Origin: Monocercomonoides exilis PA203
Taxonomy: Eukaryota > Protista > Preaxostyla
Length of the DNA: 64,000 nt
Assembly: GCA_001643675.2 (NCBI GenBank)
Contig: LSRY02000021.1
Span: 1,343,047 to 1,407,046 of the forward strand
Direction: 5' to 3'
In this document: positions 1 through 64,000 of the stretch, piece by piece
Numbering within the stretch: the first letter of the stretch is position 1
How the letters are laid out: each line of letters opens with the position of its first letter
Made by a program: the position numbers and the translations under genes
Notes under the pieces: generated by a model
Database searches by the model: none
The model's input: the letters and a program-made list of their open reading frames with translations, nothing else
What the model was told of the DNA's origin: nothing

Positions 1-1
1 G

Positions 2-355
2 GAGCTTGTTGATATCCTCAGGATAGTCAAATAATATCTGTATTTTTCGAATCTCATTGATGCATTCTTTCAAATCTTTTATTGACTGATTGTTAATTGG
101 TGTTTCATCATCATTTCTCAAATTGTTATCGATAAATTCTTCATAGCAGTCTATTTGTTGTATTAACTTATCAGTAATCAGTCCTTGTCCAATTTCTTCC
201 ATTATCAAATCAGCTGTTTCCCTAATCCTATTCTGATCGTCTGGATTAAATAGTAAAAATGTTCTTTGCGTGCAGGCAATGATATTATCTGCCATTCGAA
301 GTGGCAGACGTAAGCTTATTTCATGTGCTTCTGAGATCATTTGCGTAATACTCAT
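2..355 (-). CDS. Partial ORF of unknown function, runs off the window start
   Basis: Manual translation from ATG at 355 gives MSITQMISEAHEISLRLPLRMADNII..., apparently open to the window edge (~118 codons) in very AT-rich DNA. It is absent from the ORF track because no stop lies in the window. No family recognised. Confidence 0.45.
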   Translation of the reverse strand, partial: MSITQMISEAHEISLRLPLRMADNIIACTQRTFLLFNPDDQNRIRETADLIMEEIGQGLITDKLIQQIDCYEEFIDNNLRNDDETPINNQSIKDLKECINEIRKIQILFDYPEDINKL

Positions 356-777
356 AATTGTAATGATGAATTTGTTGATAGAAAAAAATAAAAATTAACA
401 CCCATAAATAAATAAAATATTCTGATCAAAGAAATTAATTATACCATAAATTAATAATTTTTTTATGAAAAAAATCAATTTTGAAAGATATTAACTTATT
501 TCTAAATTAAATTTGCAAGGAATGTCAGAATTCTATCCGTGAAATGTGATGACAAAATATTTGTTAAAAAAACAAGCTTTCCAAAGTAAAGAGAAAGAAA
601 GAAAAATATTAAAAAAATGAGAGAAGTGATTAGAACAATTTGCAGCAATGATTATTGAACCAATATTGGTTGTTTTGTTGTTGAATGTACCAAAAGTCTC
701 CATTATTGTTTCAAATCGGTTGAGAACACGAATGAAAGAGGATGAAGACCAGAAATAATTTTACAAAATATGGCAAT

Positions 778-850
778 TTATTTTTTTTTCTTTATTTTAT
801 TTATTTTTTTTTTATTTTATTTATTTATTTATTTTATTTATTTATTTATT
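778..850. repeat. Imperfect (TTTA)n microsatellite
   Basis: Directly visible. Confidence 0.85.
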
Positions 851-1605
851 TTTTTTGATAACTTCCTTTTGTTTAATTGTCAAATTAAATAAAAATTTCA
901 TCAAATTTCTGTTTTCACTCAGAAGTTTCACTAAAATGGAAACAAAACCTTAACATTGTTATTATTATCATTGTAGTGAAGTTACGTAAGTGTGAACAGA
1001 AATGTGATGAAAACATGGGGGAAAATACGGACTTTCAAACTTTTTATGCACAAAACATGAAACAATCTTTTCTCTCAAAGCTTTACACATCTTTCTCAGA
1101 TTTCAAAATAAATTGGATTTTCATATCAGTCCACAAACTTCATTGATACCATGTAATAAAGTTCTGTCACATCCCACAAATGTCAGAAAACGATCCCATT
1201 TTCGTTGCATTTTTCAATCACAAAAAGCTCATCTTTGGTGCATAATTTGTCAATGAAATGTTTGAAATCAAATATTGTGCCCCATGTATTAAAATTTCAA
1301 TTTTTGACAAATAGTAAAAATCTCGCAAGTCTTTTTATCACTGCTTTGAAATTCTCTTGTCATGTTAGAGATGTCAAATTTCAATTTGAAGTTCGGATGA
1401 TGAAGGAAATCAAAAATATTACACAGAGAAGTGAGGTGCTTCTGCGCAGATGGCTTGCTTCTTCAACGAAAAGCAATGCAAGGCTTTGGTGAAAAAGCAA
1501 TTATGAAACAACATTTGTTGAAACCAGATGGCATTTCCTTTAAACCTGTGTGACGTGATGAAGATTTTGTCTTCACGTCCGTCAGTTTTGATTTTTCACG
1601 TCAGT

Positions 1606-1607
<2 letters not shown>

Positions 1608-1654
<47 letters not shown>
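1608..1654. repeat. Poly(T) tract, 47 nt, just inside the left end of the hAT-like element
   Basis: Directly visible. Confidence 0.95.
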
Positions 1655-2106
1655 CGTTGATTTAACATTCTCGATAAAATTTTCCATTAGCAATTGTTCT
1701 TTTTCAATTTTAAATAAATATTCACATAACTGGTTAAAAAAATAGTTCTCGTAACTATCCCTTAATTATTTTATTAATTTTTGATATGAATGAATTATGC
1801 TAAAGAAAGAAACATCAGGAATATTCTGCCAGACAATCTTCATATTGTGTACGCATGCTTATTCATGTTTATGCACATAAGTTCTATTTGGCTTAACAGA
1901 ATGTATTTATGTTTGTGGTATGTTTTTTCTTTTTGAAATTATTTTCTTTATAATTAAACTTTATGTGATATTTCTGATGCACTTCACATTAATCTTTTTG
2001 TGTCGGATTGAGGATTTGAAGCAGACACATTATTCCTCTTTTTATAAATTTTTATTGGGATTTTTTTTTTTTTTTGATTCGAATTTATAATATATATTTT
2101 ACCATG

Positions 2107-2880
2107 GAATTCTCTTTTTCATCTTCTCCTCCACCTTTGTTATATCATTCTTCATCTCAGTAGCTTCCTCATCATTTTTTACACAGCAAACACTTCCACA
2201 AAACACGCTCTTCATCAAATGGATATGTGAAACAAATTGGAACTGAATTCTAGCAAGAAACACATGAAAAACTGACTTCGTTTGATCAGAACAGTCATCG
2301 CTTTGAATAATGTGAATGGGATGATTCAAATGGAGGATCAAGTGATGGAACAGCGCTTTATGTTAACAGAACAAATGCAAATCTCTCAATCAATTCTTCT
2401 TCATTTCATTCATCAATATCTTCTTCACCAGATCCATCTGCCTCTTCTGCTCTCTTTCAACAGACCCAGGGTTCCCTCACAGTCTCTGTAATCTCCATCG
2501 CTCACAACTCCTCAAATCCAATCACACCCATCCTCTTCCACCTCTCCGAAAACTCCCCTTCCCTCTACCTCAGCACGACCACCATCACCGGAAAAACACC
2601 ATCTTCTTCATCAATCACAACCCCCCTCTTCTTCCTGGCTGCTGGCTCCCTCGCCCTCAACCACACAGCAATCACCAGTCTCGCCCTCAACAGTCAAAGC
2701 ATCTTCCACCTCACCTCCCTCACAACACCCCTCACCCTCAACTCCTCCAACATCACCGATATCACCTCCACTGCCTCCCCCACCAGCTGTGTCCTCTCCT
2801 CTGCCACCTCCCCTGCCCTCTCCCTCTCCCTCACAAACTGCACCATCACCAGCATCGACTCAGCTCCACAACACCAACAG
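2107..2880 (+). pseudogene. Degenerate fragment of a surface-protein ectodomain gene captured in the hAT-like element
   Basis: Frames read ...WDDSNGGSSDGTALYV... and AGSLALNHTAITSLALNSQSIFHLTSLTTPLTLNSSNITDITST...LSLTNCTITSIDS, the same style as the beta-helix-like ectodomains elsewhere in the window. Interrupted by stops and frameshifts. Confidence 0.6.
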
Positions 2881-5694
2881 AGTGCCACAAATAGCTGGTG
2901 CATGTTATTCGCCTCATCTATTTCTGCCTGCATGCTTTTTATTTTAAAGCTCAAACAAAGCAAGGTGCGGTGTGAGCGAAGAAGAATTTAAGAATTAGAA
3001 AGAGAGAAAAATTAAACCTCAGCTATTGGATAGGGTGGATGAACATGAAAGGAAAACCCAAATGAAACCTGTATCAAGTTGATCAAGGAAGAGCTTTCTG
3101 CGGGGATGATGGGAAAAAGAATGATACAAATGATATTTTAAAAGAAAGAAGAAGAGAATTGAAATAAGGAGAAAAGATACAAAAGAAGATGAATGAATAA
3201 GCCAAATGGCTGTTTCATTTCGCAAGCTTTAAATGATTTATTGGTTAATAAAAACAATTAAATAAAATGTGTTAATTTTTTTTTAATTTTCAAGATGAAT
3301 TACAAAGTATTATTTAATTAAAATAATAAAAAATCAAAAGGCTTTCAAAATATCATCTGTATATTTCTCGGGTTTGATGTGAGATATTGAAGAAAAAATA
3401 TAAAAAATTTAATGAGCATAAGCTTAAAATAATAAATAAACTTATTCAACAATGAATCCACTTTCATAACTTCCAAGAAAAATCACGAAACAAAAAATAT
3501 TACATTCATTCGAACAATGATTCGTCCCTTCCTTTTCATTGTGCAAAGAAAAAAAGAATCTAGCATTGTTATGAAAGTCTTTTGTGATTATCTTCATTCA
3601 ATGCAAAAATCAAATTAAAAATTTTTGATCATCTTTCAATTCTTCCAGCTGTTAATAACTCGTCCATTTCGCAATCCTCATCCTCAAGAACATTTGTTGA
3701 ATGTTTGCACCATCAAAAATTTTTTTTCTATCACTCGTTTTTGAAGAACAATTTTTCAGTCGTAATGTTCAGTTGGTTTTTTTTTGAAAAATTGATCCCA
3801 ATTTTTCAAGAGATAAAGATGAAGAAAGCTAACGATCCAAATTGATTGAAGATATTGATATCCGCTTATCAACGTTGTCGGGAAAAAAAGATGAATGGGA
3901 AAAAAAAACGAAAATAACATTTTTTGAAGAGGAATTTGTCGAAGCCGAATCTTCAATATATTTGAAAGTTAAAACAATGAAAAGAAAACTTTATGATGAC
4001 TGGCTTTGGTCATTTTTGTGAATTTTGTGAGCTTGTCAATAAAAAAATTGTTCAATGAAATTTCTCTTTTGAAACAAACCATTTTCCGATGTTATTTCAA
4101 TCTGGATGAATTGTTAAATTTCCTTGAAATCAAGTTTTCTTTGTGTGTTCTTGCTGCACGTGTTCAATATTGATTTGTTCCATAATAATTTGATTAAAGC
4201 GTTAAAAAACTTCATCGCACGATTCTATTTCACCTTCAGCAAAGCAAAATGCAACTTTTTCACCAATTAGTATTTATTTCTAATTTTTGTCCAACATTGA
4301 AATGCAGACTTGCCTTGACGGTCATGACCGTCACCGACGATCTAAAATTCCTTTTTTGCCTATTCGTCAGTATCCCATTGTAAATTTTTTTTTGCAAAGT
4401 GAGAAAAAAATGTTTTTTGATTTTCTTATTATAAATAATAATTTATAATAATTAATTAAAATAAATTATTTGATTTTTTTGAGTTTCAGCGAATAATTTT
4501 AAAAAAAAAATATTAGTGACGTGAATATTTCAGATGAGTCCGTCAGAATTGAAATTTTTCACGTCAATGGTCATTACGTCACACAGGTTTAATTTCCTTT
4601 TTAATATTTGTTGTTTTGTTTGAAAGTATTGTAATTTTTATTTTTGTTTTTGTTTATTTCTTTATTTAATTCATTATTTTTTTTTATGCAGAAAAAATGG
4701 TTGTTTTAAAAAAAATTCTTTTTGTTAAATTTTTAAATTAAATAAAGTCGATTATTTTCTCAAATCTCAATCGACGCTCAAGAAAATCACTGAAATAACA
4801 ATTATAACTTGATAATACTATTACACACATTCTTGTTCAAATACATGAGTGGAAACAAAAATTTGATAAAAATATAAAATTTATGTTTTATTTGAGAATA
4901 AAACTAAAGAAAATTAAAAAAAAAAATCACACAGATATTATTTCTTTTTCTTGTGCAGTGGAATTATTTAACAAGTCTGTCAAAAAATCGTAAAAAAAAA
5001 AACATCAGGTGTCAGTTAGTCACTCAGTGTTTTTTTGCATTTTGTATTAAAAATTATCATTTTTTTAAGAAAATCTTTTGGAGTAATTTCTGAAATTAGA
5101 GAAGGAACCATCTGTTTGACTGATAAATAATTTGAATCAATCACGAACCGTTATTCCATTAATTTTTTATAAAGAATTCAGAAAAGACCAATTTGGTGCG
5201 ATAGAAGAGTTGATGTTCATCATTCATTCAGAAGTGCCTCGTAAAGAGCAATTAGGGTGATGTCTTTATTGGTAGCATGGAATACGAGAAGCTGCGATAT
5301 CTTCAAACCGGGAAAATGCTTTGAATATTCGGTTTTTAAAAAAATCTCATGATTTTCCTCCCCCAAAACATAAAAATAAAAATGGTAATTATTCACTTTC
5401 CAGAGTTTGTTTTTTCCTTTTGCTTTGTGATTTCATTTCATTTCTTTTCTTTTCTTTTTTAAACAATTGAAATATGGAAACCCCCCGCTATCTGAAAAAC
5501 AAGACATGAAAATAGGCCCATTGCTGGGACTAAAAATGGGCAAATGAAAGCATTCTTGTTGTGAAAAGACAAAAAGAAAATATGCTGACGATATTCTTTT
5601 TCACTCGACACATGTGCATCTTCTGGACAGATTATCACTTTTTGTTATTGTGATCAGCAGGCATTTGTGTCCTTGCAACATCTTTGTCGATAAA

Positions 5695-5997
5695 TCAAAA
5701 CAGATTGTCCTCGCATTTGGCATGCACAAAATAAGGAAAGCGTGTGCACTCTCCAAAGCGCCCGTTTTCCGAGTTGGAGCACAAACAAGAGCAGATAGGC
5801 ATCGTCTGGGTTTCTGATTTTATTGCTGTCTGGAGAGGCGAAGGATTCAGGGGTGGGGGTGGGTGAAAGAATGCTTCTGTGATGAGAACGCTGCCATCAA
5901 GCGAGATGCGCTTGTTGGAGCTGGAAGCATATTGCTCTTTGAATCGAGATTTTGGAACAGATTCCATTTCTTCGGGTCTTTGAAGGCACATGCACAT
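5695..5997 (-). pseudogene. Short ORF with a degenerate PHD-finger-like motif (second copy at 62593-62895 +)
   Basis: ICSCLCSNSENGRFGECTRFPYFVHAKC resembles the first part of a C4HC3 PHD with one Cys replaced by Phe. The last Cys pair is not in frame. Confidence 0.3.
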
Positions 5998-6489
5998 TAA
6001 AGCTATTTATTATTTTCACAACAGCCTTGAAATGGATCGAAGCTTCTGTCAAAGAACTGGTGAAAAGAAAAGAAAAGAAAGGAGAGAAATGGAAAGAATT
6101 CTGCGTATTTGTTGATTGCCATGAATAAAAAAATAAAATAAAATAAAATAATAAATATTTTTGCAGCATCTGCGCAGCTGCACCCGATCAAAAACGAAAG
6201 TCTGGCCAGCAAAACAAGATTACAAAACATACGAAAAGGCACGGTGATTGTGAGATCACACATTGCTTGGATGGAGGTGCGCAGAAGCGAAGTGGCAATG
6301 CTGCTGGCTTGGAAACGCAACACAAACACCAAAAACTTGAATAGCTGAGAATGCTGCAAAAGCAATTGTCATTGATATTTCTTTCTTTTTTTTCTTTCTC
6401 CCCTTTTTTCTTCATTGCGCGATGCAAGCCAGACGGTGGGTGGTGCACAGGCACACAGACACACAGGCTCAAATGCTGGAGGGAGCCAG

Positions 6490-9400
6490 TCAAAACGAGG
6501 TGAGCGTCTCTGAGACAGCGGAAGCAGGCAAAGCGGAGGGAGGGGGGATGCCTGTGGCATCGACGAGGTCGATTGCGTCAGAGGCTGTGAGCATGGCAGA
6601 GGCAGGCGGAAACAGCGCGATGAACGCTTTCTTGAGCTCCTGGAGCGTGGGCCTGCTGTGGGGCTGCTGCGACATTGCGGCGCATGCTGTCTGGCCGAGC
6701 GAAATGCCCTCGCAGCTGCACAGTGTTGGCCTCTCCCCGTTCGCAATCTTCTGCCCGGCAGCTTCTGCTTCGTATTCCCCAAACGGGATCTGCAGCGTCA
6801 GGCACTCCCACACCATCATCCCGATCGAAAACACCACCGTCTTCTTTGTTGCGTGCCCCTTTGCGCCGCTCAGCAGCTCCGGCGCCTTCCACCGCATGCA
6901 CTCCTTCCTGAAATCATCTTCATCCTCAAACGCCGATGAGGGCGGAGGCGATCCTCTGCCGTTCCCATTCGCACACGAGCAATCAGAGGAAGAGGTGGCA
7001 ATAGTTGTGGTTGATGAGATGGACGAAGAGTCAGAATCATCTGAGGAGCAGTCGGAGTGGAGCGCAATGCAGATGACCATGTGTTCCGAGAACAGCACAA
7101 TGTGCGGACTCAGATTGGCCAACGATTGGAGCGGGTTGTTCATTTCGTCGAAGGAGTGGAGCGCAAGATTTGCCACCCAGAACAGGATCTGAGCAGCTGT
7201 TTGCTCTCTTTCCTGCAGAGTTCCAATTGCCATCTCCTTTGTCTTGTTCCTCCCGTGAAGCAGCATGAACATCGAATCCCTCAGATCCACAATCAGCTTT
7301 TCGTGAGGCGATGAACAGGCCATTGCATCCACCAGATTCGACATCGACGAGGTGGTGGGGCACAGATCCTCTCCCCGAACAAAAGTGGATTCAGTGTCTG
7401 AAGTGTCTGTGGTTGAAGTGGATGAAATGGATGGTGATGGTGTTCGCTTTCTGGTCTCTTCCTCCTCCTCTTCTTTCTCATCCACCTTCTCCAGCATCCA
7501 TTCTGGGATCTTGTCTGAATCCCTTCCCAAAATATATTCAGTTGATCCACTCTCAGAAAGAAGGTGCTCTGATGACTCCGAGTGTCCCAAACTTTTCTCA
7601 TACACCCTCTTCTTCATCCTCTCTTCGTTCTTCTTCTCTGCCTCCCTCTCAGCTCTCCTCCACTGCTCTTCAGGCGACATCTCCATTGTCACCATCTCAA
7701 TCAATTTCGGATCTTTTCTCACTGTATCATTCACAATCTCCCTCAGATCTTTCGCTTCATTCTTGACCTTTCTCCATCGAATTGTCACAACAATCGATAC
7801 AATCAGAACAATCACAAGAATAACTGCCATGATTATAACAATAATCGGCCATATAGATTTTTCTTTCTTTCCTCCTTCAACAATCTTTTCATCTCCTTTT
7901 GGTTCAGATTCACTTTTGTTCTTCAGAACAAAAGATTCTGTGGAAGATGGATTAGAAACATTTCCAAACAATATGCACACAGCCACTTCTGCTTCTGTTG
8001 GAGCAGAGCTTACCAAAGACGAACCTATCTTGCCCTGGACTTCTTCCTCAGAAACAAACTCATCTTCCGCAAAAGCGTGAGTCTCGATTGAGCTGACATT
8101 GTTTATTTTTGACACAATCTGGAATCCCAGATTGCATGGCAGAAGAAGCGTCCCTCTGAAAGTCAGTTCAACAGTATCTTCTTTTTGAGTTGTTTCAACT
8201 GACTTCAGCGTTGGAATGAAGAACTCGGATGATCTTTCAGCAGCAATCCCCAACAGCTTGCATCCTTCATTCAAAATCCAAAGTGAAGTATTTCTTTCCC
8301 ATCCATCTCCTCCTTTCAAATCAACAACATTGAGTGTTCCGCTGCCTGTGCAGAATACATTTCTTCTTGCAGACCTGTATCTTTCGATTCTTTTGCTGTT
8401 ATTCTCAAACAAGCAGCTTTCGATAACAGCACTTCCACCACTGATCGACAGCCCGCCTTTTGAAGAGTTTGTGATCGATGTGTCCTTCATCTCCAGCAAC
8501 CCTTCACACACATCAACAACCGATCCAGTCCATTTGCACACATCCTCATCTGCTCCATTCTTTTCGCTCTGATGCTCATCCTCACATCCAATCAGTTCGC
8601 ATGACTGCAGAGACAGAGATGCCCCAGATGATATTTCCACCAAGCTCCCTTTCTCTGAAGGTGTGAAGCATCTTTCAAACGAACAATTCAACAATTGGCT
8701 TCTTGTTTTTTCACACGCCGACTCAACCACATGGGAATTGCTGCTGCTGCTGCTGCTGCTGGTGATGTTTGAGAACGATGATATGCCCATCTGCAGAACA
8801 ACCCTTTCTCCAGCATCTTTCTCATTCACATGCTGATTCTTCCCCTTTGCCAGAGAAATAAAGTTTTCCCCACACAGCCGAATGTCAGATGCAGCCAGCT
8901 GCATGATGTTCACTGATGCACTCGACTCAACAATCATTGCAGTTGCAGTTGTTTTTATTGTGGATATCTCGATCTGGTTCAGAGTGGCAGCTGACCCACC
9001 CTTGAAGAGGAACAATGGCTGAGCTGTGCCCATCACACATATCGAGCTCTTCTCCATCTCAAACACTCCTCCTTCAACCACAATAACACTCGAATTGAGA
9101 GTAGACTCAACAGATGATGACTGCAGAGTGCAGCCTGAAAATGCCAACGATCCATTCAATTGCTTCATAATCGCTGTGTGCTCTGCTGAGAAATGCTCGT
9201 CAAACGAAAACAAGCAGTCTTCGACCAAACACTCGTTTTCAAACAACATGATCCACGATCCCTCAGACTCCTCTTCAATCGATGAATTGAAATGAATTGC
9301 TGATTGGTGTTTGGTGATCGACTTCAGCGTGAGATCGCTGACGACTGTCGGCTCAGCCACCACACTCGATGAGTCAACACATATCGCATTGAACAGCCCA

Positions 9401-12400
9401 GCCTGCACATGCCTCACTCCGTGTGACACGCTTCGACAAGGATTGTCCTGCTTCCCACACTGGTTGCTGTCTTCAGACTCCATCGACACAAACACCTGCG
9501 GCGTGTACAGAAATGTGATCAGCGGGATGAGATCGATGTCTGAATGTGCTGAGTCGCTCCCACAGATCGATGTGTTCATGCGCAGCGAGGGCTGCGAAAA
9601 GTCAAGAGCGAAAAGTGTTTCGTTGATCTGCTCACCGATCGAATGGCAGTTGATAAACACATCCTTCCCCATGAATGCACTGTTCATCATGAATTGAACA
9701 CTCGCAACGTGAAGAAGAAGCGGTTTGGAAGGGGTTTGAAAGGGAGCATCTGGATCGCAAAAGTCCAGCATCATCCCGCCTCCTCTCCCTGTGCTCTCAG
9801 AACAAGCACACAACACAAATGTGCAGTTTTTCACTCCCAGGCTCGACTCCTCATTCTTCATGTGCATCATCAGCCCTCCTCCTCTGTTGCTTTGCCGGCT
9901 GAGGCAGTTCCAGAACGTGCAGTTCTCCATTCCACACTTCAATCCAGCAAACTCATCCACACCCAAAAACACTGATCCTTCCTCAGTTCTCGACACATTC
10001 TCGACTGTGACAGATGTCATGTTCATTGATGGGCAATCCACTGGCAAATCGGGTGAATCTCCTAAAGCCAACTGATTTGAATGGAGTCCAGTGGGGAAAA
10101 CTGATATGAAACTGTCAGAAGAAACAGACGAATTGATGAACGATGTGTTGTGCATGTGCGCTGAATGGAAATTGGCTGACAGTCGCAGAAAAGGATTTGC
10201 CAGAGACAAAGTCGCAAGTGCACAGTGCTCCAGGGAGACATCCCCTTCCGCAATGTCAAGCACACACAAGGAAGAAGAAGAAGGAGACAAGGTGTCAGAT
10301 GGAATGAACCTGCAAAGAGAGAAAGACACCGAATACACAGAGCGGATGAATGATTTGTGGAACTCATATCTGCTCGGAAGATCGATTATTAGGTTTGAAA
10401 AGGAAGCATTCACCGAGTTGGAGATCAGCGAGCCATCATCCGAGGAATCTCCATCACCAGATACGAACAAGTGCACAGCCTCATCACCTCCTTCAACTGA
10501 AATCAAAGGCCGGTTTTCATCAGACGGTTTGGAAGGCAGCAAGGATACTGAATGTTTGAGTGAAGCTGATCCTTCCACTTTGATGATCGATTTCTCCAAA
10601 CCAACTGGAGAGAATCGCATTTTGATCATGTGGTCGATCGAGGAGCATGGCGCTTCTGAATATCCACATCCACTGAAGCCTCCTCCTTTCTCTTTCGAAA
10701 CAAACCCTTTCCCACTCCAATTTGACCACAAATACACAACAAGCGGGATCTCATATTCTTCTCCTGTTGTCATCCCTTCCCATCCACACAACTCATCCAG
10801 TGATTCCAACTCCTCTGAACTCATCTCCCATTTCAAATGATCCTTGTTCACAACTTCCCTCAAATCCCATCCTGAAACAAACAGATTCTTCCCTTTCCAG
10901 GCATTGCATCCCTCAAATGTCATTCCTTCCATCACAAATTTCTCTATTTCCTCTGGCAATGCAACAAACATTCCTCCTCCCATTCCCTTTCCTCCATCCT
11001 CAATATCCACTGACGGAACTTCACATTCAGACAAATTCACATTTTTCATTTCCAAACTCCCTCCACTTCCAATTAATATCATCATCCCTCCTCCTCTCAG
11101 TCCTTCTTCGTTTTTGCACTTTGATGATATGTTCGTGTTTTTGATCGATATGGTTCCTCCCCCACTCGTTTCCACTTTCACGCATCCTCCACTTCCTCCC
11201 TCGTTTGCCATCTCTGTCAATGTGCATCCCTCAACTGCCACTCGTGATGCTCCGTTCACATTGATTGGCGAAAGCTCAGCGAAAGTGATATCCTCAGAAA
11301 CAACCAATCCTGTGAGCTCCAATTCACCTCCACTCACATGAATTAACGAAAATGCCACAGAGCTCGCAAGAGTGTCAGCTGAAAATACAATCGAAATATT
11401 GCTCAAAGAGAGAAAGATTGATGACTGAATAATCGAAGATATTGAGGAAGGAAGAACACGAGGAAGAGCAAAAGAGAGAAAAGACAGAGAAAAGCTGCCA
11501 GAGCACTGAATAACATTGTGGCAGTCAGTGGAGATATTGTCAGTCAAGCCAACATTCACCAAGGGATATTGGCTCGAAGAAGATGATGCAGATGAAGAAG
11601 AAATTGATATTTGAGATGTTTGAAACAACGGCACAACAAACGGATTCTTGATCGATGCTGATGATATCACTTCCATCGCATTCACAAGCTCATTCACTCG
11701 CTCACGAACACAGAAGTCGATTGTTGAACAGCAGAAAACGGAATATCCGCAATGCGAATGATCTGCACCACTCCTTTCGTCAACTGATATGGGAGATTCA
11801 AAATCACACAAATACACACACAGCGGAATAACTGGCAACGATGTCCCATCCTCGCATCCACACAACTTCTCTTCATTATTCATGCAGTTTCCATCTTTGA
11901 AGAATCCAAAGGATGCTTGATCAATTATCTCTTCCAACAAAAGCCCGCTTCCACACTGAACAAACACATCACTTCCATGAAAAGCTCTGTTTGGGTTTTC
12001 TTCAGAAAATATCACAGATTCATAAATGGTGAAATCCGATTCAGTCGAATCAACATTTATGAACAACCCTCCTCCTCTCCCCTTTTCCTCAAGACTTCCT
12101 GCACAACATCCCTCAAACATTGTTGTTCCATTCACAATCAACTCTCCTTTCCATTCTCCTCTCATCCCCAGACCACCACCATCTTTTCCTGCTGACACAT
12201 TCTCAAAATGGCAGTTTTCAACAACAACACTCCCAGAGGATGCATCATTTCTCTCAATTATTCCTCCACTTCCTGATTCCCTTTGAATCGATGTGATGTT
12301 TGTGTTCACCACGTGCAACACCGATCCAGACTGATTCACATTGAATGAAATCAAACTGTCAGAAATGAAATTCATGTCAGAAATTCCAACTCCTGACAAT

Positions 12401-14343
12401 TCCACATTTCCTCCAAATATCTGCATGAAAGACACCTCAAGCAGCAATTTACTGTCAACTGATGATATTTCGCATTCCTCCATTGTCAATGATCCATCGC
12501 CATCCATCACCACAAATGGCTTGCTTGTCCCACTCTCTGCATCCCCTTGCAGCATTGTCACTTTCTGAACACAAAAGGTTCCAGATGAAATTTGAAAAAC
12601 TGATTCAAGCGATGATGCTGATTGCACAACACATTCATTCTTTGACAATCCACAAACGCTGAATTCATTGGATGAAATTGATATTTGTTCTTCTTTGAAC
12701 ACACTTGGTCGCAGGATGAGAGTTTTGTTCGAATTGCTTGTTGATCTTCCGAGCGAATATTTGATAGAGCGACAAAAAGGGGCAAAACCACACTGCTCAT
12801 GATCAATGCCAACTGAATAGTCAGCTGTTATTTGATAATTATTCTCATTATTGGTCATCCACGAACTCAGATCTGATATATCAGTGCAAGTGTAATCACC
12901 GTTTTTGCATCTTGTGATTCTCGGGGAAGCACTTGAAGAATAGCAATCAGTAATGTTGTTTTCATCAATCGTCATCCACTGATGATAACATCCAATGTGA
13001 ATATCATGTCCGTAAGCATTATTTTTTGCTGTATTGTTATGGAAAAGACAATATTTAATGTTTATTGAAGGATTATTAAGTTCTTCTTCTTCTGCGAAGA
13101 ATATACAAGGAGCATAATTCCCACTTTTGCAATTCTGCATCGAACAATTTGAAATCAATATAAATGTGCTTACGCGCCATATATGAGTAACTGCTGAATA
13201 TGCTTCTGAGCTTGCATTGTCGAAAACACATGAAACAACGATGCATGGATTCTTATTGCATGCAGCCCAATAAAAACATGTTTTGCTGTTTGAAGAACAA
13301 TTGATCATCGAAGTCACATTTATCACTCCAGAATCAATATCCCCACATTGAAATCCTCCTGTTTCTCCTGGAGACGAACATTTGCACACATAACAATTTT
13401 CAGAAACAAATATCCCATTTGAATGATACATAGCAACAGCACCACAACCGATTTTTGAAGAGCATTCCAAGAATGAACAACGGTGAAGTATTATTGATGC
13501 ATTTCCCTCTGCTTGCAAGGCGCCACCAGCTTCATCACTCTGAACATTGAATGTGCCATCGTCAAACACATTTTCTCCTTCTGTGAAAATTTGTCTTTTG
13601 TTATAAGTTGTGAAGCATTTCAAAAACGAACAATTTCCACTTCGAAAAGAGATCATCGCAGGCGAAAGAATGCCTCCAGAATATGGACTTTCACAACCAA
13701 TCATCTCCGTTCTTTCCACCAGGACTCGGTCAGAGCATCCATTTCCATTGTCGCACTTTTTCATTGATTTTGGCAAAGTGATATTTTCGAACAAAGAATC
13801 CGATACAGATATTGATGAAAGACAACTTGAAGAAAGAAATGGCTCATTTCCATGAACTTCAAATGATGAAATCCTTGAAGAAGACAAGCACAATTCACCA
13901 CAATGATGAAGAACTTCCTTTGAACGATGTGCAATCAAAGACGATAATTGGCGATCATGAACCACAAAATTGATTGAAATATTGCTGAGACATATTCGGC
14001 CTGCAGAACAGCCAAGCAGATTTTTTGATTGTGGATGGACTGAAAACGAACAACAGCAAATATCCAGTCTCGAATGTGAATCAACTGATGCAAAATACTT
14101 CTCCATGTTCATGAAATATGAAAGTGTAGACAAGTTAATTGTTGAATTCTGGACAACAAAAAATGAATGATCATTTTCCGCTTCACCTTGCATGCTCTTT
14201 TCTTTGTTTGTCTGCTCAAATGATAATCCTTGATTATCTGAACTCAAAATTGTTGTTGAACAACAACAAAATTCAATTCCATCAATGTTGTTTCCAGAAA
14301 CCAACAAACAAAATAAGAGGCACCCTATAATGAGCAAATTCAT
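6490..14343 (-). CDS. Large single-pass surface receptor-like protein (2617 aa): signal peptide, Cys/Gly-rich beta-helix-like ectodomain with GGA/GGG repeats, TM, C-terminal pseudokinase C-lobe
   Basis: Intronless ORF with a hydrophobic N-terminus, repeated GGAL/GGGL/GGGM motifs and CG....PC.SI modules. TM segment IWPIIVIIMAVILVIVLIVSIVVTIRWRK. The tail RWKAPELL...VVFSIGMMVWECLTLQIPF...RPTL matches kinase subdomains VIII-XI (TK/TKL-like). Confidence 0.9.
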   Translation of the reverse strand: MNLLIIGCLLFCLLVSGNNIDGIEFCCCSTTILSSDNQGLSFEQTNKEKSMQGEAENDHSFFVVQNSTINLSTLSYFMNMEKYFASVDSHSRLDICCCSFSVHPQSKNLLGCSAGRICLSNISINFVVHDRQLSSLIAHRSKEVLHHCGELCLSSSRISSFEVHGNEPFLSSSCLSSISVSDSLFENITLPKSMKKCDNGNGCSDRVLVERTEMIGCESPYSGGILSPAMISFRSGNCSFLKCFTTYNKRQIFTEGENVFDDGTFNVQSDEAGGALQAEGNASIILHRCSFLECSSKIGCGAVAMYHSNGIFVSENCYVCKCSSPGETGGFQCGDIDSGVINVTSMINCSSNSKTCFYWAACNKNPCIVVSCVFDNASSEAYSAVTHIWRVSTFILISNCSMQNCKSGNYAPCIFFAEEEELNNPSINIKYCLFHNNTAKNNAYGHDIHIGCYHQWMTIDENNITDCYSSSASPRITRCKNGDYTCTDISDLSSWMTNNENNYQITADYSVGIDHEQCGFAPFCRSIKYSLGRSTSNSNKTLILRPSVFKEEQISISSNEFSVCGLSKNECVVQSASSLESVFQISSGTFCVQKVTMLQGDAESGTSKPFVVMDGDGSLTMEECEISSVDSKLLLEVSFMQIFGGNVELSGVGISDMNFISDSLISFNVNQSGSVLHVVNTNITSIQRESGSGGIIERNDASSGSVVVENCHFENVSAGKDGGGLGMRGEWKGELIVNGTTMFEGCCAGSLEEKGRGGGLFINVDSTESDFTIYESVIFSEENPNRAFHGSDVFVQCGSGLLLEEIIDQASFGFFKDGNCMNNEEKLCGCEDGTSLPVIPLCVYLCDFESPISVDERSGADHSHCGYSVFCCSTIDFCVRERVNELVNAMEVISSASIKNPFVVPLFQTSQISISSSSASSSSSQYPLVNVGLTDNISTDCHNVIQCSGSFSLSFLSFALPRVLPSSISSIIQSSIFLSLSNISIVFSADTLASSVAFSLIHVSGGELELTGLVVSEDITFAELSPINVNGASRVAVEGCTLTEMANEGGSGGCVKVETSGGGTISIKNTNISSKCKNEEGLRGGGMMILIGSGGSLEMKNVNLSECEVPSVDIEDGGKGMGGGMFVALPEEIEKFVMEGMTFEGCNAWKGKNLFVSGWDLREVVNKDHLKWEMSSEELESLDELCGWEGMTTGEEYEIPLVVYLWSNWSGKGFVSKEKGGGFSGCGYSEAPCSSIDHMIKMRFSPVGLEKSIIKVEGSASLKHSVSLLPSKPSDENRPLISVEGGDEAVHLFVSGDGDSSDDGSLISNSVNASFSNLIIDLPSRYEFHKSFIRSVYSVSFSLCRFIPSDTLSPSSSSLCVLDIAEGDVSLEHCALATLSLANPFLRLSANFHSAHMHNTSFINSSVSSDSFISVFPTGLHSNQLALGDSPDLPVDCPSMNMTSVTVENVSRTEEGSVFLGVDEFAGLKCGMENCTFWNCLSRQSNRGGGLMMHMKNEESSLGVKNCTFVLCACSESTGRGGGMMLDFCDPDAPFQTPSKPLLLHVASVQFMMNSAFMGKDVFINCHSIGEQINETLFALDFSQPSLRMNTSICGSDSAHSDIDLIPLITFLYTPQVFVSMESEDSNQCGKQDNPCRSVSHGVRHVQAGLFNAICVDSSSVVAEPTVVSDLTLKSITKHQSAIHFNSSIEEESEGSWIMLFENECLVEDCLFSFDEHFSAEHTAIMKQLNGSLAFSGCTLQSSSVESTLNSSVIVVEGGVFEMEKSSICVMGTAQPLFLFKGGSAATLNQIEISTIKTTATAMIVESSASVNIMQLAASDIRLCGENFISLAKGKNQHVNEKDAGERVVLQMGISSFSNITSSSSSSSNSHVVESACEKTRSQLLNCSFERCFTPSEKGSLVEISSGASLSLQSCELIGCEDEHQSEKNGADEDVCKWTGSVVDVCEGLLEMKDTSITNSSKGGLSISGGSAVIESCLFENNSKRIERYRSARRNVFCTGSGTLNVVDLKGGDGWERNTSLWILNEGCKLLGIAAERSSEFFIPTLKSVETTQKEDTVELTFRGTLLLPCNLGFQIVSKINNVSSIETHAFAEDEFVSEEEVQGKIGSSLVSSAPTEAEVAVCILFGNVSNPSSTESFVLKNKSESEPKGDEKIVEGGKKEKSIWPIIVIIMAVILVIVLIVSIVVTIRWRKVKNEAKDLREIVNDTVRKDPKLIEMVTMEMSPEEQWRRAEREAEKKNEERMKKRVYEKSLGHSESSEHLLSESGSTEYILGRDSDKIPEWMLEKVDEKEEEEEETRKRTPSPSISSTSTTDTSDTESTFVRGEDLCPTTSSMSNLVDAMACSSPHEKLIVDLRDSMFMLLHGRNKTKEMAIGTLQEREQTAAQILFWVANLALHSFDEMNNPLQSLANLSPHIVLFSEHMVICIALHSDCSSDDSDSSSISSTTTIATSSSDCSCANGNGRGSPPPSSAFEDEDDFRKECMRWKAPELLSGAKGHATKKTVVFSIGMMVWECLTLQIPFGEYEAEAAGQKIANGERPTLCSCEGISLGQTACAAMSQQPHSRPTLQELKKAFIALFPPASAMLTASDAIDLVDATGIPPPSALPASAVSETLTSF

Positions 14344-17300
14344 AGAATGTTGAGAATCAATAATTTTATTATGGTTCTGAAAGAATTATCTCAATTATTG
14401 TTTGTTTCAATAAAAAAGTTTTTCTCTTTCAAATCGAGAATTTGACAATCTCAGCCCAATTAGATCATGAGCAGTTGTAATCAAAGAAAAAGATAGATGA
14501 ATATTTGATTGTGGAAGAATAGATTGTGAAATTACCAATTCATCAATGATCCAAATGAACAAATTCCAATCAATTCCTTCTGCACGAATCTGTATCTGTG
14601 AATTAACTAATAAATAATAGAATTCCGTTCAAAGAGCACTTCAAATTAATCTCTGTTGTGGTGGTTGAAAAACATTCCAAAAAAAAATCAGAAGATAGAT
14701 TTTTTGTTTGTGAATATCTTCCGATGTTTCATTCATCAGTTTTATTGGTTCTTGAAAACGTTATCAACAGAATTTCACATGCGTTTGAACCACATCTCCA
14801 AAAAAGTCGTTGAAGAAGAAAAGTTGAAAGAACATGGTAGCCGAATAAATGAATTAGAGAAAATGCGCTCACAAATGGAATACATCAGAAGTTCAGTGAA
14901 TTCCTCATATGAGTTCAATTCGAGGTATTTTTTAATATTCATTAATATTTGCATTTCAAGAATATATTTTTCTGTTTTGATCATTCCTCATTATGAAAGT
15001 GTTGAATTTGAAAAATATTGAAATTGCCAAATGTGAGCAGCTGAAGTTTGTCCTGTTTTAATTAAGCTGAAAACATCTTCTTTTGTTGATTGGGCATCTT
15101 CACAATCATGGCTTTGTGTGCTGGATGCATTCACCAACGGTCTTGTGAAAATGAAAATTAAGATTGTCATTCTTTTCAATGTGCAAACTGTTCTCCAACA
15201 CCTGTGGTTATCGTGTGTTGAGATAATGAAAGAGCTTGATGATGTCATTTTCATGTGATGTGCAATGTGTTCTGTTTTTTTGAGTGTCAATGAATGAGAA
15301 CTTACAAATGCGAACTCTTTGCAAATCCATCAAATGAACTGCGGAAATGATGCGAAATCAGATGCACGACACGCATTTATTCGGACCAAGTGTGTGGTTT
15401 GAACCAATCGCTTTTGTTATTCCTTGACGCCCAAATTTCACAGCGAGCACAGTCAAGTGTTTTTCACAACCATATTCTATTATTAGATGAATTGCACAAT
15501 TTTTGTATAATTGTGAAATTATTGAAATAATTTGAAATTCGTTTATGTTATTTTGAAATAATCAAGTAATTTTGAAATTTTTCAGAAAAATTGAAAATAA
15601 GGCAGTTATTTTAAGTTCCACCAACAAATTTCAAGTTTTATAAAATTGTGGGAAGATCTCATATTTTTCACAGTATTTTTTGCACATTCGAAAATAGCTG
15701 TTTATTTGTCACAACTGTTATTAAATATTTAATATTCAATTATCAGAACATTTACCAACAAATTTTTCGAAATAAATCCTTTTTCGTATTTTTGTGAAAA
15801 TCGTTAAGAAAAAAAATATTATTCAGCGTTTTCTACGATTATTGAAATGTTTCCATGAACAATAAATGATTGTTCTTATTTAAAACATTTCAAAAATTTA
15901 ATATTAAATGGTTAAATATTACTGATTTGCAAAAATCAACAGAATACATCAAATATCAAAAAAGAGAGCTATTTAAATTTAAGAACATTTCAAATATTGA
16001 TGTTATGCACAATAATGAATATTTCCTGGAGAAAAAAATGTCACTGTTTCTTGTAAAACAAGGCAAAAAAACTGAAAAAGAAAATCAAATTAGATTTCGA
16101 TAATGCATGCTCATTATACAATTCTATTAACAATAAAAACACTATTCAAAGCTTTTTGCAAATCTTATTGTTTCTTCGTTTTCCTCTTATTCTACTTCTC
16201 AATATATCATTTTTTTAATCTTCAAAACTTATTTGATCCATTTCTCTTGTTTATTTCAATGTGAATTTCATCGCCTCCTTTCTGCCTTCCAAAAAAATTC
16301 ATCAAAGCCTAATCGTCTATTCTGCTTCCACTTAAATAACTCTGCAAACTCCATTCTATAAAAAACAGTCAAAGAAGAAGATTCCTTCAGAAGAATCACT
16401 TCCCATCCCTTGTTGATGTATTGCCTTCTTCTTCTCTCCATTTCCTCCAAAACAACATCACATCAACGCATCCACTTCCCAATCTGACCATTCTCCCAAC
16501 CAAAAAAAATCTATTTTCATTCTTTTTCTATCTCCTTTGAAAGGTACCTTCCCATAGTCAGCCCCTCATCTCGTTCCATCCCTGTCGCACCTCTGTCTCC
16601 ACACCCCCAATGCAAAGTGCTGCGTTCAATGTTCCTTCTTCCTCTCTTCCTCCACCTCAGCCTCCATCCCCAACCCAGAAAATGAGAGGCGCGTCTAAAC
16701 CGTTCATCTAATAAAAAAAAAAATCAAAATAAAAAATTCTTCCTCACATTTTTCCCCCTTCAACCCCACTTCTCTTTCTTATTAAACACTCACTCACAAA
16801 TACTCTTTCTCTTGCTCCACCTCATTCGCCTCCTCCCTTTCTCTGCATTTAAAAAATAACATCTCCTCCCCATTCCTTTTCCATATCTCTCCATTTCCGA
16901 TCCAACTCTAATCCTCCCCTCCAATAAATATACTCCATTCACTCCGCCCATCTTCTTCCCTTCTTATCTTCCATCTCATCTTACCTCCTCAACATCAAAT
17001 TCCATTTCTCCAATAATTAACACAACACCCACTCCTTTCAAATAACATAAATCTCAAAAACAACTATACAGCTTCATTTCAATCCATCTCCAACACATAC
17101 ATTTCCACAACAAAACTCCACAAAAATGCCTGTTTCTCTCCCCAAAAAACCCCTCACACTCTCCATTCAACTTTAAAACCCTGTTTCTCCCTAACCACTC
17201 AAATCCTTCCTAAAGCACAATAAATCCATTCTTTTGTAATCACGTTGTCTTCATATGTCATTTCAGCCACAGCGCATCGTGTTGTGCCCCTTTTCTGAAT

Positions 17301-18099
17301 CTGCCCCAAATCTGTTATGGAGACGATCAAACCAAGCCAACTTCAACAAAAGTGGCACAACCACCCGCAGAGCGGAAGTTCCATGCACTCAAAATGTGGC
17401 TGCTGGAATAGGTAAGTTTTATGCAGCGATGAGGCCAATAGGATTGCAACTGTATTTTTCTGAGGGAAGTGAACGCTGAATAATCTGATTGTTGGAAGGT
17501 GTGTTGGAGCACGAGCTTCCACAATACCACCAAATAGAGGCGCAGTATGTGCTTTAATTTTTTGTTTGTGTTAACTGATGAATTTAATTCTTATTTTCAT
17601 CTTCATAATTGAAAAGGTGTGATGATATTGTTCGAAATGGACAAATAACAGATTCATTTGATGAGTGAGGAGTGAAAAGCAACTGAGAGGTCACTATTTC
17701 AGAAATATGAGGGAAGTGAAGCAAAGGAAGGATATAATGATTACATGTTTTTGAAAAAATATGGAAGAAAAAAATGAGTCAATACGAATTAGAAAGAGCT
17801 TGAAGCAGAAGCAGGAGGAAAAGGAGAAGAGGAAGAAAAACATGAAGAAGAAGAAGATGATGATGATGAAAGAGATGAATGAGGAAGCAAATAGTTGATT
17901 ATTGGGTGAAGAATAAAAAGAAAAAAAAGGATTTGATGACTTGAAGACGACACACAAGAATTTCTTGTTTTCTGGTTGAATGATTGAAAATCAGTCACAT
18001 TTGAAGGAAGAATTTATTATATTGTTTCAAAAATTGAATTTGACGTGTTTGGCAGCAAAAGGGTTCCTAAAACGGAAGATTAGAATTCTGAAGATGAAG

Positions 18100-18470
18100 C
18101 GATGGAAGGGAAATGGCAGATGAGAAGTTGAGGCGGAAGAGGAAGAAAAGAAAAAGAAGAAGAAGAGGAGGAGGAGGAGGAAGAAGAAGAGGAAGTTGTT
18201 GTTGTTGGAATAAATCCTGGATTGATTATCAAGTTGGTGCAATTCCTGGATTGGAAAATGTATTTGGTGAAGACAAAGCATTAACAGAAGAGGGGGAAGA
18301 AGAATTTGAAGAAGAAGAATTTTGTGAAGAAGAAATAGAAGAAGAAGAAGAAGAAGAGGAAGAAGAAGGTGAAAAAGATGTTGAAGAAGAAGAAGAAGGT
18401 GATTGAGGAGGAGAAGAGGAAAGAGAAGAAGAGGAAGAGGAAGAGGAAGAAGGAGAAGGTGAAAAAATTG
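18100..18470 (+). repeat. Purine-rich (GAA/GAG)n low-complexity tract, acidic coding remnant
   Basis: Directly visible; encodes Glu-rich runs. Confidence 0.7.
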
Positions 18471-18583
18471 ATGATAATGTCCAATCCCTGGAGGAGAATT
18501 ATTTGCAAAGTTTTCCTGTGAATGTGAGGCATGAGATTGTTGAAGGAGAATGAACGAATGGGAGATGGCGGGACAATCTTATA

Positions 18584-19503
18584 ATGGTGAAGGTGAAGGA
18601 GGAGCTGGTGGAGCTGTGTGTAGAGCGGGAGCGGATTGTTGGGAAGCCAGTTGTGGAAGGGATAATACAGCCGGACGGGACGATGAGCATCACGTTTATT
18701 GGGGAGAGGCTGTTTGGGAGGAGAGAGAGAAGAGAAGGGGGTATGGGTGGGGATAAGTGTGAGCGTTTGGCATGTGATGGGGTGACGTTGCATTTGAGCT
18801 CGGACAGGCAGAGAGAGAGGATGGACGAGTTTGTTGCGATAGGGGCGGTTGTGCCGCAGGAAAGTGTGCCGTCGATTGCTCTGCGGGATGCGACGTATGC
18901 GATTGGGCAAGTGTGCCACGGGAAAGGGATGATTGGGGTGTTTAGTGTTTCGTATTGTGTGTTTGTGGACGAGTGGGAGTCGCTGCGGATGTGTGCGGTG
19001 GATCTTTCGGTGGGTCCGCTGGCAGCATCGTCGGCGTTCCGTTGGATGTCGTATCTGCTGCAGGGGGGCATCGAGATCGCGTCTGGAAACTACCTCCTTC
19101 CGCGCCGCTGCGGCACAGCCGCTTTGCATGTGCGTGCTCCGTCCTCTGATTCTGCGCATTCTGCCTGTGCTCGGCCTCAGGGCTGTTCGAGCGGAGCACA
19201 CAGGTCGGACTCGCCGCTCCATGTGGCAGGTGTGGAGAGAAAGTGTCTTCTCAATCGTAGTTTGTCCCCGCTGATTCCTCTGAACAAGCATGTTCATGTC
19301 TCTCTCCAATGGCGACACACAGCTTTGTGGTGGTGCAGTTGTTCTACTAGCCTGAGCTGTCGCTTGTTCAGCTTGAGTTATTCTTTCCGAACGGTCAGGA
19401 GCATAATATTACGTTTGACTTTGTAGAGAAGTTCGGTATTCTGTTCCAGCTGATCGGGTATCTCATCGCGGTGGAAGTGGGGTTTGTAGTGTGCGAGCTG
19501 TAG
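18584..19503 (+). pseudogene. Fragment resembling the C-terminal region of IQ-motif-containing protein H (IQCH-like), frameshifted
   Basis: IIQPDGTMSITFIGE..., GAVVPQESVP..., AIGQVCHGKGMIGVFSVSY..., MSYLLQGG...LPR and, in another frame, HNITFDFVEKFGILFQL...VGF recall IQCH C-terminal blocks. Recognised from memory, not searched. Confidence 0.6.
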
Positions 19504-19840
19504 GCGTTGCTTGCAGCGTGAACAGCAGCGCGAGCACCTGAAATAATGGATACTCAAAGAACAACTCAATATTCATTCGCTTTTCCTTTTTCTCACGCAT
19601 TTGTGTCTATCTCTTTCTTTTCTCATTAACAACTTGCATATTCCTAATAATTCTTTCAATTCCATAAAAAGCAAATTCAAAATGCCTATAATGAAACTTT
19701 AATTGTAAAAGAATGTGTAAATAACGAAATATTTAGATGACATTTGCTCTGTTCACATTATCCATTAATAATTCTTGATAAAAAATATTAATCAACTTTG
19801 TAGAAACTTATATTAATGTGGAGTGTCAGCTTCCAGCTGA

Positions 19841-21022
19841 TTAGTTCAGCGCGCTTATCCTCAGCTCTCCTGCTCCAGTAATCGCAAACATCTTTGATCC
19901 GCGATTATTAGATTGAGCTGAGTTGTGCACAAGAACAAAGTCCCTTGTAGTCAAGGTGCCTGTCGAATCAGAAAAAAGAGACAGCCCAGATGCTCCTAAT
20001 TCTGTTCGGATTACTGTGCTCATATCACTTTGGCCATAAGCAGTAAAACTGTCTGATCCACAATCAAAACTATTTGTTTCGATTATTGTTCCTGCGAGCA
20101 TCCAGACATCCGTCACATAGTCAGAAATAAGTTAAGTCAAACAATGGGTGATTGTATTTCACGGATAGCTTTCATAGATCCAACTTGAAAAAGTGCATTT
20201 GGAATTTGTTTGTGCTGCAGTTGAAAAAACAAATCTGGTTCTTCCTCCAGCATTATTAAGCCATTCACTTCTGTTAATGATTGAACCAGAGTTTGTGTTA
20301 ACTCTGCTTGTTGTCTGTCTTGTTGAATAGCACGTGAAATCAATGTTGTTTGATGTTGAATTGTGGAGAGCAATATCATGACCCCCTGCAACGCACGTGT
20401 TATTGTGGAAAAAACAATAGTAAAACAAAAATACCACTGTTATTCGTATCAATCAATATTTTGACAGCGCCTCCTCAGCACATGGAATAACAATTGCAGA
20501 ATTGGTAGTTTGAAATTACAACTTGACACACATGACCCCAATGTTCTATGGAACCTCCAATGCCGTTAAATGAGCTATTGCACCTGTAGTTTTCTTAAAA
20601 GGAACCCGCAACGCAGTGCTTTTGTTTTTGAGCAGTTTCTTGATGAAAACTAATTCCTCCTCCATTGTCTCCAGAAGAGTAATTTTGAAAGGAGCAATCA
20701 TCAACAACTGGTTGGACATGAATGTTCTCAATCATTATTCCTGCACCACCAAACTGTGTGGTTGTTGCAGCCGAACATTTGGTGAATGTTGAATGAAGCA
20801 TTGTGTGTTCAGCGATTTTGAAGACAAATATTCCCCCACCTCTTGTGGAAGTACCATTGCAGTTTGTGAATGAAGAATTCTCAACTGTGAAAGTTGCATT
20901 TTCGTTATCTTGCACATAAATAGCACCTCCTTGTGCTGTGCAGCCAACCCATCCGCACAATGAAAAGGATTGGCTTTCCATTGTGTCCATTTTATTTTTC
21001 CTTGAATTTGATTATTATTCAA
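19841..21022 (-). pseudogene. Degenerate fragment of a GGAI-repeat (POMP/beta-helix-like) surface protein gene
   Basis: GCTAQGGAIYVQDNENATFTVENSSFTNCNGTSTRGGGIFV..., CFFHNNTCVAGGHDI... Split into several short ORFs by frameshifts and stops. Confidence 0.75.
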
Positions 21023-24000
21023 TTCTATTTAACATTGATGAGAAAAATTTTTCATTTGAATTGCTTTAACCAAGAAAAACAGTGAAAATGAAAGAATAAG
21101 TTATTTCAAATCTAAATAATTTTTCAAGGTAAAAAACTTGTGAAACACATTGCACATCAAATATCTTGTTCAGATACTTTCATGATAAAATCCAACAACT
21201 CTTATTACACCAGATAATAAATTTTCGAATTGATCAAAAAACAACATTAAAAATTTTCATGAAGAACTGATTTTTTTTAGGATGCTGAAGTTTTTCAAGA
21301 TATTCTTTCTCATTTATGAATTTTTGAATATTGATGATTTATAATTGCAACGGAGTGTTTCATTCCTTTCTCCAATAGGTAAATATTTTTATCCTTGGCG
21401 ACTTTTCAAAAAATGTGACCCTTTTCATTCATCCGTGAAAGAAATGAAATGAAAACCTTCAAACTTTAATGATAATGTTTTAGAAGAGAGCAAAATTGGT
21501 TTCTTAAGCTTGTTTCAAAAAATCATAAATAATTTCCGAAAAGGATCGTTAATATGTTTGTTTATTTAACATTAACAATAAAAACACAAGAGAATAATAT
21601 GAAAATATGATTTAAATAACTTTGGTGCATGCATAATATATTTTAAGCATAGAAAAAATTCGTCTACCCGAGTTATTGCAAAATTCCCCAAAAATTTCAA
21701 AATTTCCATAGACAATTTCAAAATTATTGGGTAATTTTGAAATAACCCAATAATTTTGAAATTTTTTTTTATTTCACAATTCATCTATTCGATTCAGTTT
21801 TTTGTTTGTGTGAAAATTACAAAAATTGTTTTCTGCAACAATTATTTCAATCTCAGTTTCTCGTCTCTTTTTGCGATAGAAACAGTGTTAATATTTTTTC
21901 AATCCGGTATTTTCTTTCTTTCTTTCTTTCTTTCTTTCTTTTTTTATTTTTTTCCTTTTTTCTTTCTTTCTTTTTAACATAATCATTTTTCATAGATAAA
22001 TAAATAAATAAATAAATAGATAAATAAATAAATAAATAAAAAAACATTTGAATCCATTCTTTTCCACAAACGGCAAAATAATTGTATTTGTGAAAATAAA
22101 CAATGATTTGTATCTTCCTTTTCTGCTATTAATTCATTTTAAGTCTCATATTCATATGTAATAAAATATAGGGTGGTTTTTTTAACCTTACATTTTTTTT
22201 TAATCCGGACATTTTTTTTATTGGCGTATCTCACTAAATAAAAACTAAAAACAAAAAAAGCATATTGCACCAGGTTTGAGCACGTATTAAATGTTCATAC
22301 AAAAAGATTTTTTTGTCAATTTTTGTTTTTGATGAAGATCTTGAGAATTTTTAATTTATTTTTGTACATTTGTTTTGCTCGTTTTTAATCGACTCTCTTT
22401 TTCTGTCAGTTTTTAGCTACTGGACCATGAATCATTCATAATTATCATATACAATTTCAAATCTTTTTTGTTTTTTCTTATTTTTTTCACGAGTTTTTCG
22501 CATTTCATTGTTTTTGAAGAAAATTATAAAAAAACTCATATTTTCTCAACTGTTTTTTGTTCTTTCATTAAAAATATTAAAATTTAGTGCAAATTAGATA
22601 AAAATGCATTGCTACTCAAAATCGTTTGTCATATTTCATAAAATCAAAAACAAAATGAGAAATTTTGTCAAAATGAAAAATCTATTTGTACTGTTTAAAC
22701 AACAACATTTTATAAAAATTTCACATGGTATATATTTACTGCAAGTATTTATCTTTTTATGCACATCTCCAAAAACATCTAATAAATATTGTGTAGCTCA
22801 TTATTTTCAGATTTTTGTAATTTTCTTTAAAAATAATGAAATGAGAAAAACTCGTGAAAAAATAAGAAAATTCGCAATAGAGCGAATCTACGAACGCAAG
22901 GAGCAGGTTTGCTCCTCAACATTGAGTCTTGATCACGATTTATGGGTTGTTTAAGATCTAACTTCGCCAATTCTTATATTCAAGAAGATCTTTATTGTCC
23001 GCAACTAAAATGAAGCAGCAACCTGTTTTGAAAAAATACAGAGACGGCGATGGAGAAGAATTAGATCTATTTTTGAAACTGGAAAGAGCGAAAATTATTA
23101 TTGTATAATTTTCCTGGATCGGAGTGCGAAATACATCATTCGGAACAAAATACTGCGCGCAGCCGATAAAACAGAAAGGAAAGCCATGCATTGTTTAGAG
23201 ACGATATCAAGAACAGAAACTACAATATATTGAAAGATTATTATTGAAAATATTGCCGCATTGTTCCGCGAGATAATATTTTATTATAGAAGCCACGATA
23301 TTTCATCAGATACATAAACAAAAATGAAGATATGAATTACAGTAGACTTTTTCAATAGAATGAAACAACTAATATCGTGAGAATTTATTAGGAACAAGAT
23401 CCGTGAAGTGTCGCAAGATGCAGTTAAATTGAAATAATAATAATAATAAATTGCTTGATATTACTAGAACTAAAGAGGATAAATGTACACATTGCAGCGA
23501 GATTACTATTGAGGAAGGATTAAATAACAATAAAGAGATAATTACTTATTATAAAGCTGCAATTTTCCTTAAGATAGTTACACAAATACAAATTTACTAG
23601 AATTCGCGATTGTAAAAAATTAACATACGTTTCCAATTTGCTGTGAGATATTATTACGAGGATAGTTGTAATAACCGTGCTTTGCCGCGAGACCGAGAAA
23701 GGAGAGAGAGTAGAGAGAGAAGAGAGAGCAGCGCTTTGCCGCGAGAAATGTGTGAATTTTAAAATAGCTAGATATCGCAAGGATTAACGAAGACATATAC
23801 ATGTATTACAATGAAATTATAATAGAAAGATAATATTACTCCAATCAAAAGATAATGAATTAAAATTAAGATATGCGTTTTCATTAAATAATAACAAAGA
23901 ACACAACCTCGTTAAATCGTGTAACAGAGATAGAGAATAGAGAGAACCGCACTTTAGAGCGAGGTCATGATTTGATGGAGAATAGAGAAAGCCGAACTTG

Positions 24001-24149
24001 GCTGTAATATAATTATAAAGTTAAAAACTCAACAATTCGATAGGCTTATATATAGAGAATGAAGACAAACTATCGTTTGATGCAATATCAAAAACAGAAA
24101 TGATGAACTTTAAGTGATTAAGAATCTGAAATGATACTGTTCATAATAA

Positions 24150-25539
24150 ATAAATTTTCGCAGATGCGAAACCGCGAAATATAATGAGGCTATGAGAAAT
24201 AGGAGAAACGTGTATTTCAGCATAATAATTGCAGAGAGACAAACCGCCTTTGATCGAATGAATTAAAACAGAGAGAGCTGAGTTTGCAATGAGAGAAAGA
24301 TAGAGAAAGAATTTGTGAGAAATTGCGAACTGATAATTCGAAGAAAGACAACTTATTATCGTGAGATAGATGCAGACAAATAAACCGCTAAATATCGCTG
24401 GAATGATTGAGAAGTAATTTCCGCGAAATATCGCAAGGAGAAAATATAGCATGAGACAGCGAAAGACCGCGAGAGGAGGATACAGAAAGAAGCTGCACAG
24501 CACAGAGTGATGAAAAGAGAAGAAGACTCCACATATCTGCTTGGATTGATGCAATGGAGCAAGATTTCTTGCGAGGAGAAATTCGGAGGAGAAATAAAAA
24601 CTGGAGTCAACAAGGATTGAAGAGTTTCTGGGATGGATTTACAATTTTGAAAAGATGGAAGTGACGCTCCAAGAGAGGAAGAGAGTGCTGCTCCTGGAGG
24701 TTGTGCGAACCTGGATAGTGTACGAAATGAGGAGGAAGAGTCTAAAGACAAGAGATTAAGCAGCACTCCTCGCGAGGCTGAATTTTGTGAGGCTGAAGCA
24801 TCCACCAGCGAGCTTGTGGATGAAACGCATGCAATATGTGCTGAGGCAGGCAATAGCCCGCGGGGTCTGGAATGGAACGGTGATAGTCAGCCCAATGATA
24901 CTGGGAGAATTAACACACTGGAGAAAGATACTACAAGAAAACAGACCAAGGAGTCTGAAGAGAAGGAACAGACCGGCAGTACTAACGACGGACGCCTCAG
25001 AGCTGGGATGGGGTGCAGTATTAACAATATCGAGGGAGAACAAAGAGGAGAAGATATATGTCCACGGGAGTTGGACCCTCCAGGAGAGTGCGTTAGCGAT
25101 AAACGAAAAGGAGTCCAGAGCAGTGTTGAGGACTTTAGAAAGGAAGGGAGCATGGCTGCAACAACAGAAGATAGAATATATTCGTCTGAGGACAAACAAT
25201 ATGTCCACGAGATGGACAATACAGAAGAAGAGGGGAGCGCCATCGCTCATTCCAACACTGAGAGCATTAGAGAAGAAACTGAACAGCCTGGACATCGCAA
25301 TACAGACGGAACATCTCCCGGGAGAGCAGAACACGGAAGCAGATGCACTCAGCCGGATGGCGAGAAAGCCGGACAACGCACCGAGGGGGGAGAAAGTCGC
25401 AGAGATATTACAAATAGTCGCGCCGAGAACACTTGATACAATTTCAGAACAGACTACGCCTGTGCCCTGCGGAACTACTTGGAGACTATCCTCTCTGAGA
25501 GGGAGGAGAGGGAGAGAGAAACGCAAGGAAACGAGATAG
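24150..25539 (+). pseudogene. DIRS reverse transcriptase-RNase H remnant
   Basis: STRIEEFLGWIYNFEKMEVTL...RD*AALLARLNF is in frame with ORF 24787-25539. That ORF contains VLTTDASELGWGAVL, INEKESRAV, LRTNN and HLPGEQNTEADALSR (DIRS1 RNase H motifs). The RT active-site region is degenerate and frameshifted; the start coordinate is approximate. Confidence 0.85.
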
Positions 25540-26003
25540 TGCCTGTTTATTTGTTTCTGAGAAACAATGGACGGACTTTGAAGGAGATGAGAAAGGAAGG
25601 AAGGAAATTACCCCCATAAGAAGTCATAAGTATTAGACTGGAGAGGAGAGTATCTAAGAGATGACCTCGTTCAAACATGGGGAGAATACGTTGGAGTGAA
25701 GGGATATATCAGCAGCAAGGGATACGTAGAGAGCGCTGCGAAAATCCAAACAAGTTTTGGATAGAGAAAGAATTGATGAAAAAGACCCCCTCATAGAAAA
25801 AGATGCCAGGTGTATAATGGCACAATTTTTTGAAACTCTATCCAATTCAAATGTTTCAAGTGGAGAGAAAAAATAAAACTGAAAGAAAAGTGATCGAGTC
25901 AATATTCCTTTTCAGAGAAATAAAGATGAATGAGAAAGATATTGATTCACCTCTTTAAACTTACAAGAGAGATAAGCAGAGAAGGTGCAAGCAATATGAA
26001 TCA

Positions 26004-26254
26004 ATGTGGGATTTTACAACAATTACAAAAGTGGAAGAAACCACATATAACTCAACAGACCCACAAGCACTCCAGAGGAAAGCCCTCATCCTCACTATTA
26101 TTTTTGGAACGTCAGGGCCAGCTGAGCTGGAGAGATCGAGAAAGGAGTGTTCTATATTGAAAGAAGATAAGGTAATAATAGAAATGCAGATATTGATGAC
26201 AGTAAGGAAGACTGTAAAAATCGATATTAACAAACATCCAAACCCACTCATAGA
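26004..26254 (+). pseudogene. DIRS tyrosine recombinase, 5' part (interrupted by Merlin)
   Basis: WD...ALQRKALILTIIFGTSGPAELERS. The frame continues at 36875 as (KHPNPLI)DAEEALQRKL once the insertion and one TSD copy are removed. Confidence 0.65.
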
Positions 26255-29200
26255 GGCATAGGTCTAAATGCGCTCCTTTTGCAAATTGCGTTTTTAGGCA
26301 TTAAAATTATGATGAATAAATAGGTAATAATTATTTAAAAACTTTTTATGGACCGATTTTTTGAAAAAAATTTTTCTTGTTGAAAAAAATGATTTTTGAA
26401 AAATGACCCACAAAAACATGAATTTCAAAGAAAAATATTCAAATTTAAAAGAAAATGTGATTTTTGGACATCCAATGTGTTTTTATTATAATATAAATAT
26501 ATTTTATTTGTTAATTTTCATCATTAACAATAATGGTCATAAAAAATTTTTTTATTAAATATCTTTGATCTAACCCACAATAAAATTTTTTATGTCTAGA
26601 AAAGTTGAATATGCTGTTTAAGATGAAATAGAACTCAATAGTTTGCCATCATTTCATTTTTATATATAAAATTTAACATATTATTATATGTGCACTTGTT
26701 TTATATTGAAAACAGCTTTTTTTCACAGTCACATTAAAGTGTGCCTTTTTGCTTGAATATTCTAAACTACCTAATATTAGTTCATTTACGTTCGCAAAGG
26801 AACGCAAAAGGTTATAAATGACTCTTTAAATAACAATATTATTTATTTTGCTTTAATATTTCATATATTTTCTTGTTCTTTTATATTTCTATGTTTTTTT
26901 TGAATTAGATAAGATCATTGCATTATTAAATGAAACTTTTTACCCAGATAAACTTCAATTTCCCAATGCAATATTATATTGAGTTATTAAAACAATGGAC
27001 TTTATTAAAGTTTGTCGTTTGTATGTTTTTAAAAATATAAAGAATGAGATAGATTTAGCTTTTCTAGTGGATCTGATGTTGAGAGCTGTAGATGTGAGGA
27101 TGAGCTATGCCAAACAACGCGGAAGCGGATGGAAAACATGAAAAAGGAGATTGGAATGAAAACAATTCAAATTGAAGGATCAACAATTATTCTAGATTCA
27201 TTCAATGTTACCAATTATCAGATCAAAAAGGATACGAAGATGGGAGAAGAGAATGCGAAAGCAACATTGAATGTTAAAGAGGCAATTGAAAGTCAACTGG
27301 AGTATTTTATGGGAAATTATGCTCGGTTTAAATTGGCAAATATCAGACTGCAACTGTCATCTGGGTTTGGCAACTCGGCCAAATCGATTATTTCGAACAG
27401 AAAAGGTGAGTTGGTTATTAGTGAATGTTTATTCCATTCAGCAGCAAGAGTGAACAATGGATTTGACTGTGTGTTTGTGGATGTGATTGGAGGCAATGTG
27501 GAAGTGAATGATCTGTCGATTGAATCATGCAATGTTGGAAACAGTATTTTTGCAATTAACAATGCTGGAGCTGTTTGCCATTTGGTGAATGTTCGAGTGG
27601 AATCATTGAATGAAAGTGGAGGATGTATTTTATCAATCAAGGAATCTGAACCGGGATTGAAGATTAATGAAGGAGAACTGATTGTTGATAAATTTGTGAT
27701 GGAGGGTGGAGTGACGCTGACGATGAACGGTAAATCACCAATAGCAATAACCAATGAAGAGAAGTTGGACATAAAGAACGGCAGAGTGAGTGGAGTGACG
27801 GTGGAAGGTGGGAGCGGAGAAGGAGGAGGATGCATCGGTGCAGAGATACAAGCAGAAGGAAGCGCAGTAGTGAATAACTGCAGTTTTTCATCAATATGTA
27901 CAGGTGGAAGTGGGATGAAAGGAGGAGGGATGAAGATATCAGTGGGGAAGGGAGGGAGTTTGGAAATGAAAGGAGTGAAATATTCAGGATGCGAAGTGCC
28001 AAGAGAGGATGTTGAGGAAGGAGGAAGAGGAATGGGAGGAGAGATGTTTGTGAAGCTGGCAGATGAGATGGGAACATTTGTTCTTGAAGGGATGGAATTT
28101 GAGGGGTGTGATGGGTGGAAAGGGAAGAATTTGTTTGTGTCAGGATGGGATCTGAGAGAGATTGTGAGTGAGGAGCATCTGAAATGGGGATTGAGTGCAA
28201 ATGATAAGAATTCCTTGGATGAGCTGTGTGGATGGGAGAGGAAGACAACAGGAGATGGATATGTGATTCCATTGGTTGTGTATTTGTGGGATAACTGGAG
28301 CGGGAATGGGTTTGTTTCGAAAGATAATGGAGGAGACTTCAGTGGGTGTGGGTATTCCGAGGCACCATGTTTATCGATTGATCACTTGATATCACTGAGA
28401 TATTCGATACTTGGAAAAGGCGAATCCCAGATCTGGATTGGGGGTTCAGGGTTGCTGAGCCGTTCCATATCATTTTCATTTTCTTCTTCTTCTTCATCAA
28501 TTGAAGAATCACCAAAAGTGGAGGTTGAAGGGACAAAGAAAGGGACAAGTGTGACGATCAGTGATGAAGATGGGAATGATTTGGATGATGGTTCAATGAT
28601 CTCATCGAATGTGAGTCTGTCGTTTGTGAATGTTTCATTCACCAAACCCAGCATCACCACCCATCATGAAATGTTGATTGAATCCTCTGGAACAAACACA
28701 TTATTGTCAGTTTCAGATTGTTCATTTGGCCCAGGGAGAGGGGTGGCAGAGAGTTTTGGATATTGTGTGATGAGAGTGAATGGAGGCAGAGTTATTGCTC
28801 AAGAGTGTTTGTTGGATGCGGTTGACAAATTGAAAGGGTTCATCGCTTTCAGTGCAACAGCAACAAGGGAGGTGATTGTGGAGGATATGAACATCTCAAA
28901 TGTTGGTGTGAAGGAAAGAAGTCTGATTTCGATGTTTGAGGATGAGCAGATGAATGGGATGAAAGCCAAAAGAGGGATGAATGGAGGGGAAAACAGTCAT
29001 TCAAACAACGAAAATGTGGTGATAAAAGTGAATGGGTCTTCGTTCACAAACATCACAAATGGAGAAAACAGAGCAGGGATGCTGAGTGTGGATACATTTG
29101 AGAGTGCGATGGAGTGTGTGTTGGAGGGGTGTTCGGTTTCGAGTTGCAGGAGTGAAATGAGCGAGGAAGGAGGAGGGATGAAAGTGTGTCTGAAGAGAGG

Positions 29201-30224
29201 AGAATCAGAAGTGAGAGTTGTTTGGTGTTCGCTGGGGATGTGTTCGTGCTCTGGGGTGAAGGGGAGAGGAGGAGGGATGATGGTTGATGCACTTGACCCG
29301 AATGAGGGTGGAACCAGTGCACTTGGGCCTGTTGGGATAAGGATGGAGAATGTGAGGTTTTGGGGGAACGAGGCGTTTGTGGAGAAGGATGTGTTCATCA
29401 AGTGCCACTCGATTGGGAAACAGATCAATAAAACGCTGTTTGTGCTGGACTTCGAGCAGGATGCACTGAAGGGGAAGAACTCGATGTGTGGGAGCAATGG
29501 AGAAGGGAAAGTTGATATTGATTTGATACCGCTGATCACATTCTTTCACTCAGCTCAGGTGTTTGTGAGTGTAAATGGAAGCGATAGCAGACAGTGTGGA
29601 GCATAGAATTATCCGTGCCAGAGCATAAGTTGTGGTTTTAAACATATTGAGAGAAGCGTTGCAAATATGATTTTAATTAATGGAGAATGCATGATTTGTG
29701 GAGGGTGTGAGATAGGAGATTTGAATGTGAAGTCGGTGAAGAAGGCAAAGTCCACAATCCATTTTGAGGGGAAGATGGGGGACAGAGGAGAGGAGAGGAG
29801 CATGATGGTGTTTGTGAATGAGTGTGTTGTGGAGAGGTGCAAGTTTGTGTTTGGAGAGGCATTTGAAGGGGTTGAAGAGAGTGTGGGAAAAGATCTCATC
29901 AGTAGTCGTGAAAATGATGTGGAGGTGAGCGCGTTAATTTTATTTGGGAATGCAGAATTTCCTTCTTCAGCACAGCCATTTGTTCTGAAGAATACAAGTG
30001 AAACAAAGGGAAATGGAAATGAAATAATGTCAAAAGGAGAGAATAAATTTGAATGGAGTTTATTTGCCTTTATTGAATGTATTGTGATTGGTGTGATTCT
30101 GTTATTTGTGATTGTTGCAGTAGTTGTGCTAATGAGAAAGAAATTAAGGGAAGCAGAAAAGGGAGTTGAGAAAGAAAGATTTGAAAACGAGCAGATAATG
30201 GGAAAGATAGAGAGGAGAAGAAGG
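26255..30224 (+). repeat. Left TIR of the Merlin element (3970 bp)
   Basis: Reverse complement of 32897-36866. Coordinate sum is 63121 at both ends and at all paired ORFs (no net indel), and paired ORF translations are identical. Substitutions seen at 26362, 26411 and 26417. Confidence 0.95.
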
Positions 30225-30407
30225 GAAAGTGATGGAGAGAGCTTTGAGATGAGTGAAATGCCATCAGCATTGCTGGGGGGAATGACGAGTCAAATTTTAC
30301 TTTTCATAGACAACGATGAAGATCTTCCATATCCTCCTTTGATGAGCGATAAAGATATTTTTTTTAATAAAAATAATTTTCCAGATTTCGAATCATTACG
30401 ATTTTAA
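27129..30407 (+). pseudogene. Captured, internally deleted surface-receptor gene (825 aa + in-frame TAG + remainder with TM), left arm
   Basis: Closely similar to the 2617-aa receptor (WKGKNLFVSGWDLRE, LDELCGWE, IPLVVYLW, FSGCGYSEAPC, IDLIPLITF). TAG at 29604-29606 aligns with Gln (QCGA*NYPC vs QCGKQDNPC). Has a TM but lacks the kinase tail. Confidence 0.85.
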
Positions 30408-30528
30408 TTTATTTGAATGGTTGTCTGACTTTTTTCGTTTTGTTATTGAATTTATCACTGAATGTATTTATGGAGTGCTTTATTGTTTATCTATACGTAC
30501 ACGTTAATAAAGTGATATGAATGATGTG

Positions 30529-31188
30529 TTAAAGAGAAATTGGAAATTGCTCAGTTCCTTTATTCAATTCCTTTGTTCTACTTCGAAGGATTTTTTGGTT
30601 TTTGATTGATTGCAACTTATTTTTTTCTTTTTTCATCATCTCGCTAATTTTCTCCTCTTTTTTCTCACAAAATCGATCCGATTCAAACTCCAAATTGGAT
30701 AGATGTTGAGTATAGTCATTTTTGCAAAATCTGCCATTGCTTGACCTTTTTCTTTTAATTTTTCTTTTCCGGGGTTTTGAATCATTCATGTCAGGTTCGA
30801 AGAAATTTTCATAATCGTCATCTATATTAAATTCATCATTGTCATCCCTTTCGTTGTTTTCCTCATTATCTTGAAGCTTTGGAATGATGACTCTGCTTGA
30901 GCCTGATTCATCATTTTTTTCTTGTTTTTTGTTTTGTGTATTTTCATTTTCCTTATCATTTCTCTCCTTTTCTTCATCTTCTTTATCATCGAATAAATTG
31001 GAATGATTATCGTCGTTTGATATGTCATCTTTAGCATCATTGCGTTCATCATCAGATTCGTCGATTAATCTTCTTTTCCCCCTTTCAGTAATCTCTTTTG
31101 ATTGGATTTTTTGTATTTTTTTCTTCTCCTTCAAGAAAGAATCATATTCATTTTCATCAAGCAATATTGCATCCTTTTGATTTTTCAT
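30529..31188 (-). CDS. Acidic/basic low-complexity ORF, probably the C-terminal tail of the transposase (same frame, beyond one TGA)
   Basis: ...SSYIL*KEERMKNQKD... with only 4 codons between the stop and this ATG. Contains NLS-like KPRKRKIKRKR. Confidence 0.6.
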   Translation of the reverse strand: MKNQKDAILLDENEYDSFLKEKKKIQKIQSKEITERGKRRLIDESDDERNDAKDDISNDDNHSNLFDDKEDEEKERNDKENENTQNKKQEKNDESGSSRVIIPKLQDNEENNERDDNDEFNIDDDYENFFEPDMNDSKPRKRKIKRKRSSNGRFCKNDYTQHLSNLEFESDRFCEKKEEKISEMMKKEKNKLQSIKNQKILRSRTKELNKGTEQFPISL

Positions 31189-31200
31189 TCTTTCTTCTTT

Positions 31201-32244
31201 TCAAAGAATGTAGGATGATAATTTGAACTTTCTTTCCTTCGTTAATGCAGTTTTTGTTTTCATTTCACATTTATAATAAGACTCCATGTAATTGTCAAAG
31301 TCTCTTTTCTTTATTTTTGAAATAATGTCAAGAAAACTGTAAATGGTGCCTTTGTTATTGAATCTGTATTGAAATTCAAAAGCATATTCTTTTGTTTTTT
31401 CATAAGTTCTTCCTCTTAATGGAAGATGACGCTTCAAATGTGACCACATACTCTCAATGGTTTGTGAATGTATTGTTTTGTCAGCTGGATCAGAAAAATG
31501 CTCTGAATGATTTATACTGTAATGCGTATATCCACATTGTTTAATTTCACTATAAGCAGACCATTTATCGCTATAGATTTCTGCTGAGATGTCAATGTTT
31601 TTCTTAATGAAATATAACAATGTTTCTTCTGTTCTATCTGGGACAAATTCAAGTTTTAATTTTTGCGGCTTTCCTTCCACTTTTCTTTCAACTGCTCCCC
31701 ACAGCCACTGCTGTTCTTTTACTCTCCCTACTCCATTTTTTCTTTTATGTATCAACGTTTCATCCATTTCCACTTTTCTATTCTTTCCAATTTTTTCCAA
31801 ATCAGAAGATTCAATATAATAACAAATGTTACGTAATCTTTTAAAGAATTTCAAAACTGTGCTTTTTGAAATTTCTGTTTCAGTAACAACTTCATCAACT
31901 GAATGCTTGTACCAAAAATGATAAAACAGTGACATCGTGCTAAATGGTGAGATATTGAAATCAGAAAACAAAGATTCATAATTCCAACTAAATGCTTTTC
32001 CACATGATGAACATTTGAAGATGTAATAATCGCTTTCAGGCTTTTGAATGATGAGATTCATATTTTTCTCGCAATCCCAACACGTGATCGACTTTCGAAT
32101 GCATCCCATGGTCGATGAAATGTCAAGAGCGAGTTTATTTTTTTTATTTGACATCATTAGAAATTGTGTAAATGTTATTTTCTGAATATCTTCTTTGTTA
32201 TATTGAGTCTCCATGTCACAGAAATTGAAAATTTTATTTTTCAA
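31201..32244 (-). CDS. Merlin (IS1595/ISXO2-like) DDE transposase
   Basis: Zn-ribbon CWDC...CSSC, an HTH-like segment, VEMDET (D), VPDRT, IYSDKWSAY (D), INHSEHF and HSQTIESMWSHLK (E). First ATG at 32214. Confidence 0.93.
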   Translation of the reverse strand: MKNKIFNFCDMETQYNKEDIQKITFTQFLMMSNKKNKLALDISSTMGCIRKSITCWDCEKNMNLIIQKPESDYYIFKCSSCGKAFSWNYESLFSDFNISPFSTMSLFYHFWYKHSVDEVVTETEISKSTVLKFFKRLRNICYYIESSDLEKIGKNRKVEMDETLIHKRKNGVGRVKEQQWLWGAVERKVEGKPQKLKLEFVPDRTEETLLYFIKKNIDISAEIYSDKWSAYSEIKQCGYTHYSINHSEHFSDPADKTIHSQTIESMWSHLKRHLPLRGRTYEKTKEYAFEFQYRFNNKGTIYSFLDIISKIKKRDFDNYMESYYKCEMKTKTALTKERKFKLSSYIL

Positions 32245-32539
32245 TTCAAATTATGATAGTCAAGTAATGGGAAGTTTTTTTATTACAAATATCGAAACTG
32301 TTCTGAAAATATTAATTTTTCATTTTAAATATTAATTTTCAATTTATTATTTTCTTTATTAAATTATTAATAAAATTTATATGCTTTCAAAATAATACAA
32401 AATTAAATGTGAAATCATTTAAATAATCAAGTATAGTTATTGCGTTGCGATAAACAACAAGAAAAATTGTCAATTGTGATTTCTGCAAAGTGAAAAAGTC
32501 TCAGTAAATAATTTTAAACGTTTATGACTTTCATCTATA

Positions 32540-32894
32540 TATTTTCTTCACTCATTGTTATTCCACCTTCTGGTGAATTAGAGATTGCTGTGTATTTCAT
32601 CAAAACAGAACTTTTCACAGCATCCACAAGAGATCCATCTTATCTGCAAATCTCTTCGCCTCTTCTATTATCCTCATTCACATGCTTTCCTTCTTTTTCA
32701 TCTCCTTCCTCTCCATCAATCACACACAATCTAACTCTCATATCTTCATACTCACATATCCTCATCATCTTTCCTTTCTTGTTTGTGCTCCGACATTTCG
32801 CAAAAGGGTAGTTCAGCAAACTCAACCCCCTTTCAGTTCCATCCATCTTCATCAATCTTCCTTCAATATGTACTGAGAAATTCTCAAAATTCAC
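32540..32894 (-). pseudogene. Additional surface-receptor ectodomain fragment in the Merlin spacer
   Basis: EEICR*DGSLVDAVKSSVLMKYTAISNSPEGGITMS matches EDVCKWTGSVVDVCEGLLEMKDTSITNSSKGGLSIS of the 2617-aa protein. Confidence 0.7.
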
Positions 32895-35800
32895 TTCCTT
32901 CTTCTCCTCTCTATCTTTCCCATTATCTGCTCGTTTTCAAATCTTTCTTTCTCAACTCCCTTTTCTGCTTCCCTTAATTTCTTTCTCATTAGCACAACTA
33001 CTGCAACAATCACAAATAACAGAATCACACCAATCACAATACATTCAATAAAGGCAAATAAACTCCATTCAAATTTATTCTCTCCTTTTGACATTATTTC
33101 ATTTCCATTTCCCTTTGTTTCACTTGTATTCTTCAGAACAAATGGCTGTGCTGAAGAAGGAAATTCTGCATTCCCAAATAAAATTAACGCGCTCACCTCC
33201 ACATCATTTTCACGACTACTGATGAGATCTTTTCCCACACTCTCTTCAACCCCTTCAAATGCCTCTCCAAACACAAACTTGCACCTCTCCACAACACACT
33301 CATTCACAAACACCATCATGCTCCTCTCCTCTCCTCTGTCCCCCATCTTCCCCTCAAAATGGATTGTGGACTTTGCCTTCTTCACCGACTTCACATTCAA
33401 ATCTCCTATCTCACACCCTCCACAAATCATGCATTCTCCATTAATTAAAATCATATTTGCAACGCTTCTCTCAATATGTTTAAAACCACAACTTATGCTC
33501 TGGCACGGATAATTCTATGCTCCACACTGTCTGCTATCGCTTCCATTTACACTCACAAACACCTGAGCTGAGTGAAAGAATGTGATCAGCGGTATCAAAT
33601 CAATATCAACTTTCCCTTCTCCATTGCTCCCACACATCGAGTTCTTCCCCTTCAGTGCATCCTGCTCGAAGTCCAGCACAAACAGCGTTTTATTGATCTG
33701 TTTCCCAATCGAGTGGCACTTGATGAACACATCCTTCTCCACAAACGCCTCGTTCCCCCAAAACCTCACATTCTCCATCCTTATCCCAACAGGCCCAAGT
33801 GCACTGGTTCCACCCTCATTCGGGTCAAGTGCATCAACCATCATCCCTCCTCCTCTCCCCTTCACCCCAGAGCACGAACACATCCCCAGCGAACACCAAA
33901 CAACTCTCACTTCTGATTCTCCTCTCTTCAGACACACTTTCATCCCTCCTCCTTCCTCGCTCATTTCACTCCTGCAACTCGAAACCGAACACCCCTCCAA
34001 CACACACTCCATCGCACTCTCAAATGTATCCACACTCAGCATCCCTGCTCTGTTTTCTCCATTTGTGATGTTTGTGAACGAAGACCCATTCACTTTTATC
34101 ACCACATTTTCGTTGTTTGAATGACTGTTTTCCCCTCCATTCATCCCTCTTTTGGCTTTCATCCCATTCATCTGCTCATCCTCAAACATCGAAATCAGAC
34201 TTCTTTCCTTCACACCAACATTTGAGATGTTCATATCCTCCACAATCACCTCCCTTGTTGCTGTTGCACTGAAAGCGATGAACCCTTTCAATTTGTCAAC
34301 CGCATCCAACAAACACTCTTGAGCAATAACTCTGCCTCCATTCACTCTCATCACACAATATCCAAAACTCTCTGCCACCCCTCTCCCTGGGCCAAATGAA
34401 CAATCTGAAACTGACAATAATGTGTTTGTTCCAGAGGATTCAATCAACATTTCATGATGGGTGGTGATGCTGGGTTTGGTGAATGAAACATTCACAAACG
34501 ACAGACTCACATTCGATGAGATCATTGAACCATCATCCAAATCATTCCCATCTTCATCACTGATCGTCACACTTGTCCCTTTCTTTGTCCCTTCAACCTC
34601 CACTTTTGGTGATTCTTCAATTGATGAAGAAGAAGAAGAAAATGAAAATGATATGGAACGGCTCAGCAACCCTGAACCCCCAATCCAGATCTGGGATTCG
34701 CCTTTTCCAAGTATCGAATATCTCAGTGATATCAAGTGATCAATCGATAAACATGGTGCCTCGGAATACCCACACCCACTGAAGTCTCCTCCATTATCTT
34801 TCGAAACAAACCCATTCCCGCTCCAGTTATCCCACAAATACACAACCAATGGAATCACATATCCATCTCCTGTTGTCTTCCTCTCCCATCCACACAGCTC
34901 ATCCAAGGAATTCTTATCATTTGCACTCAATCCCCATTTCAGATGCTCCTCACTCACAATCTCTCTCAGATCCCATCCTGACACAAACAAATTCTTCCCT
35001 TTCCACCCATCACACCCCTCAAATTCCATCCCTTCAAGAACAAATGTTCCCATCTCATCTGCCAGCTTCACAAACATCTCTCCTCCCATTCCTCTTCCTC
35101 CTTCCTCAACATCCTCTCTTGGCACTTCGCATCCTGAATATTTCACTCCTTTCATTTCCAAACTCCCTCCCTTCCCCACTGATATCTTCATCCCTCCTCC
35201 TTTCATCCCACTTCCACCTGTACATATTGATGAAAAACTGCAGTTATTCACTACTGCGCTTCCTTCTGCTTGTATCTCTGCACCGATGCATCCTCCTCCT
35301 TCTCCGCTCCCACCTTCCACCGTCACTCCACTCACTCTGCCGTTCTTTATGTCCAACTTCTCTTCATTGGTTATTGCTATTGGTGATTTACCGTTCATCG
35401 TCAGCGTCACTCCACCCTCCATCACAAATTTATCAACAATCAGTTCTCCTTCATTAATCTTCAATCCCGGTTCAGATTCCTTGATTGATAAAATACATCC
35501 TCCACTTTCATTCAATGATTCCACTCGAACATTCACCAAATGGCAAACAGCTCCAGCATTGTTAATTGCAAAAATACTGTTTCCAACATTGCATGATTCA
35601 ATCGACAGATCATTCACTTCCACATTGCCTCCAATCACATCCACAAACACACAGTCAAATCCATTGTTCACTCTTGCTGCTGAATGGAATAAACATTCAC
35701 TAATAACCAACTCACCTTTTCTGTTCGAAATAATCGATTTGGCCGAGTTGCCAAACCCAGATGACAGTTGCAGTCTGATATTTGCCAATTTAAACCGAGC

Positions 35801-35992
35801 ATAATTTCCCATAAAATACTCCAGTTGACTTTCAATTGCCTCTTTAACATTCAATGTTGCTTTCGCATTCTCTTCTCCCATCTTCGTATCCTTTTTGATC
35901 TGATAATTGGTAACATTGAATGAATCTAGAATAATTGTTGATCCTTCAATTTGAATTGTTTTCATTCCAATCTCCTTTTTCATGTTTTCCAT
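32891..35992 (-). pseudogene. Captured surface-receptor gene, right-arm copy (same TAG at 33515-33517)
   Basis: Translation identical to the left-arm copy up to the TIR inner end (KIERRRR). Confidence 0.85.
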
Positions 35993-36866
35993 CCGCTTCC
36001 GCGTTGTTTGGCATAGCTCATCCTCACATCTACAGCTCTCAACATCAGATCCACTAGAAAAGCTAAATCTATCTCATTCTTTATATTTTTAAAAACATAC
36101 AAACGACAAACTTTAATAAAGTCCATTGTTTTAATAACTCAATATAATATTGCATTGGGAAATTGAAGTTTATCTGGGTAAAAAGTTTCATTTAATAATG
36201 CAATGATCTTATCTAATTCAAAAAAAACATAGAAATATAAAAGAACAAGAAAATATATGAAATATTAAAGCAAAATAAATAATATTGTTATTTAAAGAGT
36301 CATTTATAACCTTTTGCGTTCCTTTGCGAACGTAAATGAACTAATATTAGGTAGTTTAGAATATTCAAGCAAAAAGGCACACTTTAATGTGACTGTGAAA
36401 AAAAGCTGTTTTCAATATAAAACAAGTGCACATATAATAATATGTTAAATTTTATATATAAAAATGAAATGATGGCAAACTATTGAGTTCTATTTCATCT
36501 TAAACAGCATATTCAACTTTTCTAGACATAAAAAATTTTATTGTGGGTTAGATCAAAGATATTTAATAAAAAAATTTTTTATGACCATTATTGTTAATGA
36601 TGAAAATTAACAAATAAAATATATTTATATTATAATAAAAACACATTGGATGTCCAAAAATCACATTTTCTTTTAAATTTGAATATTTTTCTTTGAAATT
36701 CATATTTTTATGGGTCATTTTTCAAAAATCATTTTTTTCAACAAGAAAAATTTTTTTCGAAAAATCGGTCCATAAAAAGTTTTTAAATAATTATTACCTA
36801 TTTATTCATCATAATTTTAATGCCTAAAAACGCAATTTGCAAAAGGAGCGCATTTAGACCTATGCC
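32897..36866 (-). repeat. Right TIR of the Merlin element (3970 bp)
   Basis: Reverse complement of 26255-30224. Confidence 0.95.
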
Positions 36867-36874
36867 CTCATAGA

Positions 36875-37260
36875 TGCAGAAGAAGCGCTCCAACGTAAAC
36901 TGGCTTTATCCGGGACAACTTTAAAAGATGAACACGTGGGGTTGATATAAAAGAAGGTGAACCTGCAAATATGCAGAGAATAGAAGAAGAGTTAGTGGCT
37001 ATCCTGAGAGAGAAGGAAACACACAATACTTTGACCGTGTTCTCGATTCGATATAAAGTAACAATTCACATATCAAGACGAAAAGGAACGGATTAGAAAG
37101 CGAGCAACATGCACGCAAGAGGGGAGCCAGGATCAAGAGTGGACCAATAAATTTAAGACATTTAACTAGTTCAAGATATGCAATGGATCCGTTTGACGAT
37201 CGACTTCCAAGAACCCCCTCATGGAGATGATGATAAGTTGGATATAAATAGAGAAGGGAA
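36875..37260 (+). pseudogene. DIRS tyrosine recombinase, 3' part (degenerate)
   Basis: In-frame continuation across the Merlin site. A later SSRYAM...SWR segment loosely recalls the YR HxxR...W region. End approximate. Confidence 0.5.
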
Positions 37261-37791
37261 GGATATGAGAATCGAGAAAACAAATTCAGAGATGAAAGAT
37301 TGCACTGAAAAGACATCAGAAGCAGGGTGAGAAAAAGGTATGAGGAAGGAGAAATCGGTTAAAGAAACGAGATTTATTGCTTTGAGAAGAGAGAAGGCAA
37401 AGAGAAATAGTTTTGTCATAGAACTCCTCATCCCGACCACCCTAGCGTCGGAGAACACCCCTCATAATACACAGCAGCGTTTGCGAGCTGACTGGAGGCA
37501 AACACGCTGCACCACAGAGAAAGATGTTCATAGACAGAAGGAAACGTGGAGTGAGTCATTCAAGATAAATGATAAAGAACTCATTCGAACAGAATTCTCG
37601 AAAATGAATGTCTCAGAAGCACGCCGAGAAAGAAAGGGAGTGGAGCCAGTGGCCGCACCTTCATCCGCAGGCTCTCAACTCATCCGCCGCACGATGACGT
37701 GCTAGGCAGGAGGGTTTAAGATCATTACCGATAAATAAATAAATAAATATTAATTAATAAAAATTAGCATGAAAATATCAAAAAAGGGCTT

Positions 37792-37892
37792 TCAAGACTC
37801 ATAATTGAGGAGCAAACCTGCTCCTTGCGTTCGTAGATTCGCTCTATTGTGAATTGATAGAACGCAGTGAGACAGGTTTGCTCCGAGATAAT
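37792..37892. other. DIRS internal complementary region (ICR)
   Basis: 37792-37855 is nearly the reverse complement of the element's left end (22869-22932). 37854-37892 is the exact reverse complement of the right end (38509-38547). Confidence 0.92.
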
Positions 37893-38129
37893 ACAAATGC
37901 GGATGGAGAGACTCAAAGCGGCTGGATGCGAAAGAGAGAAACATATCAGGAGGAATATGACGAGAAAAAGGGCGAGATATAAAAGGATAGAGAAATAGAT
38001 CAACCGCCTGAAGATATTTATGTGCACCTAGAACCTGTTCAGAGAAACAGTGAAGGAATAAAAAGTTGGAATAAGGATCCTACTCCTTTTATTAGTATCG
38101 AACAAATGCAGAGAGAAGAGTCAGACTGA

Positions 38130-38375
38130 CCCACACAGTGCGCGGTGGGTGGATTAGCTCTGCTGGATCAGTAGAAGAACGGGAGGCAGAGCACATCACA
38201 TGCAGTTTTCTTTTCCACGCCTCGCGAAAGCGAGAGTGGTTTTTCTTTCTGCTCCAAGATTACTCGCCTCACCGGATCCCTGCACGGCCTGCAGGTGAGA
38301 GCTCCGAGGGGCAATGTCCCCTGCCCTCTGGTCTTCGTGACCAAGGCAAAAAGGCGAAGTCGGCGGTGAAGTGAA
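38130..38375 (+). ncRNA. Candidate structured RNA domain in the DIRS 3' region
   Basis: GC-rich island with stems GCTCTGC/GCAGAGC, CTCGC-GAAA-GCGAG, CCTGCA/TGCAGG, TGGTC/GACCA and an enclosing TCGCCT/AGGCGA. Confidence 0.5.
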
Positions 38376-39033
38376 GCGGACAATTCATAGAACACTTTTT
38401 ATTATTTTACATGTTATTGTCTATATTTTCATCTCGCCCTTTTTTCCACGTCATATTTAGGAGAGCGAAGTTCTCACTTAAACCGCCCACAAATCGTGAT
38501 CAAGACTCATTATCTCGGAGCAAACCTGTCTCACTGCGTTCTATCAAAACAAAAAAGATTTGAAATTGTATATGATAATTATGAATGATTCATGGTCCAG
38601 TAGCTAAAAACTGACAGAAAAAGAGAGTCGATTAAAAACGAGCAAAACAAATGTACAAAAATAAATTAAAAATTCTCAAGATCTTCATCAAAAACAAAAA
38701 TTGACAAAAAAATCTTTTTGTATGAACATTTAATACGTGCTCAAACCTGGTGCAATATGCTTTTTTTGTTTTTAGTTTTTATTTAGTGAGATACGCCAAT
38801 AAAAAAAATGTCCGGATTAAAAAACCACCCTAGAATATTTTTTCAATTGCAAAAAATTTTAGAAAATACTGTGTGGAACAAAATTCATAATGCAAAAAAT
38901 AACTTCCCACATCTGAATGAAAGAATTGTTGCTAAGAATAATTTTTTTTGCATTTATATTTTAAAAGTTTTTATTTTTAAGAATCAAAGGTGAAAAAAAC
39001 AGACTTTCATAAATAGCAAACGTTTGAATAATA

Positions 39034-41229
39034 TTAATGCAGTTTTGTTTGCATTTGATCAAACATAATTGAAAATGGGAAAAGTGACTTTGTATAAGTG
39101 GCTTTATCTGGAGAAGAATTTAAAGAGTCATTGCAAAACGAAGAGATAAATGATGAAGAGCTTAAAAAAGAAAATGGAAATAATAATTCACCATGATTTA
39201 TTGAAGTTGCAGAATTCGTAAGAAAGTTCGGAATGTCTCTTGCATGATTTGAATAAACTGGAACACTTTGTTGAGAGAAACTTGATTGTTCTTCATCCAT
39301 AATTTGTTGATTCCTTTCGTGAATTGGATCAATCAAGTTGTCTTCTTTGTCTTTTTGAGAATATTCTTTGATAGAATTACAGAGATGTGTTTGCTTGATG
39401 TCCATTTGATGATTTGATAAATATAGCCGGCAAGTTTCCTCGGCAATAGCTGCTATTTGCTCTGGTGACGAGAATGAAAAAAGTTCCTTGAGATGAAAAG
39501 CCGAACTGCAATCTTCAACTATCGATAAATAGAAAGGAGGCGTCAAAAGTGTGGAAAAAAGGTGGGAAGTTATCGTATACAATTCATCATCATCATCTTC
39601 TTCTTCTTCTTCAATCGCAGAAATCTCTCTTTCTAAAGTTGAATTTTCATCTTTGAGATGTGCTTTTGTTCTTCTGATGCTTTTTAAACATGGAATTTGT
39701 ACAAGTGAAGCGAACGAGAAAACTGAATAGCTGTCACAAGAAGGTTCTAATGGAGATGGATCCTCTTTCTTTGAGGACTGCAACCCATCAGAAGCAAATG
39801 CCAAAATAGAAATCACTTCATCAATTAAAATAGGCTGACAACAAAGAAACACAGATAAGTGCGGATTCGATAAACTTTCCATTTTCACATCTTTCTTCAA
39901 CAACAAACAACATCTTTTTAAAAAGCAGTCGGAAAAAAGACCTGAATATCTTGTAAATAAGCCACATTCAGCCAAGATGCAAAGCGTCGATAACGAAATA
40001 AACACAATCTGGCGTACTGAATTTTTCTGAGTGGAATCTGCTTTCTCTGTCTGTAAGTATGAGAAGTGAGCAACGATGTCCTCGTTTATCAGCTCTTTCC
40101 ATTTTTCTTCATTGAGCGATCCATCATTTAACGAAATGGATTCTAACGAAGGGTGCGAAAGCATGAACGTAAATATTCCAAATGAATAACTTTTGCTTGT
40201 TGAAGAGTCTGACATTATAACCTCACACATAACTCTCGCGAGTTCATTCTCTTTGGAGTCATCACAGATGATAACATTTAAATCACTTGCTGCAGATGAA
40301 AAAATGAATTTTGCTGGCATACATAAGAAAGGATAAAAGTTATTTGTTCCAATATCTTTTTCATTCTTTTGATCTTTCTGCTCTTTTGTTCCTTCGGTTT
40401 GGCATCGACAAATTTCCGGGATTTCAATATCCATATCCACGGAACTTTTTGAGTAATTCGAAGCTATTTGAATTGAAGCGCCATCAATTTCAGATGTTAA
40501 TAACATTTGAAAAAATATAACGTTTTCAAGTCTATCCAAAATCATTTTCAACTGATCGCAAATTATTATTGGTTGATTCATTGCATCGCTGAGCATTGAA
40601 TATGACAAAATAGATAACGGTAATGACGATAAACGTTGGCTAATCAAGATGTCATGCTTTTGAAGAGAATGATCTTCGGAAAATCGTTTTAATGGTGAAT
40701 ATGGCGTTGCTATTACAACAAATTGTTTATAAATCGGCAAATGATCGATAATAGAATGCATGATGTCAAACGAATCAGAAGAGCCGTTGAGAATGCGTTC
40801 CGGGTCAACAATAATTATGCGCTTAAGATGCTTGGGTTGTAGTTTAGAAGCAGAAAGAAGATTGTTTATCTGCTTTGGTTGTCCAACAACGACGTGACAC
40901 CAGGGAATTGATTTTACACAATTATGCAACGAGAAATTATCAAGGAAAAGCTCGCAACGATATCCCATTCGAGGGTCTGATTCTGGAAGCAATTCCAATT
41001 GTCCTTTTTCATTTCTTGATGGTATAGGAGGGGGATTTCCTTCAGCAAGAAATGCGCCTCCGCTTTTTATAATCGCTTGCTGTATAAAAACGCATTCATC
41101 AGGTCCTGGAGCAAGAACAAGAGCTTGAGAATAAAAATCGTTTGGCTCAATATTTAGTGATTTAAAAGATAGTATTTGTTCGATTTCTTGTAAAGAAATT
41201 AAAAAACAATCAGAAAACATAGAATTCAT
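39034..41229 (-). CDS. 731-aa protein with a degenerate DEAD-box (eIF4A-like) RecA1 domain
   Basis: QALVLAPGPDE (motif Ia-like), HVVVGQPKQI (motif Ib-like), IIIVDPERIL (in place of DEAD) and LPIYKQFVVIAT (motif III-like). No Q motif or Walker A. Confidence 0.65.
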   Translation of the reverse strand: MNSMFSDCFLISLQEIEQILSFKSLNIEPNDFYSQALVLAPGPDECVFIQQAIIKSGGAFLAEGNPPPIPSRNEKGQLELLPESDPRMGYRCELFLDNFSLHNCVKSIPWCHVVVGQPKQINNLLSASKLQPKHLKRIIIVDPERILNGSSDSFDIMHSIIDHLPIYKQFVVIATPYSPLKRFSEDHSLQKHDILISQRLSSLPLSILSYSMLSDAMNQPIIICDQLKMILDRLENVIFFQMLLTSEIDGASIQIASNYSKSSVDMDIEIPEICRCQTEGTKEQKDQKNEKDIGTNNFYPFLCMPAKFIFSSAASDLNVIICDDSKENELARVMCEVIMSDSSTSKSYSFGIFTFMLSHPSLESISLNDGSLNEEKWKELINEDIVAHFSYLQTEKADSTQKNSVRQIVFISLSTLCILAECGLFTRYSGLFSDCFLKRCCLLLKKDVKMESLSNPHLSVFLCCQPILIDEVISILAFASDGLQSSKKEDPSPLEPSCDSYSVFSFASLVQIPCLKSIRRTKAHLKDENSTLEREISAIEEEEEDDDDELYTITSHLFSTLLTPPFYLSIVEDCSSAFHLKELFSFSSPEQIAAIAEETCRLYLSNHQMDIKQTHLCNSIKEYSQKDKEDNLIDPIHERNQQIMDEEQSSFSQQSVPVYSNHARDIPNFLTNSATSINHGELLFPFSFLSSSSFISSFCNDSLNSSPDKATYTKSLFPFSIMFDQMQTKLH

Positions 41230-41310
41230 TTGCCTTGGACGTCAGGTAAAAACGCTATTTTTCAGATTCTTTCCATCTGATCAACGAAAAAGTAATAAAA
41301 TAACTGATGG

Positions 41311-44300
41311 ATGATCTCAGATAAGAATGCTTCATTTTCTGGCTTTGATGCAGAAAAACGAGCAGAAAAACGCTTTGAACAATACGAGTTATCTTCGTCA
41401 TCAAAACTTTTTGGGGAAACTGATTCTTTACCTGGGTTTAATCTGAGAGAAACGAAGCGAACTTCAATGGTTCGAAAAAGGAGAAACGAAACTCCGATAC
41501 TGGCTTCAATGAGAAATCTGCAAACAGAAGAGCTAAAGGAACTTTTGCAAAAAATGAAACCAGATGGCTCTGGAGCAACCGTTGATACTCTCGAAGAATT
41601 TTATCATCTATCACTTAGAGGTTTTTTTTTTCAAATATTTATCAATAGGCAAACTTTTTAAATCTTCTTTACATAAATTTTAGAAAATACACCTATTCCA
41701 AAGTTTATTATGGATTACGACGCTCTTTCAATTATTGTGCCTTATTTATTTGATTTTTCACAAGAAAAACTTCAAGTTTGAAAACGAACTTTCTTTTGAT
41801 TTTGAACTTCAATGTACAATGATATTTTGTTCAAAGATTTCAGCTTGCAAACTTTTGTCCATTTGCTGTTTGCTTCATTTTTATTGAATTATCAAATCTT
41901 TAATATTTTGCTTTATTTTCAAAATTCAATAGGTTGTTACTCTTTAGATTTTCGTCTGACATTATGCAAATATAATCCATTTGATGCTCTTTATGCATTT
42001 CTTGAAAAAGGAACAATGGAAATGCAAGATATTGGTTCGCATTGCCTTGCAAATATTATTGGCTGTGAAGAGAAAATCAGTTCATATACCGACATAAAGA
42101 CAACTGTATCGATCGTTGTAAGCACATTCAAGAGATATATAGCTATGAATTCACAGTGTATGGTAATGGATGCTATCGCTGGAACGTCATCAATTATGCA
42201 AATACCAAATACATCTTGCGAAACTAAGCAAGATCAGTTCGTGATGGAAAAAGACGAAGAGAGAGAAAGCGATATTGGGTCGCATTGTCCTGATGGAGAT
42301 ATAGAAGAAAGCAGAAAGAATGACAAACAAATTGCACCCACCGGAGCGTCAGCTGTGTTTGAAAACCCAAAACTGTTTCATTTTGACATTCCAGCCTCGG
42401 CTCCGAATTCACTTCTGAATTCGATTATTTTCCTGATATGCAATCTCAGTTCTTTTAGCAGCATTCTTACTGATCTTTACACCATCATTGATGAGCTGAT
42501 ACATTTGTTTATGCACGTCACCCACATTATGAAAGCCGAAGAGGCTCTTTTATTGGGAAATCAAGAAACTGCAGATACTCAAAGTGCAAATTCATCTTTG
42601 GAAATCGATCAGGCTATCAAAAGAACAAGCATTCAGAGTGACATACAGGGCCAGCAAAAGTTAGAAGATATGGTCGCTGGTAGCGGTGAAGGGCAAGCTA
42701 AGCAAAAGACGTACTTTGACACTTTATCTGGAAGCCAGCACAGGCGTCTGATTATTGACTGCGCAACCATCTTCTCAAGATTTGCGTTTTGCATGGATAC
42801 TTCAGATGCTGTTGGACAGGTTTGAAATTTTAACTCCGTGCAATTTTTTTTTTTGGAAATTACCAAAGATTTGTTTAGAAAGCGTTTTTCTTTTGTATTC
42901 TTTTTTTTTTTTTTGTTTGAAATCATGATTATTGAATCTTCATTTTTTTGTTTGACTTTCATTGAACAATCACATTTCTTTTTATGTTTTTGATTTTTCT
43001 TTATTATCACATATATTTGCAAATCCATCGCTAAATGTTCAGAAACTTTGTTCTTCGTATTTTGTATCATTTTCTCTGGACATCCTTTGCTTTGGCAGAG
43101 ATGAAAACCTTCATTTGATATTCCTGTCGATTCTTATTGCAATTACTGATTGCTTGTGTTCAGACGGAACAAAAGTATGAATCTTTGAGATAATTTTGAG
43201 CTCTCATTCTCCTTTTTTTGATATTGACTACGAAATTCGTTATACATTTGAAATCTAATTATTTTTCTTTTTCTTTCTTTCTTTTTATATATGTATATAT
43301 TTGCGATTTATGACAACATTCTGAAAATTTATCTTTCAATCCATCTTTTGTCTTTTAAATTAATTATATCTTATATTTTTTCATTTTGTAAAAAAAAAAA
43401 TAACTTTTTATAATCACTCACAGCTTCTAATAGTCAATGGAGGCATTCCCACCATCATGAACGAGCTTCTCAGCGACAGAGCCTCCATTGCCCGTTCAGC
43501 TGCGCTCATCCTGTCGAACATCTGCGGCGAGGACAGCGACTGGCACTCGTGGTGTGTTGTGCTGTGCAGCGATGATGGCAGCGACGTGCAGCTGCAGGGC
43601 GGAGTGCCGCTGATTGAGGAAGGGAAGGAAGAGCAAGGCATGAAGTTTCTGCTCGAGAGGCTGCTCCTGCCGCCGGTGGAGGTGGCCCAGGCGATTGTGC
43701 ATGCCCTCAACAACATCTGCCTCAGCGGCAATGAGCTGATCAGATGCGCTGTGAGAAACAAGGCGCACGTTGCAATGCTGCTGCTGCTGAACAAGTGGAT
43801 CAACCACCACGTGAACGATGTGGAGACGATGCTCAAGATTCTTTGCCTTCTCAGGCTGATCCTGAAAAGCGGGGAGTCTTTTGCGAAGGCTGCGTTGCTG
43901 GGTCAGGCAGGAGATGGTTCACAACCCAATGAAAGATGTGAAGGTAATGAAAGCACTGGGTTAAAGACAGACAATCAGGAGCCAATGCCTTTGCCTTTGC
44001 CTCAATCAAATTCTGTTTCTTCAGAGACAGATACGAAGAACTACAACTCTTCGACTACTCTATTGCAATATAACCAGTCGTATGCAACACCAGGTACAGC
44101 TTCCGCAGTCAATCCAGATTTTATTCCACCTCTTTCTTTTCTTTCTTCTTCATCTGCTATGAGCAATCCTGTTTCGTTTGGAGAACATCCTCCTTTCAAC
44201 GTTGGAGCATCTGGCTATAAGCCATTTGCTTCTGAGCACCACTCAATGTCCTCTCAAGCAGCATCCGCTTTTGCTTCTTCAACTCCATCTTCATCTTCCT

Positions 44301-44728
44301 CTTCCTCCTCCAAGCAAAAGAAGTATCATTATCCTTTTTATTCATCTTTACATCCCACTCAGCCAACATACAATCTTCCCCTTTCTGATCTTCGCACTTT
44401 GCCTCACCACAAATGCCTTATCACTCTGATGACTCACAAGAACAAGTTGATTGCCAGAGAGGCCCAGAGCATTTGGAGAGAGTACTTTGCACAATATCAG
44501 CTGGAAGACGAAGAGAACGAGAAAATGGCAAATGACGATGATAATAGTGGGAGTGAAGGGAAAAGCAGGTCAGCAATTGAGTTTATTGACAGCTCAATTG
44601 AAGATGGTCTTGGCGAGGAATATTCTCCATCAGAATCGTCGATGCAATTTAGAGATACAGAAACTGATATTTCTATCATCCAGACTATTCTGAAGCAAAT
44701 CAGAGAGCAAGGAAAAGAACAGAGCTGA
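41311..44728 (+). CDS. Divergent importin-alpha-like ARM-repeat protein, multi-exon
   Basis: IBB-like LRETKRTSMVRKRR and ARM-like ENTPIPKFI...EKLQ, SHCLANIIG, AALILSNICG, VHALNNIC. Inferred exons: 41311-41620, 41684-41775, a short exon near 41839-41869, ~41932-42819, 43043-43174 and 43424-44728, with GT...AG introns. Confidence 0.7.
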
Positions 44729-45443
44729 AATGGTTGTGTGAAAAAACAGTAGTATTTAATTTCTTAGAACTTTCGATTTGGAATTAGCATTTGAAAGTGA
44801 GGAATAAATTAATGAAGAAGAAAAAGACAATAATAAAAGTGTCAAATGAAGTGTTATCAGATTTAGCACTGAATATCTAATTTCATTTTGTCTCATATGT
44901 TTTTGATTCAAATAAGAACCTTAAATAAAGACCAGTTCATAAAGGGCACCTTGTTCAACCATGTTTGTCCGATTTTACAAATCAATATTCCAACCATTCA
45001 ATCCCCAAACCACCATTCAATGAACTTTTTGTGAAAATTTCACTACAACAATTGAAATAAAAAGTATTTAACCTATTTTTTTTAATTAGCATTTTTGAAA
45101 AACATGAAAAATATGTACTCAAATAATTTACATAATGAAAATAAAACATTGTTAAACTAAGGATCCATATGACAAAAACAAAATATAATCCTTTGAAGCA
45201 GATATTTTTTTTCAATCAATTGCTTTAATTGAAAAATTCAAAGAAAAGCCAAATAATAAATTCTTCGGTTTTTTTCTTTTGATTTTGCTCAAAACAGGCT
45301 TCACAATCCTTTTATCATGCATTTATTCTAGAAAATATCCAGAAAAGTTATTTGATTTTTTCTAAATTCTTCTTAAAAAGATTAATAAGGTATAGATCTT
45401 TTTGTTTACACAGAATTTGTTGTTAAAAAAAAAACACATTTAA

Positions 45444-48400
45444 ATGGAGATGGAGCCATCGACCAATAACCTCCATACCCCAACAGTTCCTGAAGTCATG
45501 AAATTCGTTTGAAAATTGCTTTTAAAATATAGTTTTTTTATTTACTAGCTTTTGTTTTGTTTGTTTTCTGAAATGAACAGCTTAACTTATCTCCTTCTGA
45601 ATTGCTTGAGAATTCATTAAAATGCTTTACAGAAGAATCGGAAGAAAATTCTGTCTATTTAATGTTATTTACGAATTTTTTGTGTATTATTTTTCCTTCT
45701 CCAACTTTTAAAGGAGAGAGCTTGAAATATACCAGCATTTCTTCATTAGAATTTCGTGGACTGGCGTCTACAAATAATGTTAAGTTGATTATACATGTTT
45801 CAAATGATCAAATTCATACTTTTTTCTGCAAACAAATTCCGTCTCATTTTGTTGCTTCTTGTTCATCACATGTCAAAACAGTACCTCAAAAGGAACTTTC
45901 TATTTCAATTCCAGAAAATTCTCAAGTGGCCTCGGGGATTGTTCAGCCAGATTCACCACTTTCCTTCAGCTCTCTTACACAGTCGGTAACTGAATCGTCT
46001 CTTGTGATCTCACAAGCTCAGAGCTCTTTGAGCACTCCACGACATGAAAGGAAAAACGCTATCGATGAAAACTTTTTAAAGCTTGATTCCCATTCATCTA
46101 ATGAGCGCAAAAGTTATCATGATTTCCCAAAAAAATCTCCTCCTTACGTCAAAGTCCAGCATAATGGCAAAAGCACGTTTGAACAATCTCCAGAAATTTC
46201 TGCACAAACCAGGCAAGAAACTTCATCCAACCAAAGCAACGCCGTAAAGACGCCAACGACTCCGTTTACTTTGGCATCTTCGGCTGCTTCCTTCACAGCC
46301 ACACCACTGAGATCCACTTCTGCATCACCGTCGCTTGCTTTTTCAGTTCCATCGTCTGTTTCATCCTCTTCTCTTTCTTCTCCTCATCTTCTGCCTCGTC
46401 CAATGTCTTCTGTGTCATTTCCCAGATCCTCTGAACATCCGCAGCAGAAGAACAGCCAAGCTCAGAAAGCTAATCTTTCGCTTTCAACATCACATTCAAC
46501 TTCTTCCTTAACAGCCACAGCAGCTTCTTCTTCTTCTGAAACTCCTTCATCATCTCCACCCACTACTACCACCTCATCATCATCATCATCTTCTTCTTCT
46601 TCTCCCTCTCCTTCCCCTTCTTCCTCTCCTCCCTCAAATAGTCCAAATCCTTCGATAGCCTCAACCCCTTCGTCTTCATCAGCTTCGTCTTCCTCCTCCA
46701 CACCCCGTTCAATGTCTGCCTCTTTCTCTCCTCCGCCCACGCTCTCATACAACTCCTTGGTTCCTTCTTCTGCCAGCGGAGGAAATCCTTCTTCGGAGTC
46801 AAGCCAATCAGCTGCTGCTTCCAAGCAATTCTCATCAAATCAAACAAAAATTGGGAATTCTTCGTCTTCAGAGGGGAAACAAGCACAAGATATTTTCTCA
46901 ATGACTCTTCAATTTCCATCTCCTGCTTCTGATTCCAATCAAACTCCAGGTTCACTCTCTTCTTCTCCTATGAAGCAGCAAAATTCATCTCTATCGTCAT
47001 CATCAACTTCTTCTTCTTCTTCTTCTTCTTCTAATTCAGCTTCTTCAAATAATACTTCAAGTCCACCTGAAAACTCAACTAACAAGTCACATACGCAGAT
47101 TTCTAGACAAAAAAGCTCTTTTGAACGTAAAAGTCTCATTGAAGCGTCAAATGCTCAGAAAAATACCTCAAATGCTTCTTCTTCCTCCTTCTCTCCTTCT
47201 CCTTCACCATCACCCTCTTCTTCTTCTCTTTCACCTTCTCTTTCACCTTCACCTTCTTATTCTTCATTAGCACCATCTCAATCGCCATCTCCATCACCTC
47301 CATCATCATTAACATCCTCTCCAATAAAGCCATCATCATCATCTTCTTCTTCTTCTTCAACCACCACAGCTGCTTCCACTGCCTCTTCTCTTCTCTCACT
47401 AAGAATGCAGCAGAAGACAGAACCTTCCTCTCTTTCTCCATCTCTTCTGCAAAATGCACACTCACTCCAGCACTTGCAGACAGACGAGGAAGGAAGAAGA
47501 AGCAGCAGCACAGATCAGAATAATCAACAAATTCAACAAAGACAGCAGAACCAACAGAACCAGCAAAACCAGCAAAATCAGCTGAATCAGCTGTATCCCT
47601 TCCAAAATGCCTCTTTCTCTGACTCCCAGTCGCTCTCAGCACCCACGTCACTCAATATCTCGATGGCTTTGGATGAGCTATCAACAACATCTGTGCAATC
47701 ATCATCATCTTCTTCTTCTTCCTCTTCATCATCATCTTCTTCTTGTTCTGCATCAATCGATTCTTCATCCTCCTTCCCTTCCTCCTCCTCTCGCTTCATC
47801 GGCCCGAATCTTTCTATCGCTCCTTCCGTCAGCTTTCCTTCCACTCCCACACGCTCACCGACACCTCCTCCTTCTCCTTCTTTCCTTTCACGCAGCACTC
47901 CCCCCACAAACCGTGCAAACCAAGCAAACCCAACTTCTGCTTTCTCGAACCCGTATATCCAGTCAGATGATAGATTATCTTTGTGTTCATCTTCATCATC
48001 CTCTTCCTCTTCCTCTTCCTCTTCCTCTTCTTCGTCTGCTTCTGCTTCTACATCTTCTCCTTCTCCACTTCCTTCTCCTTCTGCATGTTCTGCTTCCACT
48101 TCCCCCTATTTTGTTGCTTCATCTCAACCTGTCCCTTCTTCTCCTCTTCAGTTTTCTTATGCCTCTTCCACCGACAAAATCACAGATCAATCGTCTCTTT
48201 ATGCTTCTTCGGCATCAACTTCTTCCTCCTCTTCTTCCTCATCGTCTTCCTCCTCTTCTTCTGCTTCCTCTTCTTCTTCTTCTTCTGCCTCCTCCCCCTC
48301 TTCCATCTACTCCTGCTCCTCTCCTTCCCCTTCCCCTTCTTTCTCTCTCGCCTCCTCCACCCAGTCGCCCGCCACCACACCTGTTAATACACCCTGGATG

Positions 48401-51400
48401 GACTCTCCCTTTGCGGCTGCTTCTTCCTACTCCACATTCAGCTCAACTGTGCCTCAGAAGCACAAACAGGGAAATAGATCTGATTCGTCTTCTTCTTCTT
48501 CTTCGTCGTCGTCGTCGTCTGCTTCTCAAAAACACCAATCTTCTCATCACAGCAAGCATGCACATGGAAAGATGGATAATGCATCACATCACGAGAGAAG
48601 AAGAGCTGGGAATAAAGAGAATGGAACGGAAAAGAATGATTCTGGTTCAGCAACAGCGCCAGCATCAGCTTCTGCTTCATCCTCGTCTTCTTCTTCTGCT
48701 GCTTCTCCTTCTCCCTCTTCTTCATCAGCAATGTCGTTGTCATTCGCTTCTTCTTCTCAATCACCTCAAAATTCATCATCATCATCGTCTTCCTCTAATA
48801 ATAATAATAATAATAGCAATCACAATAACCACAATCGAAATGCCAGCAGCCCATCATTCGTCTCTTCTCATTCATCTCACTCAAATTCTTCTCATTCTCT
48901 ATGTAATTCAAGCTCTTCCTCTTCATCCTCCTCCTCTTCTTCTTCTTTATCTTCCTCTTCAAATTCGATTTTCACTTCATCTTTGATGAATCCCTTATAT
49001 TCGATGCTTCATTCACTACCTCAGACACCTCAGCCGAACACCCCCGAATTCGTTTTGATGGGCTGCTCACACTCATTTCTGCCTTCCTCCCAAATCACAT
49101 TGGACGAAAAGTTTCGTTCTCCTTCATCTTCATCTTCTTCCTCTTCCTCCTCCTCCTCTTCTTCTTCTTCACAAGCCACTCCAGCAATCGCACAGAAAGC
49201 TCTGTTGTCTTCTATTTCTTCCTCTCTCGCTCTGCCTGTGCATGTCTGCTCAGAGACTGTTCCGTCATGCACACTTCTGTCAGTGTTTGAGTCCTGCTTC
49301 TCTCCATCATCGTCGTTCTTCGACGAAATCCTCTCGCTTTCTGACGCCAAAGAAAGAACCATCACAAACTGGGCTCCTCTCGAAAAGGGCGACTTGTGGA
49401 AGAGAATGCAGTCACACGACGAGAAATACGACGAAGAAATCAAAAGAGCATTCAAATTGGCTTTGAACAGCGCATCACAGACTGAACAACAACCACAACC
49501 ACAGTCTGCTTCTGCATCATCATCATCAGCAGCAGCAGCAGCAGAGAACTCATTCAATGTTATATCATCTGCTTCAGCTGTGAGAGAGCCATTGTCCACT
49601 TTTGAGTCTTTTCTCGAGGACAGACAGCGTCTGAGTGCACGTCGGTGTGCTGAGTACGGGCGGTGTCTGCCGACTCGCGAGGACGAAGAGAAGTTTGGAG
49701 AGAACTTGAAGTATCTGGGCTGGGGCATGATGAAAGGGGCTGTGGAGCAAAATGGATATGTGGTGAAGAAAGAAGGAGCAGGAAATGGCTCGTCGAATGG
49801 GACAGATGCTGAAGGAGAAGGAGATTCCAAAGCGAAGAAAAAGAAAGGAGGAAAGGTCAAAGCGAAAGACAACGGAGTGAATGTGGGGGATGTAGTTGAG
49901 AAAAGCCCATATTCAGCTCTTCGGAAGTTTAATTCAGTGCCGCTTCCATCAATCCCAACTGACAGCCGAATAGCACATTCGTATTCGCTTTCTCCTCTTT
50001 TCCTGCCTCTTCTGGTGGACTCTGCACACCGCTTTGTCCGCAGCGTGCGCTACAAAGTTGCAAACACCACGTCGTTTGGCGCGTCGTGGATATCCTGCGA
50101 AGAGACACACATACTCACCATTCCCTGTGCAAATATGTTCATTTACGAGGCGAAGCTGAATACGTATGATGCTCCGCTGTCGCAAAACTATTTTACATTG
50201 TCTCGGCTGTGCATATGGGAAGAAAGAGATGCAGTGGGAATGGCAGGATGCGAAAGAAATGGAGGAAATAAAGCAATGGCTGAAGAAAGGGCGAATGATA
50301 ATTCTGACGAAAACAATCAGCAACAGTTGCAATCAAATATGAGTGCAGAAGGCGGAGCCTCAGATGAGATGAGATCTAAAGCACTGTCTTTAAATGTGCG
50401 TTTTCCTCAGCTTGCTCCATCTTCTACATCAAAAGTGCACATCGAGTCGACTTTTAACACGGTTATTGTCAAATCCACACTAACAGCGTCTGTGATTATG
50501 TCTATTTCGAAGGATAAAGGGAAAGAAAAAGGCAAAGTGTTTGTGGATGAAATGAAAAAACGAATAAACAACGACATTCGCAATGTGCGAGACGATCCTT
50601 CGGCCTGTGCAAATCTGGTGCCTTCTCTTCTTTTGCCGTCTTCTGGGGCAACAGCTTCTGCAGCTGCAAATGCGGAAAACGAAGGTCAAGCTAACAATCC
50701 ATCATCATTCATTCCCCGCACGTTTAGCCAGCCCCCTGGCCAATGGATGCTCTTCAGAGACCGCTTGGACCATCTCAAATTGAAAGAGGAAAAAGAAACA
50801 GAAAATGCGGGTGAAGCAAACTCAGGGGCAGCTGATAATAATAATAATAATAAAGCGAAACAGAAACAACAGAAGACAAACGAAATACAAGAAAGCAATG
50901 AGGCTGAAGCGGATGAAGATGATGAAGCTTATTCCGAACCGGGATCAGCATCTCGTACATGTGCATCGTCTTCATCTTCTTCTCCAACAGCTCTTTCTGA
51001 TTCCTTTCAGAGTGACTCTTTTGCCTCCCAGTCTTATGATCGCCACGCCAAACCTGGCGAGGCGGTGGCATCTTCTTTCATGATGCACCTGTCAACCATC
51101 CAGTCATTCGCAAAGACGGCTACGCTCATCGTGCTGCTAATCATCCTCCTGCTTGTTCTGTGCTTTCTCCCTTCTGTTTTGTTCAGCTGCTCGCGCATCG
51201 TTTCGACGGTGGCTGCTTCGCTCAAAGACGCATCGGCGTCACAGGCGCAAATACACAAACTCGAACTGGCACAGCTCGAGTTGCGGCTGCAGGTGGAAAA
51301 GAATAAGATAAGTGACATGAATTCAGACAGCAGCAAAGCTAGTCGGGAAATGCTAACAGCTGAAATGAAAAGAGAGCGAGAGAGAAACGAAGAGCTGAAC

Positions 51401-51886
51401 AAGGAATTGGAAGGCAATCGGAAGCGAAGGGAAATGGAGAGGAGATACGAGGCAAAGCTGTGGCGTCTTCGTGAATTGAAATTGGACAGGGAAATTGCTT
51501 TGCTGCGTTCAAGTTTGACGCAGGAGAATAAAAACGATAATGAGGAAGCAAATAGCAAGCTCAAAAGGGAAGACATAAGCAAACTATTGGAAGAAGACGA
51601 ACTTTTCAGCACTTTTGATGAGATGTCATTTGGCGATGATATATCAAAAAATAACAAAGTGGCGAATGTTGGGAATGTGGAACAAGACATTCAACAAGAA
51701 GAAACCGGACAAGGCAAAGAAGAAAAAAGAAATTTGAAAGAGAAAGGAATCAATGTTATTGCTAGGTTTACTTCCATTCTTTCAGGCAATTCTCAACAGA
51801 AGCCAACTTCTTCTGCCTCATCATCTGTAGCACTTTCTTCAGACGAAAAGATTGATAGCAAAAAAGCAAAGCGAAAATCTGAGTGA
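45444..51886 (+). CDS. Lam/Ltc/GRAMD1(Aster)-like lipid-transfer protein: GRAM-like N-terminus, long Ser-rich linker, VASt domain, TM, coiled coil
   Basis: Exon 1 at 45444-45506, intron GTTTGA...CAG at 45507-45580, then in frame with ORF 45602. VASt-like blocks: FESCFSPSSSFF...ITNW, RSVRYKV...GASWISCEETH, YDAPLSQNYFTLSRLCI, VIVKST. TM LIVLLIILLLVLCFLPSVLF. Confidence 0.75.
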
Positions 51887-52224
51887 TTTTTTTTTTCTTT
51901 TAATCTTTTTCTTTCAAATGATTTACATTTTTGAATATTTGTTTCTTTACCTAAAAATTTTAGGCGTGATGCACATTTAGAAGCATGTCGCAAATTTATT
52001 GGTTGTATTTTAATTTATCAGTGTATGTAACGATTTGTTGAAATTAGTTGATTAATTTTTTTGTTTCTAAAATATCCTATTGTGAATTTTTAAAATATTT
52101 GAACTTCAAAAACAGCCTCAAAACAATTTTCATTTGTGTTTATTTAACTTTCAGTTGAACTGATTGGCGCATAATCAAAAATAGAAAAATCTTCCAAAAT
52201 TTATAAAATTAACCATAATTAATT

Positions 52225-52295
<71 letters not shown>

Positions 52296-55200
52296 TGAAA
52301 AATGATTATGTTAAAAAGAAAGAAAGAAAAAAGGAAAAAAATAAAAAAAGAAAGAAAGAAAGAAAGAAAGAAAGAAAATACCGGATTGAAAAAATATTAA
52401 CACTGTTTCTATCGCAAAAAGAGACGAGAAACTGAGATTGAAATAATTGTTGCAGAAAACAATTTTTGTAATTTTCACACAAACAAAAAACTGAATCGAA
52501 TAATAGAATATGGTTGTGAAAAACACTTGACTGTGCTCGCTGTGAAATTTGGGCGTCAAGGAATAACAAAAGCGATTGGTTCAAACCACACACTTGGTCC
52601 GAATAAATGCGTGTCGTGCATCTGATTTCGCATCATTTCCGCAGTTCATTTGATGGATTTGCAAAGAGTTCGCATTTGTAAGTTCTCATTCATTGACACT
52701 TAAAAAACAGAACACATTGCACATCACATTAAAAAATACATCATCAAGAACATTTCTCACAGTTTTCAACCGCATATAAACAATGATTTGATTTTGTTCG
52801 TTCAATTACCTTGAGAGAACAAATTTTACTATTTCATCGCATCTGATATACAGTCTTCACATTTGCTGTCTCATTTTCACCATCTCTTCTCTTTTCTCCA
52901 GATAAATCTCTTCACTTCTTTTCTTTTCTCTTTTTCTTCCAAATCCACGCTTCCTTTATTTTTCTCAACCAATCTCCAACATTCATTTCATTAGCCAACA
53001 ATCTTTTCAGAGAACACAATCCGACTGATGAGCTTCAATTCAAACTGGAAAAAATCACTTTCATTCAATCAATAACGAATCGTTTCGCCTTTTGCAACAC
53101 TTGTTTTCCTCTCGATTGTTTTTTCTGCTTTCTGCATTTGATCATTCTGGCTCTCAAATACTCTGAGCAAAGAAGCATTGCACAAATTTTCAGTTGAATG
53201 AATAATTGCTGATCCACATGAGGCACATGTTTGGAAAGTCAACTTGCATTATTTGTTTGATCCTTATCAAAACGTCACCCGAGGCGAATGAGATATGCTT
53301 TTCACCATTCTGAAGAAGCATGAAAGCAACAAACATTTCTGTTTCAAAATTCAATCATAACTCTCTTTCTTTATCTCCGTGCACAAAAACCTAAATCACA
53401 AACGCATCATTTGTCCATTGAAAAGAAAGGAAAGCTTTATTTCAGATTTCATCCTTTTCGTTGTTGAATGAACTTAGTCATCCCAAACAGTCAAGGACAA
53501 TGTGAGCAAGTCACTGAAAAAGAGGCTTTCAGTTTTATTAAAACAGGACAAACTTCAGCTGCTCACATTTGGCAATTTCAATATTTTTCAAATTCAACAC
53601 TTTCATAATGAGACATGATCAAAACAGGAAAACATATTCTTGAAATGCAAATATTAATGAATATTAAAAAATACCTCGAATTGAACTCATATGAGGAATT
53701 CACAGAACTTCTGATGTATTCCATTTGTGAGCGCATTTTCTCTAATTCATTTATTCGGCTACCAAGTTCTTTCAACTTTTCTTCTTCAACAACTTTTTTG
53801 GAGATGTGGTTCAAACGCATGTGAAATTCTGTTGATAACGTTTTCAAGAACCAATAAAACTGATGAATGAAACATCGGAAGATATTCACAAACAAAAAAT
53901 CTTTTTTCTGATTTTTTTTTGGAATGTTTTTCAACCACCACAACAGAGATTAATTCGAAATGCTCTTTGAACGGAATTCTATTATTTATTAGTTAATTCA
54001 CAGATACAGATTCGTGCAGAAGGAATTGATTGGAATTTGTTCATTTGGATCATTGATGAATTGGTAATTTCACAATCTATTCTTCCACAATCAAATATTC
54101 ATCTATCATTTTCATTTATAGCAACTGCTCATGATCTAATTGGGCTGAGATTGTCAAATTATCTATTTGAAAGAGAAAAACTTTTTTATTGAAACAAACC
54201 ATAATTGAGATTATAATTTCAGAACCATAATAAAATTATTGATTCTCAACATTCTATGAATCTGCTCATTTTGTGGTGCCTCGCGTTTTATTTGTTGGTT
54301 TCTGGAAACAACATTGATGGAATTGAATTTTGTTGTTGTTCAACAACAATTTTGAGTTCAGATAATCAAGGATTATCATTTGAGCAGACAAGCAAAGAAA
54401 AGAGCATGCAAGGTGAAGCGGAAAATGATCATTCATTTTTTGTTGTCCAGAATTCAACAATTAACTTGTCTACACTTTCATATTTCATGAACATGGAGAA
54501 GTATTTTGCATCAGTTGATTCACATTCGAGACTGGATATTTGCTGTTGTTCGTTTTCAGTCCATCCACAATCAAAAAATCTGCTTGGCTGTTCTGCAGGC
54601 CGAATATGTCTCAGCAATATTTCAATCAATTTTGTGGTTCATGATCGCCAATTATCGTCTTTGATTGCACATCGTTCAAAGGAAGTTCTTCATCATTGTG
54701 GTGAATTGTGCTTGTCTTCTTCAAGGATTTCATCATTTGAAGTTCATGGAAATGAGCCATTTCTTTCTTCAAGTTGTCTTTCATCAATATCTGTATCGGA
54801 TTCTTTGTTCGAAAATATCACTTTGCCAAAATCAATGAAAAAGTGCGACAATGGAAATGGATGCTCTGACCGAGTCCTGGTGGAAAGAACGGAGATGATT
54901 GGTTGTGAAAGTCCATATTCTGGAGGCATTCTTTCGCCTGCGATGATCTCTTTTCGCTGCGGAAATAGTTCGTTTTTGAAATGCTTCACAACTTTCAACA
55001 AAAGACAAATTTTCACAGAAGGAGAAAATGTGTTCAATGATGGCACATTCAATGTTCAGAGTGATGAAATGGGTGGTGCCCTGCACGCTGAGGGAAATGC
55101 CTCAATAATATTGCATCGTTGTTCATTCTTGGAATGCTCTTCAAAAATCGGTTGTGGTGCTGTTTCAATGGAAAATTCAAATGGAATATTTGTTTCTGAA

Positions 55201-58200
55201 AATTGTTATGTGTGCAAATGTTCGTCTCCAAAAGAAACAGGAGGACACAGACTCTATAATGTTGATTCTGGAGCTGTTAATTCGACCAAATTTTTCAACT
55301 GTTCGTCTTTCGGGAAAACATGTTTTTATTTTCTTGCTTGTGAAAAGAATCCATGCATCGTTGTTTCATGTGTTTTCGACAATGCAAGTTCAGATGAGTA
55401 TTCTTCAGTTACTCACTTCTGGCACGTTAGCACATTTATATTGATTTCAAATTGTTCGATGCAGAATTGCAAAAGTGGGAATTATGCTCCTTGTATATTG
55501 TTTGCTTTTGTTGAGGAATTTAATAAACCATCAATAAATATCAAACATTGTCTTTTCCATAACAATACAGCAAAAAACAATGCTTACGGACATGATATTC
55601 ACATGTGTAATTATCAACAGTGGACGAAGATTGATAAAAACAACATAACTGATTGTTATTCTTCAAGTGCTTCCCCGAGAATCACAAGATGCAAAAACGG
55701 TGATTACACTTGCACTGATATATCAGATCTGAGTTCGTGGATGACCAATAATGAGAATAATTATCAAATAACAGCTGACTATTCAGTTGGCATTGATCAT
55801 GAGCAGTGTGGTTTTGCCCCTTTCTGTCGCTCTATCAAATATTCGCTAAAGAGAACAACAAGAAATTCGAACAAAACTCTGATTCTGCGACAAAGTGTGT
55901 TCAAAGAAGAACAAATATCAATTTCATCCAATGAATTCAGCGTTTGTGGAATATCGAAGCATGAATGCATTGTGCAATCAGCATCATCGCTTGAATCAGT
56001 TTTTCAAATTTCATCTGGAACCTTTTGTGTTCAGAAAGTGACAATGCTGCAAGGGAATGCAGAGAGTGGGACAAGCAAGCCATTTGTGGTGATGGATGGC
56101 GATGGATCATTGACAATGGAGGAATGCGAAATATCATCAGTTGACAGTAAATTGCTGCTTGAGGTGTCTTTCATGCAGATATTTGGAGGAAATGTGGAAT
56201 TGTCAGGAGTTGGAATTTCTGACATGAATTTCATTTCTGACAGTTTGATTTCATTCAATGTGAATTGGTCTGGATCAGTGTTGCATGTGGTGAACACAAA
56301 CATCACATCGATTCAAAGGGAATCAGGAAGTGGAGGAATAATTGAGAGAAATGATGCATCCTCTGGGAGTGTTGTTGTTGAAAACTGCCATTTTGAGAAT
56401 GTGTCAGCAGGAAAAGATGGTGGTGGTCTGGGGATGAGAGGAGAATGGAAAGGAGAGTTGATTGTGAATGGAACAACAATGTTTGAGGGATGTTGTGCAG
56501 GAAGTCTTGAGGAAAAGGGGAGAGGAGGAGGGTTGTTCATAAATGTTGATTCGACTGAATCGGATTTCACCATTTATGAATCTGTGATATTTTCTGAAGA
56601 AAACCCAAACAGAGCTTTTCATGGAAGTGATGTGTTTGTTCAGTGTGGAAGCGGGCTTTTGTTGGAAGAGATAATTGATCAAGCATCCTTTGGATTCTTC
56701 AAAGATGGAAACTGCATGAATAATGAAGAGAAGTTGTGTGGATGCGAGGATGGGACATCGTTGCCAGTTATTCCACTGTGTGTGTATTTGTGTGATTTTG
56801 AATCTCCCATATCAGTTGACGAAAGGAGTGGTGCAGATCATTCGCATTGTGGATATTCCGTTTTCTGCTGTTCAACAATCGACTTCTGTGTTCGTGAGCG
56901 AGTGAATGAGCTTGTGAATGCGATGGAAGTGATATCATCAGCATCGATCAAGAATCCGTTTGTTGTGCCTTTGTTTCAAACATCTCAAATATCAATTTCT
57001 TCTTCATCTGCATCATCTTCTTCGAGCCAATATCCCTTGGTGAATGTTGGCTTGACTGACAATATCTCCACTGACTGCCACAATGTTATTCAGTGCTCTG
57101 GCAGCTTTTCTCTGTCTTTTCTCTCTTTTGCTCTTCCTCGTGTTCTTCCTTCCTCAATATCTTCGATTATTCAGTCATCAATCTTTCTCTCTTTGAGCAA
57201 TATTTCGATTGTATTTTCAGCTGACACTCTTGCGAGCTCTGTGGCATTTTCGTTAATTCATGTGAGTGGAGGTGAATTGGAGCTCACAGGATTGGTTGTT
57301 TCTGAGGATATCACTTTCGCTGCGCTTCCGCCAATCAATGTGAACGGAGAATCACGAGTGGCAGTTGAGGGATGCACATTGACAGAGATGGCAAACGAGG
57401 GAGGAAGTGGAGGATGCGTGAAAGTGGAAACGAGTGGTGGAGGAACCATATCGATCAAGAACACGAACATATCATCAAAGTGCAAAAACGAAGAAGGACT
57501 GAGAGGAGGAGGGATGATGATATTAATTGGAAGTGGAGGGAGTTTGGAAATGAAAAATGTGAATTTGTCTGAATGTGAAGTTCCGTCAGTGGATATTGAG
57601 GATGGAGGAAAGGGAATGGGAGGAGGAATGTTTGTTGCATTGCCAGAGGAAATAGAGAAATTTGTGATGGAAGGAATGACATTTGAGGGATGCAATGCCT
57701 GGAAAGGGAAGAATCTGTTTGTTTCAGGATGGGATTTGAGGGAAGTTGTGAACAAGGATCATTTGAAATGGGAGATGAGTTCAGAGGAGTTGGAATCACT
57801 GGATGAGTTGTGTGGATGGGAAGGGATGACAACAGGAGAAGAATATGAGATCCCGCTTGTTGTGTATTTGTGGTCAAATTGGAGTGGGAAAGGGTTTGTT
57901 TCGAAAGAGAAAGGAGGAGGCTTCAGTGGATGTGGATATTCAGAAGCGCCATGCTCCTCGATCGACCACATGATCAAAATGCGATTCTCTCCAGTTGGTT
58001 TGGAGAAATCGATCATCAAAGTGGAAGGATCAGCTTCACTCAAACATTCAGTATCCTTGCTGCCTTCCAAACCGTCTGATGAAAACCGGCCTTTGATTTC
58101 AGTTGAAGGAGGTGATGAGGCTGTGCACTTGTTCGTATCTGGTGATGGAGATTCCTCGGATGATGGCTCGCTGATCTCCAACTCGGTGAATGCTTCCTTT

Positions 58201-61200
58201 TCAAACCTAATAATCGATCTTCCGAGCAGATGTGAGTTCCACAAATCATTCATCCGCTCTGTGTATTCGGTGTCTTTCTCTCTTTGCAGGTTCATTCCAT
58301 CTGACACCTTGTCTCCTTCTTCTTCTTCCTTGTGTGTGCTTGACATTGCGGAAGGGGATGTCTCCCTGGAGCACTGTGCACTTGCGACTTTGTCTCTGGC
58401 AAATCCTTTTCTGCGACTGTCAGCCAATTTCCATTCAGCGCACATGCACAACACATCGTTCATCAATTCGTCTGTTTCTTCTGACAGTTTCATATCAGTT
58501 TTCCCCACTGGACTCCATTCAAATCAGTTGGCTTTAGGAGATTCACCCGATTTGCCAGTGGATTGCCCATCAATGAACATGACATCTGTCACAGTCGAGA
58601 ATGTGTCGAGAACTGAGGAAGGATCAGTGTTTTTGGGTGTGGATGAGTTTGCTGGATTGAAGTGTGGAATGGAGAACTGCACGTTCTGGAACTGCCTCAG
58701 CCGGCAAAGCAACAGAGGAGGAGGGCTGATGATGCACATGAAGAATGAGGAGTCGAGCCTGGGAGTGAAAAACTGCACATTTGTGTTGTGTGCTTGTTCT
58801 GAGAGCACAGGGAGAGGAGGCGGGATGATGCTGGACTTTTGCGATCCAGATGCTCCCTTTCAAACCCCTTCCAAACCGCTCCTTCTTCACATTGCGGGTG
58901 TTCAATTCATGATGAACAGTGCATTCATGGGGAAGGATGTGTTTATCAACTGCCATTCGATCGGTGAGCAGATCAACGAAACACTTTTCGCTCTTGACTT
59001 TTCGCAGCCCTCGCTGCGCATGAACACATCGATCTGTGGGAGCGACTCAGCACATTCAGACATCGATCTCATCCCGCTGATCACATTTCTGTACACGCCG
59101 CAGGTGTTTGTGTCGATGGAGTCTGAAGACAGCAACCAGTGTGGGAAGCAGGACAATCCTTGTCGAAGCGTGTCACACGGAGTGAGGCATGTGCAGGCTG
59201 GGCTGTTCAATGCGATATGTGTTGACTCATCGAGTGTGGTGGCTGAGCCGACAGTCGTCAGCGATCTCACGCTGAAGTCGATCACCAAACACCAATCAGC
59301 AATTCATTTCAATTCATCGATTGAAGAGGAGTCTGAGGGATCGTGGATCATGTTGTTTGAAAACGAGTGTTTGGTCGAAGACTGCTTGTTTTCGTTTGAC
59401 GAGCATTTCTCAGCAGAGCACACAGCGATTATGAAGCAATTGAATGGATCGTTGGCATTTTCAGGCTGCACTCTGCAGTCATCATCTGTTGAGTCTACTC
59501 TCAATTCGAGTGTTATTGTGGTTGAAGGAGGAGTGTTTGAGATGGAGAAGAGCTCGATATGTGTGATGGGCACAGCTCAGCCATTGTTCCTCTTCAAGGG
59601 TGGGTCAGCTGCCACTCTGAACCAGATCGAGATATCCACAATAAAAACAACTGCAACTGCAATGATTGTTGAGTCGAGTGCATCAGTGAACATCATGCAG
59701 CTGGCTGCATCTGACATTCGGCTGTGTGGGGAAAACTTTATTTCTCTGGCAAAGGGGAAGAATCAGCATGTGAATGAGAAAGATGCTGGAGAAAGGGTTG
59801 TTCTGCAGATGGGCATATCATCGTTCTCAAACATCACCAGCAGCAGCAGCAATTCCCATGTGGTTGAGTCGGCGTGTGAAAAAACAAGAAGCCAATTGTT
59901 GAATTGTTCGTTTGAAAGATGCTTCACACCTTCAGAGAAAGGGAGCTTGGTGGAAATATCATCTGGGGCATCTCTGTCTCTGCAGTCATGCGAACTGATT
60001 GGATGTGAGGATGAGCATCAGAGCGAAAAGAATGGAGCAGATGAGGATGTGTGCAAATGGACTGGATCGGTTGTTGATGTGTGTGAAGGGTTGCTGGAGA
60101 TGAAGGACACATCGATCACAAACTCTTCAAAAGGCGGGCTGTCGATCAGTGGTGGAAGTGCTGTTATCGAAAGCTGCTTGTTTGAGAATAACAGCAAAAG
60201 CATCGAAAGATACAAGTCTGCAAGAAGAAACGTATTCTGCACAGGCAGCGGAACACTCAATGTTGTTGATTTGAAAGGAGGAGATGGATGGGAAAGAAAT
60301 ACTTCACTTTGGATTTTGAATGAAGGATGCAAGCTGTTGGGGATTGCTGCTGAAAGATCATCCGAGTTCTTCATTCCAACGCTGAAGTCAGTTGAAACAA
60401 CTCAAAAAGAAGATACTGTTGAACTGACTTTCAGAGGGACGCTTCTTCTGCCATGCAATCTGGGATTCCAGATTGTGTCAAAAATAAACAATGTCAGCTC
60501 AATCGAGACTCACGCTTTTGCGGAAGATGAGTTTGTTTCTGAGGAAGAAGTCCAGGGCAAGATAGGTTCGTCTTTGGTAAGCCCTGCTCCAACAGAAGCA
60601 GAAGTGGCTGTGTGCATATTGTTTGGAAATGTTTCTAATCCATCTTCCACAGAATCTTTTGTTCTGAAGAACAAAAGTGAATCTGAACCAAAAGGAGATG
60701 AAAAGATTGTTGAAGGAGGAAAGAAAGAAAAATCTATATGGCCGATTATTGTTATTGTGCTTGTGGTTATATTGTTGATTGTTCTTATCATTGCAGTTGC
60801 ATTTATTGTTCGATGGAGAAAGGTCAAGAATGAAGCGAAAGATCTGAGGGAGATTGTGAATGATACAGTGAGAAAAGATCCGAAATTGATTGAGATGGTG
60901 ACAATGGAGATGTCGCCTGAAGAGCAGTGGAGGAGAGCTGAGAGAGAGGCAGAGAAGAAGAATGAAGAAAGGATAAAAAAGAGGGTGTATGAAAAAAGCT
61001 TGGGACACTCGGAGTCATCAGAGCACCTTCTTTCTGAGAGTGGATCAACTGAATATATTTTGGGAAGGGATTCAGACAAGATTCCTCAATGGATGTTGGA
61101 AAAGGTGGATGAGAAAGAAGAGGAGGAGGAAGAGACCAGAAAGCGAACACCATCACCATCCATTTCATCCACTTCAACCACAGACACTTCAGACACTGAA

Positions 61201-63529
61201 TCCACTTTTGTTCGGGGAGAGGATCTGTGCCCCACCACCTCGTCGATGTCGAATCTGGTGGATGCAATGGCCTGTTCATCGCCTCACGAAAAGCTGATTG
61301 TGGATCTGAGGGATTCGATGTTCATGCTGCTTCACGGGAGGAACAAGACAAAGGAGATGGCAATTGGAACTCTGCAGGAAAGAGAGCAAACAGCTGCTCA
61401 GATCCTGTTCTGGGTGGCAAATCTTGCGCTCCACTCCTTCGACGAAATGAACAACCCGCTCCAATCGTTGGCCAATCTGAGTCCGCACATTGTGCTGTTC
61501 TCGGAACACATGGTCATCTGCATTGCGCTCCACTCCGACTGCTCCTCAGATGATTCTGACTCTTCGTCCATCTCATCAACCACAACTATTGCCACCTCTT
61601 CCTCTGATTGCTCGTGTGCGAATGGGAACGGCAGAGGATCGCCTCCGCCCTCATCGGCGTTTGAGGATGAAGATGATTTCAGGAAGGAGTGCATGCGGTG
61701 GAAGGCGCCGGAGCTGCTGAGCGGCGCAAAGGGGCACGCAACAAAGAAGACGGTGGTGTTTTCGATCGGGATGATGGTGTGGGAGTGCCTGACGCTGCAG
61801 ATCCCGTTTGGGGAATACGAAGCAGAAGCTGCCGGGCAGAAGATTGCGAACGGGGAGAGGCCAACACTGTGCAGCTGCGAGGGCATTTCGCTCGGCCAGA
61901 CAGCATGCGCCGCAATGTCGCAGCAGCCCCACAGCAGGCCCACGCTCCAGGAGCTCAAGAAAGCGTTCATCGCGCTGTTTCCGCCTGCCTCTGCCATGCT
62001 CACAGCCTCTGACGCAATCGACCTCGTCGATGCCACAGGCATCCCCCCTCCCTCCGCTTTGCCTGCTTCCGCTGTCTCAGAGACGCTCACCTCGTTTTGA
62101 CTGGCTCCCTCCAGCATTTGAGCCTGTGTGTCTGTGTGCCTGTGCACCACCCACCATCTGGCTTGCATCGCGCAATGAAGAAAAAAGGGGAGAAAGAAAA
62201 AAAAGAAAGAAATATCAATGACAATTGCTTTTGCAGCATTCTCAGTGATGCGAGTTTTTGGTGTTTGTGTTGCGTTTCCAAGCCAGCAGCATTGCCACTT
62301 CGCTTCTGCGCACCTCCATCCAAGCAATGTGTGATCTCACAATCACCGTGCCTTTTCGTATGTTTTGTAATCTTGTTTTGCTGGCCAGACTTTCGTTTTT
62401 GATCGGGTGCAGCTGCGCAGATGCTGCAAAAATATTTATTATTTTATTTTATTTTATTTTTTTATTCATGGCAATCAACAAATACGCAGAATTCTTTCCA
62501 TTTCTCTCCTTTCTTTTCTTTTCTTTTCACCAGTTCTTTGACAGAAGCTTCGATCCATTTCAAGGCTGTTGTGAAAATAATAAATAGCTTTAATGTGCAT
62601 GTGCCTTCAAAGACCCGAAGAAATGGAATCTGTTCCAAAATCTCGATTCAAAGAGCAATATGCTTCCAGCTCCAACAAGCGCATCTCGCTTGATGGCAGC
62701 GTTCTCATCACAGAAGCATTCTTTCACCCACCCCCACCCCTGAATCCTTCGCCTCTCCAGACAGCAATAAAATCAGAAACCCAGACGATGCCTATCTGCT
62801 CTTGTTTGTGCTCCAACTCGGAAAACGGGCGCTTTGGAGAGTGCACACGCTTTCCTTATTTTGTGCATGCCAAATGCGAGGACAATCTGTTTTGATTTAT
62901 CGACAAAGATGTTGCAAGGACACAAATGCCTGCTGATCACAATAACAAAAAGTGATAATCTGTCCAGAAGATGCACATGTGTCGAGTGAAAAAGAATATC
63001 GTCAGCATATTTTCTTTTTGTCTTTTCACAACAAGAATGCTTTCATTTGCCCATTTTTAGTCCCAGCAATGGGCCTATTTTCATGTCTTGTTTTTCAGAT
63101 AGCGGGGGGTTTCCATATTTCAATTGTTTAAAAAAGAAAAGAAAAGAAATGAAATGAAATCACAAAGCAAAAGGAAAAAACAAACTCTGGAAAGTGAATA
63201 ATTACCATTTTTATTTTTATGTTTTGGGGGAGGAAAATCATGAGATTTTTTTAAAAACCGAATATTCAAAGCATTTTCCCGGTTTGAAGATATCGCAGCT
63301 TCTCGTATTCCATGCTACCAATAAAGACATCACCCTAATTGCTCTTTACGAGGCACTTCTGAATGAATGATGAACATCAACTCTTCTATCGCACCAAATT
63401 GGTCTTTTCTGAATTCTTTATAAAAAATTAATGGAATAACGGTTCGTGATTGATTCAAATTATTTATCAGTCAAACAGATGGTTCCTTCTCTAATTTCAA
63501 AAATTACTCCAAAAGATTTTTTAAAAAAT
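52225..63529 (-). repeat. Right copy of the inverted segmental duplication
   Basis: Reverse complement of the 5060-22040 unit. Lacks the 6.3-kb insertion and has a different ~770-bp segment at ~52750-53520. Confidence 0.92.
54256..62100 (+). CDS. Paralogous surface receptor-like pseudokinase (2614 aa)
   Basis: Near-identical to 6490-14343 except for the signal peptide, residues ~235-575, the TM/juxtamembrane patch, a Ser tract and a few scattered substitutions. Confidence 0.9.
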   Translation: MNLLILWCLAFYLLVSGNNIDGIEFCCCSTTILSSDNQGLSFEQTSKEKSMQGEAENDHSFFVVQNSTINLSTLSYFMNMEKYFASVDSHSRLDICCCSFSVHPQSKNLLGCSAGRICLSNISINFVVHDRQLSSLIAHRSKEVLHHCGELCLSSSRISSFEVHGNEPFLSSSCLSSISVSDSLFENITLPKSMKKCDNGNGCSDRVLVERTEMIGCESPYSGGILSPAMISFRCGNSSFLKCFTTFNKRQIFTEGENVFNDGTFNVQSDEMGGALHAEGNASIILHRCSFLECSSKIGCGAVSMENSNGIFVSENCYVCKCSSPKETGGHRLYNVDSGAVNSTKFFNCSSFGKTCFYFLACEKNPCIVVSCVFDNASSDEYSSVTHFWHVSTFILISNCSMQNCKSGNYAPCILFAFVEEFNKPSINIKHCLFHNNTAKNNAYGHDIHMCNYQQWTKIDKNNITDCYSSSASPRITRCKNGDYTCTDISDLSSWMTNNENNYQITADYSVGIDHEQCGFAPFCRSIKYSLKRTTRNSNKTLILRQSVFKEEQISISSNEFSVCGISKHECIVQSASSLESVFQISSGTFCVQKVTMLQGNAESGTSKPFVVMDGDGSLTMEECEISSVDSKLLLEVSFMQIFGGNVELSGVGISDMNFISDSLISFNVNWSGSVLHVVNTNITSIQRESGSGGIIERNDASSGSVVVENCHFENVSAGKDGGGLGMRGEWKGELIVNGTTMFEGCCAGSLEEKGRGGGLFINVDSTESDFTIYESVIFSEENPNRAFHGSDVFVQCGSGLLLEEIIDQASFGFFKDGNCMNNEEKLCGCEDGTSLPVIPLCVYLCDFESPISVDERSGADHSHCGYSVFCCSTIDFCVRERVNELVNAMEVISSASIKNPFVVPLFQTSQISISSSSASSSSSQYPLVNVGLTDNISTDCHNVIQCSGSFSLSFLSFALPRVLPSSISSIIQSSIFLSLSNISIVFSADTLASSVAFSLIHVSGGELELTGLVVSEDITFAALPPINVNGESRVAVEGCTLTEMANEGGSGGCVKVETSGGGTISIKNTNISSKCKNEEGLRGGGMMILIGSGGSLEMKNVNLSECEVPSVDIEDGGKGMGGGMFVALPEEIEKFVMEGMTFEGCNAWKGKNLFVSGWDLREVVNKDHLKWEMSSEELESLDELCGWEGMTTGEEYEIPLVVYLWSNWSGKGFVSKEKGGGFSGCGYSEAPCSSIDHMIKMRFSPVGLEKSIIKVEGSASLKHSVSLLPSKPSDENRPLISVEGGDEAVHLFVSGDGDSSDDGSLISNSVNASFSNLIIDLPSRCEFHKSFIRSVYSVSFSLCRFIPSDTLSPSSSSLCVLDIAEGDVSLEHCALATLSLANPFLRLSANFHSAHMHNTSFINSSVSSDSFISVFPTGLHSNQLALGDSPDLPVDCPSMNMTSVTVENVSRTEEGSVFLGVDEFAGLKCGMENCTFWNCLSRQSNRGGGLMMHMKNEESSLGVKNCTFVLCACSESTGRGGGMMLDFCDPDAPFQTPSKPLLLHIAGVQFMMNSAFMGKDVFINCHSIGEQINETLFALDFSQPSLRMNTSICGSDSAHSDIDLIPLITFLYTPQVFVSMESEDSNQCGKQDNPCRSVSHGVRHVQAGLFNAICVDSSSVVAEPTVVSDLTLKSITKHQSAIHFNSSIEEESEGSWIMLFENECLVEDCLFSFDEHFSAEHTAIMKQLNGSLAFSGCTLQSSSVESTLNSSVIVVEGGVFEMEKSSICVMGTAQPLFLFKGGSAATLNQIEISTIKTTATAMIVESSASVNIMQLAASDIRLCGENFISLAKGKNQHVNEKDAGERVVLQMGISSFSNITSSSSNSHVVESACEKTRSQLLNCSFERCFTPSEKGSLVEISSGASLSLQSCELIGCEDEHQSEKNGADEDVCKWTGSVVDVCEGLLEMKDTSITNSSKGGLSISGGSAVIESCLFENNSKSIERYKSARRNVFCTGSGTLNVVDLKGGDGWERNTSLWILNEGCKLLGIAAERSSEFFIPTLKSVETTQKEDTVELTFRGTLLLPCNLGFQIVSKINNVSSIETHAFAEDEFVSEEEVQGKIGSSLVSPAPTEAEVAVCILFGNVSNPSSTESFVLKNKSESEPKGDEKIVEGGKKEKSIWPIIVIVLVVILLIVLIIAVAFIVRWRKVKNEAKDLREIVNDTVRKDPKLIEMVTMEMSPEEQWRRAEREAEKKNEERIKKRVYEKSLGHSESSEHLLSESGSTEYILGRDSDKIPQWMLEKVDEKEEEEEETRKRTPSPSISSTSTTDTSDTESTFVRGEDLCPTTSSMSNLVDAMACSSPHEKLIVDLRDSMFMLLHGRNKTKEMAIGTLQEREQTAAQILFWVANLALHSFDEMNNPLQSLANLSPHIVLFSEHMVICIALHSDCSSDDSDSSSISSTTTIATSSSDCSCANGNGRGSPPPSSAFEDEDDFRKECMRWKAPELLSGAKGHATKKTVVFSIGMMVWECLTLQIPFGEYEAEAAGQKIANGERPTLCSCEGISLGQTACAAMSQQPHSRPTLQELKKAFIALFPPASAMLTASDAIDLVDATGIPPPSALPASAVSETLTSF

Positions 63530-63850
63530 TTCAAAGTTTAATTCAAACTAATTATTAAAATTTACAAAAGGGAAATGTTTTGTTCGTTATCGAATTACTT
63601 GAATTTTTGTAGAAATTTTTTCTATTCAATTTAAAGTGGATTATATATTGGTGATTATTTTTGAAATCACATTTTTTTCGGGATGTTAATTTTTCAAAGT
63701 TTTTTGTCATTGGGAAGTGGTTTTATTTTGAAATAGTTAATTCATCTCTTCTGTTTCAAAAACAAATATCTTGCTTGAATAAGCATGTGGATGTCTCTGA
63801 TAAGCCTTATCATTTTTCAGTGTTCATTTGTTAATATTCAAGTGTCAAAA

Positions 63851-63970
63851 TTTTTTTGAAAAGTTTCTTTTGTTTAATTTTCAAATAAAATAAAAATTTC
63901 ATATTTCGATCAAATTTCTGTTCCAACGAACGAAACCTTTCAAAAATGGAAATAATAACATTGTTAAGAT
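63851..63970 (+). repeat. Diverged direct repeat of ~851-965
   Basis: Shared CTTTTGTTTAATT.TCAAAT.AAATAAAAATTTCAT...CAAATTTCTGTT...AAAATGGAAA...TAACATTGTTA. Confidence 0.65.
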
Positions 63971-64000
63971 TATATTTCCATTCTAGAAAAGTTTCGTTCG

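Follow-up and report, generated by a model that had tools for sequence, protein, structure and literature searches.

A probable Merlin-lineage transposon with gene-bearing, kilobase-long inverted arms in Monocercomonoides exilis

The analyzed window is a 64,000-nt stretch of the Monocercomonoides exilis PA203 genome (contig LSRY02000021.1, positions 1,343,047 to 1,407,046). It contains a 10,612-bp unit composed of two inverted arms of 3,970 nt each (26255–30224 and 32897–36866), which are 100% complementary in a self-comparison of the window, and a 2,672-nt spacer between them that holds an IS1595/Merlin DDE transposase. Both ends of the unit begin with GGCATAGGTC, i.e., with GG, and each flank carries the 8-bp direct repeat CTCATAGA. 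The 3,970-bp arms, the 2.7-kb spacer, the perfect 8-bp TSD, and the GG termini had been claimed in the original prediction for this region, and all of them were recovered at these positions. The features of the locus, in window coordinates, are as follows.

24760–25536, plus strand: RNase H-like domain of a decayed DIRS-like retroelement (PF17917, 4.2e-9)
26247–26254, no strand: left TSD copy, 8 bp, CTCATAGA; empty paralogous sites overlap by exactly 8 bp
26255–30224, plus strand: left arm, a giant TIR of 3,970 nt, 100% complementary to 32897–36866
26255–26284, plus strand: terminal 30-nt motif GGCATAGGT..AA..GCG..C.TTTTGCAA, mirrored at 36837–36866 and common to both subfamilies
26255–27128, plus strand: AT-rich, element-specific leader, recognized by matches to relatives
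27048–30407, plus strand: left cargo frame, from the ORF listing and homology to host genes of 2,100–2,600 codons
30225–30520, no strand: S1, 296 bp unique to the unit, between the left arm and the transposase module
30529–31188, minus strand: acidic/basic ORF of 219 codons in frame with the transposase, a severed C-terminal extension
31201–32244, minus strand: Merlin/IS1595 transposase ORF of 347 codons; first ATG at 32212–32214, TGA stop at 31201–31203
32453–32896, minus strand: S3, the receptor tail, native continuation of the right-arm cargo, recognized by genomic matches
32897–36866, minus strand: right arm, a giant TIR of 3,970 nt, 100% complementary to the left arm
36867–36874, no strand: right TSD copy, 8 bp, CTCATAGA, with empty sites in paralogues

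The terminal 30-nt motif is likely the transposase-binding end. The best 50 of 152 candidate genomic matches to the leader have 74–95% identity, and its outer 360–560 nt constitute the TIR of non-autonomous relatives; a search of the leader for subterminal repeat arrays yielded just weak, short, AT-rich repeats. In each arm, a receptor-derived frame points inward; it consists of 852 + 266 codons, the two parts lying in the same frame and split by one TAG. On the left, the frame has its first ATG at 27129, the in-frame TAG at 29604–29606, and a transmembrane stretch close to its end, and its final 183 nt extend beyond the arm into unique DNA. On the minus strand, the right-arm frame extends from 36073 to 32894, and its TAG at 33515–33517 mirrors the left-arm one. 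S1, which has zero other genomic matches over query positions 1–296, occupies the position where another copy (C13) has the receptor tail; its interpretation as a diverged tail was rejected, since the local alignment score equals the shuffle level. Many genomic matches (75–91% identity) were found for S3, which lacks a long open frame. Starting at the right end, the native order is the terminal motif, the 0.87-kb leader, the truncated receptor gene, the tail, and the co-directional transposase, and the opposite end of the native unit is an inverted copy of the leader and cargo.

The insertion site lies in a tyrosine-recombinase region that begins at approximately 26046 and resumes after 36874. 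The paralogues of the left and right flanks overlap by exactly 8 bp, corresponding to an uninterrupted site, in over 15 further copies of the host retroelement, and one aligned paralogue has a single CTCACAGA at this position. Matches to PF00589 overlap paralogues of the left as well as the right flank, so that the insertion falls within the recombinase region, in agreement with the clean insertion inside a DIRS gene proposed earlier. The combination that characterizes DIRS-like elements (RT/RNase H and tyrosine recombinase) is represented by the RNase H domain and PF00589, the local copy being heavily decayed; most flank ORFs have no Pfam match.

The transposase ORF matches PF12762 (DDE_Tnp_IS1595; 83.7 bits against a cut-off of 27, profile positions 16–153 of 153) and NCBIfam NF033547 (IS1595 transposase; 92.3 bits against a cut-off of 75), and the transposases of sister copies likewise match the IS1595 domain in a profile search. 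Residues D161, D226, and E264, situated in the blocks EMDET, YSDKW, and TIESMW, respectively, were taken as the catalytic triad from motif rather than structure. An IS1595-type transposase with an intact DDE core had been predicted, with a profile search proposed as the check, and both the domain matches and the conserved blocks bear it out. The N-terminus has a zinc-finger-like CxxC...CxxC arrangement. The ORF of the unit ends at a TGA, where copy C13 has an R codon and reads on into the acidic tail; open sequence past this stop continues for ~160 further codons in a sister copy and for ~220 codons in the unit's own frame. A homologue search returned two distant metagenomic matches alone (34–36% identity), and the transposases of the two subfamilies described below are 57% identical to each other.

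The characters of the Merlin/IS1595 group, namely the catalytic domain, the DDE blocks, the 8-bp TSD, and the 5'-GG termini, are all present in the unit. The transposase domain, the TSDs, and the GG termini all fit this placement. We consider it highly probable that the 10,612-bp unit belongs to a cut-and-paste lineage of the Merlin superfamily (IS1595-like DDE) whose gene-bearing giant arms travel whole. Published Merlin TIRs span 24–462 bp, and 23–29 bp in most Monocercomonoides families (PMC8101967), as expected from the original statement that they normally measure tens to a few hundred bp; this range, which is descriptive and not defining, is exceeded by the 3,970 nt of the unit and by the 2.7–7.2 kb of other transposase-bearing copies. 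Two further assignments were rejected. The unit encodes a transposase and thus is not a Pack-type non-autonomous TIR element, a definition that does apply to its 5.4-kb relatives, and its IS1595-type enzyme separates it from foldback elements with a P or FB/MuDR-type transposase, with which it has the long-TIR habit alone in common.

A search of the M. exilis assembly (82.3 Mb, 101 contigs) with the terminal 30-mer gave 115 matches, compared to 0 in the control, and the termini, when paired, delimit units of 1.7–20 kb; some copies (C32, C15, C57, C91, C7, and others) were sized from paired termini only. Nearly all copies have GGCATAGG at their termini. Distinct 8-bp TSDs were found at 10 of the 16 copies checked (the unit and nine others), one of them being a 7-of-8 match. 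Three further transposase-bearing copies belong to the unit's subfamily (family A): C13 (C13:173742-184510; arms of 4,424 nt, TSD CGAATATT), C59 (arms of 6,406 nt, no TSD), and C16 (C16:997450-1017897; arms of 7,171 nt, no TSD). Arm-to-arm differences within these three are almost solely homopolymer indels, and identity between copies is 70–88%. The sister subfamily has 8.2-kb elements with 2.7-kb arms, among them L027 and L028, whose 8.2 kb agree at 99.9% and whose TSDs are CTCCTAAC and AGAAAAAG; L029 and a fourth giant-armed copy (C25:1201151-1214079) also belong to it. In both subfamilies, every transposase-bearing copy examined has kilobase arms with receptor cargo. The 5.4-kb non-autonomous relatives carry a single cargo, have their own 360–560-nt TIRs and TSDs, and retain a right subterminal block that is missing from the giant copies. 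The original prediction had called for other copies with different 8-bp TSDs and had proposed a family as opposed to a one-off rearrangement, for which other copies would have short TIRs and no cargo. The distinct TSDs, the 115 termini, and the kilobase arms of C13, C59, C16, and the sister copies all speak for a family.

The cargo comprises ~1,100 codons, compared to 2,100–2,600 codons in host receptor-pseudokinase genes, among them one with a single ORF of 2,621 codons and another whose single ORF has at least 2,106 (its 5' edge being open). The 2,621-codon ORF, which is the host gene scanned, has a kinase C-lobe match, and the extracellular part of the cargo has no Pfam match. Element cargo and host genes are interleaved in the cargo tree, and among 300-nt cargo windows those with 92–96% identity to host genes adjoin others near 70%. 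Judged from these sequence comparisons, the cargo derives, in truncated and mosaic form, from the large receptor-(pseudo)kinase family; host paralogues have overwritten it in patches, and it continues to exchange patches with those on the chromosome. The inward receptor frame of ~3.1 kb predicted for each arm is therefore correct in position and origin; it is, however, truncated from a much larger gene and interrupted by a TAG, so that the captured "receptor gene" is more properly a shortened mosaic derivative with a nonsense codon. The dN/dS ratio is ~0.40–0.48 in all pairs; these values were set aside as a sign of selection for the element's benefit, since mosaic exchange with host genes can explain them.

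Direct evidence that giant-armed units move whole, as read from their sequences, comes from the sister subfamily, because L027 and L028, at different sites, match arm for arm (left to left and right to right at 100%) while the left and right arms of each are 97.4% identical, i.e., differ by 2.6%. By analogy, the 10.6-kb unit itself would have moved in the same manner, with two cargo copies per insertion. Most likely, the transposase would bind the conserved 30-nt termini, excise everything between them, and insert the excised DNA at a cut staggered by 8 bp; the sequences show the TSDs, the termini, and the domain, and the cut-and-paste chemistry is deduced from the superfamily. Both arms would travel with the unit, so that two cargo copies land per insertion. 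The earlier claims that the unit jumped as one piece and delivers two receptor copies per jump thus hold for the sister copies and by extension for the unit, with the reservations that its arms may have grown after insertion, its 3,970-bp inner boundary being unmatched, and that the delivered copies are shortened, mosaic, and stop-interrupted. The unit is probably past its prime, judging by the same nonsense codon in both cargo copies and a transposase truncated beyond the catalytic domain.

The growth of the arms after insertion, at this locus alone, is a possible, if rather unlikely, alternative. An asymmetric element (~0.4–0.5-kb TIRs, one cargo gene, the transposase, and the right subterminal region) would have been refolded later, when fold-back repair or a template switch put an inverted copy into its right or left part, and the 10.6-kb unit would never have jumped. 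The right subterminal block, kept in the 5.4-kb relatives and absent from giant copies, implies that an asymmetric ancestor existed. Inner boundaries differ in all four giant copies of family A, none of the others matching the 3,970-nt boundary; the left inner junction breaks abruptly inside the cargo and is followed by 296 bp of unique filler, resembling a repair scar; and in-place homogenization of arms in other copies fits this reading as well. However, C13 and the C12 remnant, which are 75–85% diverged, join the left-arm tail to the 3' end of the transposase at the same point (element positions ~4261–4267), which points to an inherited palindrome older than both. Furthermore, no asymmetric transposase-bearing copy was found among those examined, and giant-armed units do transpose in the sister subfamily.

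Far less probable is an assembly artefact, i.e., an inverted duplication that stems from the assembler or from nanopore reads that were chimeric or palindromic, with its perfect identity arising from polishing. The genome is a Canu nanopore assembly polished by Nanopolish and ten Pilon rounds (PMC8767320), and multi-mapped polishing would yield 100% identity over 3,970 nt. Nonetheless, 2.7 kb of unique, asymmetric, transposase-bearing sequence lies between the arms in place of a hairpin-tip join, the outer ends are bordered by a perfect TSD where paralogues have an empty site, and the architecture recurs at no fewer than seven other loci with diverged sequence, including correctly resolved copies with a 2.6% arm difference. 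The least credible alternative is a composite transposon in the manner of Tn5/Tn10, with two inverted non-autonomous cargo elements around a transposase that move by their outer ends: free-standing 5.4-kb single-cargo elements with their own TIRs and TSDs do exist, but the terminal motif is matched by the two outer termini only and by none at the inner arm ends, the arms end inside the cargo or tail and not at an element end, and the right subterminal block seen in the 5.4-kb elements is absent from them. As a separate observation on this assembly, ten-fold Pilon polishing could erase small real arm differences; differences of 2.6–9% survived elsewhere.

For giant arms that travel with the unit, the patterns among copies suggest both an origin and a mode of upkeep. 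A TIR of 0.4–0.5 kb probably served as homology for a template switch in break/gap repair or replication, whereby the left half, copied in inverted orientation, would have taken the place of the initial right subterminal region. From then on, episodes of gene conversion between the arms of a resident element would keep them nearly identical, and the inner boundary would drift (3.97, 4.42, 6.4, and 7.2 kb across four copies). The arms appear to be homogenized in place, because some copies have identical arms yet differ by 5–25% from their relatives; for example, the arms of L029 are 100% alike and 93% identical to those of L027 and L028. Each of three size classes contains pairs that retained old arm differences through a jump, as well as copies with arms reset in place, and the 1.74-kb foldback derivatives repeat both patterns.

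A survey of a fragmented 454 assembly (PMC8101967) previously reported over 100 Merlin copies from Monocercomonoides sp. PA203, which fall into at least 7 families. Likeness to Merlin and its IS1595/IS1016 relatives lies in the DDE_Tnp_IS1595 transposase, the 8-bp TSD, the 5'-GG termini, and the host, whereas the arms found here are 2.7–7.2 kb long and bear protein-coding cargo. The terminal 8-mer in the right context and three transposase peptides were not found in the part of the supplements of that survey that was covered. Galileo, of the P superfamily, has copies with 4.2–4.7-kb TIRs between identical TSDs; in its nearly complete copy the TIR overlaps the transposase coding region, and the longest-TIR copy is devoid of transposase, its TIRs holding tandem repeats and fragments of other transposons (PMC4168063). 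Long TIRs that vary highly between copies are common to Galileo, FB elements, Tetris, and the units studied here. The latter differ in transposase superfamily, in that it is the copies with a transposase that have giant arms, and in the host-derived coding sequence of the arms. The original prediction of an undescribed architecture is upheld insofar as a gene-bearing, kilobase-armed Merlin was not found in literature searches, and is qualified by the published 4-kb foldback-like TIRs of Galileo (PMC4168063); the architecture is a variation on the known foldback-like long-TIR design and not a wholly new kind. KolobokP "composite-like" elements were set aside as a precedent, since their long terminal repeats are direct.

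Pack-MULE and Pack-TIR elements similarly move host gene fragments between TIRs with TSDs, and the 5.4-kb relatives are Pack-like. In contrast to Pack-type elements, the cargo here is also present in autonomous copies, doubled within the TIRs, a single cargo family persists across two subfamilies, and host paralogues overwrite it repeatedly. No report of gene capture by Merlin elements was found in the literature searches made. Large palindromes or inverted repeats kept identical by gene conversion are also known from elsewhere, namely the plastid IR, Y-chromosome palindromes, and poxvirus ITRs. These resemble the present units in arm-to-arm identity far above identity to relatives, in drifting inner boundaries, and in the double presence of arm genes; unlike Merlin units, they are not moved by a DDE transposase.

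It is doubtful, although conceivable, that the gene-bearing kilobase arms are functional and maintained, as opposed to an accident of repair. If they act as gene-conversion donors and acceptors, the arms would give and take patches, and the transposons would help the largest surface-receptor family of the organism to diversify and spread. If they act through dsRNA, read-through or convergent transcription of the inward cargo copies would produce multi-kilobase dsRNA regulating the element and receptor paralogues. The cargo stems from the receptor-tyrosine-kinase-like family, counted by the genome paper among the largest of M. exilis, and the visible patchwise exchange between cargo and chromosome links transposon activity to the dynamics of this family. 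Merlin is a poorly studied superfamily with described TIRs of at most a few hundred bp, and autonomous copies that bear 2.7–7-kb coding arms and still transpose widen what is known of the sizes and cargo of DDE cut-and-paste elements. The three size classes, with both kept and reset arms, constitute a natural system for the study of arm homogenization.

The two inverted arms of 3,970 bp claimed in the original prediction are borne out in full and are separated by a spacer of 2,672 nt. GGCATAGGTC... reads inward at both ends of the unit, and CTCATAGA flanks it on each side. Each arm carries a truncated receptor-derived reading frame (the cargo), which runs inward as predicted; the claim has to be amended, as each copy is interrupted by one nonsense codon, TAG, which splits a single frame into 852 + 266 codons. 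The left arm stops within the cargo, and the next 296 bp have no match elsewhere in the genome.

Features of the window copy
26255-30224: left arm, 3,970 nt, 100% complementary to the right arm
29604-29606: cargo TAG in the left arm
31201-32244, minus strand: transposase ORF, 347 codons, in the spacer
32897-36866: right arm, 3,970 nt, mirror of the left arm
33515-33517: cargo TAG mirrored in the right arm

The transposase, announced as IS1595-type with an intact DDE core, was confirmed as such by HMM search, matching the DDE_Tnp_IS1595 profile (83.7 bits, cut-off 27) and the NCBIfam 'IS1595 family transposase' (92.3 bits, cut-off 75). D161, D226, and E264 sit in three motif blocks, and the catalytic domain is predicted from sequence to be intact. 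The transposase ORF is closed by a TGA; at that position the related giant copy on contig C13 encodes arginine and continues into an acidic tail (~220 codons in the window copy's own frame). Transposases of the sister group, subfamily B, are naturally short at this position.

The element is inserted into a decayed retroelement. The 600 bp to its left and the 600 bp to its right each recur ~40 times in the genome, and the left- and right-flank matches overlap by exactly 8 bp in more than 15 paralogues. An aligned paralogue has a single unbroken CTCACAGA at the insertion site. The window unit thus inserted cleanly and duplicated 8 bp of target, the predicted TSD being found on both flanks and in single copy at the paralogous empty site. 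An RNase H domain at 24760-25536, together with Phage_integrase (tyrosine recombinase) matches that overlap the paralogues of both flanks, supports a 'DIRS-like' target. The insertion point lies ~40% into the recombinase region, in agreement with the proposed clean position inside a DIRS gene.

Over 100 Merlin copies have been published for Monocercomonoides PA203 (PMC8101967). The genome searched here comprises 82,301,135 bases in 101 contigs and is a nanopore assembly made with Canu and polished with Nanopolish as well as ten times with Pilon (PMC8767320). A degenerate 30-nt terminal pattern gave 115 genome matches, compared to 0 in the reversed control, and pairing of plus- and minus-strand termini produced units of ~1.7 to 20 kb. 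For comparison, 35 loci were extracted; the window copy and its relatives (subfamily A) fall into three size classes.

Representatives of subfamily A (by size class) and the fourth copy of subfamily B
Giant, transposase-bearing: window copy, arms 3,970 nt
Giant, transposase-bearing: C13:173742-184510, arms 4,424 nt
Giant: C59:411965-427696, arms 6,406 nt, one transposase copy inside each
Giant: C16:997450-1017897, arms 7,171 nt, one transposase copy inside each
Mid-size: ~5.4 kb, TIRs 360-560 nt, one cargo gene, no transposase
Small: 1.74-kb foldbacks, two 0.8-kb leaders (AT-rich, element-specific outer parts of the arms)
Subfamily B, fourth copy: C25:1201151-1214079, 12.9 kb

Of 16 copies inspected for TSDs, 10 have an 8-bp duplication of their own, which is CGAATATT for the second giant, on C13, and agrees at 7 of 8 positions in one copy. 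Subfamily B elements of 8.2 kb have arms of 2.74 kb and an intact transposase at the centre; the B transposase shares ~57% protein identity with that of subfamily A, and the termini agree at 23 of 30 positions. Identity between the two subfamilies is 79% over the outermost 160 nt (805-964 of the extracted B locus L027 and window 26255-26414), and farther inward the leaders do not align. Arms of kilobase length occur in all transposase-bearing copies examined in both subfamilies, and this, with the search for the terminal 30-mer, establishes the window element as a family member and not a one-off.

Several of these loci have peculiarities of their own. The giant at C16:997450-1017897 is a 20.4-kb palindrome with no TSD; each of its arms contains cargo as well as a transposase interrupted by stops, and a third transposase, a more distantly related IS1595-type remnant (54% identity) with two stops, lies in its 6.1-kb centre. 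The 1.74-kb foldbacks (C11:1031666, C22:1277169, C13:1529041, C10:1237389, C1:1850246, and C34:479194) form a uniform subfamily in which the leaders enclose ~100 bp; perfect 8-bp TSDs were observed for 3 of the 5 extracted copies, and a 7-of-8 match for one. Two 5.4-kb copies (C1:817245-822642 and C1:847013-852408) lie 24 kb apart in opposite orientation; in the parts compared they are essentially identical, with a distance of 0 in a 2.2-kb core and 99.8% identity in a 557-bp block. The TSD is AAAGCGTT at one and absent at the other.

Two subfamily B elements, L027 on contig C40 and L028 on C13, match at 99.9% across 8,223 bp, and their TSDs (CTCCTAAC and AGAAAAAG, respectively), contigs, and flanks differ. 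When both are oriented by the transposase, left matches left and right matches right at 100%, whereas left and right arms agree at 97.4% in each element. The differences between the arms thus survived transposition: the unit moved as one piece, and neither arm was regenerated from its partner. Foldbacks on C10 and at C1:1850246 are likewise ~98% identical arm for arm and ~90% within each copy. In the C13 giant and a remnant on C12, which are 75-85% diverged, the end of the left-arm tail (the native continuation of the cargo) meets the transposase module, at its 3' end, at one and the same point (element positions ~4261-4267), which argues that the palindromic build was inherited. At the family level, these alignments indicate that giant-armed units do move whole, as the original prediction had it for the window unit. 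The nearest relatives of the window copy reach only 86-90% identity, and none of its siblings has the same 3,970-nt arm boundary, so that its arms may have been extended after insertion; a jump with full arms is the more probable course. An inverted duplication created by the assembly is very unlikely, since the window spacer is unique and asymmetric, the TSD lies at a site proven empty in paralogues, and the same build recurs at at least 7 other loci, including arm differences of 2.6% resolved by the assembler. The terminal pattern search found no inner termini in the window element, which rules out that two complete elements form a composite here.

In other copies, the two arms resemble each other more closely than they do the arms of relatives. 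Those of L029, another subfamily B element, are 100% alike, yet 93% identical to either arm of L027 and L028, and three 1.74-kb foldbacks have own arms that are 99.9-100% alike, compared to 95-97% between copies. The four subfamily A giants show 70-88% identity between copies, whereas arm differences within them are almost solely homopolymer-length indels, a typical nanopore error. The pattern extends over three size classes, and the inner arm boundaries of the subfamily A giants vary (3.97, 4.42, 6.4, and 7.2 kb). We read these observations as arms homogenised in place, by episodic arm-to-arm gene conversion or by renewed fold-back synthesis, with end points that would have drifted; the same TAG in both window cargo copies, as one mutation then copied across, fits such homogenisation. 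In the 5.4-kb relatives, a remnant of the transposase 5' region persists, as does a right subterminal block absent from the giants. Retention of these parts points to a probably asymmetric ancestor with TIRs of 0.4-0.5 kb, and the first palindrome would most likely have arisen by a template switch between such TIRs during repair or replication.

The cargo belongs to the 'protein tyrosine kinase' family, which according to the genome paper is among the largest in M. exilis and overlaps many of the unclassified repeats. Two host receptor genes were used for comparison, both without introns in these stretches and with a transmembrane stretch as judged by eye; L023, the one scanned, matches only the C-terminal lobe of the PK_Tyr_Ser-Thr kinase profile. 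Contig C58 alone holds at least 12 such genes.

Host receptor genes and parts of the subfamily A cargo (~1,070-1,120 codons)
L023 60-7925 (C58:590060-597925): single uninterrupted ORF, 2,621 codons
L032 30-6350 (C20): single ORF, at least 2,106 codons, open at the 5' edge of the extracted stretch
Cargo part 1: element-specific N-terminus, ~180 codons
Cargo part 2: middle block, 2.2 kb
Cargo part 3: internal deletion of ~430 codons, estimated by eye against one host gene
Cargo parts 4-5: juxtamembrane and transmembrane part, then decayed tail

Subfamily B instead carries the C-terminal receptor part, including the pseudokinase. The cargo frame is open in three copies (1,071, 1,022, and 1,074 codons) and broken in others. 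A tree of the 2.2-kb block places cargos and host genes among one another, and these placements are strongly supported. The window cargo reaches 92-96% identity to C58 and C70 host genes in some 300-nt windows and ~70% in neighbouring ones, and 87-89% to a C21 gene, again with ~70% in adjoining windows; another cargo, compared with a C20 gene, shows 94-95% identity along 770 nt. The tree and this patchwork suggest a continuing exchange of sequence between the cargo and its chromosomal paralogues. Such exchange can explain the low dN/dS (0.40-0.48 in all pairs), and these values were therefore set aside as a sign of a cargo function serving the element.

On the strength of its predicted domain, its triad blocks, the length of its TSD, and its GG termini, the window element can be assigned to Merlin/IS1595, the sole departure being that it exceeds the described TIR range of 24-462 bp, which is descriptive (PMC8101967). 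Published Monocercomonoides Merlin families have TIRs of 23-29 bp, and the terminus and transposase of the window element were not found in the stored portion of the supplements of that paper (PMC8101967). Very long TIRs have precedents among foldback-like transposons, e.g., Galileo of Drosophila willistoni with TIRs of 4.2-4.7 kb and identical TSDs; that long-TIR copy, however, lacks a transposase, and within its TIRs lie tandem repeats and pieces of other transposons (PMC4168063). Pack-type capture is known in other superfamilies, whereas our literature search found no published report of gene capture by Merlin elements.

A larger inverted duplication (5051-15082 and 53517-63539) brackets the region. 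It consists of three collinear inverted blocks (3,715, 4,593, and 1,729 nt; 96-98% complementary), and its arms of ~10 kb, ~38 kb apart, lie over GC-rich receptor-type coding sequence. The Merlin element is located between these arms, off centre, and the end of the window is the end of contig C16.

Follow-up and report, generated by a model that had tools for sequence, protein, structure and literature searches.

Copies A and B belong to a family of giant proteins in the mitochondrion-free gut protist Monocercomonoides exilis; its members span the membrane once and have an ectodomain with a predicted beta-helix and a kinase that is likely inactive. The two proteins are 96.8% identical, and their 81 aa differences are concentrated in short patches within one domain, the same domain that is most divergent in two other pairs of paralogues. 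Gene conversion likely holds most of the gene uniform, selection likely retains alternative versions of short patches that lie on what is predicted to be the groove face of the first helix, and these patches are likely swapped between copies. Each copy would thereby obtain a different binding surface. We give this reading a probability of about 60%.

Copy B is on the + strand at positions 54256–62100 of the 64,000 nt window, i.e., the whole stretch of DNA that was analysed. It is a single-pass membrane protein of 2614 aa with a signal peptide, a Cys/Asn-rich ectodomain, a TM helix and a degenerate kinase. Copy A (6490–14343, - strand) is a paralogue of 2617 aa, and the exact protein is P0009 of the public collection. 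The public gene model of copy B (P0010) begins only at residue 597 and leaves out the variable domain. Both genes are held in an inverted repeat of 10,045 nt with 97.6% identity between the left arm of ~10 kb (5041–15082, - strand) and the right arm (53517–63547, + strand). The flanks differ at 27 of 739 nt upstream (3.7%) and at 15 of 1449 nt downstream, and about 1.25 kb of the downstream flank is identical. Inside the gene there is a stretch of 564 identical nt (54393–54956).

It was considered whether A and B are mis-assembled allelic haplotypes. This was rejected: some 38 kb of other genes separate the two copies, which lie in inverted orientation, each has a public gene model, and M. exilis cells are reported to be monoploid (PMC6759080). 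Sequencing error was also rejected as the source of the differences, given the open frames, the many synonymous changes and the presence of both types in contigs. Consensus errors are an unlikely source of the patches, since contigs from public DNA runs contain both A-type and B-type letters at several of the patch positions. No B-type patch letters were seen at the listed positions in two RNA runs; contigs record presence only and so give no indication that copy B is silent.

The preliminary description located the variation at residues ~235–575 and quoted seven motif pairs, all of which (7/7) are found at their places. This interval does contain 52 of the 81 aa differences, but the variation does not extend evenly through it. 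The core is at residues 270–465 with 41 differences, residues 466–530 are identical in protein, and 531–572 is separate. If the differences were scattered uniformly, the richest window of 196 aa would have a mean of 12 and a maximum of 21 differences (10,000 draws), as against the 41 observed. The core (55063–55650, + strand, in copy B; 12949–13536, - strand, in copy A) covers seven rungs of the predicted helix, with pS 0.29 and pN 0.13. The Cys/Asn scaffold is mostly kept, as had been described (Cys at 23 of 28 positions, Asn at 30 of 38), and in 4/7 rungs Cys is at the position of the ladder, which in this fold is stacked at the short T2 turn of coils that have three parallel strands each.

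Divergence is found in islands of 20–110 nt, parted by four identical runs of 44–71 nt. On the + strand of copy B the islands are in rung 1 (55069–55116, codons 272–287, 11 nt differences), rung 2 (55165–55185, codons 304–310, 6 differences), rungs 3–4 (55231–55344, codons 326–363, 43 differences, with the back face of rung 3 included), rung 5 (55389–55428, codons 378–391, 11 differences), rung 6 (55500–55546, codons 415–431, 15 differences) and rung 7 (55605–55656, codons 450–467, 11 differences). A recurrence of clusters every ~25–35 aa had been proposed. It agrees with a rung spacing of 26–34 aa in the model, although the autocorrelation is only 0.16 and 0.13 at lag 27–28. Two further patches (55848–55969, + strand; codons 531–546 and 566–572) lie beyond the variable helix and are mostly B-specific; within 531–572, B is mostly the odd copy among the paralogues.

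Three features had been missed in the preliminary description. The signal peptide has 4 changes. A second dense patch is in the hydrophobic TM segment (60739–60810, + strand, assigned by eye), with 11 replacements in 19 codons, pS 0.56 and dN/dS 0.28. Behind the TM helix is a mostly synonymous tract (60943–61101, + strand; codons 2233–2285) with 10 synonymous and 2 replacement changes, which by its substitutions has the appearance of a plain conversion tract under constraint. The TM helix is highly divergent though it is unable to bind an outside ligand, and this is an observation against the main reading.

Structure modeling predicts a parallel, right-handed beta-helix at 54703–55725 (+ strand; B residues 150 to about 490), with a mean pLDDT of 85 and a pTM of 0.85. 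Together with structural matches up to Z 24.4, this bears out the beta-helix that had been proposed for the variable region. An earlier model from 8 sequences has a mean pLDDT of 55, and its strand calls agree with those of the later model. The structures that match best are those of glycan-active beta-helices and of adhesins (Z 23–24, rmsd 2.8–4.1 Å, 271–303 aligned), the top match having an rmsd of 3.3 over 293 aligned residues. Foldseek gave no match at E<=0.001 with either model, and a PDB sequence search with residues 18–620 gave 0 matches.

With face classes drawn by hand from the DSSP string, without coordinates and with the alignment already seen, and with PB1/T1/T3 assigned as the groove face on the predicted model, 31 of 108 groove positions differ between A and B compared with 10 of 91 on the other faces (p=0.003). 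The proposal that the variable residues line one face is supported for A and B as an enrichment, but 10 of the 41 classed differences are elsewhere and two of four pairs have no significant bias. The pair P0003/P0017 has the bias (51/108 in the groove vs 27/91, p=0.013). Against the main reading, there is none in P0011/P0002 (38/108 vs 30/91, p=0.77), that of P0030/P0043 is not significant (p=0.13), and variability among six paralogues is similar at outward PB1 and outward PB2/PB3 positions (0.41 vs 0.36, p=0.59). Variation is highest in the T1 loops (0.54). T1 and T3 are loops and are variable in most beta-helices, which is a further point against it. In the predicted model Y358, H/Y387, W/F389, D447 and H449 are invariant or nearly so and point outward on PB1 amid variable residues. 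Residues D270, E271, E327, K354, D447 and H449 are invariant on the groove face, as placed on the predicted model.

The concentration of differences recurs in other paralogues. P0003 and P0017, an independent pair on another contig, have 46/100 differences at 301–400 vs 2–3/100 at 1–200, and have 29 variable columns in common with A/B vs 16.3 expected (p=7e-6). The distant pair P0030/P0043 has 24/198 differences inside the domain vs 7/295 outside (p=2e-5). In total 3/5 pairs peak in the variable domain, in subfamilies as far apart as about 25% identity. There is no domain peak in two other distant pairs: in P0027/P0041 the count is 5/73, one of the models having a gap of 82 aa, and P0020/P0025 is partly covered. 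P0001 is a mosaic of A and B, with 19 A-type sites in a row and then 12 of B type, the switch being at residues 388–390 (p=1e-4 in a runs test); the mosaic signal is not significant in the other 6 of the 7 triplets tested. Programmed somatic diversification (DGR, Ig gene conversion or antigenic variation) would involve base-biased mutagenesis or dedicated template cassettes. No silent cassette of the variable domain is present elsewhere within the window. The A/B difference spectrum (AT 28, CT 24, AG 17, GT 17, AC 8, CG 3) has no adenine-only pattern. A metagenome scan with alignment A1 gave 393 pattern matches and 0 relatives.

An elevated dN/dS in the patches, which the preliminary description would lead one to expect, is not observed. 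The value for residues 235–575 is 0.37, no different from that of the whole gene, and pS is raised to 0.22. That description had itself named such a combination as counting against its reading and as the mark of a plain conversion tract derived from an older paralogue, i.e., a single tract that replaced 235–575 in one copy. The regional values (dN/dS 0.37–0.39, pS 0.22–0.29) are in keeping with this explanation, a mean-distance statistic does not reject a single tract in simulation (P 0.27–0.39), and plain tracts do occur in the gene, as at codons 2233–2285. One plain imported tract fits poorly, however, because the divergence consists of islands parted by identical runs, and a further identical run of 167 nt is present in 235–575. 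Four identical runs of at least 40 nt are observed vs 0.2–0.9 in simulated single tracts (P<=0.007). Synonymous divergence falls with distance from replacements, with pS of 0.51 at 1 codon, 0.25 at 2–3, 0.05 at 4–6 and 0.11 at 7 or more (p=0.0009). None of the five other paralogues covering the region (0/5) matches A or B throughout, and other pairs peak in the same domain. As the sole cause a single tract is largely refuted and very improbable.

The core region has a dN/dS of 0.39 (A/B, one pair). By site class, with classes taken from four other paralogues, dN/dS is 0.06, 0.34 and 0.95, and at family-variable sites it is 0.95–1.07 (bootstrap 0.58–1.80, A/B pair only). Since it is about 1 and never clearly above 1 at these sites, positive selection is not shown, and the values would also fit relaxed constraint. 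The islands might then be neutral: exposed sites would be unconstrained, mismatch in a drifted patch would block conversion, and divergence would grow with no ligand-driven selection. The dN/dS of about 1, the high variation of the T1 loops and the similar dense patch in the TM helix are all consistent with this. Neutral growth of exposed patches does not readily account for codons 576–2164, which with four further ectodomain modules have a pS of only 0.008, or for the first 234 residues, which are homogenised too. The same-domain peak in three pairs, down to about 25% identity, also argues against it, and we regard it as unlikely.

The cytoplasmic part of A and B follows a TM segment at residues 2162–2185, which like the hydrophobic N-terminus was read by eye. 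Cys-motif boundaries of the ectodomain modules are at 518, 865, 1226 and 1629. Similarity to kinases is limited to the C-lobe (61681–61965, + strand; PF07714 profile positions 164–257 of 258, above cut-off). Active kinases have the catalytic motifs GxGxxG, VAIK, HRD and DFG. None of these is present in the cytoplasmic part of either copy, where only APE is found, and HRD and DFG are also absent from five more distant full-length relatives. Because the catalytic motifs are absent, the domain is considered a pseudokinase, and the kinase of A and B is likely inactive. A PDB search with the profile of alignment A3, which leaves out the non-homologous P0040, gave only kinase C-lobes among the 60 matches listed.

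The variation could also serve escape and not recognition: host antibodies, viruses or bacterial antagonists would target the exposed distal domain and be evaded by its variation. No domain lies farther from the membrane than the variable one, and variation spills onto other faces in rung 3. The aromatic and charged residues that stay invariant at the centre of the variable face and the conserved cytoplasmic pseudokinase suit a receptor better than a coat, and residues 1–234 are distal as well, yet uniform. We find evasion quite improbable. Returning to copy-specific binding, the ligand can only be guessed from the fold, the best guess being glycans on the surface of the gut bacteria that the cell eats. 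The pseudokinase might act as a scaffold in signalling. A more far-reaching version is a combinatorial repertoire, in which ongoing short-tract gene conversion would exchange rung-sized groove cassettes among many beta-helix receptor pseudokinases, at a rate that would give new specificities within a clonal lineage and so track gut-bacterial capsules and O-antigens. This is doubtful; if true, it would be the counterpart, in a protist and on a phage-tailspike fold, of plant R-gene or MHC shuffling.

No gene family of M. exilis is larger than that of the TKL genes, which have no described function. The present result pinpoints a domain of about 200 residues, with a confident predicted fold, as a candidate for the seat of specificity. 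The natural variants differ almost only in this candidate domain, so that receptor sensing is testable with few expressed domains. Public gene models can drop the variable domain, as in copy B. No account of the A/B ectodomain or its variation was found in a literature search that covered mostly the main text of open-access papers.

M. exilis has 332 predicted kinases, of which 320 are TKL, and the TKL genes overlap unclassified repeats (PMC6759080, PMC8767320). A and B are from the same organism, and their relatives have PF07714, one being named a putative tyrosine/serine-threonine kinase. The available parts of the TKL accounts, in contrast, describe no ectodomain, fold, lost catalytic motifs or hypervariable region (PMC6759080, PMC8767320). 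The B1 transmembrane kinases of Entamoeba histolytica are also from a gut protist, in many near-identical and often truncated copies, with a signal peptide, Cys/Asn-rich ectodomain, TM helix and kinase (PMC2880585). Unlike A and B, EhTMKB1-9 has an active kinase and an ectodomain of about 900 aa, and the text available reports no hypervariable face; the ectodomains are likened by description only (PMC2880585).

Chlamydial and trichomonad Pmp proteins are likewise beta-helical surface proteins (PMC6701047), and outside the oxymonads the variable domain has its best sequence matches in Chlam_PMP-repeat proteins. Chlam_PMP (PF02415) has no match in A or B, and the domain has just one GGA[ILV] and one FxxN vs the repeated motifs of Pmp proteins. 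The Pmps of trichomonads have a short tail at their end and no kinase there (PMC6701047). The predicted helix has the fold of polysaccharide lyases, epimerases, phage tailspikes and the adhesin PfbA (2pyg, 4nk8, 7eea, 4mr0; Z 23.6–24.4), at 8–12% identity and with the top matches tied, protein-binding adhesins among them. A fold in common with lyases and tailspikes indicates no function. In beta-helical lyases substrate is bound in the PB1/T1/T3 groove, whose loops set selectivity (PMC9410043).

The evolutionary pattern is already known from red/green opsins, MHC and plant R genes, where divergence peaks and haplotype shuffling occur under interlocus gene conversion (PMC3924837); for the A/B family no description was found. 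Like the A/B family, these systems, e.g., Cf-4/Cf-9, have a uniform scaffold, local divergence islands and mosaic copies (PMC3924837). The A/B family, in which selection and ligand are putative, differs in its scaffold, a predicted right-handed beta-helix whose rungs carry one island each, and in belonging to a monoploid protist. Should selection and copy-specific binding be borne out, the known diversifying recognition systems would gain a beta-helix scaffold and a protist lineage.

The window contains an inverted duplication of 10,045 nt, with arms (5041–15082 and 53517–63547) that are 97.6% identical, and each arm has one long open frame. Copy A (6490–14343, minus strand) encodes 2617 aa and copy B (54256–62100, plus strand) 2614 aa; the two are 96.8% identical. 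The frame of B is open from 54256 despite the later start of its public gene model, P0010, which begins at residue 597 and is without the signal peptide and the entire variable domain (54256–56043). The N-terminus is likewise missing from the gene models of several relatives, and that of the related protein P0041 is without 82 aa inside the variable domain. A and B have a hydrophobic N-terminus and a hydrophobic run at 2162–2185, both judged by eye, and a Cys/Asn-rich ectodomain of ~2150 aa. In the cytoplasmic part, the match to PF07714 is limited to the C-lobe (profile positions 164–257 of 258). A search for the kinase motifs GxGxxG, VAIK, HRD, DFG and APE found only APE in the cytoplasmic part; since the other four are missing, this domain is most likely a pseudokinase. 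The M. exilis genome has 332 tyrosine kinases, of which 320 are TKL, as its largest family (PMC6759080, in excerpt), and these kinase genes overlap unclassified repeats (PMC8767320, in excerpt).

A and B differ by 81 aa, with 52 differences in residues 235–575 and 41 in the variable core (270–465); 10,000 draws of uniform scatter gave no more than 21 in any 196-aa window. Every replacement quoted in the preliminary description was found between the copies. The core DNA splits into six divergence islands of 21–114 nt, one per rung. Contigs of public runs contain both A-type and B-type letters. In one contig from an RNA run, two pieces are 8 and 26 letters away from B, which equals the A versus B counts there. 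This weakly suggests transcription of A; an RNA library of this sort can contain DNA. Summed contig depth (80% likeness) drops at 55177–55390 in each of four public runs, which fits divergence of other copies there, depth not being copy number.

The preliminary description took these residues for a diversifying surface, to be refuted by equally raised synonymous divergence with a dN/dS well below 1. In codons 235–575 synonymous change is raised alongside replacement (pS 0.221, pN 0.091) and dN/dS is 0.37, the whole-gene value, so to the letter the stated refutation applies; pS is 0.008 in codons 576–2164. Sorting the sites into classes by their variation in four other paralogues gives dN/dS values of 0.06 for 84 invariant codons, 0.34 for a middle class of 62, 0.95 for 50 variable codons and 1.07 for the 16 that vary most (bootstrap 0.58–1.80), and thus positive selection is not demonstrated. 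A damped ratio would be expected in islands that resist conversion, because these gather silent changes too.

One plain conversion tract probably does not explain the region. At same-aa codons pS is 0.51 beside a replacement, 0.25 at 2–3 codons, 0.05 at 4–6 and 0.11 beyond, a significant clustering near replacements when the positions of these are held as given (p = 0.0009). Single tracts simulated with site-specific constraint and doublet mutations of up to 30% seldom show the four identical runs of at least 40 nt (P ≤ 0.007), and compared with them the observed adjacent fraction is high (P 0.02–0.04), but the mean-distance statistic does not reject a single tract (P 0.27–0.39).

An AlphaFold2 model of B residues 150–530 (17 sequences; mean pLDDT 85, pTM 0.85) is a continuous beta-helix up to about residue 490, in agreement with the fold proposed earlier. 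Its best structural matches, tied at Z 23–24 with 8–12% identity, are alginate epimerases, tailspikes, the adhesin PfbA and polysaccharide lyases. Beta-helical lyases bind substrate in a groove of strand PB1 and turns T1/T3, where loops determine selectivity (PMC9410043, in excerpt). Faces were assigned from the DSSP string and short-turn ladder, without coordinates and with the alignment already seen. On this assignment A/B differences occupy 31 of 108 positions on PB1+T1+T3, the presumed groove face, versus 10 of 91 on PB2/PB3 (p = 0.003), and 8/21 versus 7/56 for outward PB1 alone (p = 0.02). The related pair P0003/P0017 is enriched on this face too (51/108 versus 27/91, p = 0.013); the bias is absent from P0011/P0002 (p = 0.77) and not significant in P0030/P0043 (17/111 versus 7/90, p = 0.13). 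Amid the variable sites Y358, D447 and H449 are invariant, and positions 387 and 389 are always aromatic or His.

Each of the eight relatives from the first protein search carries the name Monocercomonoides exilis; ten close relatives beyond A and B are apparently on five contigs, and seven sequences in all cover 270–465. Among 1.84 billion representatives searched there were 22 matches, several of the short ones being Chlam_PMP-repeat proteins; nine of the ten looked up are from M. exilis. P0003/P0017, a pair independent of A/B, has 2, 3, 14, 46, 18, 3 and 1 differences in consecutive blocks of 100 residues, and 29 of its variable columns are variable in A/B too (16.3 expected, p = 7e-6). The same domain peaks in the distant-subfamily pair P0030/P0043 (24/198 versus 7/295, p = 2e-5) and shows no peak in the distant pairs P0027/P0041 and P0020/P0025, both incompletely covered; the peak thereby recurs in three of five pairs. 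The relative P0001 is A-type at 19 consecutive informative sites (333–388) and then B-type at 12 (390–458; p = 1e-4), which at sequence level marks it as a mosaic copy. An older gene model concurs with P0001 from residue 450 onward, downstream of the putative switch point. The mosaic signal is not significant in six other triplets.

The preliminary description overlooked a TM patch with 11 replacements (pS 0.56, dN/dS 0.28) and the almost silent tract behind it. Divergence peaks a second time in the TM helix (60739–60810 and its partner in A), also against the relatives P0011 and P0008, and the B type of this helix is common to P0001 and P0005. This peak might influence pairing in the membrane, or it might be a neutral imported tract.

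A second inverted duplication is nested between the arms of the first (26255–30232 and 32891–36866; 3978 nt, 99.9% identity). It carries a broken distant member of the A/B family, an 825-aa ORF and a TM-bearing ORF, with 41% identity to A over residues 1001–1732. The spacer between its arms holds an ISXO2-like (IS1595-type) transposase ORF (31201–32244, minus strand; Pfam E 1.8e-23); a check for terminal inverted repeats gave none that were clear. Three inverted copy pairs of 255–279 nt with 97–100% identity (22196–22474/38546–38824, 21786–22044/52244–52502 and 15235–15488/52495–52748) may be small mobile elements or what is left of nested inversions. A serine-rich ORF of 2094 aa (45602–51886, plus strand) has a hydrophobic segment at its C-terminus and a tail predicted to be coiled-coil-like; it has no Pfam match and its exact sequence is absent from the protein collection. 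The ORF at 18584–19426 (plus strand), with an IQCH-like ATP-grasp match (PF24923, E 3.4e-09), is probably a single exon of a longer gene.

Identity along the large duplication is patchy. Interlocus gene conversion probably homogenizes the stalk, the cytoplasmic domain and the stretches of scaffold that separate the islands, while selection would retain alternative groove patches, which conversion would recombine as well; the ligand, at a guess, might be a glycan on bacterial surfaces. The main rival holds that the islands are neutral and the domain unconstrained; it accounts for a dN/dS near 1 but explains poorly why this single domain peaks across separate subfamilies and why four other modules are uniform. 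The observation is real and probably exceeds a plain tract, and falls short of proven diversifying selection. In the part of the literature that was searched, and in the excerpt of PMC10703272, no oxymonad turned up with this pattern on a beta-helix pseudokinase receptor. The evolutionary pattern itself is already known from opsins, MHC and plant R genes (PMC3924837, in excerpt). Among biological systems the closest analogue is the Entamoeba TMK B1 family, although its tested member is an active kinase, unlike the presumed pseudokinase of A and B (PMC2880585, in excerpt).
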